Source: an uncultured Bacteroides sp.
GTDB taxonomy: Bacteria; Bacillota; Clostridia; Oscillospirales; Acutalibacteraceae
Direction of reading: 5' to 3'
Assembly: GCA_964480285.1 (NCBI GenBank)
Contig: CAYZPT010000001.1
Coordinates: 1 to 47,212 of the forward strand
Length of the DNA: 47,212 nucleotides
Shown here: in pieces, positions 1 through 47,212 of the stretch
Numbering within the stretch: the first letter of the stretch is position 1
Layout: every line of letters starts with the position of its first letter
Program-made: the position numbers and the translations under genes
The notes under the pieces: generated by a model
The model's input: only the letters and a program-made list of their open reading frames with translations
What the model was told of the DNA's origin: nothing
The model's database searches: none

Positions 1-1709
1 CAGCCGCTGAAATCGTCGTTCATAAAGTCAAGTCCGCGGATTGCAGGGTACTTGCCCGATTTGTTCTTGATGTAATCCATCTCGTAATCAACGCTGCCCA
101 TCCAGGTGGACTCCTGCTGACCGGAGATTATGTTGTTTTTATATGTGTTTGCGATATACCTGTACAGCGCTTTCGTTTCGGGCGTGGCGTTTTCGTTGGT
201 CAGATTCATATCGTAATCTGTCCTGTTGCCCGTTTCCATAGACAGCAGCGCAGCGTAATCCCTGCCGTTGATTATGCCGTCGCGCACGATGTCGAATCTG
301 CCGTCGTAATCGCTGCCGTACGCGCTTCCCGTAGTCAGCGAGCAGTCAAAGTTGAGCTTTAAATCAGTAATGCTTACGCCCTGATATTCCTGCGTGCAGT
401 GCGTGCATTTGTAGTAAAGCGTTTTGCCCAGTCTGTACTGGTACACGTAGTTGTGGCTGCCGAGCGGTTCGATGGTCATTGTGTTTTCCACTTTGTCGCA
501 GTAAACGCATTTGCCGCTTTCGCCATATTGGTGGGAGGAAATGCAGTAGCACTTCCAATCGGGATATGTGGTTTTTCTGCCGGTAACATACGTATACAGT
601 CCGCTGTTGCGCTTACCGAAAAACGTAATGTTATCATTTCCGCCAAACGCGGTATCGGCAACCGTTACGCTGCCGGCGCGCACAAAGCAGACGTCATAGC
701 CGGAGCCGTAGAAGGCGTTACTGCCTATGCTTGTAACCGCATCGGACAGGTCAAGTTCGCCGTCAAGATATTCGCAGTTGTAAAATGCGCTGTCACAAAC
801 GCTCGTCGCTCCGCCAAGGTCAACGTCACAGACAAAGTATCTCCAGTTGCTCCACGGCGCAGATGTCATTGAGCCGCTGCCGCTTAAAGTCAACTTTTTG
901 TTGCCTATGTTGTAAGCGTAGTTCAGCGAGCCGCCGCACGAGCCGTTGATGTTTATGTAATTCTTGGAATTGCTGCTGCACCAGCTCTGTAGCGAGGACG
1001 CGCCTACAATATTTGCGCCGCTCGGGAAGTAACTACCAATGCTCGAAATCGTGCTGCCTGTCCACACAATTGCGGAGAGCTTTGAGCAGTTGCGAAACGC
1101 GCTTGCCGCGATTGAGGTATAGCCGCTGCCAACCCAGACGTTTTCAAGCGCAGTACAGCCGTAAAACGTGTTGTCGGGGATAGTGTGCGTATAGGTCGCC
1201 GCGTTTGCGTTGCTGTCCCACTGCTTATTGTCCTGCGGCAGAATTGCCCACTTAAGCGAGGTGCAGCCGTAGAACACATAGTTGTAGTATTCAAGGCAGT
1301 TTTCGGGAATGGTAATGTTTTCAAGCGAGGTGCAACCTCTGAAGCACTGCGCACCCATTTTATACATCGAATCGGGCAGCTCAACGCTTGTCAGATTTGA
1401 GCAGCTGTAAAACCAATAGCTACCGATAGCCTGCACGCCCTCTTGAACAATAACCTTTCTAATGTCGCCTCTTACAGAACGCCACGGCGGCGAGTTTGTG
1501 AGGGAAGAACTGAAATCCTCGCCGTAGCCGTTGCCGTTTACCGTAAAAACGCCGCTGTCGTTAAGGCTCCAGCGCAAGCCGCTGTCAAGCGTGCCGTTTG
1601 TCTGTGCAAAAGAATTAACGCCAAAGCCTGCAAGAACGGAACAGATAAGCGCAACTACAACAATCAGCGATATGATATTTTGGGTTTTCTTTTTCTTTTT
1701 TATTTTCAT
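1..1709 (-). CDS. Secreted modular protein (runs off window start): signal peptide, BspA-type leucine-rich repeats, Cys-rich linker, dockerin/EF-hand-like motif, start of a GH26 beta-mannanase domain
   Basis: Not in the ORF track. ATG at 1709 reads MKIKKKKKTQNIISLIVVVALICSVLAG (signal peptide). LRR_5-type repeats follow (IGSYWFYSCSNLTSVELPDS, CFRGCTSLENITIPEN). The same frame later gives DGIINGRDYAALL and LTNENATPETKALYRYIANTYKNNIISGQQESTWMGSVDYEMDYIKNKSGKYPAIRGLDFM, typical of a GH26 N-terminus. Confidence 0.85.
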   Translation of the reverse strand, partial: MKIKKKKKTQNIISLIVVVALICSVLAGFGVNSFAQTNGTLDSGLRWSLNDSGVFTVNGNGYGEDFSSSLTNSPPWRSVRGDIRKVIVQEGVQAIGSYWFYSCSNLTSVELPDSMYKMGAQCFRGCTSLENITIPENCLEYYNYVFYGCTSLKWAILPQDNKQWDSNANAATYTHTIPDNTFYGCTALENVWVGSGYTSIAASAFRNCSKLSAIVWTGSTISSIGSYFPSGANIVGASSLQSWCSSNSKNYININGSCGGSLNYAYNIGNKKLTLSGSGSMTSAPWSNWRYFVCDVDLGGATSVCDSAFYNCEYLDGELDLSDAVTSIGSNAFYGSGYDVCFVRAGSVTVADTAFGGNDNITFFGKRNSGLYTYVTGRKTTYPDWKCYCISSHQYGESGKCVYCDKVENTMTIEPLGSHNYVYQYRLGKTLYYKCTHCTQEYQGVSITDLKLNFDCSLTTGSAYGSDYDGRFDIVRDGIINGRDYAALLSMETGNRTDYDMNLTNENATPETKALYRYIANTYKNNIISGQQESTWMGSVDYEMDYIKNKSGKYPAIRGLDFMNDDFSG

Positions 1710-1779
1710 AATTATCACCCTGAAACGCGATGGGTTTGCGATTTTTAATAATTATATCATATATTAGGCTGCAAAACAA

Positions 1780-2754
1780 TTATTTTTCTTCAGGGTACAC
1801 AACGCCCCACTTTGCGCGGGTTTTGGTCATGATATCCATAACGTCAATGGTATAGTCAAGGTGCATTCTGTTTGTACCGCCGATAACAGCCTGCTCCATA
1901 TCCTCAATCTCGTAAGTCAGAGCGGAAAGGTCTGGATTACTCGTCAGCGTAACAGGTTCCCTGCCGTCAACAAAGGTGATTACCGCGGTGTTTGCGCGGT
2001 TGTAGTTTTCAAAGGTAACATAACCGTTTTCAAACGAGGCAACAGCGGTTTTAGGTAGTTTTGCTGTCAGCGACAGCGCAACGCTCGCCATTTCGTCCCT
2101 GTTATTTTTAAGCAACATAACCGCCTGTTCATCAACGCCCGTCGGTGCAAGTTTAACAGTTGACATAATATCTGTAGCATTTTCGCTCATAAAATATCTG
2201 ACAAAGGACAGTGCGTACACGCCGATATCAAGCATTGCGCCGCCCGCAAGCTCGGGGTTGAAAAAGCGGTTTGTCATATCGTAATCCTTGTTGCTGCCGA
2301 GGTTTACCTCAATCAGCTTCAGTTTGCCGAGGCTGCCATCCGCGATATACTTGCACACCTCGCGGTAAACCGGCATATGGAAAATCGTCATAGCCTCGGC
2401 GAGCACCACGCCGTTTTTTCGGCACGCGTCAGCCGCCTGTGCAAGCTCGGCGGAATTTAGCGTAATCGCCTTTTCGCAAAGAATGTGCTTTTTGCTGTTT
2501 GCCGCCTTGATTATTTGCTCAATGTGCCTGTTGTGCGGCGTTGCGATGTAAACAATGTCCACATCCTCGTCGGCAAAGACTTCGTCTGCACAGTCGTAAA
2601 CCTTATCAATGTTATACTTTTCAGCAAACGCTGAAGCATTTGATTTTGTACGCCCTGCAACACAGTAAAATCTCCTGCCCTTTTGAGCCATTGCCAGCGC
2701 CATCTCGTTGGCAATATGACCGCAACCTATACACGCCCAGTTAAGTTCTCTCAT
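1780..2754 (-). CDS. Gfo/Idh/MocA family oxidoreductase
   Basis: N-terminal IGCGHIA Rossmann motif, HILCEKAIT and GGAMLDIGVY. Confidence 0.92.
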   Translation of the reverse strand: MRELNWACIGCGHIANEMALAMAQKGRRFYCVAGRTKSNASAFAEKYNIDKVYDCADEVFADEDVDIVYIATPHNRHIEQIIKAANSKKHILCEKAITLNSAELAQAADACRKNGVVLAEAMTIFHMPVYREVCKYIADGSLGKLKLIEVNLGSNKDYDMTNRFFNPELAGGAMLDIGVYALSFVRYFMSENATDIMSTVKLAPTGVDEQAVMLLKNNRDEMASVALSLTAKLPKTAVASFENGYVTFENYNRANTAVITFVDGREPVTLTSNPDLSALTYEIEDMEQAVIGGTNRMHLDYTIDVMDIMTKTRAKWGVVYPEEK

Positions 2755-2853
2755 ATTACACTCCCCAAACCATTATTGAAAAAATAAACAAATTATGCTG
2801 TTTGTCTGCATTGTAACACATTTTTTATCTTAAAACAACGGTAATGTAAAACG

Positions 2854-2887
2854 GGCTGTCTCACAAAAATGTGAGGCAGCCTTTTTG
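2854..2887. terminator. Intrinsic terminator-like hairpin
   Basis: GGCTGTCTCACA-AAAA-TGTGAGGCAGCC inverted repeat just past the stop of the 2902-3630 gene. Confidence 0.65.
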
Positions 2888-2901
2888 AGTTGTTCATATT
2901 A

Positions 2902-3630
2902 CTAAATGTTCTGCGAATTAATCAGATCTAAAATCGTATCAACAGTTATACTCCACTGTTCCTGCTCGGGAATTGAAGCTTTGCCGTCGCCTTCCTGCTC
3001 GCCGTATGAACCGAAACATGCGTGATTTCCGCCTTCAATTACAACCGTGCGGTATCCGGCAGGTACAAGTTTGAATCCGTTGTTCAGCTTTTGGCGATCG
3101 ACAATTCTGTCGTTATCACCATAGATAAACACAACCGGGAACTGCGCCGATGTCATATCTCGGGTGGGATATGCTGCAAACAGGAATAATCCCGAATACT
3201 CCGCACGATGCTGCGCCGCATAATTCGCTGCCATAGCACCTCCGAGTGAATGCCCTGCAAGATAATATTGCTTGTACTCATATTTTGATGAAATACTGCT
3301 CGCCTTGTTTTTGCCGAAAAAAGCAAGCTTCATAGGCATCTTGATAAGGAAGCAATCAACTCCCTGCGACGCAAGCGTGTTTAGAATCGGTGCATAAGCA
3401 GTCTCTTCAACCTTTGCACCCGGGTAAAAAATAAGGGCATTGTCCTCGCCGGGACCGTCAAAATAATACCCCTCTTTAATTGTTTTAACACTTACGCCGT
3501 CACCGCTTGACATATAAGCACCGACATCTTCGGCACGGTAATAATCATCAGCATATATCCATATTGCAACACCTGCAAACGCAATTACCGCAGCAAGCAC
3601 CACTGCTGTTATTTTTGCCAGTTTAGTCAT
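2902..3630 (-). CDS. Alpha/beta hydrolase (Abhydrolase_5-like) with N-terminal membrane anchor
   Basis: GHSLGG nucleophile elbow, FYPGAKV, GGNHACFG, hydrophobic N-terminus. Confidence 0.9.
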   Translation of the reverse strand: MTKLAKITAVVLAAVIAFAGVAIWIYADDYYRAEDVGAYMSSGDGVSVKTIKEGYYFDGPGEDNALIFYPGAKVEETAYAPILNTLASQGVDCFLIKMPMKLAFFGKNKASSISSKYEYKQYYLAGHSLGGAMAANYAAQHRAEYSGLFLFAAYPTRDMTSAQFPVVFIYGDNDRIVDRQKLNNGFKLVPAGYRTVVIEGGNHACFGSYGEQEGDGKASIPEQEQWSITVDTILDLINSQNI

Positions 3631-3839
3631 AATGTTTCCCTCTTTGCTCTATTATACTACTTTTGCAAAGGATGTGAAAGGGTTAATTATTCACGGCATT
3701 TAAATCATTAAGTTTTCGTCTGTCACATACCGATATTTAAGAATAAAACAACAATATTTGCTAACATTATTGATTTTTTGTCAATAATATTTTATATTAT
3801 TAATATGAGAAGTAAGTATTATTTGCAAGGAGTATTAAT

Positions 3840-5609
3840 ATGAAAAAGTCAATTAAGTTAATTTCGATTTTGCTTTGCATAGTGTTTGCTTTCAGCGCTT
3901 ACTCTGTCACAAATGCAAATGTTGGCGATGACGGAACAGGCGGAGGATCTTCTGTTTCAGATCCGAGCAATGATGATCCGAGCAATGATGATCCAAGTAA
4001 CGATGACCCGAGCAACGAAGATCCGAGTAACGATGACCCGAGCAATGATGACCCGAGCAATGATGACCCGAGCAACGATGACCCGAGCAACGATGACCCG
4101 AGCAATGATGACCCGAGCAATGATGACCCGAGCAACGATAACCCGAGCAATGATGACCCGAGCAATGATGACCCGAACAATGATGACCCGAGCAATGATG
4201 ACCCGAGCAATGATGACCCGAGCAATGATGACCCGAGCAATCAGAACCCGAGCAATGAGGATCCAAGCAATCAAAATCCGAGCAAACCTAATACAAGCAA
4301 GCCCACTACCACTAAACCTACTACAAGCAAACCTGCTGTAACCAAGCCCAACCTTGGAACTATAGGTAAAAGCGCCCAAAAATATTTTAAGGTGTTGGAC
4401 AAAAACATACGCTGTGTTTCAAAAACTGCACGAGCAACCGAAATCAACAATGCTGCTAATAAAGCGGAAACAGCGTATAAAAAAACAGGCAAGGCACAGA
4501 TGGTTTATGTTCCCGCCGGCACACACAAAATCAACAGTTATTTATCGATACCGAAAGGTGTAATCCTTGTAAGTGAGAAAAACTGCGTTTATTCAATTAC
4601 TGCTAAACTTCCAATAGTGTTATGGCTTTACGGCTCCGTTTACGGTGGAAAGTTTGACGGTCACGGAAAAGCAGGTCAGATGATAAGATTCCGCGAAACA
4701 AGCTTTAAATGGCCGAGCGGATACGTGCTTTATACATCAATCACAAACTGCCGTGATCAGGCTGTTGTTGCTCTTGGCAAAATTTCAAACGTTTATGTTT
4801 GCAACAACACGATGAAAAATGCACTTGACGGTGTATGCTCCATTTACGGTGCAACCATTAATCTTATTGACAATAACAAAATCTCATATATGACGCAGTC
4901 CGGTGTTGATGTAACGCACGCAAATGTTAAAGTTATTTCAAATAACACAATTACAAACGTTACAGGTCATGGCATAAGCACCGATACCGAGCAAAATAAG
5001 GGCCACGCATTTGTTCGTATTACCGAGGTTTACAACAACACAATCACCGGTCCGAAACACCACGGAATTTATCTTGAAAAAAACTGTAAGATTACCGGTG
5101 ATGTTTACAACAATGTTATCAGTAATGCCACCCTTAACGGAGTTTGCATCAGCCAGAATGCAGGAATAGGCAATAATAAGAAAAAGACTTTCTTTTACAA
5201 TAACATTGTTCAGGGCTCAAAACTTTCAAATATCAGCATGGCCGGTAAGAACGCAATTCTTTTTATGGGTTCAAAAAACAAGGTCCGAAACGGCAAAGGT
5301 GCGGGTATTGCGCTCGGCAGATATGCAAAATGCTATATCTACGGCAAGAATAATTATATCAGCAAAAATGCTCTGAACGGCGTTCAGATGGATGCAAATA
5401 CATCTTTCCAGGTCAGAGGTTCCGGACGAACATATATCACCAACAACCGTTGGGGAATAAATATGGGTAATAAGGGCGGCGCAGTCAACCTTAAAAACAC
5501 AACAATCAAAGGTAATAAAAAAGGCGCTGCGTACATTGTAAAGGGATGCTCGCTGAAATACAACAAATCAAACTGCTCAATCTCCGGAAAGATTTATAAA
5601 AAGAAATAA
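3840..5609 (+). CDS. Secreted protein with DDPSN repeat stalk and right-handed parallel beta-helix (pectin lyase-like) domain
   Basis: Signal peptide; ~22 pentapeptide repeats; VYVPAGTH followed by Asn-rich beta-helix repeats (ISNNTITNVTGHGIS, YNNTITGPKHHGIYL). Confidence 0.8.
   Translation: MKKSIKLISILLCIVFAFSAYSVTNANVGDDGTGGGSSVSDPSNDDPSNDDPSNDDPSNEDPSNDDPSNDDPSNDDPSNDDPSNDDPSNDDPSNDDPSNDNPSNDDPSNDDPNNDDPSNDDPSNDDPSNDDPSNQNPSNEDPSNQNPSKPNTSKPTTTKPTTSKPAVTKPNLGTIGKSAQKYFKVLDKNIRCVSKTARATEINNAANKAETAYKKTGKAQMVYVPAGTHKINSYLSIPKGVILVSEKNCVYSITAKLPIVLWLYGSVYGGKFDGHGKAGQMIRFRETSFKWPSGYVLYTSITNCRDQAVVALGKISNVYVCNNTMKNALDGVCSIYGATINLIDNNKISYMTQSGVDVTHANVKVISNNTITNVTGHGISTDTEQNKGHAFVRITEVYNNTITGPKHHGIYLEKNCKITGDVYNNVISNATLNGVCISQNAGIGNNKKKTFFYNNIVQGSKLSNISMAGKNAILFMGSKNKVRNGKGAGIALGRYAKCYIYGKNNYISKNALNGVQMDANTSFQVRGSGRTYITNNRWGINMGNKGGAVNLKNTTIKGNKKGAAYIVKGCSLKYNKSNCSISGKIYKKK
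3960..4283 (+). repeat. Coding tandem repeat, 15-bp unit GAYCCGAGCAAYGAT, about 22 copies
   Basis: Directly visible; encodes (D/N)PSN(D/E/Q). Confidence 0.97.
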
Positions 5610-5922
5610 TTAACGCTCCCCTTTAGGCGAGGTGCGGTAACGAAGGATGGGTTTTGTCTTTGTCCTTTTGCCCCTTAAACAATTAAAAATCCCCTGATTA
5701 CTTGAGTATGCAGGGGATTTTAAAATTTCTTTATGGACTAAAACTACTTTGCCAAAACTGCTTCGCATCCTGAAATCAGCAGATTTTTTGGCAGAACAAA
5801 GCACAAATGTCCGTTTGGGCTGGCGCCCTAATGGACATTTTAATACAGTTATGGCGGAAAAGATGCGATTTTAGGACTGACCTTCGTTATCGTACCTCGC
5901 CTTAGGCAAGGGGAGCTAATTA
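5608..5922. repeat. MITE/REP-like element with ~33-bp imperfect terminal inverted repeats and internal hairpins
   Basis: GCTCCCCTTTAGGCGAGGTGCGGTAACGAAGG (5615-5646) is complementary to CCTTCGTTATCGTACCTCGCCTTAGGCAAGGGGAGC (5881-5916); three internal hairpins. Confidence 0.65.
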
Positions 5923-5940
5923 TTTATAATCAATTATATA

Positions 5941-7074
5941 TCAGTCGCAAAGGAGCTTGCATACCATATCAAGATTTTCGCGGATTTTAAGGTGCTGCGG
6001 ACACTTCTTTTCACATGCGCCGCAATCTGTGCAGTGCTCAAATGTTTTGCCGTTTTTCTTAAGATACTCCTGCATCATATGCTTTGCATGATCCTTCAGA
6101 CCGTAAACATTGTAGTATGTATACATCTCAAAAATATGAGGAATATTTATCTCTGCCGGACAGGGCTGACAGTATTTGCAGCCGGTGCAGTACAGTTCTG
6201 AAAACTTCTTGATTTCCTCAATAGCCTTGCCGAGCTGCTCCCATTCTTCCTGCGAAAAAGAAGAGTTATCGCTCGCCACTTTAATGTTTTTGCGCACCAT
6301 ATCTATGTTCTGCATACCGGAAAGCGCGCAGTTCAGATTCGGATTGCCGAGACAGAACTTAAACGCCAGCTCATATGTAGCAATCGCCGGTTTGCCGGTG
6401 AGTTTGTTGTAAAGGTCAGTTGGGGCAGAAAGCCTGCCGCCGCCAACGGGACCCATGGCTATAGTGCCGAGACCTTTTTCGTGAACGTACTTAATCATTT
6501 CCTCGTTAGAGCGGTCAAGCAGATTATACTGGCACAGCATTGATTCCATCTTTACACCCTCTTTTTCCGAGGTGTCAACGATATACTTAATCACATCCGC
6601 ATCATCGTGGAAAGAGAATGAAATGTGACGGATAAGCCCTTCTTCTTTAACCTTTGCCGCAGTTTCAAGCAGGTTGTTTTTCAGTATCAGCCTGTCATAT
6701 TTATCGCGGTTAATGCCCCAGAAATGATAAAAATCAATGTGATCGGTTCCGAGACGCGTTAGACTTCTTTCAAGCAGCCTGCGATATTTGTCAGGCGTCA
6801 GATCGGCGTCCATCGGGCACTTGGTTGAGATGAGAATCTTATCCCTGAAATCCTTTACCGCATGACCAACAGCAGCCTCGCTGTTATGGTTGCAGTAATG
6901 AGGAGCGGTATCAAAATAGTTTACACCGTTTTCAAAAGCGAAACGGAGCATCTCGTCAACCTTTTCCTGAACAACAAAGTGCTTGTCGCCCTCCTCGTAT
7001 TCGGGCAGACGCATACAACCGAACCCGAGCGCAGAAATCTTTTCACCCGTATTGCCAAAATCGCGGTAATTCAT
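5941..7074 (-). CDS. Aldo/keto reductase with C-terminal 4Fe-4S dicluster domain
   Basis: LGFGCMRLP, YFDTAPHY, CTGCKYCQPCP and CTDCGACEKKCP; start placed at ATG 7074 after the RBS. Confidence 0.92.
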   Translation of the reverse strand: MNYRDFGNTGEKISALGFGCMRLPEYEEGDKHFVVQEKVDEMLRFAFENGVNYFDTAPHYCNHNSEAAVGHAVKDFRDKILISTKCPMDADLTPDKYRRLLERSLTRLGTDHIDFYHFWGINRDKYDRLILKNNLLETAAKVKEEGLIRHISFSFHDDADVIKYIVDTSEKEGVKMESMLCQYNLLDRSNEEMIKYVHEKGLGTIAMGPVGGGRLSAPTDLYNKLTGKPAIATYELAFKFCLGNPNLNCALSGMQNIDMVRKNIKVASDNSSFSQEEWEQLGKAIEEIKKFSELYCTGCKYCQPCPAEINIPHIFEMYTYYNVYGLKDHAKHMMQEYLKKNGKTFEHCTDCGACEKKCPQHLKIRENLDMVCKLLCD

Positions 7075-7109
7075 AACATTATCTCCTTTTTCTCGTTTGT
7101 TAATCACAT

Positions 7110-8306
7110 TCAGTCACTGTTTTTTGCTTTGCGCAGAATGAACGCACGCGCAACGTTAATTCCGATTTTCCACTGAAGCGGACGGAGCGCTCTGTCTGCC
7201 TCTTTGAGCTTTTCCCTGATCGGAATGCCCTGCGGGCAGTGCTTTTCGCACTTTCCGCAACCGATGCAATTTGTGGCAAAGGGCGGATTTTGTGTCAGGC
7301 AGTAGCCCTGAATAAAGTTAGTGCGCGCTTCAAATTTTCCCTCTGTGTACATAGCGTTGTAGTGGCTGAAAATAGCGGGAATATTAACGCCTTTCGGGCA
7401 GGGCATACAGTAACCGCAACCTGTGCAGCCGACCTTTTCGCCACTTCTGATAATGCCTTTGATGTTTTCAATAAACTCAAAATCTTTTTCGGTAAAATCA
7501 CCGACATTTGCGGTATTCGCGGTTTCGAGATTTTCGTTTACCATTTCAAGGGAGTTCATGCCGGACAGAACGACTGTAACCTCGGGCTGATTGTACAGCC
7601 ACCTGAACGCCCATGCCGCAGGAGACCAGTTGCGCTCGTTTTCTTCCATTGCTTTTTTCGCATCGGGCGGAAGCAGGTTTACGAGCTTTCCGCCGCGCAG
7701 CGGTTCCATAATAACAACGGGAATTCCCCTTTCGGCTGCAGCTTTAAGACCGTCAACGCCCGCCTGCGAGGTTTCATCAATATAGTTATACTGAATCTGG
7801 CAGAAATCCCAGTCGTAGTCGCCCAGAATTTTCAAGAATTGCTCGGTGTTTCCGTGGTAAGAAAAGCCGATATTGCGGATTGCGCCCGCTTGCTTTTTGT
7901 CCTCAAGCCAGTCAACAATTCCGAGCTGCTTCATTCTTTCCCAGTTTGCAAAATCAGTCAGCATATGAAGCAGATAATAATCGACATAGTCAGTCTGCAA
8001 GCGGTCAAGCTCTTCCTTAAAAATCTTTTCCGCTCCCGCAGAACTTTTAACAAGATAATGGGGCAGCTTTGTTGCGATGTATACCTTTTCGCGTATGTTG
8101 TTGCGATGCAGCACCTCACCCAAAAGCGTTTCGCTTCCGGGATAAATATACGCTGTATCGTAGTAATTAACGCCGTCGTTATATGCGGTCATAATTTCTT
8201 TTTCCGCTTTGTCAAGGTCAAGGGAGGTTCCCTTTCTTGTAAAGCGCATACATCCGAAGCCAAGGATGGACAGGTCTCTGCCGTATTTATCTTTTCTGTA
8301 TTGCAT
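7110..8306 (-). CDS. Aldo/keto reductase with C-terminal 4Fe-4S dicluster domain (paralogue)
   Basis: LGFGCMRF, YYDTAYIY, MEPLRGG, CTGCGYCMPCP, CIGCGKCEKHCP; ATG 8306 follows GGAGG. Confidence 0.92.
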   Translation of the reverse strand: MQYRKDKYGRDLSILGFGCMRFTRKGTSLDLDKAEKEIMTAYNDGVNYYDTAYIYPGSETLLGEVLHRNNIREKVYIATKLPHYLVKSSAGAEKIFKEELDRLQTDYVDYYLLHMLTDFANWERMKQLGIVDWLEDKKQAGAIRNIGFSYHGNTEQFLKILGDYDWDFCQIQYNYIDETSQAGVDGLKAAAERGIPVVIMEPLRGGKLVNLLPPDAKKAMEENERNWSPAAWAFRWLYNQPEVTVVLSGMNSLEMVNENLETANTANVGDFTEKDFEFIENIKGIIRSGEKVGCTGCGYCMPCPKGVNIPAIFSHYNAMYTEGKFEARTNFIQGYCLTQNPPFATNCIGCGKCEKHCPQGIPIREKLKEADRALRPLQWKIGINVARAFILRKAKNSD

Positions 8307-8492
8307 AGAGCACGCCTCCGTTTCAATGTATCTTTTACTTATTATACCACATCGCAGGAAAGAGTGAAATATTTTTATACAAATTTTTAAAAAAGTATTG
8401 ATTTTATAAAAGCACAGGATATAATAGTTTTTAGTTTTGCGCTGATAATTTTGCAAAACTTTATCAACTATGAGAGATGACAACAGGTTACT

Positions 8493-9080
8493 ATGGAAAA
8501 CAAAGAATTAAAACTCTATCATACAAGCGAACTTGTACTAAAGAATCCCGATGTGAATTACGGCAGAAGGAATGCTGATTTCGAAGGCGGATTTTATCTT
8601 TCCGACAGTGCGGAATTTGCACAAAAATGGGCAAGCGAGCAAAAGGCAATTGTCAACGAATACACGCTTGATCTGACCGGTCTGAGCGTAAAACGCTTTT
8701 CGTTAAACAAGGATTGGTTTGAGTACATATCGGCTAACCGCGCCGGTTATCCCGACGGACTCGGTGATACGGACGTTATCATCGGCCCGATAGCTAACGA
8801 CACGCTGTATGATACTTACGGCATCATTACAAGCGGTCTTGTCAGCAGCGAGGATTCGCTAAGGCTGCTTTCAGTAGGCAGGAGGTATATGCAGATTAAT
8901 ATCAAAACCGAAAAAGCCGCTGCTCAGCTAAAGTGGCTTGGCGCAAGAGCATTAAGCATAGCGGAAATTGAAGCATCACAAAACGCCCTGAGAGCAGAAG
9001 AACAGGAGTTCAGAAAAGCATTCTGGGATGCGCTCAGGGAACTTGATAATTTCTCAGAAATTGAAAGCATGCTTAGTTAA
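8493..9080 (+). CDS. DUF3990-like protein
   Basis: LYHTS...DFEGGFYLS...AQKWA...DVIIGPIAND pattern. Confidence 0.75.
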   Translation: MENKELKLYHTSELVLKNPDVNYGRRNADFEGGFYLSDSAEFAQKWASEQKAIVNEYTLDLTGLSVKRFSLNKDWFEYISANRAGYPDGLGDTDVIIGPIANDTLYDTYGIITSGLVSSEDSLRLLSVGRRYMQINIKTEKAAAQLKWLGARALSIAEIEASQNALRAEEQEFRKAFWDALRELDNFSEIESMLS

Positions 9081-9216
9081 AAGGAACGCATTATTAATGT
9101 GTTTAAAAGCTTAAGGCAACGGAGTAATCCGTTGCCTTTGTTTTTGCGTTGTGGTATAAGTTGTGGTATAATGAGATAAATATATTTTATAAGGAAAACC
9201 ATTACAGGTGATTGGT

Positions 9217-9765
9217 ATGAAACGAAAAACCGCAAAAGAAATCCTTGCCGAGTCGTTCATTGAATTGGCACAAACAAAGAAAATTGATAAAATAACCGTA
9301 AAAGACATTACGGAAAACTGCGGATATTCTACAGCAACCTTCTACCGCCAATTCAGAGATAAGTATGATCTGATTGCGTGGTCTTACACGCAAGACATCA
9401 GGGGTATTGTGGACAAATTGGAATACACCGAAGGCTCCTGGAAAAATGTGCTGACTCAAGTGGCAAAATATTTTGAAGAGCAGAGGGACTACCTTTCAAA
9501 CCTGTTGCTACATACAAGTGGCTACGATTCTTTTGTGGGTAATATGACGCAGATACATTTCGAAAGAATGAGGTTTCTCATATTAAAAGTTACGCCGGAT
9601 AACAAGCTGGATGAAATAACAGAGATGTATATACGTGTGTACTGTTACGGTACAGTACATCTGACCTGCGAATGGATACTAGGAAAATATAAAGTAAGCC
9701 TTAACGAGCTCACTCAGGTATATGTTAACACCCTGCCCGAACCTTTGAATAAGTACCTGTTATAA
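9217..9765 (+). CDS. TetR/AcrR family transcriptional regulator
   Basis: ITVKDITENCGYSTATFYRQFRDKYDL HTH; upstream TTGCGT-17-TATAAT promoter at 9144-9172. Confidence 0.9.
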   Translation: MKRKTAKEILAESFIELAQTKKIDKITVKDITENCGYSTATFYRQFRDKYDLIAWSYTQDIRGIVDKLEYTEGSWKNVLTQVAKYFEEQRDYLSNLLLHTSGYDSFVGNMTQIHFERMRFLILKVTPDNKLDEITEMYIRVYCYGTVHLTCEWILGKYKVSLNELTQVYVNTLPEPLNKYLL

Positions 9766-9855
9766 TGATAGAATTAAGGCGAAAATTCTCATTATGAGAA
9801 TTTTCGCCTTGTTTGTTAATTGTATTTATTTCTCCGTATGCTATGATGAAGTTGC

Positions 9856-9891
9856 AATAGTTGTGCACAATAACACAGCGCACAACAATTA
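9856..9891 (+). promoter_or_regulatory. Putative MarR/OhrR-type operator (two boxes)
   Basis: Palindrome TTGTGCACAA plus a second GCGCACAA box upstream of an operon that encodes a MarR protein. Confidence 0.55.
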
Positions 9892-9911
9892 TATTACGGA
9901 GGTATTTATTT

Positions 9912-10367
9912 ATGTTGAACGAAAAAGTAATCAAAGGTTTACAAACCATTGTAACCGAACTTGCACAGCAGGCGGACGGTCATGCACTTCAGTCCAGAAT
10001 TTTTGCAGCTGAGGGCTTTTCCAAGCTCGCAGAAAAGTATGCAGAGCACGCTGTTGAGGAGCGCGGTTGGGTTGAAAAATGCACCGACAGACTTCTCGAC
10101 TTAGGCGTTGACGTGAAGCTTGAAGCAAAAAAAGAAGGTCCTGTTTATAAGGATCCCGTAGAGTGGATTAAATATGACCTCGAGGTTTCCAAAGCAGGTC
10201 TCGTCTGGCTGCACGAGATTACTGAGGAAGCACGTGAGGATTATACCACCTTTGATATCCTCAAGGTGTATTATCAGGACGAGGAAGAAGATGTGTACTG
10301 GGCTGAGGCACAGCTTGATATTATTGAGTGCATCGGCAAGCAGAACTGGCTCTTACAGCAGCTTTAA
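9912..10367 (+). CDS. Ferritin-like/bacterioferritin-like protein
   Basis: Four-helix pattern EHAVEERGW...DRLLDLG...DEEED; RBS GGAGG before ATG 9912. Confidence 0.8.
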   Translation: MLNEKVIKGLQTIVTELAQQADGHALQSRIFAAEGFSKLAEKYAEHAVEERGWVEKCTDRLLDLGVDVKLEAKKEGPVYKDPVEWIKYDLEVSKAGLVWLHEITEEAREDYTTFDILKVYYQDEEEDVYWAEAQLDIIECIGKQNWLLQQL

Positions 10368-10373
10368 TCCGAT

Positions 10374-10823
10374 ATGGAGCATATCAAAGACGATAAATAT
10401 GACTGTATTCGGCTTAGAAACCAAATCTGTTTTCCGCTTTATGCCTGCGCAAAAGAAGTTGTACGGCAGTACAGAAAGCCTTTGGAAAAACTTGGCTTGA
10501 CTTATACGCAGTACGTTGTGATGATGGTGCTCTGGGAATTCGGCGGAATGACAGAGGGTGAACTCGGTAGAAAAATTTATCTCGATTCGGGAACGCTTAC
10601 ACCGCTTCTGAAACGAATGGAAAAACAGGGTTATATCACACGAACCCGCCCTGAAACAAACGAAAGACAACTGTTTGTTGAACTGACAGCTGAGGGGCAA
10701 GTGCTTAAGGATAAGGCGACAGCAGTACCCTGTGAAATGAACGGCTGCCTGAAGCTCACACAGGAAGAAACCCTGTTGCTTAAGAAATTGCTCGATAAAG
10801 CAATTATTCAAATGGAGGTATAA
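10374..10823 (+). CDS. MarR family (OhrR-like) regulator
   Basis: [36 protein letters not shown]. Confidence 0.92.
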
Positions 10824-10825
10824 AC

Positions 10826-11767
10826 ATGGTAATCAAAGCGGTAAAATTCAGAACAGACGGTTTTTACACCCAGCCCTTCATCTTCGGCGGTGAAGAAGGA
10901 GTTGAAAAATTCGATAAGAATATTCGCTATCGCGGCAGTCTGCAGAACTACCTGATTGATACCGGCGAAGAGGTTATTCTTGTTGACACCGGATTACCTG
11001 CAGGAACGCCCGAGGAAGTGCCGGATGAGAATAGTCCTATCTTTACAGGCAAAGATATCTGCAGTTATATGGAAGCATTCTCCGCTCTCGGTTACAAGCC
11101 GGAACAGGTTACGAAGATTCTTCTTACTCATAAACATAACGACCATTCAGGTGAGCTCAAGTCTTTCCCGAATGCGAAGGTTTATGTCGGCGCAGAGGAA
11201 ATGTCTGCTGAAGAGCTTCAGGGACTTGATAATCTTGTACCTGTTGAATATACTGACGGCGCTTATTATAACTTCCCTGAGAGTCAGAAGATTGCAGAAG
11301 GCGTTTATTTCATCAGAGCCAAAGGTCACACCAACGGAAACAGCATTGTTATCGTTGAAGATGACGGTTTGTTCTATATGCTTCACGGGGATATTACCTA
11401 TATGGATGAGGCGCTGTACGAAAACAAACTTTCAGTGGTGTATGATGACCTTGCTGCGGCTCGCGAAACACTTGACCGTGTTCGTGAATTTGTACGCAAC
11501 CACCCGACGGTTTATTGCGGAACTCACACACCGCAGGGATATGAAAACCTTGAGGCAAAGCGCGTGATTGACCTTGATAATCCCGTTCCGACCGTTCTTG
11601 CAGAGGTTGATTTCAGCACCATGGAAGCAAGCGGCAAATATGTCTGCTCCATCTGTGGCTATGTTTATGACCCTGCTGAAAATGGCGGCGTTGCATTTGA
11701 AGATCTTCCCGATGACTGGAAATGCCCTCGTTGCAAACAACCGAAAGAAAAGTTCAATAGAGCTTGA
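10826..11767 (+). CDS. Metallo-beta-lactamase-fold hydrolase fused to C-terminal rubredoxin
   Basis: [17 protein letters not shown]; C-terminal [12 protein letters not shown]...[13 protein letters not shown]. Confidence 0.88.
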
Positions 11768-11780
11768 TTTTTGGAAATTG

Positions 11781-11808
11781 AAAAACCCGTCCGTTGAGGA
11801 CGGGTTTC
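11781..11808. terminator. Bidirectional terminator (original terminator of the tRNA locus)
   Basis: AAAAACCCGTCC-GTTGA-GGACGGGTTT. Confidence 0.8.
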
Positions 11809-11812
11809 ATTT

Positions 11813-12023
11813 TGGCAGAGGTATAACAACCTGTCAAGTCATGGTAGTATTTGCTTCGCAAATCTCCACCTTAAAGACTTGACAGAACGTTGTTACGGGT
11901 TAAAAAGCATTTTAAACCTGTAATAAGAACTCACCCGTTTGCAAAATCAAAGATTTTGAACGGGTACCCGAGAACCTTGTTACTTCGTAATAAGGATTCG
12001 AACCTTAAATGACGGAGTCAGAG
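11813..12023 (-). pseudogene. Displaced 3' half of tRNA-Gln (distal att site), interrupted by a 167-nt insert
   Basis: 11813-11826 and 11990-12023 are identical to parts of the tRNA at 30753-30796 (anticodon loop to CCA). Confidence 0.9.
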
Positions 12024-12076
12024 CGTAGAACATTTATTCTAAAAGCCGCACCGTTGAGCCGTTTTTTGACCTTGCA

Positions 12077-12205
12077 GTCTCTGAAAAATCTCTCAAAAAA
12101 TTCTGAAGGCAGATGACCAGAATCGTCTGCCTTTTGTAATATCCTTTATTAATATATACGCTCTCAGCCTTAATGATTTTTCGCAGGGTCTCTCAAAAGT
12201 CACTT
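12077..12205. promoter_or_regulatory. Putative integrase arm-type repeats, left end
   Basis: GTCTCTGAA, ATCTCTCAA, GTCTCTCAA and GTCACTT resemble the GTCACTCAA repeats at 30546-30645. Confidence 0.55.
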
Positions 12206-12214
12206 TTCTGCGGA

Positions 12215-12718
12215 CTACGAAACGTAATCAAAAATCATTTCGGCAGTTTTTAGTGAAAGCTTTGATACATTGCCGTTAGTCAGGAAATCATTAACGTTCC
12301 CCGGATTGAGGTGCAAATCAGTATAAATGCGATAATTGGATATGTGCTTTGCCGCCTGCATTTCCCTGATTCTCGGAAGCATAAGATTTTTAGTGTGTTC
12401 TTCATTCTGAATTCGGTTTGTTTTTACCTTATATGAAGTATAAATCTTTTGATACCTTTCGGAAAGTAAGTTGTGTTCAAGAGCATTCTCAACGTTGCTT
12501 ATGAAATTCAGTTCATTCAGCGCGTTTACTATTCTGGCATTCTTAAACTTGGCTAACTGTTCATCATCAAGCGTCATTTTAGCATACAGAACCAGAGGTT
12601 CAAGCAATCTAAGATTATGCTCAACCTCTTTTTCAAGCTTTCTGACGGAAGAAGAACCACATAGCGAAAGCTCGGTTAAATATGCTTTTAAATAACCTTT
12701 GAACGTTAAGGGCTTCAT
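12215..12718 (-). CDS. Hypothetical protein with C-terminal HTH-like region; probable partner of the nucleotidyltransferase
   Basis: ATGA overlap with the upstream gene; ISNYRIYTDLHLNPGNVNDFL is HTH-like. Confidence 0.65.
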   Translation of the reverse strand: MKPLTFKGYLKAYLTELSLCGSSSVRKLEKEVEHNLRLLEPLVLYAKMTLDDEQLAKFKNARIVNALNELNFISNVENALEHNLLSERYQKIYTSYKVKTNRIQNEEHTKNLMLPRIREMQAAKHISNYRIYTDLHLNPGNVNDFLTNGNVSKLSLKTAEMIFDYVS

Positions 12719-13233
12719 TTTTTGAACTCCTCTTTGTAATCGTTATAAAAATCTCTTAATTCTCGTGCGGAATAATCGCTTGTCATACCTTCAATCGCTA
12801 AATCAACCAACTCGTCGAGTTTATCCCAGTCAATCTTCTGAACAACGGTAGGCTGATGTATATCTTCAAAATCCTGCTCTCTTCCGGAGGCGAGCTTTGA
12901 AACGACTAAGTCTTCTAAAGACAGGGTGTAAAAGTCGATTAGTTTCGTTTCCAAATCAATTTTATCTGCTCTTGAAGAATAATCATCTGCAAAACAACCA
13001 ATGTGAGCAGTAACATTCATATTCATATCGTATTTAGGCATCAGGGAGATAAGTTCATACGCAGTACAACGCAAAATATCAATGTCATGCGTGGCTCTGG
13101 GAATAAGACCCATAATCAACATTGCGCCACCGCCAACAATATAACACTCATATTTTATTTTGCTGCTTCCGTACGTAAAAAATGCATCTCTGTCAAATGC
13201 CAATAATCTTGAAAACAATTCTTCTCTGTCCAT
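12715..13233 (-). CDS. DUF6036/AbiEii-like nucleotidyltransferase
   Basis: IVGGGAM...RATHDIDI and DLVVSKL...GREQDFEDI motifs. Confidence 0.8.
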   Translation of the reverse strand: MDREELFSRLLAFDRDAFFTYGSSKIKYECYIVGGGAMLIMGLIPRATHDIDILRCTAYELISLMPKYDMNMNVTAHIGCFADDYSSRADKIDLETKLIDFYTLSLEDLVVSKLASGREQDFEDIHQPTVVQKIDWDKLDELVDLAIEGMTSDYSARELRDFYNDYKEEFKK

Positions 13234-13392
13234 AAATACTCCATAAATCAAAATTTCAATAATACTATTATTCAGTCATTAATTTCATTATATTCTATTA
13301 TAAATCACATGTCAAGAGTGAGCTTAATAATAATCAATAAAGAAAAACACCCACCTCATATGAAGCAGGTGTCCTCTTTGAGATACTAAGCT

Positions 13393-13586
13393 CTAATCCC
13401 AGTAAAACGGACCAAAGCCACTGTAATCAAAATCGTCAACATACGGAGCTTTCTTATTCTTCTGAGCTCGCTGATTCTGCTTGTTGGCTTTGTAAGCTTT
13501 GTTGTTAGGATTGTGCTGATTAGCATAATTATCTAACTGTGCTTGAGTGTGCGTTTTACCTGAAACGCCATTTTTTTCTTAGCCAT
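13393..13586 (-). pseudogene. Small Asn/Gln-rich protein (ANQHNPNN type), split by a one-base shift in an A7 tract
   Basis: RBS AGGAG and ATG 13586. Frame 0 stops after 17 codons. One extra A gives a 64-aa protein: MAKKKNGVSGKTHTQAQLDNYANQHNPNNKAYKANKQNQRAQKNKKAPYVDDFDYSGFGPFYWD. Confidence 0.7.
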
Positions 13587-13892
13587 AGCTTATATCTCCT
13601 TTCTCCACAGAAAGGTACATTTGATAGTTTCACGAGGTTTAACCTTTCGGCAACCGGGGACCGTACCTCCTGATTAGCAATGCACGCAGTATAGCCGTCC
13701 ACCGAGGGACCTATTTAAGCCGCCAATGCCCTACAAATCTTTTGGACATTAATTTGCAGAATACCCTGCATTAACTATTATCTGTGGGTTAGGAGCACAT
13801 TTATAGTTTACCTAGTCCAGTCAGTAAAGAATAAATATTGCTAATATTTATATATCACATTTTCAAATAATGCGCAAGCCCCTGGAATTGCC

Positions 13893-14323
13893 GCAAAAAT
13901 CATATTATGGAGTATCTTACCGCATCAAGTGTATACAGAAGAAAGAAAAGTCCGGAAAAAAGGAATAAAAAAACGGATACTAATAATGGGTTATATAGTC
14001 ACGCTTTCCCTCGATTAAAACGCAGTGTTTGCAAGGGTTTTAAGCGCTGTTTTTCGCTTAGCAAGGGTACAGTACCACTATCCGCAGTTTGGGGGTTGAA
14101 AGCGTGACGGTAAGGGCTTTGATGTAACGCTTATAAGCGTTTTAAACCCAGTGTTTTCAAGGGGTTTGTGACGCGATATTGAACACTTAAGGTAAAACCC
14201 CGCCTAGTGCCGTTTTCGGGGTTTAAAAGCGTTTCATAGACATTTAAAACGGGCTTATTATTGCAAAATCATCTTATGGAGTACCGTGCCGCACCAGATG
14301 TGGACAGAAGAAAGAAAAGCCCG
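13893..14323. repeat. Pair of ~60-bp imperfect direct repeats (13893-13954 and 14263-14323)
   Basis: GCAAAA(A)TCAT(A/C)TTATGGAGTA...CCGCA...ACAGAAGAAAGAAAAG(T/C)CCG present twice. Confidence 0.85.
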
Positions 14324-14669
14324 TTTTTTCAGCGTGAAAACGTACATATGATTTTAAATGGTTATTGTCCGTAATATTGGACCTTAATGTAGTTATTATT
14401 TACACGTGCGTTCATATATGTTACATTGACCTCGAAAGGAAATATTGCATACGGGGCAATGTGCTTCCGCGCAACGGGAACAGTAGGCAACAACTACAGG
14501 AACTTGCTGACATTCCCATTGCAGTATAACTGATTTTACAAAGCAACTATAATAATATAACAAAATAAGATAACATTAATCGGGGTTAGCTATTGAGGCA
14601 ATCCTGATTATTTCATTTTATATATATTGTGAATTTGTTGCATATATTGCAAATAATTGATAAATATTG

Positions 14670-14698
14670 TTGACATTTTGAAAATAATTTGATATTAT
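14670..14698 (+). promoter_or_regulatory. sigmaA-type promoter of the GHKL operon
   Basis: TTGACA-17 nt-TATTAT with TG upstream of the -10 box. Confidence 0.65.
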
Positions 14699-14730
14699 TA
14701 TGGCGTAACAACATTAAAGGAGTGCAAAAT

Positions 14731-14955
14731 ATGAGCGAATCAAAAAACGAAAAGTTTGTAAGAATTGCGGAAGCAAGAACCAATAAAATTATTGATATGA
14801 TTAGGTTGTTGGGTAATTGCTCGAACAGATCTACATACGACTATTCAAAAGATGATGTTAAGAAAATTTTTGGAGCTATAGAAAGCGAATTAAAACTTGC
14901 TAAAATGAAATTTGACGCTCCAGATGATTCATCTTCAAAGTTTAAACTCAGATAG
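14731..14955 (+). CDS. 74-aa helical hypothetical protein, first gene of the operon
   Basis: RBS AAGGAG; MSESKNEKFVRIAEARTNKIIDMIRLLGNCSN... Confidence 0.8.
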   Translation: MSESKNEKFVRIAEARTNKIIDMIRLLGNCSNRSTYDYSKDDVKKIFGAIESELKLAKMKFDAPDDSSSKFKLR

Positions 14956-14965
14956 GAGGTCCATT

Positions 14966-16873
14966 ATGGCTGAATGGTATTTTACTTCAAATGACGGAGG
15001 AGAAGTAAAAGGTATAAACGATTCAGGTGTTTCTACATTTAGAGGAACGCCTTTAAAATCATTAGCTAGAGAAATATGTCAAAACTCTCTTGATGCGGTC
15101 GATGACAAAGGTAAACCAGTAATCGTTGAATTTTCCGCATATAAAATTCCCACTACATCGTTCCCTGGGGCAGACTATTTAAAAGATACTTTTGAAAGAT
15201 GCATTGATTTTTGGAAAGATCAGACAGCAAAGACTACTAAAGAGACTTTCAAAAATGCAATTGATAAAATCAGTAGCAATGAGCTTAATATGATGAGAAT
15301 TAGTGATTTTAACACTAAAGGTTTAACTGGTTCTAAAAGAATTAAAGACATTAATACTGATTGGTACAGATTAATAAAATCAACCGGTTCTTCAGATAAA
15401 AAAGGTCCTGCAGGCGGTTCTTATGGTATCGGTAAATATGCTCCGTTTGCCTGTTCTGATTTTTTAACGGTTATTTATAATACCTATGATATTGAAGATC
15501 AATTTGCGTATCAGGGCGTTTCAAGACTGGTTACTTTTGAAAGAGAAGACGGTTGCACAACAAACGGTATAGGATATTTAGGAAACGAAAAGACTCAACC
15601 GGTCTTTGAGGCAATTCAATTGGATCCTTCTTTTTGTCGTAGTGTTGGAGAATATGGAACTGATATTTTTATTGCTGGTTACAAGTATAGTGAAAACGAA
15701 AGAGAACGTTGGGAAGATAAAATAGTTATTTCTGTTTTAGATGGTTTTCTTGGAGCAATATGGAAAAACAAACTAATAGTCAAAGTTGGAGATATTGAAA
15801 TAAGCAAAGCTTCACTTAACGATTTAATGGATGCTTATAGAGATGAACTCAACGATAAATATGTAACCGAGTACTATGATGTGCTCACTTCAAGCAAGAC
15901 TGTTTGGTTTGAAGAAGAAAACTTTTTTGGCAACGGAAAAGTTAGTTTTGGTGTGCTTTTATCTGATTCAGAAAAAGAATATCATCGCAAAGCTGCTATG
16001 ATTAGACAAACCGGAATGAAAATAAAGGATGCCGATAGGATTTCTACATTTGTTCAATTCGCTGCAGTAATGTTTATTGAAGGCGATAAAATAAACGAGA
16101 AACTCCGTGACATAGAAAACCCTGAACATACTGAATGGCAACCTGAACGTTCTGTTAGACCGTTAGAAGCAAAGACGCTTGTAAAAACCATTAATGACTT
16201 TATGAAAGAATCTGTGTCAAGTTTGATTGAACAAGATGCAAAAGATGAAATGGACGCAGTTGGTGCTGCAGACTTTGTTCCGGACATTCCTGAAGATTCT
16301 GAAAACAAAGAAAAAGATGAAGCTATAACTGATAAGGTGTTAAAGATTGATAAACGCACGGTGTCATCAAGAGCTCTTTCTGGGAACGCTTCTAAAGGCA
16401 ATACTCAAGCCGAAACAACAGAAAACGGCGATGTTGAGCCTGATAATGACAGCGATTATGAAGATTGGTATCATGATGATGATCCCCATCCAGAACCCGG
16501 ACCAGAACCGAAACCTAAAGGTCCAGTAAAAATAGTTGATGGTGAAAGAGAAGTAAAACGGACAATGGATGTAAAACCTTCTCAGTTTATACCCTATTGT
16601 TTAGATGCAGACCACGGAAAATATGCTGTTCTTTTCACGCCATCTGTAAGCGGAACCAACGGAAATATTCGGCTGTTCTTATCTGGTGAAACGGAGAGCT
16701 TCTCCGCTCCAATTATCTCAGTAACAAACGCTGATGGAAGTTCAGTAGAATTTAACAACAATAAAATAATAGGATTAAACTTTGAAAAGGATGTTCCTAT
16801 AAAGCTAATGATTGACATCGATTTCTATGATTATTGTTCAATGGAGGTGAAGGCAAGTGCAGATAAGGCATAA
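14966..16873 (+). CDS. GHKL (MORC/MutL-like) ATPase-domain protein
   Basis: N box REICQNSLDA, G1 ISDFNTKGL, G2 GGSYGIGK, G3 GTDIFI; acidic/Pro-rich linker near the C-terminus. Confidence 0.8.
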   Translation: MAEWYFTSNDGGEVKGINDSGVSTFRGTPLKSLAREICQNSLDAVDDKGKPVIVEFSAYKIPTTSFPGADYLKDTFERCIDFWKDQTAKTTKETFKNAIDKISSNELNMMRISDFNTKGLTGSKRIKDINTDWYRLIKSTGSSDKKGPAGGSYGIGKYAPFACSDFLTVIYNTYDIEDQFAYQGVSRLVTFEREDGCTTNGIGYLGNEKTQPVFEAIQLDPSFCRSVGEYGTDIFIAGYKYSENERERWEDKIVISVLDGFLGAIWKNKLIVKVGDIEISKASLNDLMDAYRDELNDKYVTEYYDVLTSSKTVWFEEENFFGNGKVSFGVLLSDSEKEYHRKAAMIRQTGMKIKDADRISTFVQFAAVMFIEGDKINEKLRDIENPEHTEWQPERSVRPLEAKTLVKTINDFMKESVSSLIEQDAKDEMDAVGAADFVPDIPEDSENKEKDEAITDKVLKIDKRTVSSRALSGNASKGNTQAETTENGDVEPDNDSDYEDWYHDDDPHPEPGPEPKPKGPVKIVDGEREVKRTMDVKPSQFIPYCLDADHGKYAVLFTPSVSGTNGNIRLFLSGETESFSAPIISVTNADGSSVEFNNNKIIGLNFEKDVPIKLMIDIDFYDYCSMEVKASADKA

Positions 16874-17708
16874 GTACTATACCTATCCGATTGTAGCCAA
16901 CAACAGCGATTCGTTTGAAAACGTGCAATTCGAAACAGATGCAGAATATTGCACCGAAGGATACGATGTGAAATTTACTCTAAGTGCAAGCATAAATGAT
17001 GAAAGCATAAAGGAGTTAATTAAATCTGGAAAGGCTTCATATGTTCATCATTTTGAATGTCCGCAAACATGTTTCAGAACAGCCGTTACCACTGACGAAG
17101 AAACTACTGAATATAAAATACATGAAAGTTTAATATGTGGTACTCTGCAAATATGCTCTTTAATTGTAGCTATTGATGATATTATCGGTTACAAAAGCGA
17201 TAATTTTGCTTCGCTTTATAGAGGCTTTCCGTACAACATAAAAAAAGGTTGCGTATTAGGAATTGGAAAGCAACTTGAAATAGATATAGAAAAAGAAAAA
17301 GAGGATTATGAGAACACTTCATCCATCTTCTCTTTGTTGCCCAATAAAGATGAAAACGAAACCACAATGAAAGTTGAAACAGGGAGGCACAAAATTCAAA
17401 TTATTGTTCCTGAAAAAAGCTATAACCAGTATAGGAACTTAAGAGCCAATCTTCAAATACAACCTATTATGCATGCTATGATTCTTATACCTGCATTGGT
17501 TCTTGTTTTAGAAGAATTAAAGAGCTCAAAAGATGATCTTTATACTTATGAAGACAAACGCTGGTTTAAGGCGTTAAAGCTGACTTGTAAAAGGTTTAAT
17601 GTTGAATTAACTGAAGAAAACATACAAAATATTGATTCATACGATTTGGCTCAAAAGATTATGGACTCTCCCACAATCAAGGCGCTCGAATTCCTTGCCA
17701 CAAATTAA
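16857..17708 (+). CDS. Hypothetical protein translationally coupled to the GHKL ATPase
   Basis: GTG start with GGAGGTG RBS overlapping the upstream gene; 283 aa, no motif recognised. Confidence 0.8.
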   Translation: MQIRHKYYTYPIVANNSDSFENVQFETDAEYCTEGYDVKFTLSASINDESIKELIKSGKASYVHHFECPQTCFRTAVTTDEETTEYKIHESLICGTLQICSLIVAIDDIIGYKSDNFASLYRGFPYNIKKGCVLGIGKQLEIDIEKEKEDYENTSSIFSLLPNKDENETTMKVETGRHKIQIIVPEKSYNQYRNLRANLQIQPIMHAMILIPALVLVLEELKSSKDDLYTYEDKRWFKALKLTCKRFNVELTEENIQNIDSYDLAQKIMDSPTIKALEFLATN

Positions 17709-17721
17709 GGAGGTGCATTGA

Positions 17722-18438
17722 ATGTTTGTAAAATTTATTTCTGAAGAAGACCTAGAAAAAGCACGTGCTAATTACAAAACGATTTCTAAGAATATTCTTA
17801 TTAAAGGTAATACAGACTTACAATCCATGTTCAACGATGAAAACATAATAAGAAATACTTCTATTGAAATTGAGGATTTTACTCTGGATATGTCACCAGA
17901 AAATCGAGTAAGCTCTGATTTTGAAAACGTGAAAAGAGTTTATGAACACATGAAATCCCTTTCTGTTTCAAAAGCTTCAGACGAAAGAATATGGGTAGCA
18001 TATGCATTGTCCGAATTTGTTGATTATATGAAATATCGTTGGATGCCAGACGGGGTTGGAAAGCGAATGGATAGATATTTCTTTTCAAGTAGCAGAAAGC
18101 GTGCTTTATTTAGACATGGTATAGCAAGGCTTTGGTGGATAGGATATTCAACATATGATGCTGATCGGGCAGATCCATATGAACTAACCGAGTTTGCTCT
18201 GAGTCATGACCAAGACTTTATTAACCAAATTCTAGATATTGGCTTTTCGAGCAACAAAACCATTTCCAGTGCTGTAATAACCGCTTTATATGATGCGGAA
18301 AAGGCTGGAGTTACCATAAGTCGTGATTTGGTGCGTGAAATCAGCAAATATGTAAATCTTCTTGGAGGCACATATGTATTAGATTGCTTGTCTAAAGAAG
18401 AAATATATGATAAGATAAAAGTAAGGATAAATTTCTAA
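17722..18438 (+). CDS. DUF6339-like protein
   Basis: ASDERIW...YMKYRW...RYF...RHGIARLWWIG pattern. Confidence 0.7.
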   Translation: MFVKFISEEDLEKARANYKTISKNILIKGNTDLQSMFNDENIIRNTSIEIEDFTLDMSPENRVSSDFENVKRVYEHMKSLSVSKASDERIWVAYALSEFVDYMKYRWMPDGVGKRMDRYFFSSSRKRALFRHGIARLWWIGYSTYDADRADPYELTEFALSHDQDFINQILDIGFSSNKTISSAVITALYDAEKAGVTISRDLVREISKYVNLLGGTYVLDCLSKEEIYDKIKVRINF

Positions 18439-18452
18439 CATAGGTGTAAATA

Positions 18453-21400
18453 ATGGCAGAATGTTTTAATTGCAATAGTATAATTGAAGATAATGCCGTC
18501 GAATGTCCTCTATGTAAATCTCCAAATAACATAATGAAACAAAATTTCATTAAATATATTGGTGATAGAGAAAGTTTGGCAGGATATCAGAAATCATATA
18601 AATTGGTATTGTTAAAATACATTATTGAATCGTTAGACCAACGCAAGGAAGCGCTGGTCTCTGCTGTTATTGCTAAAATTAGAAACTTTTATTTAAGTAG
18701 ATTTAATCAAGGATTATTGCCGGATATTGATGTTGATGAAAGAATTAGAAACATAGAATCTTCAAATGATTACGATGTTTTTGCTGTAATAAAGAATCAG
18801 CCTTATCACGTAATAAACGCAAAAGGCTTTCTTTATATCAATAGAAACTCAGAAGGAGACTTAGTGTTTGTATTCAATGAAGAAATTTCAAATTCTTTAA
18901 GTCAAAATGAGTTTGAAAAATTGTTGGATATTATTAATTATAAATTAAAACTCTATTATTCTACAAAGTTACATGATTCTATAGATTATACTAGTAACTA
19001 TGACGACATATCAATAACTGATAGCTCTCCCAATTCTCTACCGCAACAAAACGAAAATGATCTTGATAACAAGCTATTGAATACTGAGATTATTAACATT
19101 GACTCCTTAAGTACTAGATCAAAGAGAATTTTGCTTGGGCATAAAATTAATAATATTAGAGATTTGATTGCGTTCGACAATAATAACGGAATAGAATCAT
19201 TTAATATTCTTGGTTCAACAACATATCATGCTGTTATATCAGTTATTAATTCATACTATGCTTCAATAAAGTCTTTTCCTTTGAATAAACGATTAATAAG
19301 ACATCTGTTTTGTGATAAGTCCTATGCGAGTTTTGTTAGATACTGTCAAAACAACAAATTGAAAACCATAGAAGATTTGCAAAATTTTGATTTTGACCGT
19401 CTTATTGTATCGTTTGGTTTTGGAGAAGGTAAAATTAATCAGATTAAAGAAAAATATGCCGCAATTGTTAATGGTACAAACGAAAAAACAGACCAAAATC
19501 AAAATAGAGGAATAGTAAAGGTTTTTGAGGAAACGGTTATTATTGCAGAAAACAACAAGGCCCTTCCAGTTTCAATATTATCTCTAGTTGGTTTAAGTGG
19601 CAAAACCATTCTCAAATTATCTGATCAAGGATATCATAAACTAGAAGATTTGGGTAATGTTGGAAGAACTCAATTATCTAGATTATTTGGCGTACGAAAC
19701 AGCGAGAAAATATTCAACGCAATAAATGAGTTTTCCAAACCATTAATTGTTATAGCTAACGATGTTCTAAACTCCTTAAAAACTGAAAACAGTTTTAAGA
19801 TGTACGTTATGCGTTCAGAAAAACTTTCATTACAGGAAGTTGCAGATATTTTTAATTGCACAAGAGAACGAGTGAGACAAGTTGAAGTGAAACTGTCCAA
19901 CAAACTTAAACCGCTAATGCTTGGTCTCATAGAAAACTATTTAATCGATAATAATACCTGCTTTATTTCAGAAGAAAGAATTCTTGAAATATTTGATGAA
20001 GAAGACTTTGACAAAGTAATCATACACGTCTTAAAGAGCTGTGATGAAATTGAATATTTGAACTTTGCCAAATTGTTTTTAATAAAAAAAAGCGAATATC
20101 AAGACACATACAGTACTCTTTGTAAGGTAGCTAGAGATTTTATTGGAGATGGAAGAAACATCTTTAACGAATTAGATGCGTTAGAAGAACTGCTATCAAA
20201 TCTTGACTTTGAATTTATGAATGTGGATCTGTTTTTTGATTTGCTCATAGAGATGAATGCATATTTTTATGGGGATTTTGTCGCGTTTGAAAGACAAAGT
20301 TATTCAAAATTATGTGTAAAAGTTATTGAAAAAGAATTCAAAAACGGGATACATGTTTCAGATGATGACGAAATGAACAAGTTGCGCACCTTAACAATAA
20401 GCCAGTATGGAAACATACCGTTCCCAGAAAAGAATAGGGCTATTGCAGCAGCTATTTCAAAGCATTTGATATTATGTGGAAGAGGAACACTTACCTCAAT
20501 AAAAAATTTAAACTTTGATTTTTCCACAATTGAAAGCATTTCCAAATATATAGACGAAAGCCAACAAACATCATTTTACTATAGAGAATTGTTTGATGAG
20601 TTTCAAGGTGTTTTGTTTATTACATCTAATATTACAAACTATAATTGTCTTCATGGAGTATTGCAATATTGCTTTCCTGAAAAATACATATATTCAAGAG
20701 ATTTCGTTACGAAACTTGAATTTGATGGAAAAATAGAACCTCTTGAAAATCGCATTAATAGTTTTATTACAACCACAGGACATGCCGTAGGTAAAGATGT
20801 GTTACTTAAGGAATTCAAAGGGTGTTCTGATGTAATGATTTTCAATACAATCAACACAAGTAAACGATTAATTCAGTGGGACTATAATAGTTTTAATTCT
20901 GTTGATAATATAGCAATGTCTGAGGCTGAGTATTCTATTATTGCAGAAGGTCTTAATGTTATAACAAGTGAAAACAACGGATATTGTAGTGACTATTTAG
21001 CATTCAACTATGTTTGTAATAGTATTCCCGATTGGGTTATAAAAAATAGCATTACAAATAAATCCAATTTGTTTTATGTTTTATCAAATGTTTTTTACGA
21101 TTTATATGATTTTAGACGTCCACACATTGGCGAAAAAGGAAAGTATCCTTCGCTAAATACAAAAGATATTATTTTAAACTTGTTAGAATCTTCCAATATT
21201 ATCTCATATCGCTCTTTTTTAGATATAGCAAATCGTTTGGGTTGGTCAAGCATTACAACTGCTGCAACATTTACGGATATCGAGAGTTCCTATATACGTA
21301 TTGACGAAGATACTTATCTTCGTAAGAGCTTATTTATTATTTCAAATAGTGAAAAAGAAGAACTCGAAAACTATCTTGCTAAATATATAAGAGAAAACCG

Positions 21401-21761
21401 CTATCTTTCTTTGATTAATTATGACGATTACGACGAGCTTCCAACCGTTAACGATTGTGAATGGAATGAATTCTTGTTTGAATCAATTGTACAGAATTAT
21501 TTTGATGATTATCGTATTGTCCAACCAAAAGCAAAAGATAGAAGGTATGTGAAAAGTATAATAGTTGATGCACATTCTAAATATAATTCCATTGATGAAC
21601 TTGTGAGAGATTCGTTGGAATTAAATAACGTTTCTACTATTTCTGAGAGAAACTTACTTTCTTATATGATACTTAATGGTTTCACTAGAAAGGTTATTCC
21701 AAAAGAGATGTATATTTCAGATTGTTTTTACTATGAAGACGGATCCTTTACGGTAAAATAA
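18453..21761 (+). CDS. Large DNA-binding protein: zinc ribbon, RNA-polymerase alpha-CTD-like repeats, sigma70 region-4 HTH
   Basis: CFNC...CPLC; LSTRSKRILLGHKINNIRDLI and LSGKTILKLSDQGYHKLEDL; LSLQEVADIFNCTRERVRQVE. Confidence 0.75.
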   Translation: MAECFNCNSIIEDNAVECPLCKSPNNIMKQNFIKYIGDRESLAGYQKSYKLVLLKYIIESLDQRKEALVSAVIAKIRNFYLSRFNQGLLPDIDVDERIRNIESSNDYDVFAVIKNQPYHVINAKGFLYINRNSEGDLVFVFNEEISNSLSQNEFEKLLDIINYKLKLYYSTKLHDSIDYTSNYDDISITDSSPNSLPQQNENDLDNKLLNTEIINIDSLSTRSKRILLGHKINNIRDLIAFDNNNGIESFNILGSTTYHAVISVINSYYASIKSFPLNKRLIRHLFCDKSYASFVRYCQNNKLKTIEDLQNFDFDRLIVSFGFGEGKINQIKEKYAAIVNGTNEKTDQNQNRGIVKVFEETVIIAENNKALPVSILSLVGLSGKTILKLSDQGYHKLEDLGNVGRTQLSRLFGVRNSEKIFNAINEFSKPLIVIANDVLNSLKTENSFKMYVMRSEKLSLQEVADIFNCTRERVRQVEVKLSNKLKPLMLGLIENYLIDNNTCFISEERILEIFDEEDFDKVIIHVLKSCDEIEYLNFAKLFLIKKSEYQDTYSTLCKVARDFIGDGRNIFNELDALEELLSNLDFEFMNVDLFFDLLIEMNAYFYGDFVAFERQSYSKLCVKVIEKEFKNGIHVSDDDEMNKLRTLTISQYGNIPFPEKNRAIAAAISKHLILCGRGTLTSIKNLNFDFSTIESISKYIDESQQTSFYYRELFDEFQGVLFITSNITNYNCLHGVLQYCFPEKYIYSRDFVTKLEFDGKIEPLENRINSFITTTGHAVGKDVLLKEFKGCSDVMIFNTINTSKRLIQWDYNSFNSVDNIAMSEAEYSIIAEGLNVITSENNGYCSDYLAFNYVCNSIPDWVIKNSITNKSNLFYVLSNVFYDLYDFRRPHIGEKGKYPSLNTKDIILNLLESSNIISYRSFLDIANRLGWSSITTAATFTDIESSYIRIDEDTYLRKSLFIISNSEKEELENYLAKYIRENRYLSLINYDDYDELPTVNDCEWNEFLFESIVQNYFDDYRIVQPKAKDRRYVKSIIVDAHSKYNSIDELVRDSLELNNVSTISERNLLSYMILNGFTRKVIPKEMYISDCFYYEDGSFTVK

Positions 21762-21785
21762 AAAGGCAACATATGTTGCCTTTTT
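21760..21785. terminator. Bidirectional terminator between convergent operons
   Basis: AAAAAGGCAACATATGTTGCCTTTTT perfect palindrome. Confidence 0.8.
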
Positions 21786-23847
21786 ATATATCTGCATTGT
21801 TACCAACCGAGAAATCCATTTCAAAATGTTCATCATCTAGCTTAGTAAACCTAATACTATTTCTTCCATATTCGTCAAGATGTTCTTTAGTAACAAGTCC
21901 ATCGTTATCCATGCCTATTCTCTCTCGAATATAACGACCAATCTCAGAATTATCAAGAGGCGTAGTAAGTGCTTTATCGCCAGATTGTTCGACTCGCATT
22001 GTAAAGCATTGACCATCATCGGTTAAAACCGTAAAATGTCTCTTGTTTAGTGGGAAAAATCCACTTTTGGCAATTTTTGATGGTAGCGGAATATATGCTT
22101 GATATCCATTTCGACCTTCTCGCTGTCCCCAGTTAAGACCGGATGTTTTTGTAACAGTTCCGTTTTTGGAAATAAGCGGAAGGTCAACATAAATGTCTTT
22201 TTCGCTTGCTAATACAACGGATTCGTAACTTTGAGTTGGACTGTTTTTATAAATTCTGATATAGTTTTCTACTTCATTTGAATCACAATAGATGCTTCTG
22301 CCTTGAATTTTGTCACAATAGGCCATTGCATCGCCAGGATCACACTTCGCCATGAATTCACCACATCCTTGTGAAAACGCCTTTTGAGTGTAGTTTGCTG
22401 ATCCGGAAAAGCATTTAAATGGTTTTCCGTTCTTCATCCAGAGATATATTTTTGAGTGAACAGGAGGGGTTTGGTACACATATGAACAATAAAAATCTGA
22501 AAGGTCTGGCTGCACCTGATTCTGTTCTTGAATTGCCTTAAAGCCCGTATGAGAAAGTTTGTTTAATCCGTCATAAGGACACATTCCAACCGTAAGACGG
22601 ATGTTTATGGGTTGTAATCCAAGTTCTTTTATTTGTTGTATATGATAAGACACCATTGCGGGAGAAGCATATGCTGAAACTATGCGCAATTCATTTGCGC
22701 CTTCTCGTATGGGATTAAACAAAACTTCATCTTCAAGGTTGCTATCAAATTGCCACTTTATATCATCGTCGCCGTAGAAAAGGTATTCTGTAGCGTTACA
22801 CTCAACACTTGGATACTCTTCTCCTGCGAAAGAATTTAGAATTGCTTCAAAGATTATTTTAGCGCCTTCGCAAGGAACCGCCATGCCTATTTGTTTTCTC
22901 ACGGATTCTTTATTTCCGTAAAAAACAAAATCGTCTGGGAAAGTTTGCAATCTTGCTCTTTCTCTGTTCGTTAAAGCTCTATTTTCAGACCAGTGATAAA
23001 TATGAGTTCCTCCGCCACCGCTACCGGTAACGGTATATGCTGGCTTACTTGATTCAAGTCTTTTATATATTTGGCTAATTCTTGCTCCAACAACATTTAG
23101 TTGAAGATGTTCTGGAAGTTGTGCAGTAAAAGCATTTTCTCCCTCTTTAATGTAACTTAATCTTTCCATGACAGTCTGAGATTGTCTGGTCGGTTCGTTA
23201 TTTGCGGCATTATCCGGAATAGGAGGTTCCTCAATAGCTTGTTTACACGTTTTGATTTGGTACATCTCTGGTGAAGGAACCTTAAAGTCTATATTTTTCT
23301 CTTTTCTAATATCGTTACGAATGCCAACAATTATAATTCTATGCCGCGCTTGTGGTATACCATATTCTTCAAACTTGTATAAATGCGGGTATAATGTGTA
23401 ACCTGCATTTTCCATTTCTCTTAATATTTTAGAAAAAGTTTTTCCTTCGTTTGAATTTAAAAGCCCCCCTACATTTTCTGCCAAAAACCATTCAGGCTGG
23501 AATCTGGTTAATGCTTTAACCCCGTACGTGTATAAAGGACCGTAAGATCCTTCGATACCTTTTTGCTCTCCAACTTGACTATAGTCGTTGCAGGGAAATC
23601 CAAAAGCTAAAGCATTTATTGTTTCAAGTTGAGATAAATCCAGTTCTCTGACGTCTCCTTCATAAACGCTATTTCGACATTCTGGACAAATATTATTTCT
23701 GTATGTTTCACAAGTGTTATGATCATAATCGTTCGCCCACTTATGTGTTATTTTATACTTACTGTTTCTACATTGAGCATGAGTAGCCCCCCAAGCAATT
23801 CCGCCTGGGCCACAAAAAAGTTCACCTAATTCAAATGTTTTTTCCAT
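21784..23847 (-). CDS. dcm: DNA cytosine-C5 methyltransferase fused to an NgoFVII-family PLD restriction endonuclease
   Basis: MTase motifs LFCGPGG, GFPC, ENV, QARHR, RERARLQTFP, QIGMAVP; C-terminal half has PLD HSKIY...GSANYT and NWGQR...AYIPL. Confidence 0.88.
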   Translation of the reverse strand: MEKTFELGELFCGPGGIAWGATHAQCRNSKYKITHKWANDYDHNTCETYRNNICPECRNSVYEGDVRELDLSQLETINALAFGFPCNDYSQVGEQKGIEGSYGPLYTYGVKALTRFQPEWFLAENVGGLLNSNEGKTFSKILREMENAGYTLYPHLYKFEEYGIPQARHRIIIVGIRNDIRKEKNIDFKVPSPEMYQIKTCKQAIEEPPIPDNAANNEPTRQSQTVMERLSYIKEGENAFTAQLPEHLQLNVVGARISQIYKRLESSKPAYTVTGSGGGGTHIYHWSENRALTNRERARLQTFPDDFVFYGNKESVRKQIGMAVPCEGAKIIFEAILNSFAGEEYPSVECNATEYLFYGDDDIKWQFDSNLEDEVLFNPIREGANELRIVSAYASPAMVSYHIQQIKELGLQPINIRLTVGMCPYDGLNKLSHTGFKAIQEQNQVQPDLSDFYCSYVYQTPPVHSKIYLWMKNGKPFKCFSGSANYTQKAFSQGCGEFMAKCDPGDAMAYCDKIQGRSIYCDSNEVENYIRIYKNSPTQSYESVVLASEKDIYVDLPLISKNGTVTKTSGLNWGQREGRNGYQAYIPLPSKIAKSGFFPLNKRHFTVLTDDGQCFTMRVEQSGDKALTTPLDNSEIGRYIRERIGMDNDGLVTKEHLDEYGRNSIRFTKLDDEHFEMDFSVGNNADI

Positions 23848-24160
23848 TGTCAATTTCCTTCTTATGGTTAATTAAAAAATCTATTTCATTTTGTATATGC
23901 TTTAGCTCTTCAATGTCAAGAAGCTCTGTGTTTTTTAAATTTTGGTATGAATTTATTAGCCCAATGGCTTTAGAAGCATCAATAATATTAGAATCGTAAA
24001 AACGAAGAAGGGTGATTACATCATCAAATCGAGGAGAGAAGTTACCGTTTTCAATTCTTGACAGTCGGCTATTTGTTATTCCAGTTGCAATTGTAACTTC
24101 GCTCATCGAACACCCACGACTGCAACGCAATGCTGCCAAATAATCATTTATGCTATTCAT
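23831..24160 (-). CDS. XRE family HTH regulator (controller-like)
   Basis: SMSEVTIATGITNSRLSRIENG; overlaps the MTase start. Confidence 0.88.
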   Translation of the reverse strand: MNSINDYLAALRCSRGCSMSEVTIATGITNSRLSRIENGNFSPRFDDVITLLRFYDSNIIDASKAIGLINSYQNLKNTELLDIEELKHIQNEIDFLINHKKEIDNGKNI

Positions 24161-24187
24161 TATATCACCATAGAAATGTTATCATAT

Positions 24188-24239
24188 TTGCTGCGAAAAT
24201 GCAATAAAAATCCTAAAAATCGCTGCGAAATCGCAGCAA
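24188..24239. promoter_or_regulatory. Putative XRE operator boxes
   Basis: TTGCTGCGAAAATGCAATAA and GCTGCGAAATCGCAGC related palindromes upstream of the XRE gene. Confidence 0.55.
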
Positions 24240-24364
24240 CATCGCAATTGTATGAGTTTCTGTCCAAATAATGATACTGCCGAAAATAACAAATTGAAAA
24301 GCAAGAATTTCAATGTTATAATATAAAAACACATAATATCAAAACATATGGAGAAAAACTTAAT

Positions 24365-25147
24365 ATGAATAATGATTCAAAATACACCGATTTAAAATCA
24401 ACCTTAAAGGCTGTGGGTAAAAAAGTTTTTGTTGATTTCTATTATGATTTTAAGGATTCTCAAATTACAACCGATGAATTAGCTGAAAAGCTTTTTACAA
24501 ATAACCCTTTGTCAATATCTTCAGAACAACGTTTTAGGATTCCAAGAGCAAGACATATTTTTGAAACGAATCAGCAAATCGATGCTTTGAACATAATTAT
24601 TGAAAGCGGCAGACTCGCCTCTGATACAATAGAAAAAGCAAAAGAAATACTGACTAATGAAGTTACGGAACAGAAATTAATCAAAGAACATGAAGAAGAA
24701 ACAGAATTCATTCAGCTGGTTAATTCTGAAGTTGTATATAATAGCATTGAACAGGCTGAATATAACAAAAGCCAGAAAAGGCCTAAGTACGCAACGAGAA
24801 CTTCTGTACAACCGATAAGAGATATCAAGGTTTCAAGAAACGCTTTGTTCATGGCAGATTATCTATGTGAAATAGATAATTCTCATTATGTGTTTAAAAG
24901 AAAGAACAGTAACATCAACTATACAGAACCGCATCATCTGATTCCTCTATCTGCACAAAGAGACTTCCCGGATAATAGTTTAGACTGCGAACAAAACATT
25001 GTTTCATTATGTTGTAATTGCCATAAACAAGTCCATTATGGATCCGAAATTGATTCGATTCTTAAGCCGCTATATGAAAAACGATACAAATATTTGAAAG
25101 AAATCGGTATAGATATTACGTTTGACCGATTAAAAAAATACTATTAA
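24365..25147 (+). CDS. HNH endonuclease, McrA-like
   Basis: CEID..H...YTEPHHLIPL...NIVSLCCNCHKQVHYG. Confidence 0.85.
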   Translation: MNNDSKYTDLKSTLKAVGKKVFVDFYYDFKDSQITTDELAEKLFTNNPLSISSEQRFRIPRARHIFETNQQIDALNIIIESGRLASDTIEKAKEILTNEVTEQKLIKEHEEETEFIQLVNSEVVYNSIEQAEYNKSQKRPKYATRTSVQPIRDIKVSRNALFMADYLCEIDNSHYVFKRKNSNINYTEPHHLIPLSAQRDFPDNSLDCEQNIVSLCCNCHKQVHYGSEIDSILKPLYEKRYKYLKEIGIDITFDRLKKYY

Positions 25148-25163
25148 TTAATAAGGATTATCT

Positions 25164-25532
25164 ATGAAAAGTATTAACTACGAAAAACCGACGCAGGAGC
25201 GATGTGGTGATACGCCTGCATATCAGGAATACAAAGAGAAGAGCAAAGGTCGGAGTGCTGATGATAACGAGATAATCCAGCGCGAGATGATGGTTATCTT
25301 TTCTGAATTCGCTGCGCTTGATTGTTCTCATGCTGATGATTCTGCACAGAAACTTGTTGCAAAGTTGCAGCAGTTTATCACTGATAATTATTATACCTGT
25401 ACCGATGAAATCCTCTCAGGGCTCGGAAAAATGTACGCCGCCGAAGGCGAGTTCAAAAAGAACATTGATTCGTTTTCCGGCGAGGGCACTGCCGATTTTG
25501 TTTCGCAGGCAATACAAATTTATACACAATAA
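25164..25532 (+). CDS. TipAS antibiotic-recognition domain protein
   Basis: AQKLVAKLQQFITDNYYTCTDEILSGLGKMY...FKKNID..GEGTADFVSQAI. Confidence 0.85.
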   Translation: MKSINYEKPTQERCGDTPAYQEYKEKSKGRSADDNEIIQREMMVIFSEFAALDCSHADDSAQKLVAKLQQFITDNYYTCTDEILSGLGKMYAAEGEFKKNIDSFSGEGTADFVSQAIQIYTQ

Positions 25533-25599
25533 TTCATTCCCGTTTGGTTGTAAAAACCGAACGGGAATTTTGTTTGGTCGCACTTTCGTTCTAAAAAAC

Positions 25600-25628
25600 T
25601 TGACAAACAGCAAAACATTTGTTAGAAT
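25600..25628 (+). promoter_or_regulatory. Consensus sigmaA promoter
   Basis: TTGACA-17 nt-TAGAAT with TG extension. Confidence 0.75.
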
Positions 25629-25940
25629 AATACTGCAAACTGAACACGGAAAAGTCGGCAGATGGTTTCAATTTTACATAGCCCGATTATTTGTAAAAAT
25701 GATATGCTGCCCGCTTATATTTCATGGACATCATTGAGTTATCACCGGACTGGCTCCGGGGTGTTCCGATGCAGGCGATATGGTCTGAGCATGGATACAC
25801 GACTTGACATTGCATGAATAACTGTTCCTGTACCAAGGGGATAGTCTGTGCAAAACTAAGTCAGTGTGTTTCATCGCTCGGATTTTTTATTGCTGTAAGC
25901 GGGTCGGCAGAGGGCAAATCTGTAATAAAGAGGTGAAACC

Positions 25941-26255
25941 ATGTCTGATTACTATGAGCGCAATCAGCCGAAGCCGAGACCGCATTATTTTTCGCTGCCG
26001 AATGAGATTTTCCGTGAAGGTTTGACGCCATATGAATTCGTTGTCTATGCTTTTCTTGTCAGTGCAAGAGACCCGCGTAAAGACCTAAGTTACTGGTCCA
26101 TAAAGAACATAGCCGAGAACTGCGGTATGTGCAAAAACACTTGCAGAAAAGTGCTTCACTCACTTGAGAGCAAGGGTTACGTTGACATTTCAACTCGCTA
26201 TTTTGACCATGTTCAGCAGACCAATATCTACACCGTTATACGTGAGCATTTCTGA
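25941..26255 (+). CDS. Winged-helix protein (HTH_36-like, replication-initiator N-terminal type)
   Basis: YFSLPNEIF..LTPYEFVVYAFL...WSIKNIAENCGMCKNTCRKVLHSLESKGYV...TNIY. Confidence 0.78.
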   Translation: MSDYYERNQPKPRPHYFSLPNEIFREGLTPYEFVVYAFLVSARDPRKDLSYWSIKNIAENCGMCKNTCRKVLHSLESKGYVDISTRYFDHVQQTNIYTVIREHF

Positions 26256-26492
26256 TTTTTCGGCTATTTTTGACGAGTCGAAAATCAAGCAGGATAAAGG
26301 GGTATGTCGCTCAGTCGCGCCAAACCCCGAAAAACACCGTACGGCAACGCCGTTCGGGGGTTAGGGTGGTATGTCTGCTTTGAAAAATGGATATCAATTT
26401 GACATCCGATTTCAATTTTTTCGCAGTATAACACGCTGTTTCGGGATGTCTTTTTGACATCCTTATAACCTTAAGAAAAGGAAACAACAAAT

Positions 26493-26711
26493 ATGAAAAA
26501 AGATTCTTCCGAAATTAAGAGAATCGCCAATCAGATTAGTTCGCGGGAAGGGAAATACTTCTTCAACGCGAAGGAAATCTGCACGCTGTTCGGTATCTGC
26601 AAGGATACCGCGCGCGATGTTTGTAAGCACGTCACTCCCGTTACTCACGGCGGAATCCGCAAGTATTATATCGTTGATATTCTGGAGTATTTTTATTCTC
26701 TGAAAGATTAA
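26493..26711 (+). CDS. Small HTH protein, excisionase-like
   Basis: FNAKEICTLFGICKDTARD...RKYYIVDI, directly upstream of the integrase. Confidence 0.65.
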   Translation: MKKDSSEIKRIANQISSREGKYFFNAKEICTLFGICKDTARDVCKHVTPVTHGGIRKYYIVDILEYFYSLKD

Positions 26712-26783
26712 AAATTTATCTGGATATATCAAAGTCTCCGTGGTATTGTTTAGCTTGCCGCAGGGCAGAAAGGATGTGATATT

Positions 26784-27941
26784 TTGTCGGAAAGAAAGCA
26801 GTATGCGCTCTACGATAAAGACGGTAACTTTATAACTTACCGAATGACAAAGCGCATTAAAAATGAGCAGGGCGAGTACGATGTGCTGACTGCGAGGTCT
26901 AAAAAATCCGCGAAGGAATGTAGGCGCAGACTCGATGAAAAAATCGCACAGTATTATGTTGAACAGGAGGAACGCAAACACAAAGGCGTGTTCCCCGATA
27001 TGAAGTTCGGAAAGTTCGCTGACAACTGGTACAACCTTACCATTAAAGACGCGAACTGCAGTAAGGTCAACAAAGACAATTACCGAGGATATGTTTACAC
27101 GCATATCATTCCGTACTTCGGCGACTTCAAACTCTGCGACATCACCGAAGATGACTGCCAGCGTTTCATGAACAGGTACAAAGGCTACTCAAAAAAGTTC
27201 GCGATGAAACTCAGGATGACGCTGCGGCGAATTCTGAGAAAAGCGTTGAAGCAAAAACTGATTCCCGACAATCCCGCCGAAGACGTTGTGCTGCCGATGG
27301 TTACCGAAGGACAGCGCCGTCCGATAACCGACGAAGAACGCGCAATGATTCTTGAAACGGCGAAGACTCACTACGCAGGCACAATGGTGATGACCATGCT
27401 CTACTGTGGACTGCGCCCCATCGAAACCCGAAGGATGAAATGGGACTGGGTTGATTTCGAGAACAGCATTCTTACCGTAGGCAAATCCAAAACGAAAGCC
27501 GGAACGGGAAGAAAAATTCCGATACCGAATCAGTTGAAAGTTGCGCTGATGGAACATAAGCTCAAAGGTCAGAACGACGAATATGTGTTCGTTAAGTTCA
27601 AGGATTACAACAAGCCGCTTGACACCAACGCCTTCTATCACGGCTGGCATAACTTCTGCCGCGAGATGGATATCGCAAACGGCGCGAAGGTGTACCGCAA
27701 TCAGATTGTGGAAAGCGTGCTGGCTCCCGACCTTGAGCCGTATCTGCTGCGCCACACGTTCTGCACCGACTGCCAGGCAGCGGGAGTGCCGCTGAACGTT
27801 GCAAAAGAACTGATGGGACACAGCGACATATCTGTAACAGCAAAAATCTATACGCATATGGTAGACGAAGTGTTCGAGCAAAACCGCAAACGCCTCGCCG
27901 AATATGCGAATGAAAAAGAAGAACTGTCAAAGATGGCATAA
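26784..27941 (+). CDS. int: Tyrosine recombinase/integrase
   Basis: GLRPIE, KTKAG, YLLRHT (HxxR variant), LMGH, IYTH catalytic motifs; SAM-like core-binding domain. Confidence 0.93.
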   Translation: MSERKQYALYDKDGNFITYRMTKRIKNEQGEYDVLTARSKKSAKECRRRLDEKIAQYYVEQEERKHKGVFPDMKFGKFADNWYNLTIKDANCSKVNKDNYRGYVYTHIIPYFGDFKLCDITEDDCQRFMNRYKGYSKKFAMKLRMTLRRILRKALKQKLIPDNPAEDVVLPMVTEGQRRPITDEERAMILETAKTHYAGTMVMTMLYCGLRPIETRRMKWDWVDFENSILTVGKSKTKAGTGRKIPIPNQLKVALMEHKLKGQNDEYVFVKFKDYNKPLDTNAFYHGWHNFCREMDIANGAKVYRNQIVESVLAPDLEPYLLRHTFCTDCQAAGVPLNVAKELMGHSDISVTAKIYTHMVDEVFEQNRKRLAEYANEKEELSKMA

Positions 27942-28038
27942 AAGAATCAAGGCAACGGATTGCTCCGTTGCCTTTGATATTTGTCTGGACTTTGCATTCG
28001 AGTTGTGGTATTGGTTTGTGTTGCAAAGGAGTGATAAT

Positions 28039-28509
28039 ATGGCAATACTTAAAGACCTTTACAACGGAAACGTTAACCCGTGTGAGCTGGAACACCTTAA
28101 CACCAGTGAGGACTATAAAACGGCAATGTCGCGTGTTTGTGAAGCCTGTGAGGAGCTTGAGAAAACACTCACGGATGTTCAGAAATGGCTCTTTGAAAAG
28201 TATAATAAAGAGCGCGATTTGATGTCGCTGATAGTTGAAGAAGAAATCTTCAAAGAAGGGTTCTCCCTCGCTATGAGGATAAAAGAGGAGGTTAATGATA
28301 TGACTGAAATTTCAATACACAGAGATTTTGATAACCTGCCGTCAATGCTGACTGTTGCGGAAGCAGCGGATGTGCTTCGCGTATCACTCAATCAGATGTA
28401 CTATCTCATAGACAAAGACAACACTATTCCCGTGCTCAACCTCGGCAGGAAGAAGCTCATCCCAAGAGATGAACTGAAGGAGTGGATAAAGAAGAACTGC
28501 TATAGGTAA
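28039..28509 (+). CDS. DUF6809-like protein in frame with an HTH_17 excisionase (internal start at 28300)
   Basis: MAILKDLYNGNVNP...FKEGFSLAMRI then GAGGAGG RBS and ATG 28300; LTVAEAADVLRVS...LGRKKLIPRDEL. Confidence 0.75.
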   Translation: MAILKDLYNGNVNPCELEHLNTSEDYKTAMSRVCEACEELEKTLTDVQKWLFEKYNKERDLMSLIVEEEIFKEGFSLAMRIKEEVNDMTEISIHRDFDNLPSMLTVAEAADVLRVSLNQMYYLIDKDNTIPVLNLGRKKLIPRDELKEWIKKNCYR

Positions 28510-28555
28510 AGTAAAAACTCCCCTGCATTCATGCAGGGGAGCAACATATTAAGTT

Positions 28556-28777
28556 TTAACCTCTTGGTGGAAACGGGTCGTTGCCGTAAGAATTCTTCTC
28601 ACGGATTTTGCCGTTTCTGCCGTGAATAATTAACTCAGACTTATCGCGCATAGCAAGTTCACGTCCAAGCTGAATTGCTTGTGCTTGTGTATCTGTGATG
28701 TAACTTGCTCTTGAGTTACCTTCACCTTTAACTTGCCATGAACCATCAGGTCTTTGAGTTATGTGTTTATTTTTCAT
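28556..28777 (-). CDS. DUF2188 family protein
   Basis: HITQRPDGSWQVKGEG...TQAQAI...ELIIHGRNGKIREKNSYGNDPFPPRG. Confidence 0.9.
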   Translation of the reverse strand: MKNKHITQRPDGSWQVKGEGNSRASYITDTQAQAIQLGRELAMRDKSELIIHGRNGKIREKNSYGNDPFPPRG

Positions 28778-28796
28778 ATAGTTTTCCTCCAATTCA

Positions 28797-28907
28797 TTAT
28801 TTTAATATTGTTACTCTTCCGCAATGTGGGCATTTGCACGGATTTGTGAAAGGAATAACTTTTCTGCCACAACGGCAAAAATAGTAAGTATATCTTATTC
28901 GCTTCAC
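28797..28907 (-). CDS. 36-aa zinc-ribbon microprotein
   Basis: AAGGAGGTG RBS and GTG start; MKRIRYTYYFCRCGRKVIPFTNPCKCPHCGRVTILK; below the ORF-track cutoff. Confidence 0.65.
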   Translation of the reverse strand: MKRIRYTYYFCRCGRKVIPFTNPCKCPHCGRVTILK

Positions 28908-29113
28908 GAATGATACACCTCCTTGATATGATATTTAATATCACAAAAAATGCGTGCTAATTATCCTTCCTGAGCACAAATCTCATATTGCAATAACGAA
29001 AAGGATGTGTTATAATGTCTATGCGAAAGTGACATTTGCATTCTTTGTTATCGCTTTTGTTACTCTGCACACACCGAGCTGGCACTCGGTGTTTTTCATT
29101 TTTTGTGTTATTA

Positions 29114-30397
29114 TTAAGAAAAGAATTTTTCAGGATTACACCCAAAAGCTTTCATAAGCTTATTTTTCTCGCTAAGATTAGTTTCCGCTCTAGGCGTTGA
29201 TAATTCACTCAACCTATGCAATGAACTCTTTCCGAATTCATCTTTTGCAGTAACCCAAACTTGATCTCTTCTAAATTTATTATCAAGAAGAAGAGGTTGA
29301 TGCGATGTACAAATCAGCTGAGCGTGGTTTGGGTTGGTTTTTTCATCTATAAACAGCGCAATTAGTTCTTGCGCTAACGAAAGATGTAAACCATTTTCTA
29401 ATTCATCAATAAACATTATACCGCCGTTTTCAAGAACGTCGAATAAGTGAGGTAGAACAGTAAACAGTTTTATTGTTCCCAATGACTCGATTTCAAACAG
29501 ACTTTTTGTTGTTGAAGATTCTTGCTTACCATCACAAAAGACGGCGTGATTGGTATCTATTCCTATCGTTGTCATCTTTGAGATTATTTCACGGTTTTCA
29601 AAGTCGCTGCTGATTTTTTGACGTCCTATTTCCCGTTCCTCAAATGAAACACATATGTTTTCAATAGTTGGATCAGCCTTTTTGATTATTGCCGTATATT
29701 TAGCAACTCGCTCATCCGAAAAAGAATCGTCGAATTTTGGCGGATTGATTTTGGCAGCGGTCATATTAATAACAGTAATGCTGTCAATTGCCGATTTAAT
29801 TATTATAGCCAACTTATTGTTCAGCATTGCAGCAACAGGAAGGCATAAAGCATCTCTTCTAACAACCTGTTTAGTGGGTTCGAAACCCTTCAACTCTGAC
29901 CTAAGTACGATGTCTTTGTAATCCGGAGATGTGCGCTGGATTAATGCTTCTTTCCTACGATATTTCTTTGTGAGAGTTTCGCTGGTAATCTCATTATTAT
30001 AAATTGTAAACGAATATGAATAGTTCGTTTTTTCTATCATTATTTCTAAAGAAAACTCTGTCGGTGCATTCTTGTATTTTGTGTCGAACGCAAAGCAGTT
30101 GTTAAAGCCTTTATTATTAGCCACTCCAGGCACAGAGTTTAAAGCATCGTTGTTAAAGCCGGCAGGAGAAAGATTGATAATTCTTTGAAGTTCAAGCATT
30201 ATTTTGCAAAACATCGATTTTCCGCTTCCGTTTGCACCATATATGAATGAGACCCTGTTAAAAACATTGTCTGATAGCTCGAATGTATTGTGCAAGTATT
30301 CTTTTTTGCTTTTGTCGATCTCAGTGGTAAAAGAAATAGGTTCAGCAAAGGAACTAAAATTTTTAACCGAGAGGGATTTTAATGCAATGTTATTCAT
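29114..30397 (-). CDS. AAA_21 (RloA/AbiL-type) ABC ATPase
   Basis: VKNFSSF, Walker A GANGSGKS, ESLGT signature, Walker B IDELENGLH, QLICTSHQ, RRDQVW. Confidence 0.88.
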   Translation of the reverse strand: MNNIALKSLSVKNFSSFAEPISFTTEIDKSKKEYLHNTFELSDNVFNRVSFIYGANGSGKSMFCKIMLELQRIINLSPAGFNNDALNSVPGVANNKGFNNCFAFDTKYKNAPTEFSLEIMIEKTNYSYSFTIYNNEITSETLTKKYRRKEALIQRTSPDYKDIVLRSELKGFEPTKQVVRRDALCLPVAAMLNNKLAIIIKSAIDSITVINMTAAKINPPKFDDSFSDERVAKYTAIIKKADPTIENICVSFEEREIGRQKISSDFENREIISKMTTIGIDTNHAVFCDGKQESSTTKSLFEIESLGTIKLFTVLPHLFDVLENGGIMFIDELENGLHLSLAQELIALFIDEKTNPNHAQLICTSHQPLLLDNKFRRDQVWVTAKDEFGKSSLHRLSELSTPRAETNLSEKNKLMKAFGCNPEKFFS

Positions 30398-30543
30398 ACA
30401 TATTCTCCTCCTTTGTGTATATTATAGCATTATAATCATAATTGTCAATATGTTATTTGCAAAATTTCAAGAAAATAATCGAAATATCGAGAATAACTCA
30501 ACAATTTGTCTTAGGTCGCGATGATTTGCAATTAACGCAGCCA

Positions 30544-30646
30544 GAGTCACTCAAGAGTCACTCAAAAAAATCGCTCTGAGCCGCCGTGATCCGCTCATGG
30601 AAAAGTGTCAGTTTATGGTCTGTCGGCGTCTCTGGGAGTCACTGAA
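30544..30646. promoter_or_regulatory. Putative integrase arm-type repeats, right end
   Basis: GAGTCACTCAA twice in tandem plus GAGTCACTGAA. Confidence 0.6.
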
Positions 30647-30652
30647 AAGAGA

Positions 30653-30682
30653 AAAATCCGTCTGCTTCGGCAGGCGGATTTT
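30653..30682 (-). terminator. Terminator downstream of tRNA-Gln (island-supplied)
   Basis: AAAATCCGTCTGC-TTCG-GCAGGCGGATTTT. Confidence 0.75.
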
Positions 30683-30752
30683 GGCTTTATTGCAGTGTTT
30701 TCAGGCGTTTTGGGCAAAAGTTAAGGACTATCCTTGCGGATAGTCCTGCTTT

Positions 30753-30826
30753 TGGCAGAGGTATAAGGATTCGAACCTTAAATGACGGAGTCAGAGTCCG
30801 GAGTGTTACCGTTACACTATACCTCT
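30753..30826 (-). tRNA. tRNA-Gln (anticodon CTG)
   Basis: AGAGGTA/TACCTCT acceptor stem, CT-CTG-AC anticodon loop, GGTTCGAATCC T-arm, encoded CCA. Confidence 0.96.
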
Positions 30827-31010
30827 GTGTTTTTGCAAGTGATAATATAACATATCTTTTGTCATTTATCAAGTATAATTTTGCTTTTTGTTAAAAAATT
30901 TTATGTTTTGCGGTTGTACGCAAGTGCAGGGCGGCAAAAATCGGTTGAAATAATTGTATATTTATATTATAATGTACATAGAATTTTCACCTATGAAACG
31001 GGTTGATTTT

Positions 31011-34000
31011 ATGAAAAAGAGAATTACAAAGCTGCTTTGTGCGCTGCTTGCGTGCGTTATGTTTGTAACGCCGTCAGCGGTGTTCTTTGCCGTGGACATC
31101 GAGCCTGTGCTGCGTTACGATTTTGAGAGTAACGAGGGTGCGCCTTCGCTGTTCGGCAACGCTGCGCTTGTTTATGATGAGGACAAGGGCGGTAATGTGC
31201 TGAATCTTGACGGTACGGACGGTACTTACGCCGCGCTGCCGCAGGGCTTTTTTGACAGCAGGAACACGATGACAATCACGTTTGACGTGCTAGCGCGCAA
31301 TAACGGCGGCAACTATTTCACCTTCTGCTTTGGTGCGGATAACGAGGCGTACAACTTTTTCCGTATGCGCGACAGCGAGATACGAAACGCTATCACCCGC
31401 TGGTCGTGGCAGAACGAACACGAGGTTAAAACCACGCTGTACAACAGCAATATCTGGAACAACATTGCGCTTGTTTACAGCGGCACAAATATGAAGCTGT
31501 ACGTCAACGGTGTGCTTGCAAATGAAAACAGCGATACGACTATCAACATCAGTGACCTCGGCAGCAACCTGCTGTCGTACCTCGGCAAGTCGCTCTATGA
31601 CGGCGACGGCTACTTTAACGGATGCTTTGATAATTTTGAGGTGTATAACACTGCGCTCGGCGCGGCTGATATTGCGGAGATTGCCAACACAAACCTCCCC
31701 GCTGTTCCCGTGCTGCGCTACACCTTTGAGGATAACACCGTTATGCCGACCTTCAGCGGCAACGCCACAACTTCTTACGACAGCGACAGGGCAAGCAAGG
31801 TGCTGTCACTCGACGGCACTACTGATACCTATGCCGAAATACCGCAGGGCTTTTTTGACGGCAAAAATACGATGACAATTATGTTTGACGTGAAGCCGCA
31901 GATGAACAGCGGCAACTACTTTACCTTTGCATTTGGTATGGACAGCACGAAATATGACTTTTTCCGCGTGCGTGGCAGTGAAGTTCGCAACGCGATTACC
32001 GTTAACAGCTACTACAGCGAGCAGGAGGTCAGAACAGTTATTGACTACAGCGACGCATGGATTAGCGTGGCAATTGTGTTTGACGGCACGACGATGAAGC
32101 TTTATGCAAACGGCAAGCTTGCCGCAACGAACAGCAACACCGGCATCCGAGTTAGCGATCTCGGCAGCAATCTGCTTGCGTACCTGGGCAAATCGTTTTA
32201 TGACGGCGACGGCTATTTTAAGGGCTGTTTTGATAATTTTGAAGTTTATGACAAGGTGGTTGATACTACTGTGATTAAGGAACGCGCAACTGCTCACCTG
32301 CCGTTGCTTATCAGCGCTACGGTGGGCGAGATTGTGAATAATCTTGACGATGTTTCGGGCACTGACAGCCACACCGCGGTGCAGACTAAAATTGACCGCG
32401 GCAGCAACACAATCAGCGCAATTGTGCAGCGCAGACAGAACACGAAGGCGGTGCCCATTACGTTCAACTCGCTGGGCGAGGACTGCCGATTTTACGTCGA
32501 CAGCCGCGAGATCGGCGCGAGCACCACGCTTGATTTGACATACGACCGCACGGTTAAGATTACCTGCGTCGACAAGACCGAACAGTACACGCTCAAGGCG
32601 GTAACCACCGCGAACAACCCCGTGTTGCCCGGTATGTACGCCGACCCTGACATTGACGTGCTCGACGGCAAGTTCTGGATTTACCCGACAACTGACGGCA
32701 CTCCCGGCTGGGGCGGCACGCAGTTCCACGCCTTTTCGTCAAAGGATATGGTGCACTGGGTTGACGAGGGCGTTATACTCGACAACAAGGACAAGTCGCC
32801 CGGCGTTAACGCCAAGGGCGTGCAAATCGCCTCCTGCGCGTGGTCGGACGGCAACGCCTGGGCGCCGACTATCGAGGCGAAAAACGGCAAGTATTACTTC
32901 TATTTCTGCGGCAGAGTCCGCGACGACCTCACAAGTCTTTACGGCGAGGGTATGGCAATCGGCGTTGCGTGGGCGAATTCCCCCGCAGGTCCGTACACGG
33001 CAAGCGACGAGCCGATTCTGTGTCCGAAAATGATGGCTGACGCCGACTTCGGCTACTACGGTCAGGTTATCGACCCCGCGATTTACACCGAGGGCAACAG
33101 CTCTTACATACTGTTCGGCAACGGCGGCGCCGCAATGGCTGACCTCAACAGCGATATGGTGAGCATTAACACCTCGTCGCTGCGTATGATTAATGGGCTT
33201 GACGAATTCCGTGAGAGCGTGGCGGTGTTCAAGCGCGGAAATATGTACTACTTCCACTGGTCGTGCGACGACACGGGCAGCGAAAACTACCACATCAACT
33301 ACGGCACGGCGGAGTCGCTAAAGGGCGAAATCACAAACCGCGGCACGCTTGTGCAGAAAGACCCCGAAAACGGTATACTCGCAACGGGTCACCAGTCGAT
33401 AATCTACCTGTCCGACAGCGACAAGTGCTACATTGCGTACCACAGATTTTACACGCCGCTGTCCGTTGGCGGCAACGTAGGTCACAGGCGTGAAACGTGT
33501 ATTGACGAGGTTAAAATCTCGCGCAAAAATATATTCAGTCCTTATCTTCTGAGCTGCACGCCGACTATGGCAGGAGTAGGCCCGATTGACACAAGCGGCA
33601 GGAGTATCGCCGAGCAGGTAACCCCCGCTACCTGCGACACAGACGGATACATCACCGCGCCCGATTTTACGCTGACCGCGGACGAGGCACCCGAGGTCAA
33701 AGCACCGGGACATCAGTTCTTCAAATCTACCATTGCGCCGACCTGCACCGAAAACGGCTACGACAGCTACGCATGCACACTCTGCGGCGATACATATAAG
33801 GACAATATAACCAAAAAAACAGGTCACGATCTTGAGTTTACGGCGGTGCGCGCATCGGCTGAATTTGAATTAAAGTGCGACAAATGCGGACTTGACAAAA
33901 CGGTTGAATTTTCCGACGTGCTGAATGCCGAAACGGGCGACGACAACTACGATGAAAGTATTGACCTCAACGGCGACGGCATAATCAACGGCCGCGATTT

Positions 34001-34031
34001 AGCGGCGCTTAAAGAGGAAACGAACAAGTAG
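31011..34031 (+). CDS. Secreted GH43 glycoside hydrolase with two LamG-like domains, Cys-rich repeats and C-terminal dockerin-like motif
   Basis: Signal peptide; duplicated LamG (YLGKS.YDGDGYF.GCFDNFEVY); ADPDI, WAPT, IDPA and GHQS GH43 motifs; APTCTENG; DLNGDGIINGRD. Confidence 0.9.
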   Translation: MKKRITKLLCALLACVMFVTPSAVFFAVDIEPVLRYDFESNEGAPSLFGNAALVYDEDKGGNVLNLDGTDGTYAALPQGFFDSRNTMTITFDVLARNNGGNYFTFCFGADNEAYNFFRMRDSEIRNAITRWSWQNEHEVKTTLYNSNIWNNIALVYSGTNMKLYVNGVLANENSDTTINISDLGSNLLSYLGKSLYDGDGYFNGCFDNFEVYNTALGAADIAEIANTNLPAVPVLRYTFEDNTVMPTFSGNATTSYDSDRASKVLSLDGTTDTYAEIPQGFFDGKNTMTIMFDVKPQMNSGNYFTFAFGMDSTKYDFFRVRGSEVRNAITVNSYYSEQEVRTVIDYSDAWISVAIVFDGTTMKLYANGKLAATNSNTGIRVSDLGSNLLAYLGKSFYDGDGYFKGCFDNFEVYDKVVDTTVIKERATAHLPLLISATVGEIVNNLDDVSGTDSHTAVQTKIDRGSNTISAIVQRRQNTKAVPITFNSLGEDCRFYVDSREIGASTTLDLTYDRTVKITCVDKTEQYTLKAVTTANNPVLPGMYADPDIDVLDGKFWIYPTTDGTPGWGGTQFHAFSSKDMVHWVDEGVILDNKDKSPGVNAKGVQIASCAWSDGNAWAPTIEAKNGKYYFYFCGRVRDDLTSLYGEGMAIGVAWANSPAGPYTASDEPILCPKMMADADFGYYGQVIDPAIYTEGNSSYILFGNGGAAMADLNSDMVSINTSSLRMINGLDEFRESVAVFKRGNMYYFHWSCDDTGSENYHINYGTAESLKGEITNRGTLVQKDPENGILATGHQSIIYLSDSDKCYIAYHRFYTPLSVGGNVGHRRETCIDEVKISRKNIFSPYLLSCTPTMAGVGPIDTSGRSIAEQVTPATCDTDGYITAPDFTLTADEAPEVKAPGHQFFKSTIAPTCTENGYDSYACTLCGDTYKDNITKKTGHDLEFTAVRASAEFELKCDKCGLDKTVEFSDVLNAETGDDNYDESIDLNGDGIINGRDLAALKEETNK

Positions 34032-34071
34032 GGGCGGGTTTTTCTAGCTCGCCCGCGGGAAACATTGTAAC

Positions 34072-34120
34072 AATCCCTCCACCGCTTACGCGGTCCCCCT
34101 CCCTTTACACAAGGGAGGCA
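34072..34120. repeat. REP-like palindromic dispersed repeat
   Basis: CCTCCCTTTACACAAGGGAGGCA; the exact reverse complement occurs at 47181-47203. Confidence 0.75.
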
Positions 34121-34164
34121 AACCAATTATTGACGTAACGGTTGTGATGTGCTATTATGCTTGT

Positions 34165-34896
34165 ATGAAACAGGCACAGGAAAACACGTTTTTAAAAGGA
34201 ATAATTGACGGAATACCAATTTGCCTCGGCTATCTTTCGGTAGCCTTTGCATTTGGTATTTTTTCTGTGTCAAACGGGCTGACTGCGGCGGAAGCACTTC
34301 TGATTTCAATGACAAACGTCACGTCTGCAGGGCAGCTTGCGGCAGTGCCGATTATGGTTTCCGGCGGTACGTTGCTCGAGCTTGCGCTGTCGCAATTCGT
34401 GATAAATATGCGGTACTCGCTGATGAGCGTGTCGCTGTCGCAAAAGTTTGACAGCTCGGTTAAACTGCGTGACAGATTCCTGATTGCGTTCATCAATACT
34501 GACGAGGTGTTTGCCGTTGCTTCATCAAAAAAAGAAGTTAGCCGCACATATATGTTCGGGCTGATCCTCACGCCTTACCTCGGCTGGAGCGCAGGCACAA
34601 TTATCGGCGCGGTGGCGGGCAGCATACTGCCGGCTGTTGTGATTTCCGCTCTCGGCATTGCGATTTACGGAATGTTCATAGCAATCGTGGTACCTGTTGC
34701 GAAAGAGGACAGGCACGTGTTAATCTGCGTACTGATAGCGATTGCTCTGAGCTGCACGTTTAAGTTTTTACCGCCGCTTGCAGACGTACATTCAGGCTTT
34801 GTTATCATAATCTGCTCGGTGATTGCTGCAGGCTTCGCGGCGCTGCTGTTCCCAATTGACAATGAGGCAAAGGAGGGTGAAACTGATGAACTTTAA
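34165..34896 (+). CDS. azlC: AzlC family branched-chain amino acid exporter permease
   Basis: PICLGYLSVAFAFG, SAGQLA, INMRYSLMS, TDEVFAV. Confidence 0.92.
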   Translation: MKQAQENTFLKGIIDGIPICLGYLSVAFAFGIFSVSNGLTAAEALLISMTNVTSAGQLAAVPIMVSGGTLLELALSQFVINMRYSLMSVSLSQKFDSSVKLRDRFLIAFINTDEVFAVASSKKEVSRTYMFGLILTPYLGWSAGTIIGAVAGSILPAVVISALGIAIYGMFIAIVVPVAKEDRHVLICVLIAIALSCTFKFLPPLADVHSGFVIIICSVIAAGFAALLFPIDNEAKEGETDEL

Positions 34897-35203
34897 CTCC
34901 TTCCTCCCCTATCTTGTGACAATGGCAATCGTAACCTACCTTGTTCGCGCCGTGCCACTTGTGCTGATAAAAAAGAAAATCGAAAACAAATTTATACTGT
35001 CGTTCCTGTACTATATGCCGTACGCGGTGCTTACCGTAATGACGGTGCCCGCCGTGTTCTTTGCAACCGGCAGCATAATCACTGCTGTTACGGGCGTGGC
35101 GGTTGCGCTCGTACTGGCGTACTTCAAAAAAGGACTGCTCACCGTTGCGCTCGGTGCGTCGGCGGCAGTATTCGTTGCGGAAATGATAATGCAGGCAATA
35201 TGA
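34886..35203 (+). CDS. azlD: AzlD family membrane protein
   Basis: MAIVTYLVRAVP...FLYYMPYAVL; overlaps the azlC end. Confidence 0.9.
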   Translation: MNFNSFLPYLVTMAIVTYLVRAVPLVLIKKKIENKFILSFLYYMPYAVLTVMTVPAVFFATGSIITAVTGVAVALVLAYFKKGLLTVALGASAAVFVAEMIMQAI

Positions 35204-35240
35204 AACCCTCCCGACATCAAAACGGGAGGGTTTTTGTCAT

Positions 35241-36416
35241 TTATTTGGTTGTCTTTGCTTTTGCCTTGCTCCATTTGGAGTAGAGCACCTTGCCGTTGAA
35301 GTTCCTGTAAGTGCGTACACGCACATAGTATTTTTTCTTTGCCTTGAGCGACTTGACCGTCCTTGCGGTATTCTTGCCGCCCTTAACTCTGATCGTCTTT
35401 TTTCCCTTGGTGAACTTTGAATTTGTCGCGAGTTGAATCTGGTATCCGCTCGTATTCTTTGCCTGTTTTTTCCACTTAATCCTGAGCGATTTTTTGCCTG
35501 CGGTAACAGACGAAATTCTTGTGCCTGCAGGCTTTTTTACCGTACTCTTAACACTTACGGTTGACGCATAGGAAGCCGCATACGGCAAAAACGTGCTTGG
35601 ATAATAATCCGCATTGGACTGACCGTTCCAGTACACTGTGGTGAATGACGGACTGAACGATGAGCCCTTTGCAAGCCATGACTTAAAGTTATAACTGTCC
35701 GACATATTCTGCCTGTATGCACCGAGTGCAAAAGGTCTGTTGCTCGTGTTGGGAGCATAAAACGTACCCTTTGAAATTTTGATTTTGCCACCGCCGAAAT
35801 CGCACACCGCAAACAAAAATCCACCCTGGAATGTTCCGCCGTTAATATAAAGGGTTGCGCCCTTGCTGCAGTTTACACCGATAACATCGCCGTAAAACCT
35901 GCCGCCGTTGATAACGCAGGTGCCGCCGCCAACGCCGATACTGCCCGGGTTGTTTGTACCGTCGCTGAGTCCGTAATAGTTGCCGTTCTGAATAACAGCC
36001 TTGCCGGCGGTGACATCAATACATCCGGCGCCGTACGATCTGACGCTCAGTTTTTTGCTTGTGGACTTTGAGTCCTTGAACGTAACATTTGCGCCGGACA
36101 CAGTAAACACAGTCAGCGCATGGTTTGCATTTTGCACAGTGTGACCGTTGAAATCAATAACGAAGTTGCCCTTTGTCAGGCGGCATGTAGCGTATTCGCC
36201 GTCACCGAGAGTCATATCATTGCCGATAACATATGTGTTGCCCGGACCGTAGCCCTTATTTTTCCAGTTGATATTCTTTAATGCACCGGGGCTTTTGATT
36301 ACAACGGTTTTAGCCTCGGCTTCAACGTTTGCAAACGAACAAACAACAAACATTGCAAGCACACTTATCGCAATAGCAATAAACAGCTTGATATAATTGG
36401 TTTTGATTTTTGCCAT
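35241..36416 (-). CDS. Secreted protein with beta-helix-like region and C-terminal FN3-like domain
   Basis: Signal peptide; INGG.F repeats; KWKKQAK..SGYQIQLAT...LKAKKKYYVRVRTY. Confidence 0.8.
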   Translation of the reverse strand: MAKIKTNYIKLFIAIAISVLAMFVVCSFANVEAEAKTVVIKSPGALKNINWKNKGYGPGNTYVIGNDMTLGDGEYATCRLTKGNFVIDFNGHTVQNANHALTVFTVSGANVTFKDSKSTSKKLSVRSYGAGCIDVTAGKAVIQNGNYYGLSDGTNNPGSIGVGGGTCVINGGRFYGDVIGVNCSKGATLYINGGTFQGGFLFAVCDFGGGKIKISKGTFYAPNTSNRPFALGAYRQNMSDSYNFKSWLAKGSSFSPSFTTVYWNGQSNADYYPSTFLPYAASYASTVSVKSTVKKPAGTRISSVTAGKKSLRIKWKKQAKNTSGYQIQLATNSKFTKGKKTIRVKGGKNTARTVKSLKAKKKYYVRVRTYRNFNGKVLYSKWSKAKAKTTK

Positions 36417-36527
36417 AGAATCACTCCTTTTGTATATTATATCACATTTGAATTAAGTAGCAAGAGAAAAATCAAAAAACAAACGGCACCGTTTTGGTAC
36501 CGTGTGAATGATGTGCTTTATCAGCTT

Positions 36528-37673
36528 CTACTCTTTTTTCTGCTTAAGTTTCGGCCGCAGTTTGATCGTATATAAATCGTAAAGTACTGATACAACTGGT
36601 ACTGCGCATATGAGTCCTATCAGACCGAATTGCTTGCCGCCGAGGCATATTACGATAAATGTAAGGAGTCCCGGCATTTCAAGCTCTTTACCCATAAGAT
36701 GCGGATTAATCAGCTTTTCAACAAGCTGCTGTACAACAATGCAAAGCACTACAAAGACGATTGCTTTTACCGGACTTTCCGCCGCAATCAGTAGGGCTGC
36801 AACCACAGTACCGATAATTGCACCGATAATCGGAATAAGCTGTGTTACCGTTATGAGCAATGTGATTGAAACCTTGTAAGGCATACCCGTTACAAGCATT
36901 ACAAGGAAAGTTCCTGCACCGGTAATAAGCGCCTGAATAACGTTGTATTTAAGGAAAATCTGGAACTTTTTGTTTGTAAGATCCTGCACATAGCAGAAGT
37001 AGCCATACTCTTTTTTCGGCAGGATTTTGTGCATAATCATATATACTTCATTTACAAGCGTCTCCTTGTAAATCAGCATACCAACAGCAATAACAGAACC
37101 GATTGCAACGTTGAACGCTACGTTTGAAGCGCTCTTGATTCCCGTCAGAGCTTTTGCAATGATATCTGACCAGTTGCCTGAAATCCACTTGGTGATCTTT
37201 GAAAAATAACCGTCAATTTCCGTTTCAAGTTTTGTGATAACGCCTTCAAGTTTTGGCTGTTTCGTTTTGAATCCGTCGAGAAAATCGAGAAAACTCTGCC
37301 AGAGCTCAGGGGCTTGTTTGTACAGACTGACAATAGTATTTTTAAGATTCGGAATAACCATACCGACTGTCAGCGCAACAAACGCCACAAACACCAACAG
37401 CGACAGGGTTATTGAAAGCCCTCTGTAAAGTTTTGTTTTAACTGGCTTGTTCTTTTTAGCAGCGTGCTTTTCAAACATACTGTCAAACGGTTTAACAAGC
37501 AGGTTGACAACGTATGCAATGCAAAAGCCGTAAACGAACGGCGTCAGTATTGTCAGCACATAATCAAGCAATTTTTTTGCTTCCGCGGTGTTAAGCGATA
37601 TAAAAAGCACTGCGCTTACAACAAAAATCAGCCCGAAATATTCAGCCGCCTTTTTTCGTTCTATATTTTTCAT
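36528..37673 (-). CDS. AI-2E family transporter
   Basis: LTPFVYGFCIAYVVN, IPIIGAIIG, QQLVEKLINPHLMG, FGLIGLICAVP. Confidence 0.9.
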   Translation of the reverse strand: MKNIERKKAAEYFGLIFVVSAVLFISLNTAEAKKLLDYVLTILTPFVYGFCIAYVVNLLVKPFDSMFEKHAAKKNKPVKTKLYRGLSITLSLLVFVAFVALTVGMVIPNLKNTIVSLYKQAPELWQSFLDFLDGFKTKQPKLEGVITKLETEIDGYFSKITKWISGNWSDIIAKALTGIKSASNVAFNVAIGSVIAVGMLIYKETLVNEVYMIMHKILPKKEYGYFCYVQDLTNKKFQIFLKYNVIQALITGAGTFLVMLVTGMPYKVSITLLITVTQLIPIIGAIIGTVVAALLIAAESPVKAIVFVVLCIVVQQLVEKLINPHLMGKELEMPGLLTFIVICLGGKQFGLIGLICAVPVVSVLYDLYTIKLRPKLKQKKE

Positions 37674-37918
37674 AATAAATCCTCCGAATAATATTATAAT
37701 TGTTATATGGAATTAAGTCAATAGCAGCTGCAGTGAGTAATCATCTATACGGGTAATCCTCGTTACGCAAAACTGTTTTGTTTGACAAATTGCACAAATT
37801 TTTGCAGTGGAATTTGTGAACTATTATTGTGGCAAATATAATTGAAATAATATGCAACTTAATATATAATTAATGTGAGATAACCTATATATTTTTATGA
37901 TTAGAAAGGAGTAAAATT

Positions 37919-39175
37919 ATGGGACTTATCAGAGCAGGCGTCGGCGCACTCGGCGGCGCAACAGCGGATCAGTGGAGAGAATTCTTTTACTGTGATGCAA
38001 TCGACAGAGACGTTCTTGTTGTAAAGGGACAGAAGAGAACTACCTCACGTACCTCGAACACCAAGGGCAATGACAACATCATTTCTAACGGATCACTCAT
38101 CGCCGTTGCAGACGGTCAGTGTATGATCATCGTTGAGCAGGGCAAAATCGTTGAGGTTTGTGCTGAACCCGGTGAGTTCACTTACGACACGTCAACAGAG
38201 CCGTCAATCTTTTACGGCGGACTCGGCGAAGGCATTAAGCGTACATTTGCCACCATCGGCAAGCGTTTCACCTTCGGCGGTGATACTGCAAAAGACCAGC
38301 GTATTTACTACTTCAACACAAAAGAGCTTGTTGACAACAAATTCGGAACAATGAATCCGATTCCGTTCAGAGTAGTTGACAGAAACATCGGTCTTGATAT
38401 CGACGTTTCAATCCGTTGCAGCGGTGTTTATTCTTACAAAATAACCGACCCGCTTCTTTTCTACTCAAATGTCTGCGGCAACGTTGAGCAGGCTTACACA
38501 CGCGAAGAGATTGACAATCAGCTCAAAACAGAGTTCATCAGCGCACTTCAGCCGGCATTCGGCAAGCTCAGCGACCTTGAGCTCAGACCGAATCAGATTC
38601 CTTCACACGCAACAGAGCTTGAAGCTGCGATGAACGAAGCGCTCACTGAAAAATGGGCAAGCCTTCGCGGGCTCTCGGTTGTATCAATCGCACTTAACCC
38701 GATCACTCTTCCCGAAGAGGACGCAGAACTCATCAAGCAGGCACAGAGAACTGCTATTATGCGCGATCCTACAATGGCAGGTGCTACACTCGTAGGTGCT
38801 CAGGCTGACGCTATGAAGGCTGCCGCTGCAAACGAAGGCGGTGCCATGAACGGCTTTATCGGCATGGGTATGGCTATGAATGCAGGCGGCGGAATGGGTC
38901 AGGCACAGAATCTGTTTGCTATGGGTCAGCAGCAGCCGCAACAACAGCAGCAATATCAGCAACAGCCTCAGCAGCAACAGCAACCTCAGGGCGCTGGCTG
39001 GCAGTGTCCGCAGTGCGGCGCACCGAACAGCGGAAAATTCTGCACAAACTGCGGCACTCACGCACCGGCACCGGCAACAGGCGCGGGTCCGAACCCCGAC
39101 GATAAGTGGTTCTGCTCAAACTGCGGTAACGAAAACCACGGCAAGTTCTGTACAAATTGCGGAAAGCCGAGATAA
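37919..39175 (+). CDS. SPFH-domain protein with poly-Q linker and C-terminal zinc ribbons
   Basis: NGSLIAVADGQ, RFTFGG, YYFNTKE; WQCPQCG..NSGKFCTNCG twice. Confidence 0.88.
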   Translation: MGLIRAGVGALGGATADQWREFFYCDAIDRDVLVVKGQKRTTSRTSNTKGNDNIISNGSLIAVADGQCMIIVEQGKIVEVCAEPGEFTYDTSTEPSIFYGGLGEGIKRTFATIGKRFTFGGDTAKDQRIYYFNTKELVDNKFGTMNPIPFRVVDRNIGLDIDVSIRCSGVYSYKITDPLLFYSNVCGNVEQAYTREEIDNQLKTEFISALQPAFGKLSDLELRPNQIPSHATELEAAMNEALTEKWASLRGLSVVSIALNPITLPEEDAELIKQAQRTAIMRDPTMAGATLVGAQADAMKAAAANEGGAMNGFIGMGMAMNAGGGMGQAQNLFAMGQQQPQQQQQYQQQPQQQQQPQGAGWQCPQCGAPNSGKFCTNCGTHAPAPATGAGPNPDDKWFCSNCGNENHGKFCTNCGKPR

Positions 39176-39184
39176 TCGAATATA

Positions 39185-39307
39185 GTTATGAATGATAAAT
39201 GATGAATGATGAGTTAAGGGTGCTCGCCGCACGGGCAAAATAATTATTGTCTGAGGCGAATCCGAGTAACCAGAATTTATAATTCATAACTCATAATTTA
39301 TAATTCT
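39185..39307. repeat. Small element with inverted heptamer arrays
   Basis: Left (A/G)T(G/T)AT(G/A)A x4; right (T/C)T(C/T)ATAA x4, complementary to the left array. Confidence 0.65.
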
Positions 39308-39318
39308 AAGGAGGAAAT

Positions 39319-40404
39319 ATGTCAGATCTTCTTGAATATAAGTGCCCTAACTGCGGCGGAGCGTTGAATTTTGACACAGCGACACAGAAGATGAAGTGTC
39401 CGTACTGTGAGAGCGAATTTGACGTTGCTACACTGCAGGCTATGGATCAACAGCTTAACACCGTCAGCCAGACTGACCAGTTCCAGTGGGATACTGCCAG
39501 CGGCGAGGAGCAGTGGGACGAAGCCGAGGGTATGAACGTATTTGTCTGCAAGTCCTGCGGCGGCGAAATTGTCGGCGATCAGAACACGGCGGCGACCTCC
39601 TGCCCGTACTGCGGCAACCCCGTTGTTATGGCAGGCAGACTTTCGGGCGACCTTAAGCCCGACTTCGTTATTCCGTTTAAGCTCGATAAAAACGCGGCTA
39701 AAAACGCGCTCAAACAATATGTCGGCAAAAAGAGATTTGCACCGAATACATTCAAGAGCGAAAACCGTCTTGACGAGGTTAAGGGAATATACGTTCCGTT
39801 CTGGTTGTTTGACAGCGACGCTCAGGCAAGTGTTTCATACGACGCAACGCGTACGCGCACCTGGAGCGACAGCAAGTACAATTACACTGAAACAAGCCAC
39901 TTTGATGTTTTCAGAGCAGGTCAGATGCGCTTTTCAAATATCCCCGTTGACGGCTCGACTCAGATGCCCGACGAGCTTATGGAGAGCATTGAGCCGTTCA
40001 ACTTCAACGAGGCTGTAAGCTTCCAGACCGCTTACCTTGCCGGCTATCTTGCAGACAAGTACGACGTTACTATGGAGCAGAGTATCGGCAGAGCGAACGA
40101 GCGTATTAAGGTAAGCTGTGAGGACACTCTGCGCGACACGGTTAACGGATTCCAGACCGTAACCACCAAAGACAGCTTTGTTCAGACCTCAAACGGTATT
40201 GCAAAATATGCGCTGTATCCCGTATGGATACTGAACACAATTTATAAGGATGAAAAACTGACCTTCGGTCTTAACGGCCAGACCGGCAAAATCGTCGGCG
40301 ACATCCCCGTCAGCAAGGCAAAGCTTGCAGGACTGTTTGCAGGCATCACCGTTATCGCTACGCCGGTTATCTTCGGCGTTGCCAGATTATTCGGTATTCT
40401 TTAA
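39319..40404 (+). CDS. Multi-zinc-ribbon membrane-anchored protein
   Basis: CPNCGG, CPYC, CKSCGG, CPYCG; YVPFWLFD, NGQTGK; C-terminal TM. Confidence 0.85.
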   Translation: MSDLLEYKCPNCGGALNFDTATQKMKCPYCESEFDVATLQAMDQQLNTVSQTDQFQWDTASGEEQWDEAEGMNVFVCKSCGGEIVGDQNTAATSCPYCGNPVVMAGRLSGDLKPDFVIPFKLDKNAAKNALKQYVGKKRFAPNTFKSENRLDEVKGIYVPFWLFDSDAQASVSYDATRTRTWSDSKYNYTETSHFDVFRAGQMRFSNIPVDGSTQMPDELMESIEPFNFNEAVSFQTAYLAGYLADKYDVTMEQSIGRANERIKVSCEDTLRDTVNGFQTVTTKDSFVQTSNGIAKYALYPVWILNTIYKDEKLTFGLNGQTGKIVGDIPVSKAKLAGLFAGITVIATPVIFGVARLFGIL

Positions 40405-40416
40405 GGAGGTGCGACT

Positions 40417-41229
40417 ATGAAGAAGTTATTATTATCACTTTCGCTTGTTGTCCTCCTTGTAATGGCTATGCCATTTTGCGCATATGCCGAGGGCAAAGAC
40501 TACGTTGTTGACAACGCAGATATAATTTTTGACGAAAACGAAGAGGACCTTGAAAATCAGCTTAAAACGATAAGCGAATCAATCGATATGGACGTTGTGG
40601 TTGTCACCACCAACACGCTCGACGGCAAAACGCCGGAGGCATACGCTGACGACTATTACGATTACAACGGATATGCAAACGACGGCTGCTTGTTCCTCAT
40701 CAGTATGGAGGACAGAGATTGGCACATCTCCACCAAGGGATACGCTATTACCTGCATCACCGATTACGGCATCAAGGTGCTTGAAGAGGAGTGTGTGCAC
40801 TTCCTCTCTAACGGCGACTATTATCTCGCTTGCTCAAACTACGGTTACATAGTTCAGAATATGTATAACGAGGCAAAAACCGACAAGCCGTACGACACAA
40901 ACCATCTTTACAAGGACAAAGACGGCAACGTTGTCGGCGTTGAGGGCGCAAAGAGCACGCTCAAGGGCGTTGCAATTTCGCTGCTTATCGCGCTTGCGAT
41001 TGCATTTATCGCGATGAAGTCGGTTAAGAGCAGCTACAAACCCGTTAAGTTTAACAGAAGCGCTGCAAATTACCTTGTTGACGGCAGCCTTGTTGTAACG
41101 CAGGGCTATGAGCATTTCCTGTACGCAAATGTTTCCAAAACACCGCGTAACGACTCCAGCAGCGGAGGCAGCTCGACGCACACATCGTCGTCCGGCTCAT
41201 CGCACGGCGGCGGCGGAGGTAAGTTCTGA
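40417..41229 (+). CDS. TPM domain protein
   Basis: VVDNADI, YADDYYD, DGCLFLISMEDR, Ser/Gly-rich tail ending GGGGKF. Confidence 0.9.
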   Translation: MKKLLLSLSLVVLLVMAMPFCAYAEGKDYVVDNADIIFDENEEDLENQLKTISESIDMDVVVVTTNTLDGKTPEAYADDYYDYNGYANDGCLFLISMEDRDWHISTKGYAITCITDYGIKVLEEECVHFLSNGDYYLACSNYGYIVQNMYNEAKTDKPYDTNHLYKDKDGNVVGVEGAKSTLKGVAISLLIALAIAFIAMKSVKSSYKPVKFNRSAANYLVDGSLVVTQGYEHFLYANVSKTPRNDSSSGGSSTHTSSSGSSHGGGGGKF

Positions 41230-41732
41230 TGAATAAAAGCGAAGTTGTTACTTTCGACTACCTGCCTAAAAACGTTGCAGAGCTCCAGCCGCTTGCAGAG
41301 CAGTGCTTTGGCTCGCCGTTCAAAATGGCTGCGCTTTCCGTAGCTGTTATGATGAATTACGAGGCGGACAAAGGCACAACGGTGGAAATGATTAACTACC
41401 TGCGCGGTCCGCGCCCGCTTTCACCCTTTGATATTCAATTTCTGCGCGACAGGCTCGGCGGCAAAATGTACGTTGTGCGCTCGTATTTTAACGGCACGAG
41501 CGTCGAAAACGATTACACAATTCCGCCCGCACCGTTTGCAATTGAAGTGAGTGACAATCCGTATTCATATCAGAATGAGGATTACGCAACGCTTTACCTG
41601 CATTCATCTGGCGCAGATAATCCGCGACCGGTTACGCTTCGGCTCAAGCCGAGCACGGGACAGTGGTTCCTCTGGGAGCACACCTTCCTTGCAGACATAC
41701 GCCAACCGCAATCGCAGAATCCATGGGCATAA
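41229..41732 (+). CDS. DUF6935-like protein
   Basis: LRGPRPLS...RSYFNG...NDY...SSGADNPRPVTL...WFLWE. Confidence 0.65.
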   Translation: MNKSEVVTFDYLPKNVAELQPLAEQCFGSPFKMAALSVAVMMNYEADKGTTVEMINYLRGPRPLSPFDIQFLRDRLGGKMYVVRSYFNGTSVENDYTIPPAPFAIEVSDNPYSYQNEDYATLYLHSSGADNPRPVTLRLKPSTGQWFLWEHTFLADIRQPQSQNPWA

Positions 41733-41823
41733 GAAAAAGACTTCCTTCGGGAAGTCTTTTTTAGTTAGCAGTATGCAGTAAAATTGAGCTTTATGTTCTT
41801 TCTATTACCAGCTTCCTTAACTG

Positions 41824-42066
41824 TCACATTATTTCTTGTTCTAAATTTTCAAATAATTCTGATTCAAAAAATTCTTTGATTGATATTTCCAAGCCGTCGC
41901 AAATCTTCTTAATTGTTGATATTGTCGTGCTGTTGTTTCTCCCACTTACTATATTATTTAGGGTTGATTGCGTTATGCCGCTTTTCGTAGCTAATTTGTT
42001 TATCGTAATTCCGTTTTGGCTACAAAGTTCAATTATTCTGTTTTTTACAGCAACACCTATTGTCAC
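41824..42066 (-). CDS. XRE family HTH regulator
   Basis: ITINKLATKSGITQSTLNNIVSG; AGGAGG RBS before GTG 42066. Confidence 0.9.
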   Translation of the reverse strand: MTIGVAVKNRIIELCSQNGITINKLATKSGITQSTLNNIVSGRNNSTTISTIKKICDGLEISIKEFFESELFENLEQEIM

Positions 42067-42196
42067 AAAACCGCCTCCTATCAACTAATAGGATAACCAA
42101 AAAGAGTTAAAAAGATTACCTCTTTTGAGTTGACAACTGTTGCGGTTTGTGATAAAATTAACTATATTGAGTTAATTTGTTTTGGGAGGTTTTTAT

Positions 42197-42757
42197 ATGG
42201 CTTACAATTCTCGTCAAACTCAAGCCTTTTATAATATTGTCAGAAGTCAATTGATTAAAAGGGATAAACTAGATCATCCAGACGATCGTAGTCACGATAA
42301 CGACCCGGAATATTGGAATAAATTTGCAAAAGAAGAAACCGATTCATTAATACAAAGCTCAATAGGATATTTTGATTTCTTTAAACTTGAATTTTCTAAG
42401 GGCTATAATGAGTTAATAGATAAAAGAACGCATGAAAAATATACGATATATGATGACGGTGCCATTACTGGTCCTGAACACTGGGAAGGTGATAGCGGTT
42501 GGTGCTATGTTGCAACCTGCGTGTATGGTTCTTATGATTGCCCTCAAGTATGGACATTGAGAAGATTTAGAGACAATACTCTTGCTGTTAATCCTTTTGG
42601 TCGAGCGTTCATTAAGACATATTATGCAATCAGCCCAACGGTAGTAAACTGGTTCGGTAAATATCCGTGGTTTCATCGATTATTTAAAAAACCTCTTGAC
42701 AAGTGGGTTGAAAAACTTAATGAAAACGGCGTAGATAACACGCCTTATACGGACTAA
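42197..42757 (+). CDS. CFI-box-CTERM domain protein
   Basis: CYVATCVYGSYDCPQVWTLRRFRDNTL...GRAFIKTYYAISP. Confidence 0.88.
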   Translation: MAYNSRQTQAFYNIVRSQLIKRDKLDHPDDRSHDNDPEYWNKFAKEETDSLIQSSIGYFDFFKLEFSKGYNELIDKRTHEKYTIYDDGAITGPEHWEGDSGWCYVATCVYGSYDCPQVWTLRRFRDNTLAVNPFGRAFIKTYYAISPTVVNWFGKYPWFHRLFKKPLDKWVEKLNENGVDNTPYTD

Positions 42758-42772
42758 GAAAGGAGGAAAACT

Positions 42773-42922
42773 ATGGATTGCCCACATTACGAATACAGAA
42801 GCGGTGACTATTATTGTGACCTTTGTCAAAACTGTGTAAGTGAAGCAAAACACGATAACTATTGTGTCGACTATCATGGCACAAATTTTGATAAGTGCGA
42901 TATTTATAAAAGATATTCATAA
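42773..42922 (+). CDS. 49-aa Cys-rich microprotein
   Basis: AAAGGAGG RBS; MDCPHYEYRSGDYYCDLCQNCVSEAKHDNYCVDYHGTNFDKCDIYKRYS. Confidence 0.75.
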   Translation: MDCPHYEYRSGDYYCDLCQNCVSEAKHDNYCVDYHGTNFDKCDIYKRYS

Positions 42923-43063
42923 GAAAAAGACTTCCTTCGGGAAGTCTTTTTTGTAGAGGCGGATGTAGCGGTCTAAATTGGTATTTTTGTTTTTATCTGC
43001 TACATCTGCTACATTTAAGAAAAATACTGTGTTTATATTATAATTTATTACCATACTATTAAT

Positions 43064-43948
43064 ATGAAAAAGGATTTGGCAAAAATTATAAAAACTGCGG
43101 CGACAATTCTGCTCGGCAATGTGCTGCTTGCGTTTATCGTTGCGGCATATATTCTGCCGAACGACATCGTTATGGGCGGCACAACAGGAATTGCAATAGT
43201 ACTTGGCAAGTTCTTTCCCGTCAACACCGCGCTTGTGGTGTTTGTGCTGAACACAATTCTGCTGTTTGTCGGGCTTGCGGTAATCGGCAAAAAGCTGTTT
43301 TTCACAAGCGTTGCAAGCACGCTGCTGTACCCAACGCTGCTGGCACTTATGCAAAAAATTCCAAAAATTGACAGTTTCACACAAAACACTCTGCTTGCCG
43401 CAATCTTTGCAGGGGTGCTGATGGGGCTCGCGCTCGGTATGGTAATGCGCGTCGGCTCGTCAACCGGCGGAATGGATATAACAAATCTTGTTCTTGCCAA
43501 ACTGTTTCACAGACCGGTAGCGATGTTTGTTTACATTACGGATTTTGCAGTTGTCGGCGCGCAGGCGGCAGTCAGCTCACCCGAACAGATTATGCTCGGT
43601 ATAGTAGTTCTCGCGCTTGAAAGCATAATGCTCGACAAAACTATGCTCTACGGTTTGTCGCAAAACCAGGTGTACGTTGTGTCCGCAAATTACCGCGAAA
43701 TACGCCGCCGATTTCTGACTGAGCTTCAGGCGGGCGTTACGCTTGCGTATATTCAGACGGGCTGCCTCGGCACACAGGAAAAGGCTGTGATATGCGTTAT
43801 TCCGACGCGCAAACTCTACGCTGCAAACGAAATTATCCGCGAGGTTGATCCCGACGCGTTTGTAACAATAACTAAAATCAAAGAGGTTACCGGCGGCGGA
43901 TTCACCACCGCGCGCCGATTTGCAAATTATGTTGACGATATAAATTGA
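43064..43948 (+). CDS. YitT family membrane protein
   Basis: GGTTGIA, GSSTGGMD, C-terminal DPDAFV..KEVTGGGF. Confidence 0.92.
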   Translation: MKKDLAKIIKTAATILLGNVLLAFIVAAYILPNDIVMGGTTGIAIVLGKFFPVNTALVVFVLNTILLFVGLAVIGKKLFFTSVASTLLYPTLLALMQKIPKIDSFTQNTLLAAIFAGVLMGLALGMVMRVGSSTGGMDITNLVLAKLFHRPVAMFVYITDFAVVGAQAAVSSPEQIMLGIVVLALESIMLDKTMLYGLSQNQVYVVSANYREIRRRFLTELQAGVTLAYIQTGCLGTQEKAVICVIPTRKLYAANEIIREVDPDAFVTITKIKEVTGGGFTTARRFANYVDDIN

Positions 43949-44071
43949 ATAAACGGAGCGATGCAGTCATCGCTCCACAAAAAACGACTGCCTGACGGAA
44001 TAATTTCCGCAAGACAGTCTTGAATTGTTATTCTGTTTGACTTCCCCTTGAGGGGAAGGCTAAATAATGTT

Positions 44072-44944
44072 TTATCTATGTGTGCCGTAGAAGAAGAGCG
44101 CCACAACTCCGGGACCGGTGTGTCCGCCGATAACAGGACCGACATAGTTGATAACAACCTCCTTAAATCCGACTTCCTTTTTGATGAGCTTTGCGAATTC
44201 CTTAACCTCGTCCTCGCAGTCGCCATGGCTGATATAAATAGTCTGATCTTTGGAGCTGATCGCTGTCTCTTTCATCTTTGCAAGCAGGGCGTTGAGTGAC
44301 GCCTTTCTGCCGCGCGCCTTGCCGACGTTAGTCAGCCTGCCCTCGTCGTCAGTATGCATAACCGGTTTAACATTGAGTGCAGTGCCGGCAATCGCAGTGG
44401 TTGCGCTTATTCTGCCGCCTCTTTTAAGGTGCATAAGGTCTGAAACCGTAAACCAATGGCAGATGTTGAGTTTTATCATCTCGGCATATGCAGCCACCTG
44501 GTCAATCGTCTTGCCCTTTTCCTTTTCTTCAAAAACGTATTTGATTAAAAGACCCTGACCCATCGAAGCAGCGAGGGAATCAACAACAATGATTTTTGCA
44601 TCCGGATATTTTTCCCCAAGTTCCTCAGCCGTAATTCTTGCGTTTTGTGTTGTTGCGCTGAGTGAAGAGGAAAAACCTATATAAAGGATATCTTTGCCAC
44701 TGTCAAGAATTTTGCAAAACGCTTCGTTAAAAGCGTCAAGGCTCGGGCATGAGGTTTTTATATCAGCACCGCTGCGCGAATAGTCGTAAAATTCCTTGAA
44801 TCCGATTTCGCTCTCATCAAGAAAGTTTTTATATGTTTTTCCGTCAACCGTTACCGTAAGCGGAATAACGGTAAGTTCAAATTTTTCTACAAGTGTTTGC
44901 GGTAAGTCGCAGGATGAATCGGTTACTAAAACAAAATCTCTCAT
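44072..44944 (-). CDS. DegV family fatty-acid-binding protein
   Basis: VTDSSCDLP, KTS, SSSLSAT, HLKRGGRIS, IGGHTGPG. Confidence 0.95.
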   Translation of the reverse strand: MRDFVLVTDSSCDLPQTLVEKFELTVIPLTVTVDGKTYKNFLDESEIGFKEFYDYSRSGADIKTSCPSLDAFNEAFCKILDSGKDILYIGFSSSLSATTQNARITAEELGEKYPDAKIIVVDSLAASMGQGLLIKYVFEEKEKGKTIDQVAAYAEMIKLNICHWFTVSDLMHLKRGGRISATTAIAGTALNVKPVMHTDDEGRLTNVGKARGRKASLNALLAKMKETAISSKDQTIYISHGDCEDEVKEFAKLIKKEVGFKEVVINYVGPVIGGHTGPGVVALFFYGTHR

Positions 44945-45118
44945 AATTATATCTGCCTTTCTGTTATCTACTGTACTATTGTACTATTATATGTCGCGTA
45001 TTTCAAATAAAATTACAATAGTTTATATTTATTTAAGAAATTAAATATTTATAAAAATAAATACAAAACCCTTTATTTTCTTTGCAAACACTGCTATACT
45101 GTGAAACAGGTGATAAAA

Positions 45119-45832
45119 ATGCAAACTTTAATCTGGTTATTAATCGGCGCGCTGATATCATATCTGATAGGCAGTCTTAACAGTTCGATTATTATGAGCC
45201 GTATTCTCAAAAAGGACGACATACGCAATTCCGGCAGCGGCAACGCCGGCGCAACAAATATGGTGCGCACTTACGGTAAGTTTTACGGCGTTCTGGCGTT
45301 TATTCTCGACTTTGTCAAGGTGCTTGTTGCGTATCTGATTGTCTATCTGATTTTCAGTAACATCGACCCTGCCGGCTTTCACATGTACGCTTACTTTTTT
45401 AAGGTGGTTACGGGCTTCTTCTGCTTTATAGGGCATATTTACCCCTGCTTTTTCGGCTTTAAGGGTGGCAAGGGCATAACCGTTTGCGCGGCTGTTGTGT
45501 GCCTGCTCGACTGGCGTATGTTCATCTTCGGACTGGTAACGTTCTTTGCAGTTGTTTTTATTACAAAATACATTTCGTTTTCTTCAATCGCGTTTGCGGT
45601 TGTTTACCCGATATTTACTTACTTTTTGTTTGATAAGGACCTCAGCATTATACCGTTTTCGTTGACTCCGAGGAACACATTCGGCGAGGATGAAGTCGCG
45701 TTTCGCCTTGTGGCACTTGCGATTTCGATAGTATTTTCAATTATCGTGCTAATTAAGCACCGCGAAAATATTAAGCGACTTCTAAAGGGCGAGGAAAACA
45801 AAATCGGCTCAAAAAAGAAAAAAGAGCAGTAA
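45119..45832 (+). CDS. plsY: Glycerol-3-phosphate acyltransferase
   Basis: DIRNSGSGNAGATN, GHIYP.FFGFKGGKG, HRENIKRL. Confidence 0.95.
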   Translation: MQTLIWLLIGALISYLIGSLNSSIIMSRILKKDDIRNSGSGNAGATNMVRTYGKFYGVLAFILDFVKVLVAYLIVYLIFSNIDPAGFHMYAYFFKVVTGFFCFIGHIYPCFFGFKGGKGITVCAAVVCLLDWRMFIFGLVTFFAVVFITKYISFSSIAFAVVYPIFTYFLFDKDLSIIPFSLTPRNTFGEDEVAFRLVALAISIVFSIIVLIKHRENIKRLLKGEENKIGSKKKKEQ

Positions 45833-45835
45833 ACA

Positions 45836-45875
45836 AAAAGCTGTTTCACAAATGTGAAACAGCTTTCTTTTTTTA
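45836..45875. terminator. Bidirectional terminator between plsY and serS
   Basis: AAAGCTGTTTCACA-AA-TGTGAAACAGCTTT followed by a T tract. Confidence 0.8.
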
Positions 45876-47159
45876 TTTTGTAGGCACAATCTTGTCCTTG
45901 CCGCCCATATACATTCTGAGCGCTTCGGGGATTGAAACCGTGCCGTCCTCGTTGAGGTTGTTTTCAAGGAATGCGATGAGCATTCTCGGCGGAGCAACAA
46001 CTGTGTTGTTGAGGGTGTGAGCAAGGTAGTTGCCGTTTTCACCCTTGACTCTGATTTTGAGCCTGCGCGCCTGCGCGTCGGTGAGGTTGGAGCAGGAGCC
46101 TACCTCAAAGTACTTCTGCTGTCTCGGCGACCACGCCTCAACGTCAACACTCTTAACCTTAAGGTCTGCAAGGTCTCCCGAGCAGCACTCAAGCGTTCTT
46201 ACCGGAATGTCAAGGCTTCTGAACAGGTCAACGGTGTTCTGCCACAGCTGGTCAAACCAATATTTTGACTCATCAGGCTTGCAGACAACAACCATTTCCT
46301 GCTTTTCAAACTGGTGGATGCGGTAAACGCCGCGCTCCTCAATACCGTGTGCACCCTTCTCCTTGCGGAAGCACGGTGAATACGATGTCAGCGTGAGCGG
46401 GAGCTTCTCTTCCGGCGTGATAGTGTCGATAAACTTACCGATCATCGAATGCTCGGACGTACCGATAAGGTACAGATCCTCGCCCTCAATCTTGTACATC
46501 ATTGCGTCCATTTCCTCAAAGCTCATAACGCCTGTAACAACGTTGGAGCGAATCATAAACGGCGGCACAACGTAAGTGAAACCGCGATCAATCATAAAGT
46601 CACGCGCGTAGCTGATTACCGCGCTGTGCAGGCGCGCAATGTCGCCCATAAGATAGTAAAAACCGTTGCCTGCAACACGACCTGCAGCGTCCATATCGAT
46701 GCCGTCAAAGGTCTCCATAATATCGGTGTGGTACGGGATTTCGTAATCAGGAACAACCGGCTCGCCGTAACGCTGAACCTCAACATTTTCGCTGTCGTCC
46801 TTGCCGATCGGCACACTGTCTTCAATGATGTTCGGGATTGACATCATAAGCTTTGTCACCTTTTCGGTGAGCTCGTTTTCCTTTTTGCCGAGCTCGTCAA
46901 GCTCTTTCGCCTGCGCGGTAACTTTCTCCTTGAGCGCCATGCCCTCCTCGCGCTTGCCCTGCGACATAAGCGCGCCGATTTCCTTAGAAATCTTGTTGCG
47001 GTTTGCGCGAAGCTCGTCCGCCCTAACAATTGTCGCTCTGCGCTCCTCGTCAAGCGCGATAACCTCGTCAACGTAAGCGAGCTTGTGCTCCTGAAATTTC
47101 TTTTTAATGTTCTCTTTTACAAGTTCAGGGTTTTCCCTTACAAATTTGATATCAAGCAT
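45873..47159 (-). CDS. serS: Serine--tRNA ligase
   Basis: MLDIKFVR, GTSE, FRKEKG...RIHQFEKQE, EVGSCSN, HTLN. Confidence 0.97.
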   Translation of the reverse strand: MLDIKFVRENPELVKENIKKKFQEHKLAYVDEVIALDEERRATIVRADELRANRNKISKEIGALMSQGKREEGMALKEKVTAQAKELDELGKKENELTEKVTKLMMSIPNIIEDSVPIGKDDSENVEVQRYGEPVVPDYEIPYHTDIMETFDGIDMDAAGRVAGNGFYYLMGDIARLHSAVISYARDFMIDRGFTYVVPPFMIRSNVVTGVMSFEEMDAMMYKIEGEDLYLIGTSEHSMIGKFIDTITPEEKLPLTLTSYSPCFRKEKGAHGIEERGVYRIHQFEKQEMVVVCKPDESKYWFDQLWQNTVDLFRSLDIPVRTLECCSGDLADLKVKSVDVEAWSPRQQKYFEVGSCSNLTDAQARRLKIRVKGENGNYLAHTLNNTVVAPPRMLIAFLENNLNEDGTVSIPEALRMYMGGKDKIVPTK

Positions 47160-47180
47160 ATATAACTCCTTTCACCCTGT

Positions 47181-47212
47181 TGCCTCCCTTGTGTAAAGGG
47201 AGGTGTCGCGCC
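47181..47212. repeat. REP-like repeat (second copy, truncated by window end)
   Basis: TGCCTCCCTTGTGTAAAGGGAGG is the reverse complement of 34098-34120. Confidence 0.7.

Follow-up and report, generated by a model that had tools for sequence, protein, structure and literature searches.

Two tandem gene-less hairpin modules of a dispersed repeat family interrupt a displaced tRNA-Gln half in a Clostridia genome

Introduction

In the DNA analyzed here (the window, the whole stretch of 47,212 nucleotides), an island has integrated at a tRNA-Gln(CTG) gene, and the displaced 3' half of that gene is interrupted in its T-arm by a 167-nt structured insert. What is the insert, and how did it come to lie there? 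The original prediction offered two answers: either the ancestral gene carried a T-arm intervening sequence, possibly a new intron-like RNA, or a tRNA-targeting miniature element inserted later.

Results

Anatomy of the tRNA-Gln(CTG) locus

The intact tRNA-Gln(CTG) gene is located on the minus strand at 30753..30826, as evident from ARAGORN, the Rfam tRNA model (61.9 bits), and the sequence itself. The displaced copy opens precisely with the 7-nt anticodon loop (CTCTGAC, 12023) and ends with CCA at 11813. By sequence it comprises two minus-strand parts, the half running from the anticodon loop to T-stem CCTT (11992..12023) and the rest of the tRNA 3' end with acceptor strand and CCA (11813..11824). 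A terminator-like hairpin (11783..11807, no strand assigned; sequence) separates the displaced tRNA end from a convergent metallo-hydrolase/rubredoxin gene (10826-11767). Between the two att copies lies a low-GC island of ~18.7 kb (12024..30752; GC, Pfam), the borders of which were set by the repeated tRNA half. Its GC content is 0.31-0.40 across most of its length, and it carries methylase/restriction, HNH, and AAA genes as well as a plus-strand gene for a tyrosine integrase of 385 aa (26784..27941; PF00589, 1e-24). A tyrosine integrase together with a low-GC island between tRNA copies is the usual picture of anticodon-loop integration. The integrase was likely responsible for the crossover in the anticodon loop, not for the 167-nt insert, and the 3' half of the intact gene appears to have been supplied by the island. 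Short repeats of the GAGAC/GTGACTC type were seen close to both island ends (window 12080-12200 and 30545-30645) and also behind tRNA-Gln in many relatives; those by the island ends are likely integrase arm sites.

It had been proposed that excision would regenerate an interrupted tRNA and could thereby lock the island in place. An interrupted excision product would indeed follow from this anatomy, but the lock is probably weak because the genome also encodes tRNA-Gln(TTG), which can read CAG by the wobble rules.

The 167-nt insert consists of two modules

Removal of 167 nt restored the exact tRNA 3' half, and TTAT was present at both junctions. All four stems originally named were found in the insert. 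It has no internal ORF; a 104-aa TTG frame (plus strand, 11568-11882) only overlaps its end. Positions 11813-12004 folded at -62.1 kcal/mol as RNA (z -5.40) and at -37.2 as DNA (z -6.14), with 0/200 shuffles as low in either case. A contig of another study (run X2) spans 11770-12019 with three differences from the window, two of which compensate each other within the first hairpin (11982, 11988). Because this separately obtained contig carries the same insert, the insert is not an assembly artifact.

A third TTAT, unremarked in the original prediction, lies between two halves of the insert (11991-11925 and 11924-11825). Each half follows the same design, opening with TTAT and a small hairpin, continuing through A(A)CAA(G/C)-GTTC into a long hairpin, and closing with GGTT(C/G)TTAT. 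Module A (67 nt, 11925..11991, minus strand, drawn with the cut at TT|AT) was recognized by separate matches to query positions 1-71/72 in many genomes. It is composed of a small hairpin with a GAA loop, AACAAG, a long hairpin with a TTT loop and a 4-nt bulge, and a TTCTT end; its covariance-model (CM) score of 85.5 bits was reached with module A itself in the training set. Module B (100 nt, 11825..11924, minus strand), matched separately by query positions 98-171, has a longer first hairpin, AACAAC-GTTC, a CTGTCAAGTC/GACTTGACAG stem with a GCGAAGC apex, and a GGTTGTT end. Copies of B occur both by themselves and together with A, at tRNA-Gln as well as in ICE-like loci.

Matches to the insert at E<=0.01 were obtained in 54 of 300 family genomes, many of them weak, and one genome spans both halves. 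BLAST revealed no second copy of the insert in its own genome, and a descriptor plus CM search found two other family members there, on contigs C20 and C71. The insert is two tandem head-to-tail gene-less hairpin modules of one dispersed repeat family.

Modules are absent from working tRNA-Gln genes

Thirty-five matches to tRNA-Gln(CTG) were collected across the genus: 22 full genes, 12 displaced halves, and one degenerate other. Modules interrupted five of the 12 displaced halves and none of the 22 full genes (Fisher p 0.003, with kin that are not independent of each other). Modules are excluded from working tRNA-Gln genes. The five interrupted halves carry different module sets, and different inserts of 26-134 nt were seen at one and the same position in displaced halves. 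Another set, metagenomic loci selected for module 0 (described below) plus three earlier loci, contained 17 full genes, 44 halves, and three edge cases with an intact 3' end, none of them interrupted.

These counts bear on the idea that the T-arm holds a new intron-like RNA, removed from pre-tRNA-Gln by splicing. Exact exon restoration and a P1-like hairpin spanning the 5' junction agree with it. A G-ending register of the insert exists as originally drawn, being the one of five registers that combines C at -1 with a terminal G, and C at -1 is known in one class of tRNA introns (10.1101/2020.01.27.920355). In the same source, known tRNA introns of the kind compared sit in the anticodon loop. 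Recurrence of the insert in otherwise intact tRNA genes was found neither among the 22 full genes nor, as the exact direct-insertion pattern, in any of 400 family genomes. Different inserts occupy the same spot, most family members end in C-TTAT rather than G, and the two halves occur separately, mostly at sites away from tRNAs. Rfam gave no group I match for the insert at the gathering threshold or at E<=10; its fold consists of local hairpins without P7-type strands on the sense strand. The insert shares with group I tRNA introns the precise tRNA interruption, the junction hairpin, and the possible terminal G, but it is modular and dispersed, does not lie in functional genes, and has no catalytic core of the P3-P7 type. 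Splicing is therefore a most improbable explanation.

Module 0 and the history of the site

A further unit, module 0, duplicates the tRNA end and was present in seven of the 22 full genes and in two halves. It runs from the tRNA end through a terminator and an antisense T-arm to either a GAA loop or a longer body, and finishes with a GAATC(C/G)TTAT-like sequence. In five of the seven full genes the next element was A, B, or a shorter module, together with a worn repeat of the tRNA end; in the other two, which have the long form, no module followed. The long body was also considered as Clostridiales-1, for which the Rfam search gave no support. Arrays at tRNA-Gln mix and match, occurring as 0+A+B, 0+B, and 0+C. 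In run X3, B and the downstream flank are those of the window, but 78 different letters stand where A has 62; the resulting 83-nt unit equals module 0 of L237 and L245 in length, a match by length count only. Run X5 has module-0 sequence preceding B.

Since other samples carry other sets of modules at this site, loss of module 0 from a three-part array, 0+A+B, is the most likely event in the window. Such an array would first have stood behind the tRNA and have been displaced when the island integrated at the anticodon loop; module 0 would then have been lost precisely in the window and module A in X3. Deletions at tRNA-Gln arrays seem to use both TTATTAC and GTAACA repeats, and slippage at short repeats could account for the precise losses. 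Direct insertion of modules into the dead tRNA half is the alternative history. The earlier proposal of a miniature element is supported as such. It had been cast as a single, tRNA-targeting, late arrival, however, whereas there are two modules, they are dispersed and not tRNA-specific, and they were probably already in the array behind the tRNA.

Units of related appearance trail other tRNAs of the same genome (G000). Behind tRNA-Pro(TGG), Pro(GGG), Ser(GCT), Ser(TGA), and Ser(CGA), a terminator is followed by an antisense copy of the tRNA's own T-arm (C88 ~7750-8125, L475; C26 ~15610-15900, L476; C112 ~5200-5800, L477; C17 ~23727-23900, L478). The Pro units additionally comprise a folded body and repeat the tRNA end. 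Pairing of the antisense copies to the tRNA stops near position 65. Rfam returned no match for the Pro/Ser trailing units of G000.

A dispersed and covarying repeat family

A compound pattern recovered 124 loci in 9/64 of GTDB scanned, from which ~890 are estimated overall. The loci were titled Clostridia, Acutalibacteraceae, Oscillospiraceae, Parvimonas, Sedimentibacter, and Eubacterium. Five genomes contained 30, 10, 1, 21, and 27 module copies (reversed-pattern control, 0-1), the 30 copies being in one complete Parvimonas genome. The family is often tandem, with arrays of up to 11 units in Parvimonas genomes. Its distribution is patchy: under strict filters, the CM search was positive in three of 150 genomes of the phylum.

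Few modules lie at tRNAs. ARAGORN placed a tRNA within 400 nt of only seven of 123 canonical modules, and among 29 loci from the family-genome search, two were at tRNA-Gln and six near another, uninterrupted tRNA. Neighbors are housekeeping genes, which paired modules flank, as well as terminators, ICE-like genes, and other repeats.

Several recurring positions were seen. In L013, L015, L018, L096, L104, L134, and L171, a module separates the ribosome-binding site from the ATG of a spoVT/AbrB-like start; the start behind the module looks fragmentary in L015 and L018, and L155 is an empty form of this site. In L034, L035, and L038 (~1500-1575), an HTH gene has a B-type module in its TATACT promoter box; since the first bases of the module repeat the target's ATACTG, the box is preserved. 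Modules in L014, L016, L028, L012, and L024 belong to ICE-like loci beside PemK/MazF and serine or tyrosine recombinase genes.

The stems covary, contrary to one of the refuting outcomes named in the original prediction, though they do so at dispersed non-tRNA sites. In an alignment of 28 hand-picked sequences of the 124 plus the window, 92% of stem cells were paired, 13 of 24 pairs showed two-sided change, and the covariation score was 0.338 compared with 0.163 when shuffled. Four variable pairs followed through 121 modules had a Watson-Crick fraction of 0.89-0.94 (0.39-0.54 when shuffled). The end motifs were fixed by the search pattern and are uninformative in this respect.

Long-hairpin loops were predicted to be triloops in 91 of 130 cases (54 of them C(TTT)G), with TTT and GNA triloops dominating. 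GNA triloops are stable in DNA. Top-strand G-T pairs (20) were no commoner than A-C pairs (18), and G-T showed no strand bias. The triloops and the missing G-T bias point to folding of the DNA type; a comparison of top- and bottom-strand folding singled out neither strand. Movement through an RNA copy, by reverse splicing or with the help of a reverse transcriptase in the manner of miniature retroelements, might be read from the sense orientation at tRNA-Gln, the likewise stable RNA fold, and the frequent location of modules after terminators. Group IIC introns are positioned after terminators. The triloops and the lack of a G-U excess do not suit an RNA intermediate, and neither group II ends, D5, nor a match to a ribozyme family was found, nor a reverse transcriptase gene among the neighbors scanned. 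We regard such a route as improbable.

At the module ends, the left 4-mer varies, whereas the right end is constantly TTAT. The two target bases left of AT were TT in 122, CT in 11, and others in 12 of 145 cases, and 14 of 204 left junctions lacked the A. One orthologous Parvimonas site is filled in two genomes and empty and length-exact in two; the empty alleles have G where the filled ones have A. In this Parvimonas comparison, two of five orthologues at the first site and five of five at a second site were not cleanly comparable. Because the right end is constant, the left end varies, and the empty site has no extra bases, TTAT represents the target and not a duplication. The family is dispersed, multicopy, arrayed, stem-covarying, free of target duplication, and present or absent at orthologous sites.

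Could the modules spread and be lost without any enzyme, by hairpin-assisted slippage, template switching, and gene conversion, and perhaps be kept as terminators? The repeats apparently used by the deletions at tRNA-Gln and the T-run that precedes 39 of 121 modules are in line with this, as is the outcome of the enzyme searches given below. It would leave unexplained, however, how modules with identical ends and a fixed target reached dozens of unrelated sites, and why mismatches are conserved. Orientation relative to the upstream gene is also mixed (34 same, 25 opposite, 64 uncalled). Enzyme-free spread is accordingly rated as rather unlikely.

Searches for a mobilizing enzyme and for catalogued relatives

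Five Y1 queries against 415 module-bearing loci (828 kb) detected no cognate transposase with module ends. The only Y1 matches in these loci were one weak match and one RAYT of the genome studied here, which has GTAG repeats of its own. This genome has two RAYT genes (C71:8181-8615, L488, and C132:3413-3895, L040), one intact and one with an internal stop. Both are accompanied by GTAG repeats unlike the modules in sequence, and one module lies ~30 nt behind the intact gene. PF01797 was detected in two of nine Parvimonas genomes, with unrelated IS200 ends, in a search that is insensitive to RAYTs and missed the intact one named above; a RAYT query gave 0/9. Clustering of 1072 ORFs near modules revealed no enriched mobility gene, and no long gene-containing element with module ends was seen among the loci examined. 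None of the 20 small GIY-YIG loci of Parvimonas examined had a module; they have another repeat instead (for the Ssn system, see PMC11893778). The Ssn-like GIY-YIG genes of Parvimonas (L500-L508) are flanked by their own hairpin repeats, and one such repeat (upstream in L508) has the same CAAATCTTTGATTTG apex as module A.

Tyrosine recombinases deserve separate mention, since the same modules might be recombined as folded single-stranded DNA in the way of attC or CTXphi attP sites, possibly by a host Xer-like enzyme. Three paired bases (AAG/CTT) flank the inferred TT|AT cut and are followed by a 3x3 internal loop and a bulged stem, and modules are gained and lost like cassettes. A similar 325-aa Xer-like recombinase occurs in G000, G301, and G305, and in the complete genome G301 it is the single PF00589 match. 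The attC box consensus is RYYYAAC/GTTRRRY. Such boxes and cargo genes are absent from the modules, no module-linked integrase was found, and the outer arm has only ~5 bp. Module stem sequences vary freely between lineages, which Xer arms are not known to do. This explanation is unlikely, though less so than enzyme-free spread.

Rfam searches with the window, the insert region, 11 module-bearing loci, nine tRNA-Gln loci, and seven regions of the same genome gave no module match; only tRNAs and one unrelated dfrA-dnaX match scored above gathering. No RtT match was obtained for module-0 loci. A phage collection yielded two partial matches and a plasmid collection weak or no matches, while a loose viral pattern gave 43 loci, about half of them chance matches. 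In a microvirus genome (L039:1532-1588), which gave one of the two partial phage matches, the long hairpin of B was seen without module ends directly after the major capsid gene. No paper contained two of the three motif strings, and the literature listings and abstract openings searched gave no description of the family; most subscription journals, ISfinder, and preprint supplements lay outside this search, as did the REP tables of 10.1101/279083, which could bear on novelty.

Discussion

How might gene-less units of this kind move? On balance we lean toward tandem modules of a dispersed family that move as single-stranded DNA circles of 65-100 nt, cut and rejoined within TTAT by an enzyme from elsewhere. 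In the contigs examined, neither circles nor excision junctions were seen. The internal AACAAG is complementary to both junctions save one C-A mismatch. A single internal guide, (A)ACAAG, would pair in turn with (C)TTAT at either end, leaving the C-A mismatch beside the cut, and the joined ends would give a nearly fully paired rod; circles of module A or B are indeed predicted to fold as rods. Guide-target pairing beyond +3 into the right flank was not significant at +4 and weak at +5. At three junctions in displaced halves, the left side is CCTT|TA and the right side TT|AT. They tentatively favor cleavage at TT|AT over a cut after TTAT; the left junctions lacking the A fit either.

Since a module end would recreate the target, arrays could grow. 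In the arrays L379, L387, L393, and L218 (G301, G304), internal junctions are often GGTT(A/T/G)TTAT and the last unit retains GGTTCTTAT; mutated internal junctions may trap arrays. The T-stem CCTTAT of tRNA-Gln would lend itself as a target, with insertions tolerated only where the half is displaced or where module 0 supplies a duplicate end. The T-arm of the displaced half, AAGGTTCGAATCCTTAT, is similar in sequence to the module foot AAGGTTC...GGTTCTTAT, and this resemblance of AAGG...CCTTAT to the foot would explain the hot spot.

The mobilizer is most likely an HUH (Y1-like) single-strand transposase acting in trans. IS200/IS605 TnpA and TnpA-REP work by guide-selected cleavage of single-stranded DNA next to a hairpin, and TnpA-REP cuts 5' and 3' of one hairpin in a guide-directed manner on single-hairpin substrates (PMC8266576, 10.1101/279083). 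Movement may draw on a passing transposase, an unrecognized HUH protein, a tyrosine recombinase on folded DNA, or enzyme-free slippage.

As judged from 10.1101/279083 and PMC8266576, the modules resemble the PATEs of IS200/IS605 (IS608/ISDra2 peel-and-paste) in having no terminal inverted repeats, no target duplication, a T-rich TTAT-type target, end hairpins, and a junction-complementary guide 5' of the hairpin. They differ in that two hairpins share a single AACAAG guide, in place of separate left and right ends each with a guide; the whole unit is 65-100 nt long, a predicted rod as a circle, and forms head-to-tail arrays. Their junctions suggest a TT|AT cut, whereas IS200/IS605 PATEs are cut 3' of the target tetranucleotide, and no cognate tnpA was found. 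The one shared guide is at odds with the two-end dimer model of IS200/IS605 and counts against this assignment. With REP/REPIN/BIME repeats and their RAYTs, the modules have in common an intergenic, multicopy, clustered occurrence and a lineage-specific hairpin sequence; one hairpin can direct cuts on both sides in the REP/RAYT system (PMC8266576). The GT[AG]G foot is missing from the modules, however, the arrangement is direct rather than inverted, and no RAYT found carries the module as its own repeat, those of the same genome having the other, GTAG-type repeats. The modules work most like IS200/IS605 miniatures and REP repeats, yet fail defining features of both.

Other comparisons fit less closely. 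Classical MITEs, in contrast to the modules, have terminal inverted repeats and target duplication. Integron attC cassettes and CTXphi attP are conserved in structure above sequence and have a short paired triad, an unpaired center, a bulge, and tandem cassettes gained or lost singly. The modules match them in the precedence of structure over sequence, in triad, unpaired center, and bulge, and in single gain and loss in tandem, but they lack IntI, an attI platform, cargo ORFs, and the R-box consensus and are dispersed in chromosomes. The E. coli tyrT 178-bp repeats (RtT) are tRNA-linked repeats. Module 0 shares their layout, as do the units behind Pro and Ser tRNAs of the same genome, but it is absent from the window, and A and B are free of tRNA sequence and lie mostly away from tRNAs. 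Unlike the repeats associated with Ssn (GIY-YIG; PMC11893778), the modules do not flank the ssn genes examined.

The modules might instead form their own class of minimal mobile DNA, with rod-like single-stranded circles of 65-100 nt, one guide, an enzyme outside the known Y1 transposases (an unrecognized HUH or the host's Xer-like protein), and a mechanism common to the tRNA-trailing units, in which the antisense T-arm would be a guide reprogrammed for each tRNA. We hold this for clearly less probable than mobilization of the modules by an enzyme from elsewhere, though for somewhat more probable than recombination by a tyrosine recombinase. If true, it would explain mechanistically how RtT-like repeats arise and offer a compact, programmable system for single-strand insertion.

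Our verdict is that the modules are a variation on known non-autonomous hairpin DNA elements, and the intron reading is rejected. A would-be new tRNA intron is thereby removed, and a widespread repeat family, for which no catalogue entry turned up, stands in its place. If mobile as we infer, the modules would be among the smallest mobile DNAs, with a single guide, and they are abundant in genomes without a detected Y1 transposase, as in most module-rich Parvimonas genomes. Damage to island-left att sites can mean that the tRNA would be broken by excision. Selection is directly visible at the tRNA-Gln locus, where insertions survive only in non-working copies, and this locus ties the family physically to tRNA-trailing units of unexplained origin.

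Follow-up and report, generated by a model that had tools for sequence, protein, structure and literature searches.

The locus

The ATPase operon and the methylase-nuclease gene that faces it lie in an integrated element of about 18.8 kb at a tRNA-Gln gene (Table 1; the window is the whole 47,212-nucleotide stretch that was analysed). A perfect 34-nt repeat bounds the island. Its GC content of 31-39%, where most flanking kilobases have 40-55%, agrees with the AT-rich island described by an earlier sequence-only reading. As also described there, the five operon genes are tightly packed behind one promoter-like site, with gaps of 10-14 nt and an overlap of 17 nt between the 635- and 283-residue ORFs. 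Homologous operons have the same promoter layout upstream, and AATATT occurs 49 times in 45 of their upstream segments, compared with 10.7±3.3 in shuffles. The terminator-like hairpin that the operon shares with the XRE/fusion pair was overlooked by a pattern scan; folding against shuffled sequences showed it (z of -5.2 on the plus and -5.8 on the minus strand, with 0/200 shuffles as stable on either). Beyond it, the minus-strand pair and the diverging HNH gene were found as previously placed, with a B3 domain to be added to the fusion. The XRE protein is likely to control the fusion gene; of eight fusion genes, six have an XRE homologue upstream, and in the other two this place is taken by a small gene from a different cluster. 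The HNH gene, found in 3/8 fusion loci, is a variable passenger.

Table 1. Features of the element, by position in the window
Feature	Position	Strand	Remarks
attL-like 34-nt direct repeat	11990..12023	.	identical to 30763-30796; copies 3' part of tRNA-Gln; left end of element
Sigma-70 promoter-like site	14670..14698	+	TTGACA-17-TG-TATTAT; 11/12 extended match; preceded by AT-rich element
Conserved basic protein, 74 aa	14731..14955	+	homologue in 50/80 loci
PDC-M33A, paraMORC2-type GHKL+S5 ATPase, 635 aa	14966..16873	+	PADLOC E 1e-206 (1-625/627)
PDC-M33B, 283 aa	16857..17708	+	PADLOC E 3e-93 (1-280/289); conserved HxEC...TxxR motif
PDC-M33C / DUF6339, 238 aa	17722..18438	+	DUF6339 E 4e-54; PADLOC E 5e-80 (1-239/247)
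Optional subunit, 1102 aa	18453..21761	+	sigma70-r4 HTH at 456-486; conserved core 454-1085
Bidirectional intrinsic-terminator-like hairpin	21759..21788 (about)	.	perfect hairpin, A/T runs on both sides
Fused C5 cytosine MTase (8-339), PLD nuclease (372-530) and B3 domain (555-672)	21784..23853	-	NgoFVII-type PLD
XRE HTH	23831..24160	-	likely controller of fusion gene
HNH endonuclease	24365..25147	+	11/12 promoter site; weak match to type IV methyl-directed REase model, E 7e-9
Tyrosine integrase of element	26784..27941	+	
tRNA-Gln(CTG)	30753..30826	-	contains attR-like repeat 30763-30796

The ATPase and its two partners

Pfam gave no support for the GHKL assignment of the first core protein (A); the assignment is nevertheless confirmed by the fold of the predicted structure (pLDDT 75). 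Foldseek retrieved Hsp90/MORC3 (E about 1e-7), and VIA matched the model to SMCHD1 (Z 15.6, rmsd 4.1, 309 aligned) and MORC3 (Z 14.6, rmsd 4.8, 300 aligned). The model places a GHKL+S5 unit with its ATP-site residues intact at about 10-430, a disordered acidic/Pro linker at about 430-530 and a C-terminal β-sandwich at about 533-633. Residues E36, D114, G119, G154, G156, R347, E384 and H388 are invariant in 102/102 sequences, E384 and H388 being the ExxxH hallmark of paraMORC2 in the C-terminal part of S5. On its modelled fold and this motif, A fits paraMORC2, for which both features have been described (Iyer, Abhiman and Aravind 2008, PMC2292703). That group shares with the cassette its Gram-positive hosts and a setting among restriction-modification (R-M) genes that include C5 methylase and Vsr; the account, in its accessible part, gives no B or DUF6339 partners and differs from the present cassette, which has no SF2 helicase. 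None of A, B and C had a significant match among PDB sequences, and the profile of A resembled neither that of B nor those of MutL and of the MORC found in Z1-AIPR operons. Because the comparison with MutL was negative, the parallel between ENPEHTEW and the HPxKxEV loop in the MutL of relatives is a motif-level lead only.

We infer that B is likely to be an adaptor; C is a candidate DNA-binding or effector subunit, mostly helical (model pLDDT 92) and with conserved Asp/Arg/Trp motifs (SDERxW, RLWWxG). The AlkD-like HEAT-repeat glycosylases were considered as a possible family for DUF6339; when a HEAT-like repeat fold was looked for, the best VIA match of C was a designed helical protein (Z 6.9, rmsd 3.2, 72 aligned). 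Neither Foldseek (PDB, viral) nor VIA gave a clear match to the model of C, which establishes neither a new nor a different fold. One look-alike of C at the feature level (score 0.91) bears the automatic name 'DNA alkylation repair protein', which serves as a lead only. In A, B and C, no domain of a nuclease or other effector was recognised, and comparison of predicted structures found no nuclease fold in A or C. Longer fused forms, weak evidence in both cases, numbered none among 7992 candidates for B and two DUF6339-PDC-S61 fusions among 7997 for C. The order of the three genes is kept and their sequences co-diverge (Mantel rho 0.87 for A-B, 0.85 for A-C).

Identity and distribution of the core

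The sequence-only reading had called the system undescribed. Judged by sequence, the A-B-C core is the catalogued PADLOC candidate PDC-M33, and hence no new system is present at this locus: the PDC-M33 A, B and C models match adjacent genes over their full length, in the gene order of PADLOC-DB 2.0. No PADLOC model corresponds to the 74- or 1102-residue protein. The PDC set comprises predicted phage defence candidates (Payne et al., bioRxiv 10.1101/2024.01.29.577857), and a C5 methylase link is absent from the accessible part of that preprint's account of PDC-M33. Literature searches for 'PDC-M33' and 'DUF6339' found no paper, and PMC12418389 makes no mention of M33, PDC-M, GHKL or MORC.

Homologous loci came from an alignment-based scan of GTDB (a single-sequence query returned none), and neighbourhoods were counted in 80 of 310, 38 of the 80 being informative. 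The trio is complete in 68/80, most misses being contig ends, and the A-B-C order is kept in 7/7 plasmid loci (Bacillota, Deinococcus, Actinomycetota, Halobacteria) and 8/8 viral-contig loci. Its distribution is patchy and mobile (3/61 and 8/401 genomes). The trio of one locus (L292) sits immediately before a prophage lysin gene.

The 74-residue protein, which has no Pfam, PADLOC or NCBIfam match, is likely to be a transcriptional controller; a weak match to phrog_35258 was seen. Homologues of the 1102-residue protein, found in 30/80 loci, bear RpoA-CTD/HhH-like repeats. The operon here is best read as a five-gene subtype, the core being joined by a small gene that resembles a regulator and by a protein of sigma-r4/RpoA-CTD type.

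Azaca consists of ZacA (DUF6361), ZacB (PLD) and ZacC (SF2 helicase); it has three genes as the trio does, and a PLD nuclease adjoins here. It was rejected, there being no DUF6361, helicase or Zac model match, and with it the suggestion that A and its neighbour of about 280 residues may be related to ZacA and ZacB. In MZA (mzaABCDE), too, a GHKL ATPase and a sigma70-r4 protein share an operon, and a clade of insert-bearing C5 MTases is common to trio loci and MORC-Z1-DUF4420-AIPR operons. MZA carries Z1, DUF4420 and AIPR genes beside its GHKL gene; none of these is present here, and this assignment too was rejected. The 1102-residue protein matches MzaA weakly and in the HTH only (E 3e-4), and the lack of profile similarity of A to the MORC of Z1-DUF4420-AIPR operons is a further difference.

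The fused methylase and nuclease

No C5 MTase other than the MTase domain of the fusion was found in the genome, and the H466-x-K468 site of the fusion's PLD domain is intact; the target of the methylase did not emerge from counts of sites across the genome. NgoAVII and CglI likewise pair a C5 MTase with a PLD-B3 nuclease bearing an HxK site, whereas here the PLD is fused to the MTase and there is no Z1 helicase (PMC4267654). Membership of this type was rejected: the cognate DEAD-Z1 ATPase gene is missing from the island, where a domain search found no helicase or Z1 gene (as the sequence-only reading had stated), and from the 90%-complete genome.

As one of its options, that reading proposed the GHKL module as an alternative motor or sensor for the nuclease, in effect a dedicated motor in place of the DEAD-Z1 subunit. 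The missing Z1 gene agrees with this, as does the position of 8/8 fused Dcm-PLD-B3 genes in homologous loci, all facing a trio with the large gene; moreover, the trio meets PLD-B3 in several lineages, in two fusion clades and in unfused form in L009 and L205. However, fusion genes are known only from searches around the trio and occur in 8/80 loci, while the trio is found in 0/46 metagenomic loci carrying unfused PLD-B3 of the window's type. The fusion PLD is also distant from R.NgoAVII (4RCT), with an E of only 4e-5 where a Z1-linked homologue scores 3e-40, and L003, nested among the fusion-linked ATPases, carries a different R-M. We consider a dedicated motor quite improbable.

BfiI, a stand-alone type IIS enzyme, has the PLD-B3 architecture without an ATPase gene, as does the fusion (PMC4267654); it differs in that the fusion is joined to a C5 MTase and gave no BfiI sequence match in the PDB search. 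PLD-B3 of the window's type occurs with only its MTase on a complete 14-kb plasmid, in L121 and in L198. By analogy with BfiI, we infer that the fusion may methylate and cut in a stand-alone manner at a site read by its B3 domain; it is likely a self-contained R-M. Against stand-alone cutting by PLD-B3, a Z1 helicase is near 34/46 window-type loci, usually together with a second NgoFVII gene (L130 is without the second). The facing fusion likely works without the ATPase cassette, which is thus probably a defence of its own, found in the company of many restriction systems, and not the nuclease's missing motor. We tentatively prefer, at somewhat less than even confidence, to regard the five-gene operon as a PDC-M33 member acting as an autonomous anti-phage unit, with the facing MTase-PLD-B3 as a self-contained R-M that is not the ATPase's client.

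Association with C5 methylases

The partners of closely related ATPases vary: fusion, AlwI/FokI-like, EcoRII-C, HpaII, LlaJI, Sau3AI/MutH, B3-REase, lone MTase, type I or none. With the restriction partner swapped or absent, the earlier alternative of an independent anti-phage unit is plausible. The expected tie between a conserved GHKL operon and C5-methylase restriction systems was borne out, a C5 MTase lying within 3.5 kb in 33/38 informative loci; as a trio gene occurs in 0/69 generic C5-MTase viral loci, the association is stronger than casual island co-location. A draw of 400 genomes of the phylum gave six full trio matches, one with an adjacent C5 MTase.

In 29/80 loci (17/38 informative) the trio is accompanied by an intact lone 530-aa C5 MTase, with an insert of roughly 170 aa, and by no recognised REase. 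This would suit a trio serving as restriction arm in an R-M of a new type, attacking DNA without the self mark of the neighbouring methylase (here the MTase domain of the fusion). A and the lone MTase diverge in parallel (Mantel rho 0.86, n=27, 0/2000 permutations), a signal that shared descent of one mobile cassette yields identically. On viral contigs the insert-bearing clade lies behind MORC/Z1-DUF4420-AIPR operons in 7/10 loci and before the trio in one; since one MTase clade accompanies both, the trio may stand in for that restriction module. On the other hand, of five genomes whose trio has no adjacent MTase, four lack a PF00145 match altogether, one of these four being a single-contig genome. 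Lone trios may be inactive relics. Partner REases change with the trio unchanged, and therefore the target sites presumably change as well; the absence of a nuclease fold in the models of A and C also speaks against such an arm, which we judge unlikely. A fuller scheme is equally doubtful: a paraMORC ATP clamp would form the restriction arm together with an adaptor and an effector (DUF6339) of unmatched fold, one mark from an interchangeable methylase would guard two effectors, and the sigma-r4/RpoA-CTD-type subunit would couple the system to transcription. If true, this would be a new R-M class, with the mark here supplied by a methylase that is joined to a PLD nuclease as second effector.

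The trio could instead be a general ATP-driven helper, looping DNA or loading enzymes for whichever C5 R-M adjoins. The frequency of an adjacent C5 MTase is consistent with this, and 18/24 loci with an 'other MTase' have a recognisable REase too. Looping of DNA for R-M has been proposed for paraMORCs (within the accessible part of PMC2292703), and MtsAB of MANTIS, as far as its description extends, offers the analogy of an ATPase-loaded MTase. The partners, however, belong to structurally unrelated families that are also found without the trio, and lone trios exist; a helper role seems to us rather unlikely.

MutL assists Vsr, and the trio might similarly be a non-defence maintenance module that mends the damage of C5 methylation (T:G mismatches, trapped methylase). 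Vsr is present in 12/80 loci, the fold of A is MutL-like and the repair-protein name of the look-alike of C, lead though it is, points the same way. Trios in genomes without a C5 MTase match, the absence of Vsr from the genome here and the patchy, mobile distribution all argue against maintenance, which we regard as very improbable.

Under the preferred autonomous defence, A would dimerise on ATP and clamp DNA in the way of MORC and MutL; B would be held by the linker and C-terminal β-sandwich of A and would in turn bring in C. The conserved Arg/Trp/Asp residues of C may then read or attack invading DNA and so block phage replication. The 74-residue protein could autoregulate the operon through AATATT repeats before the -35. 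The 1102-residue protein may serve as an optional scaffold that binds DNA; the sigma70-type MzaA of MZA is a comparable protein. On mobile islands, the cassette would accompany 5mC systems and form a second layer.

A restriction-like immunity role has been predicted for prokaryotic MORC/paraMORC ATPases since 2008, and a 2026 preprint on Tiamat, in its accessible part, still treats it as a proposal. As a test case, the cassette is compact and helicase-free, and neither of its two partner proteins has a relative of solved structure. Lone trio, trio with lone MTase and trio with varied REases, each with or without the large gene, form a natural series, by which the need for a methyl mark is directly testable. 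At one Veillonella site, the trio is retained and the downstream cassette exchanged.

Catalogued core and layout of the locus

The locus is a variant of a known, predicted family, PDC-M33: the 635-, 283- and 238-aa proteins (A, B and the DUF6339 protein C, together the trio) match PADLOC PDC-M33A, B and C across near-full length, and the system is not, as the sequence-only reading had it, undescribed. In the available text of its source, the PDC set comprises 145 predicted systems found inside BREX, DISARM or type I R-M (10.1101/2024.01.29.577857); full-text literature searches found no mention of the terms 'PDC-M33' and 'DUF6339'. A supposed kinship with Azaca has to be given up, as no Azaca model was matched by the island proteins, and Azaca is, in the part of its description available, made of DUF6361, PLD and SF2 helicase (10.1101/2025.07.10.664194). 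What is new here is the five-gene subtype, in which a small (74 aa) and a large (1102 aa) gene join the trio opposite a fusion of C5 methyltransferase (MTase), PLD and B3 domains. The second addition is evidence against the GHKL module as motor of that nuclease.

Every ORF was found where the sequence-only reading had placed it, in a region of high AT content. The operon is tight (gaps of 10-14 nt, A/B overlap of 17 nt) and lies behind a single promoter, an 11/12 extended sigma-70 site; folding supports the bidirectional terminator, a hairpin between the convergent units with z below -5 on either strand, which is missing from the pattern-scan listing. A perfect 34-nt repeat and a tyrosine integrase delimit an integrated element of ~18.8 kb. 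The ATPase family is matched in 3/61 related and 8/401 phylum genomes (own genome counted; one phylum match weak) and is therefore patchy and mobile.

Features of the integrated element and, in the last two rows, of related loci
Feature	Position	Strand	Remarks
Integrated element	11990-30826		at tRNA-Gln(CTG); also encodes an HTH_36 protein, and a 72-aa ORF resembles an excisionase
att, first copy	11990-12023		34-nt repeat
att, second copy	30763-30796		within tRNA-Gln(CTG)
DUF6036 nucleotidyltransferase and 167-aa gene	12215-13251	-	preceded by a 12/12 promoter site; resembles an AbiE-like or type IV toxin-antitoxin pair (putative label)
Imperfect 59-nt direct repeat, 83%	13896-13954 / 14265-14323		in the 1.4 kb of non-coding DNA ahead of the operon, where further 20-nt repeats occur
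TipAS domain standing alone	25164-25532		L006, a related locus, has a full MerR-TipAS gene upstream of the trio
78-aa ORF	28556-28792		downstream of the AbiLi/AriA-like ATPase, which has no obvious partner gene there
AbiLi/AriA-like ABC ATPase	29114-30397	-	PADLOC E 2e-61
Small gene, second copy	L002:19419-19649		own promoter; upstream of XRE, beyond the fusion
Small gene, second copy	L005:11078-11311		as in L002

Predicted proteins

The predicted fold of A bears out its assignment as a GHKL ATPase: the model (pLDDT 75) matches Hsp90 and MORC3 in Foldseek, and SMCHD1, GRP94, MORC3, MORC2 and MutL in VIA (Z 13-16, rmsd 4-5, ~290-310 aligned). In the model, residues ~430-530 are disordered and ~533-633 form a beta-sandwich, a common arrangement (Z up to 7.6). 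E36, D43, D114, G119, G151, G154, G156, R347, E384 and H388 are invariant in 102/102 sequences, and N40 is kept in 101. E384 and H388 form an ExxxH at the end of S5, which A shares with paraMORC2, whose mark this is in the available text of PMC2292703.

B matches no known family other than PDC-M33B. The model of C is confident (pLDDT 92) and gave no clear structural match in Foldseek or VIA; in two natural fusions (P0121, P0122) a long linker connects C with a PDC-S61 domain that weakly matches a PD-(D/E)xK model. In the 1102-aa protein there is a sigma70-r4 HTH, to which homologues add RpoA-CTD and HhH matches. We note that AATATT repeats lie directly ahead of the -35 box in 32 of 45 segments upstream of the small gene (49 counts vs 10.7±3.3 in mononucleotide shuffles), a possible operator or UP element.

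The PLD-B3 nuclease and its supposed motor

A metagenome scan with the fusion (80 of 82 loci used) gave 46 loci with an ORF matching both its PLD and B3 parts. None holds a fused or a trio gene; these loci are not independent, since at 90% identity they collapse into 9 clusters and one element accounts for 31 of them. A Z1 gene is present in 34/46, usually with a second NgoFVII gene (exception L130). The Z1-linked PLD-B3 protein of L171 matches R.NgoAVII at E 3e-40, that of the window only at E 4e-5. The window type also stands with only its MTase (L121/L122/L162, L198 and a complete 14-kb plasmid), and BfiI, with the same two domains, requires no ATPase whereas R.NgoAVII does (available text of PMC4267654), so that a need of the window's nuclease for an absent motor is not established. 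That the GHKL module replaces the helicase-like subunit, as had been proposed, is consequently very unlikely. In the same metagenome scan, trio or large genes do lie beside the same MTase clade in L166, L168 and L169, but with FokI-like REases. In the window's own genome (90% complete) the fusion's C5 MTase is the only one, and neither Z1 nor Vsr is present.

Separately, L126 and ~30 similar metagenome loci carry an operon of C5 MTase, two different PLD-B3 genes, Z1 helicase and Vsr. In L127 and L128 the partner of the same MTase clade is a McrBC-like pair; its AAA subunit bears an NgoFVII-type B3 domain. Genome-wide, the source of the window shows a strong depletion of GGCC (observed/expected 0.12) and a moderate one of CCGG and CCWGG.

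Association with C5 methyltransferases

Among the best 80 of 310 GTDB relatives of the ATPase, a sample biased to close Bacillota, the trio is complete in 68 and a C5 MTase lies within 3.5 kb in 61 of the 80; the large gene was called in 30, Vsr in 12 and the small gene in 50, small genes being undercounted by the ORF caller. Where a complete trio has at least 3.5 kb on either side (38 loci), a C5 MTase is found in 33: an insert-bearing 530-aa enzyme with no recognised REase (the lone methylase) in 17, another MTase in 11 and the fusion in 5; the remaining 5 loci have none. Partner REases (Pfam, PADLOC) are AlwI/FokI-like, EcoRII-C, HpaII, LlaJI, B3-bearing REase_II and PLD-B3. From 153 neighbouring ORFs, one per cluster, 137 + 10 were scanned for families and 6 left out; as several fall outside any family, 'no REase' is to be read as the absence of a recognised one. 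Partner types are interleaved on the ATPase tree, the fusion appearing in two clades. In the seven plasmid records examined (of 27), the trio adjoins a C5 MTase in five (with Sau3AI/MutH, EcoRII-C, AlwI+Vsr, Vsr+NOV_C or unknown genes) and an N6-type MTase in two. Eight viral-contig trio loci include two with a C5 MTase and one with the trio directly ahead of a lysin gene.

The lone methylase, present in 29 of the best 80 relatives, is intact as a C5 MTase and carries an insert of ~170 aa that is poorly conserved. Its distances track those of A at 0.86 (vs 0.87 for B and 0.85 for C), which shows long co-inheritance and is not proof of function. Among ten viral-contig loci with this type, found independently, it follows a four-gene MORC-Z1-DUF4420-AIPR operon in six (all four genes Pfam-checked in L212; the others assigned from gene size and order, from alignment and, once, from a check for AIPR); in the rest it follows Z1-DUF4420-AIPR, precedes the trio, lies with Vsr and an AspBHI-like gene, or sits at a contig edge (one each). 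Thus this clade, which also ends MORC-Z1-DUF4420-AIPR operons in L212-L220, may be specialised for GHKL-type systems. That trio and methylase make up a new R-M type is best supported by this co-inheritance and these viral contexts, together with the absence of any trio gene from all 69 generic C5-MTase loci.

An unbiased draw of 400 phylum genomes weakens the link: an adjacent C5 MTase occurs in one of six full-length matches (L205, with an unfused PLD-B3), and four of the other five genomes hold no PF00145 match (one is a single contig). The trio can therefore be carried without a detectable 5mC writer, though these copies may be inactive, and we regard a new R-M type as unlikely. A general helper of R-M systems seems to us improbable too, and a repair role can hardly be expected. 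Over all of these, and over the motor, we tentatively prefer an ATP-clamp defence that would act autonomously and be carried along with 5mC restriction systems; in it, A would form the clamp, the subunits would contact one another, C would read DNA, the operon may regulate itself and the cassette would act against phage. In the available text of the MZA-T4 study, MzaD is a nuclease.

Two loci, L071 and L086 (a Halorussus plasmid), carry two trios each, divergent around a dcm gene in L086. In L083, a Ligilactobacillus salivarius plasmid, A is split over two ORFs and a group II intron interrupts B.
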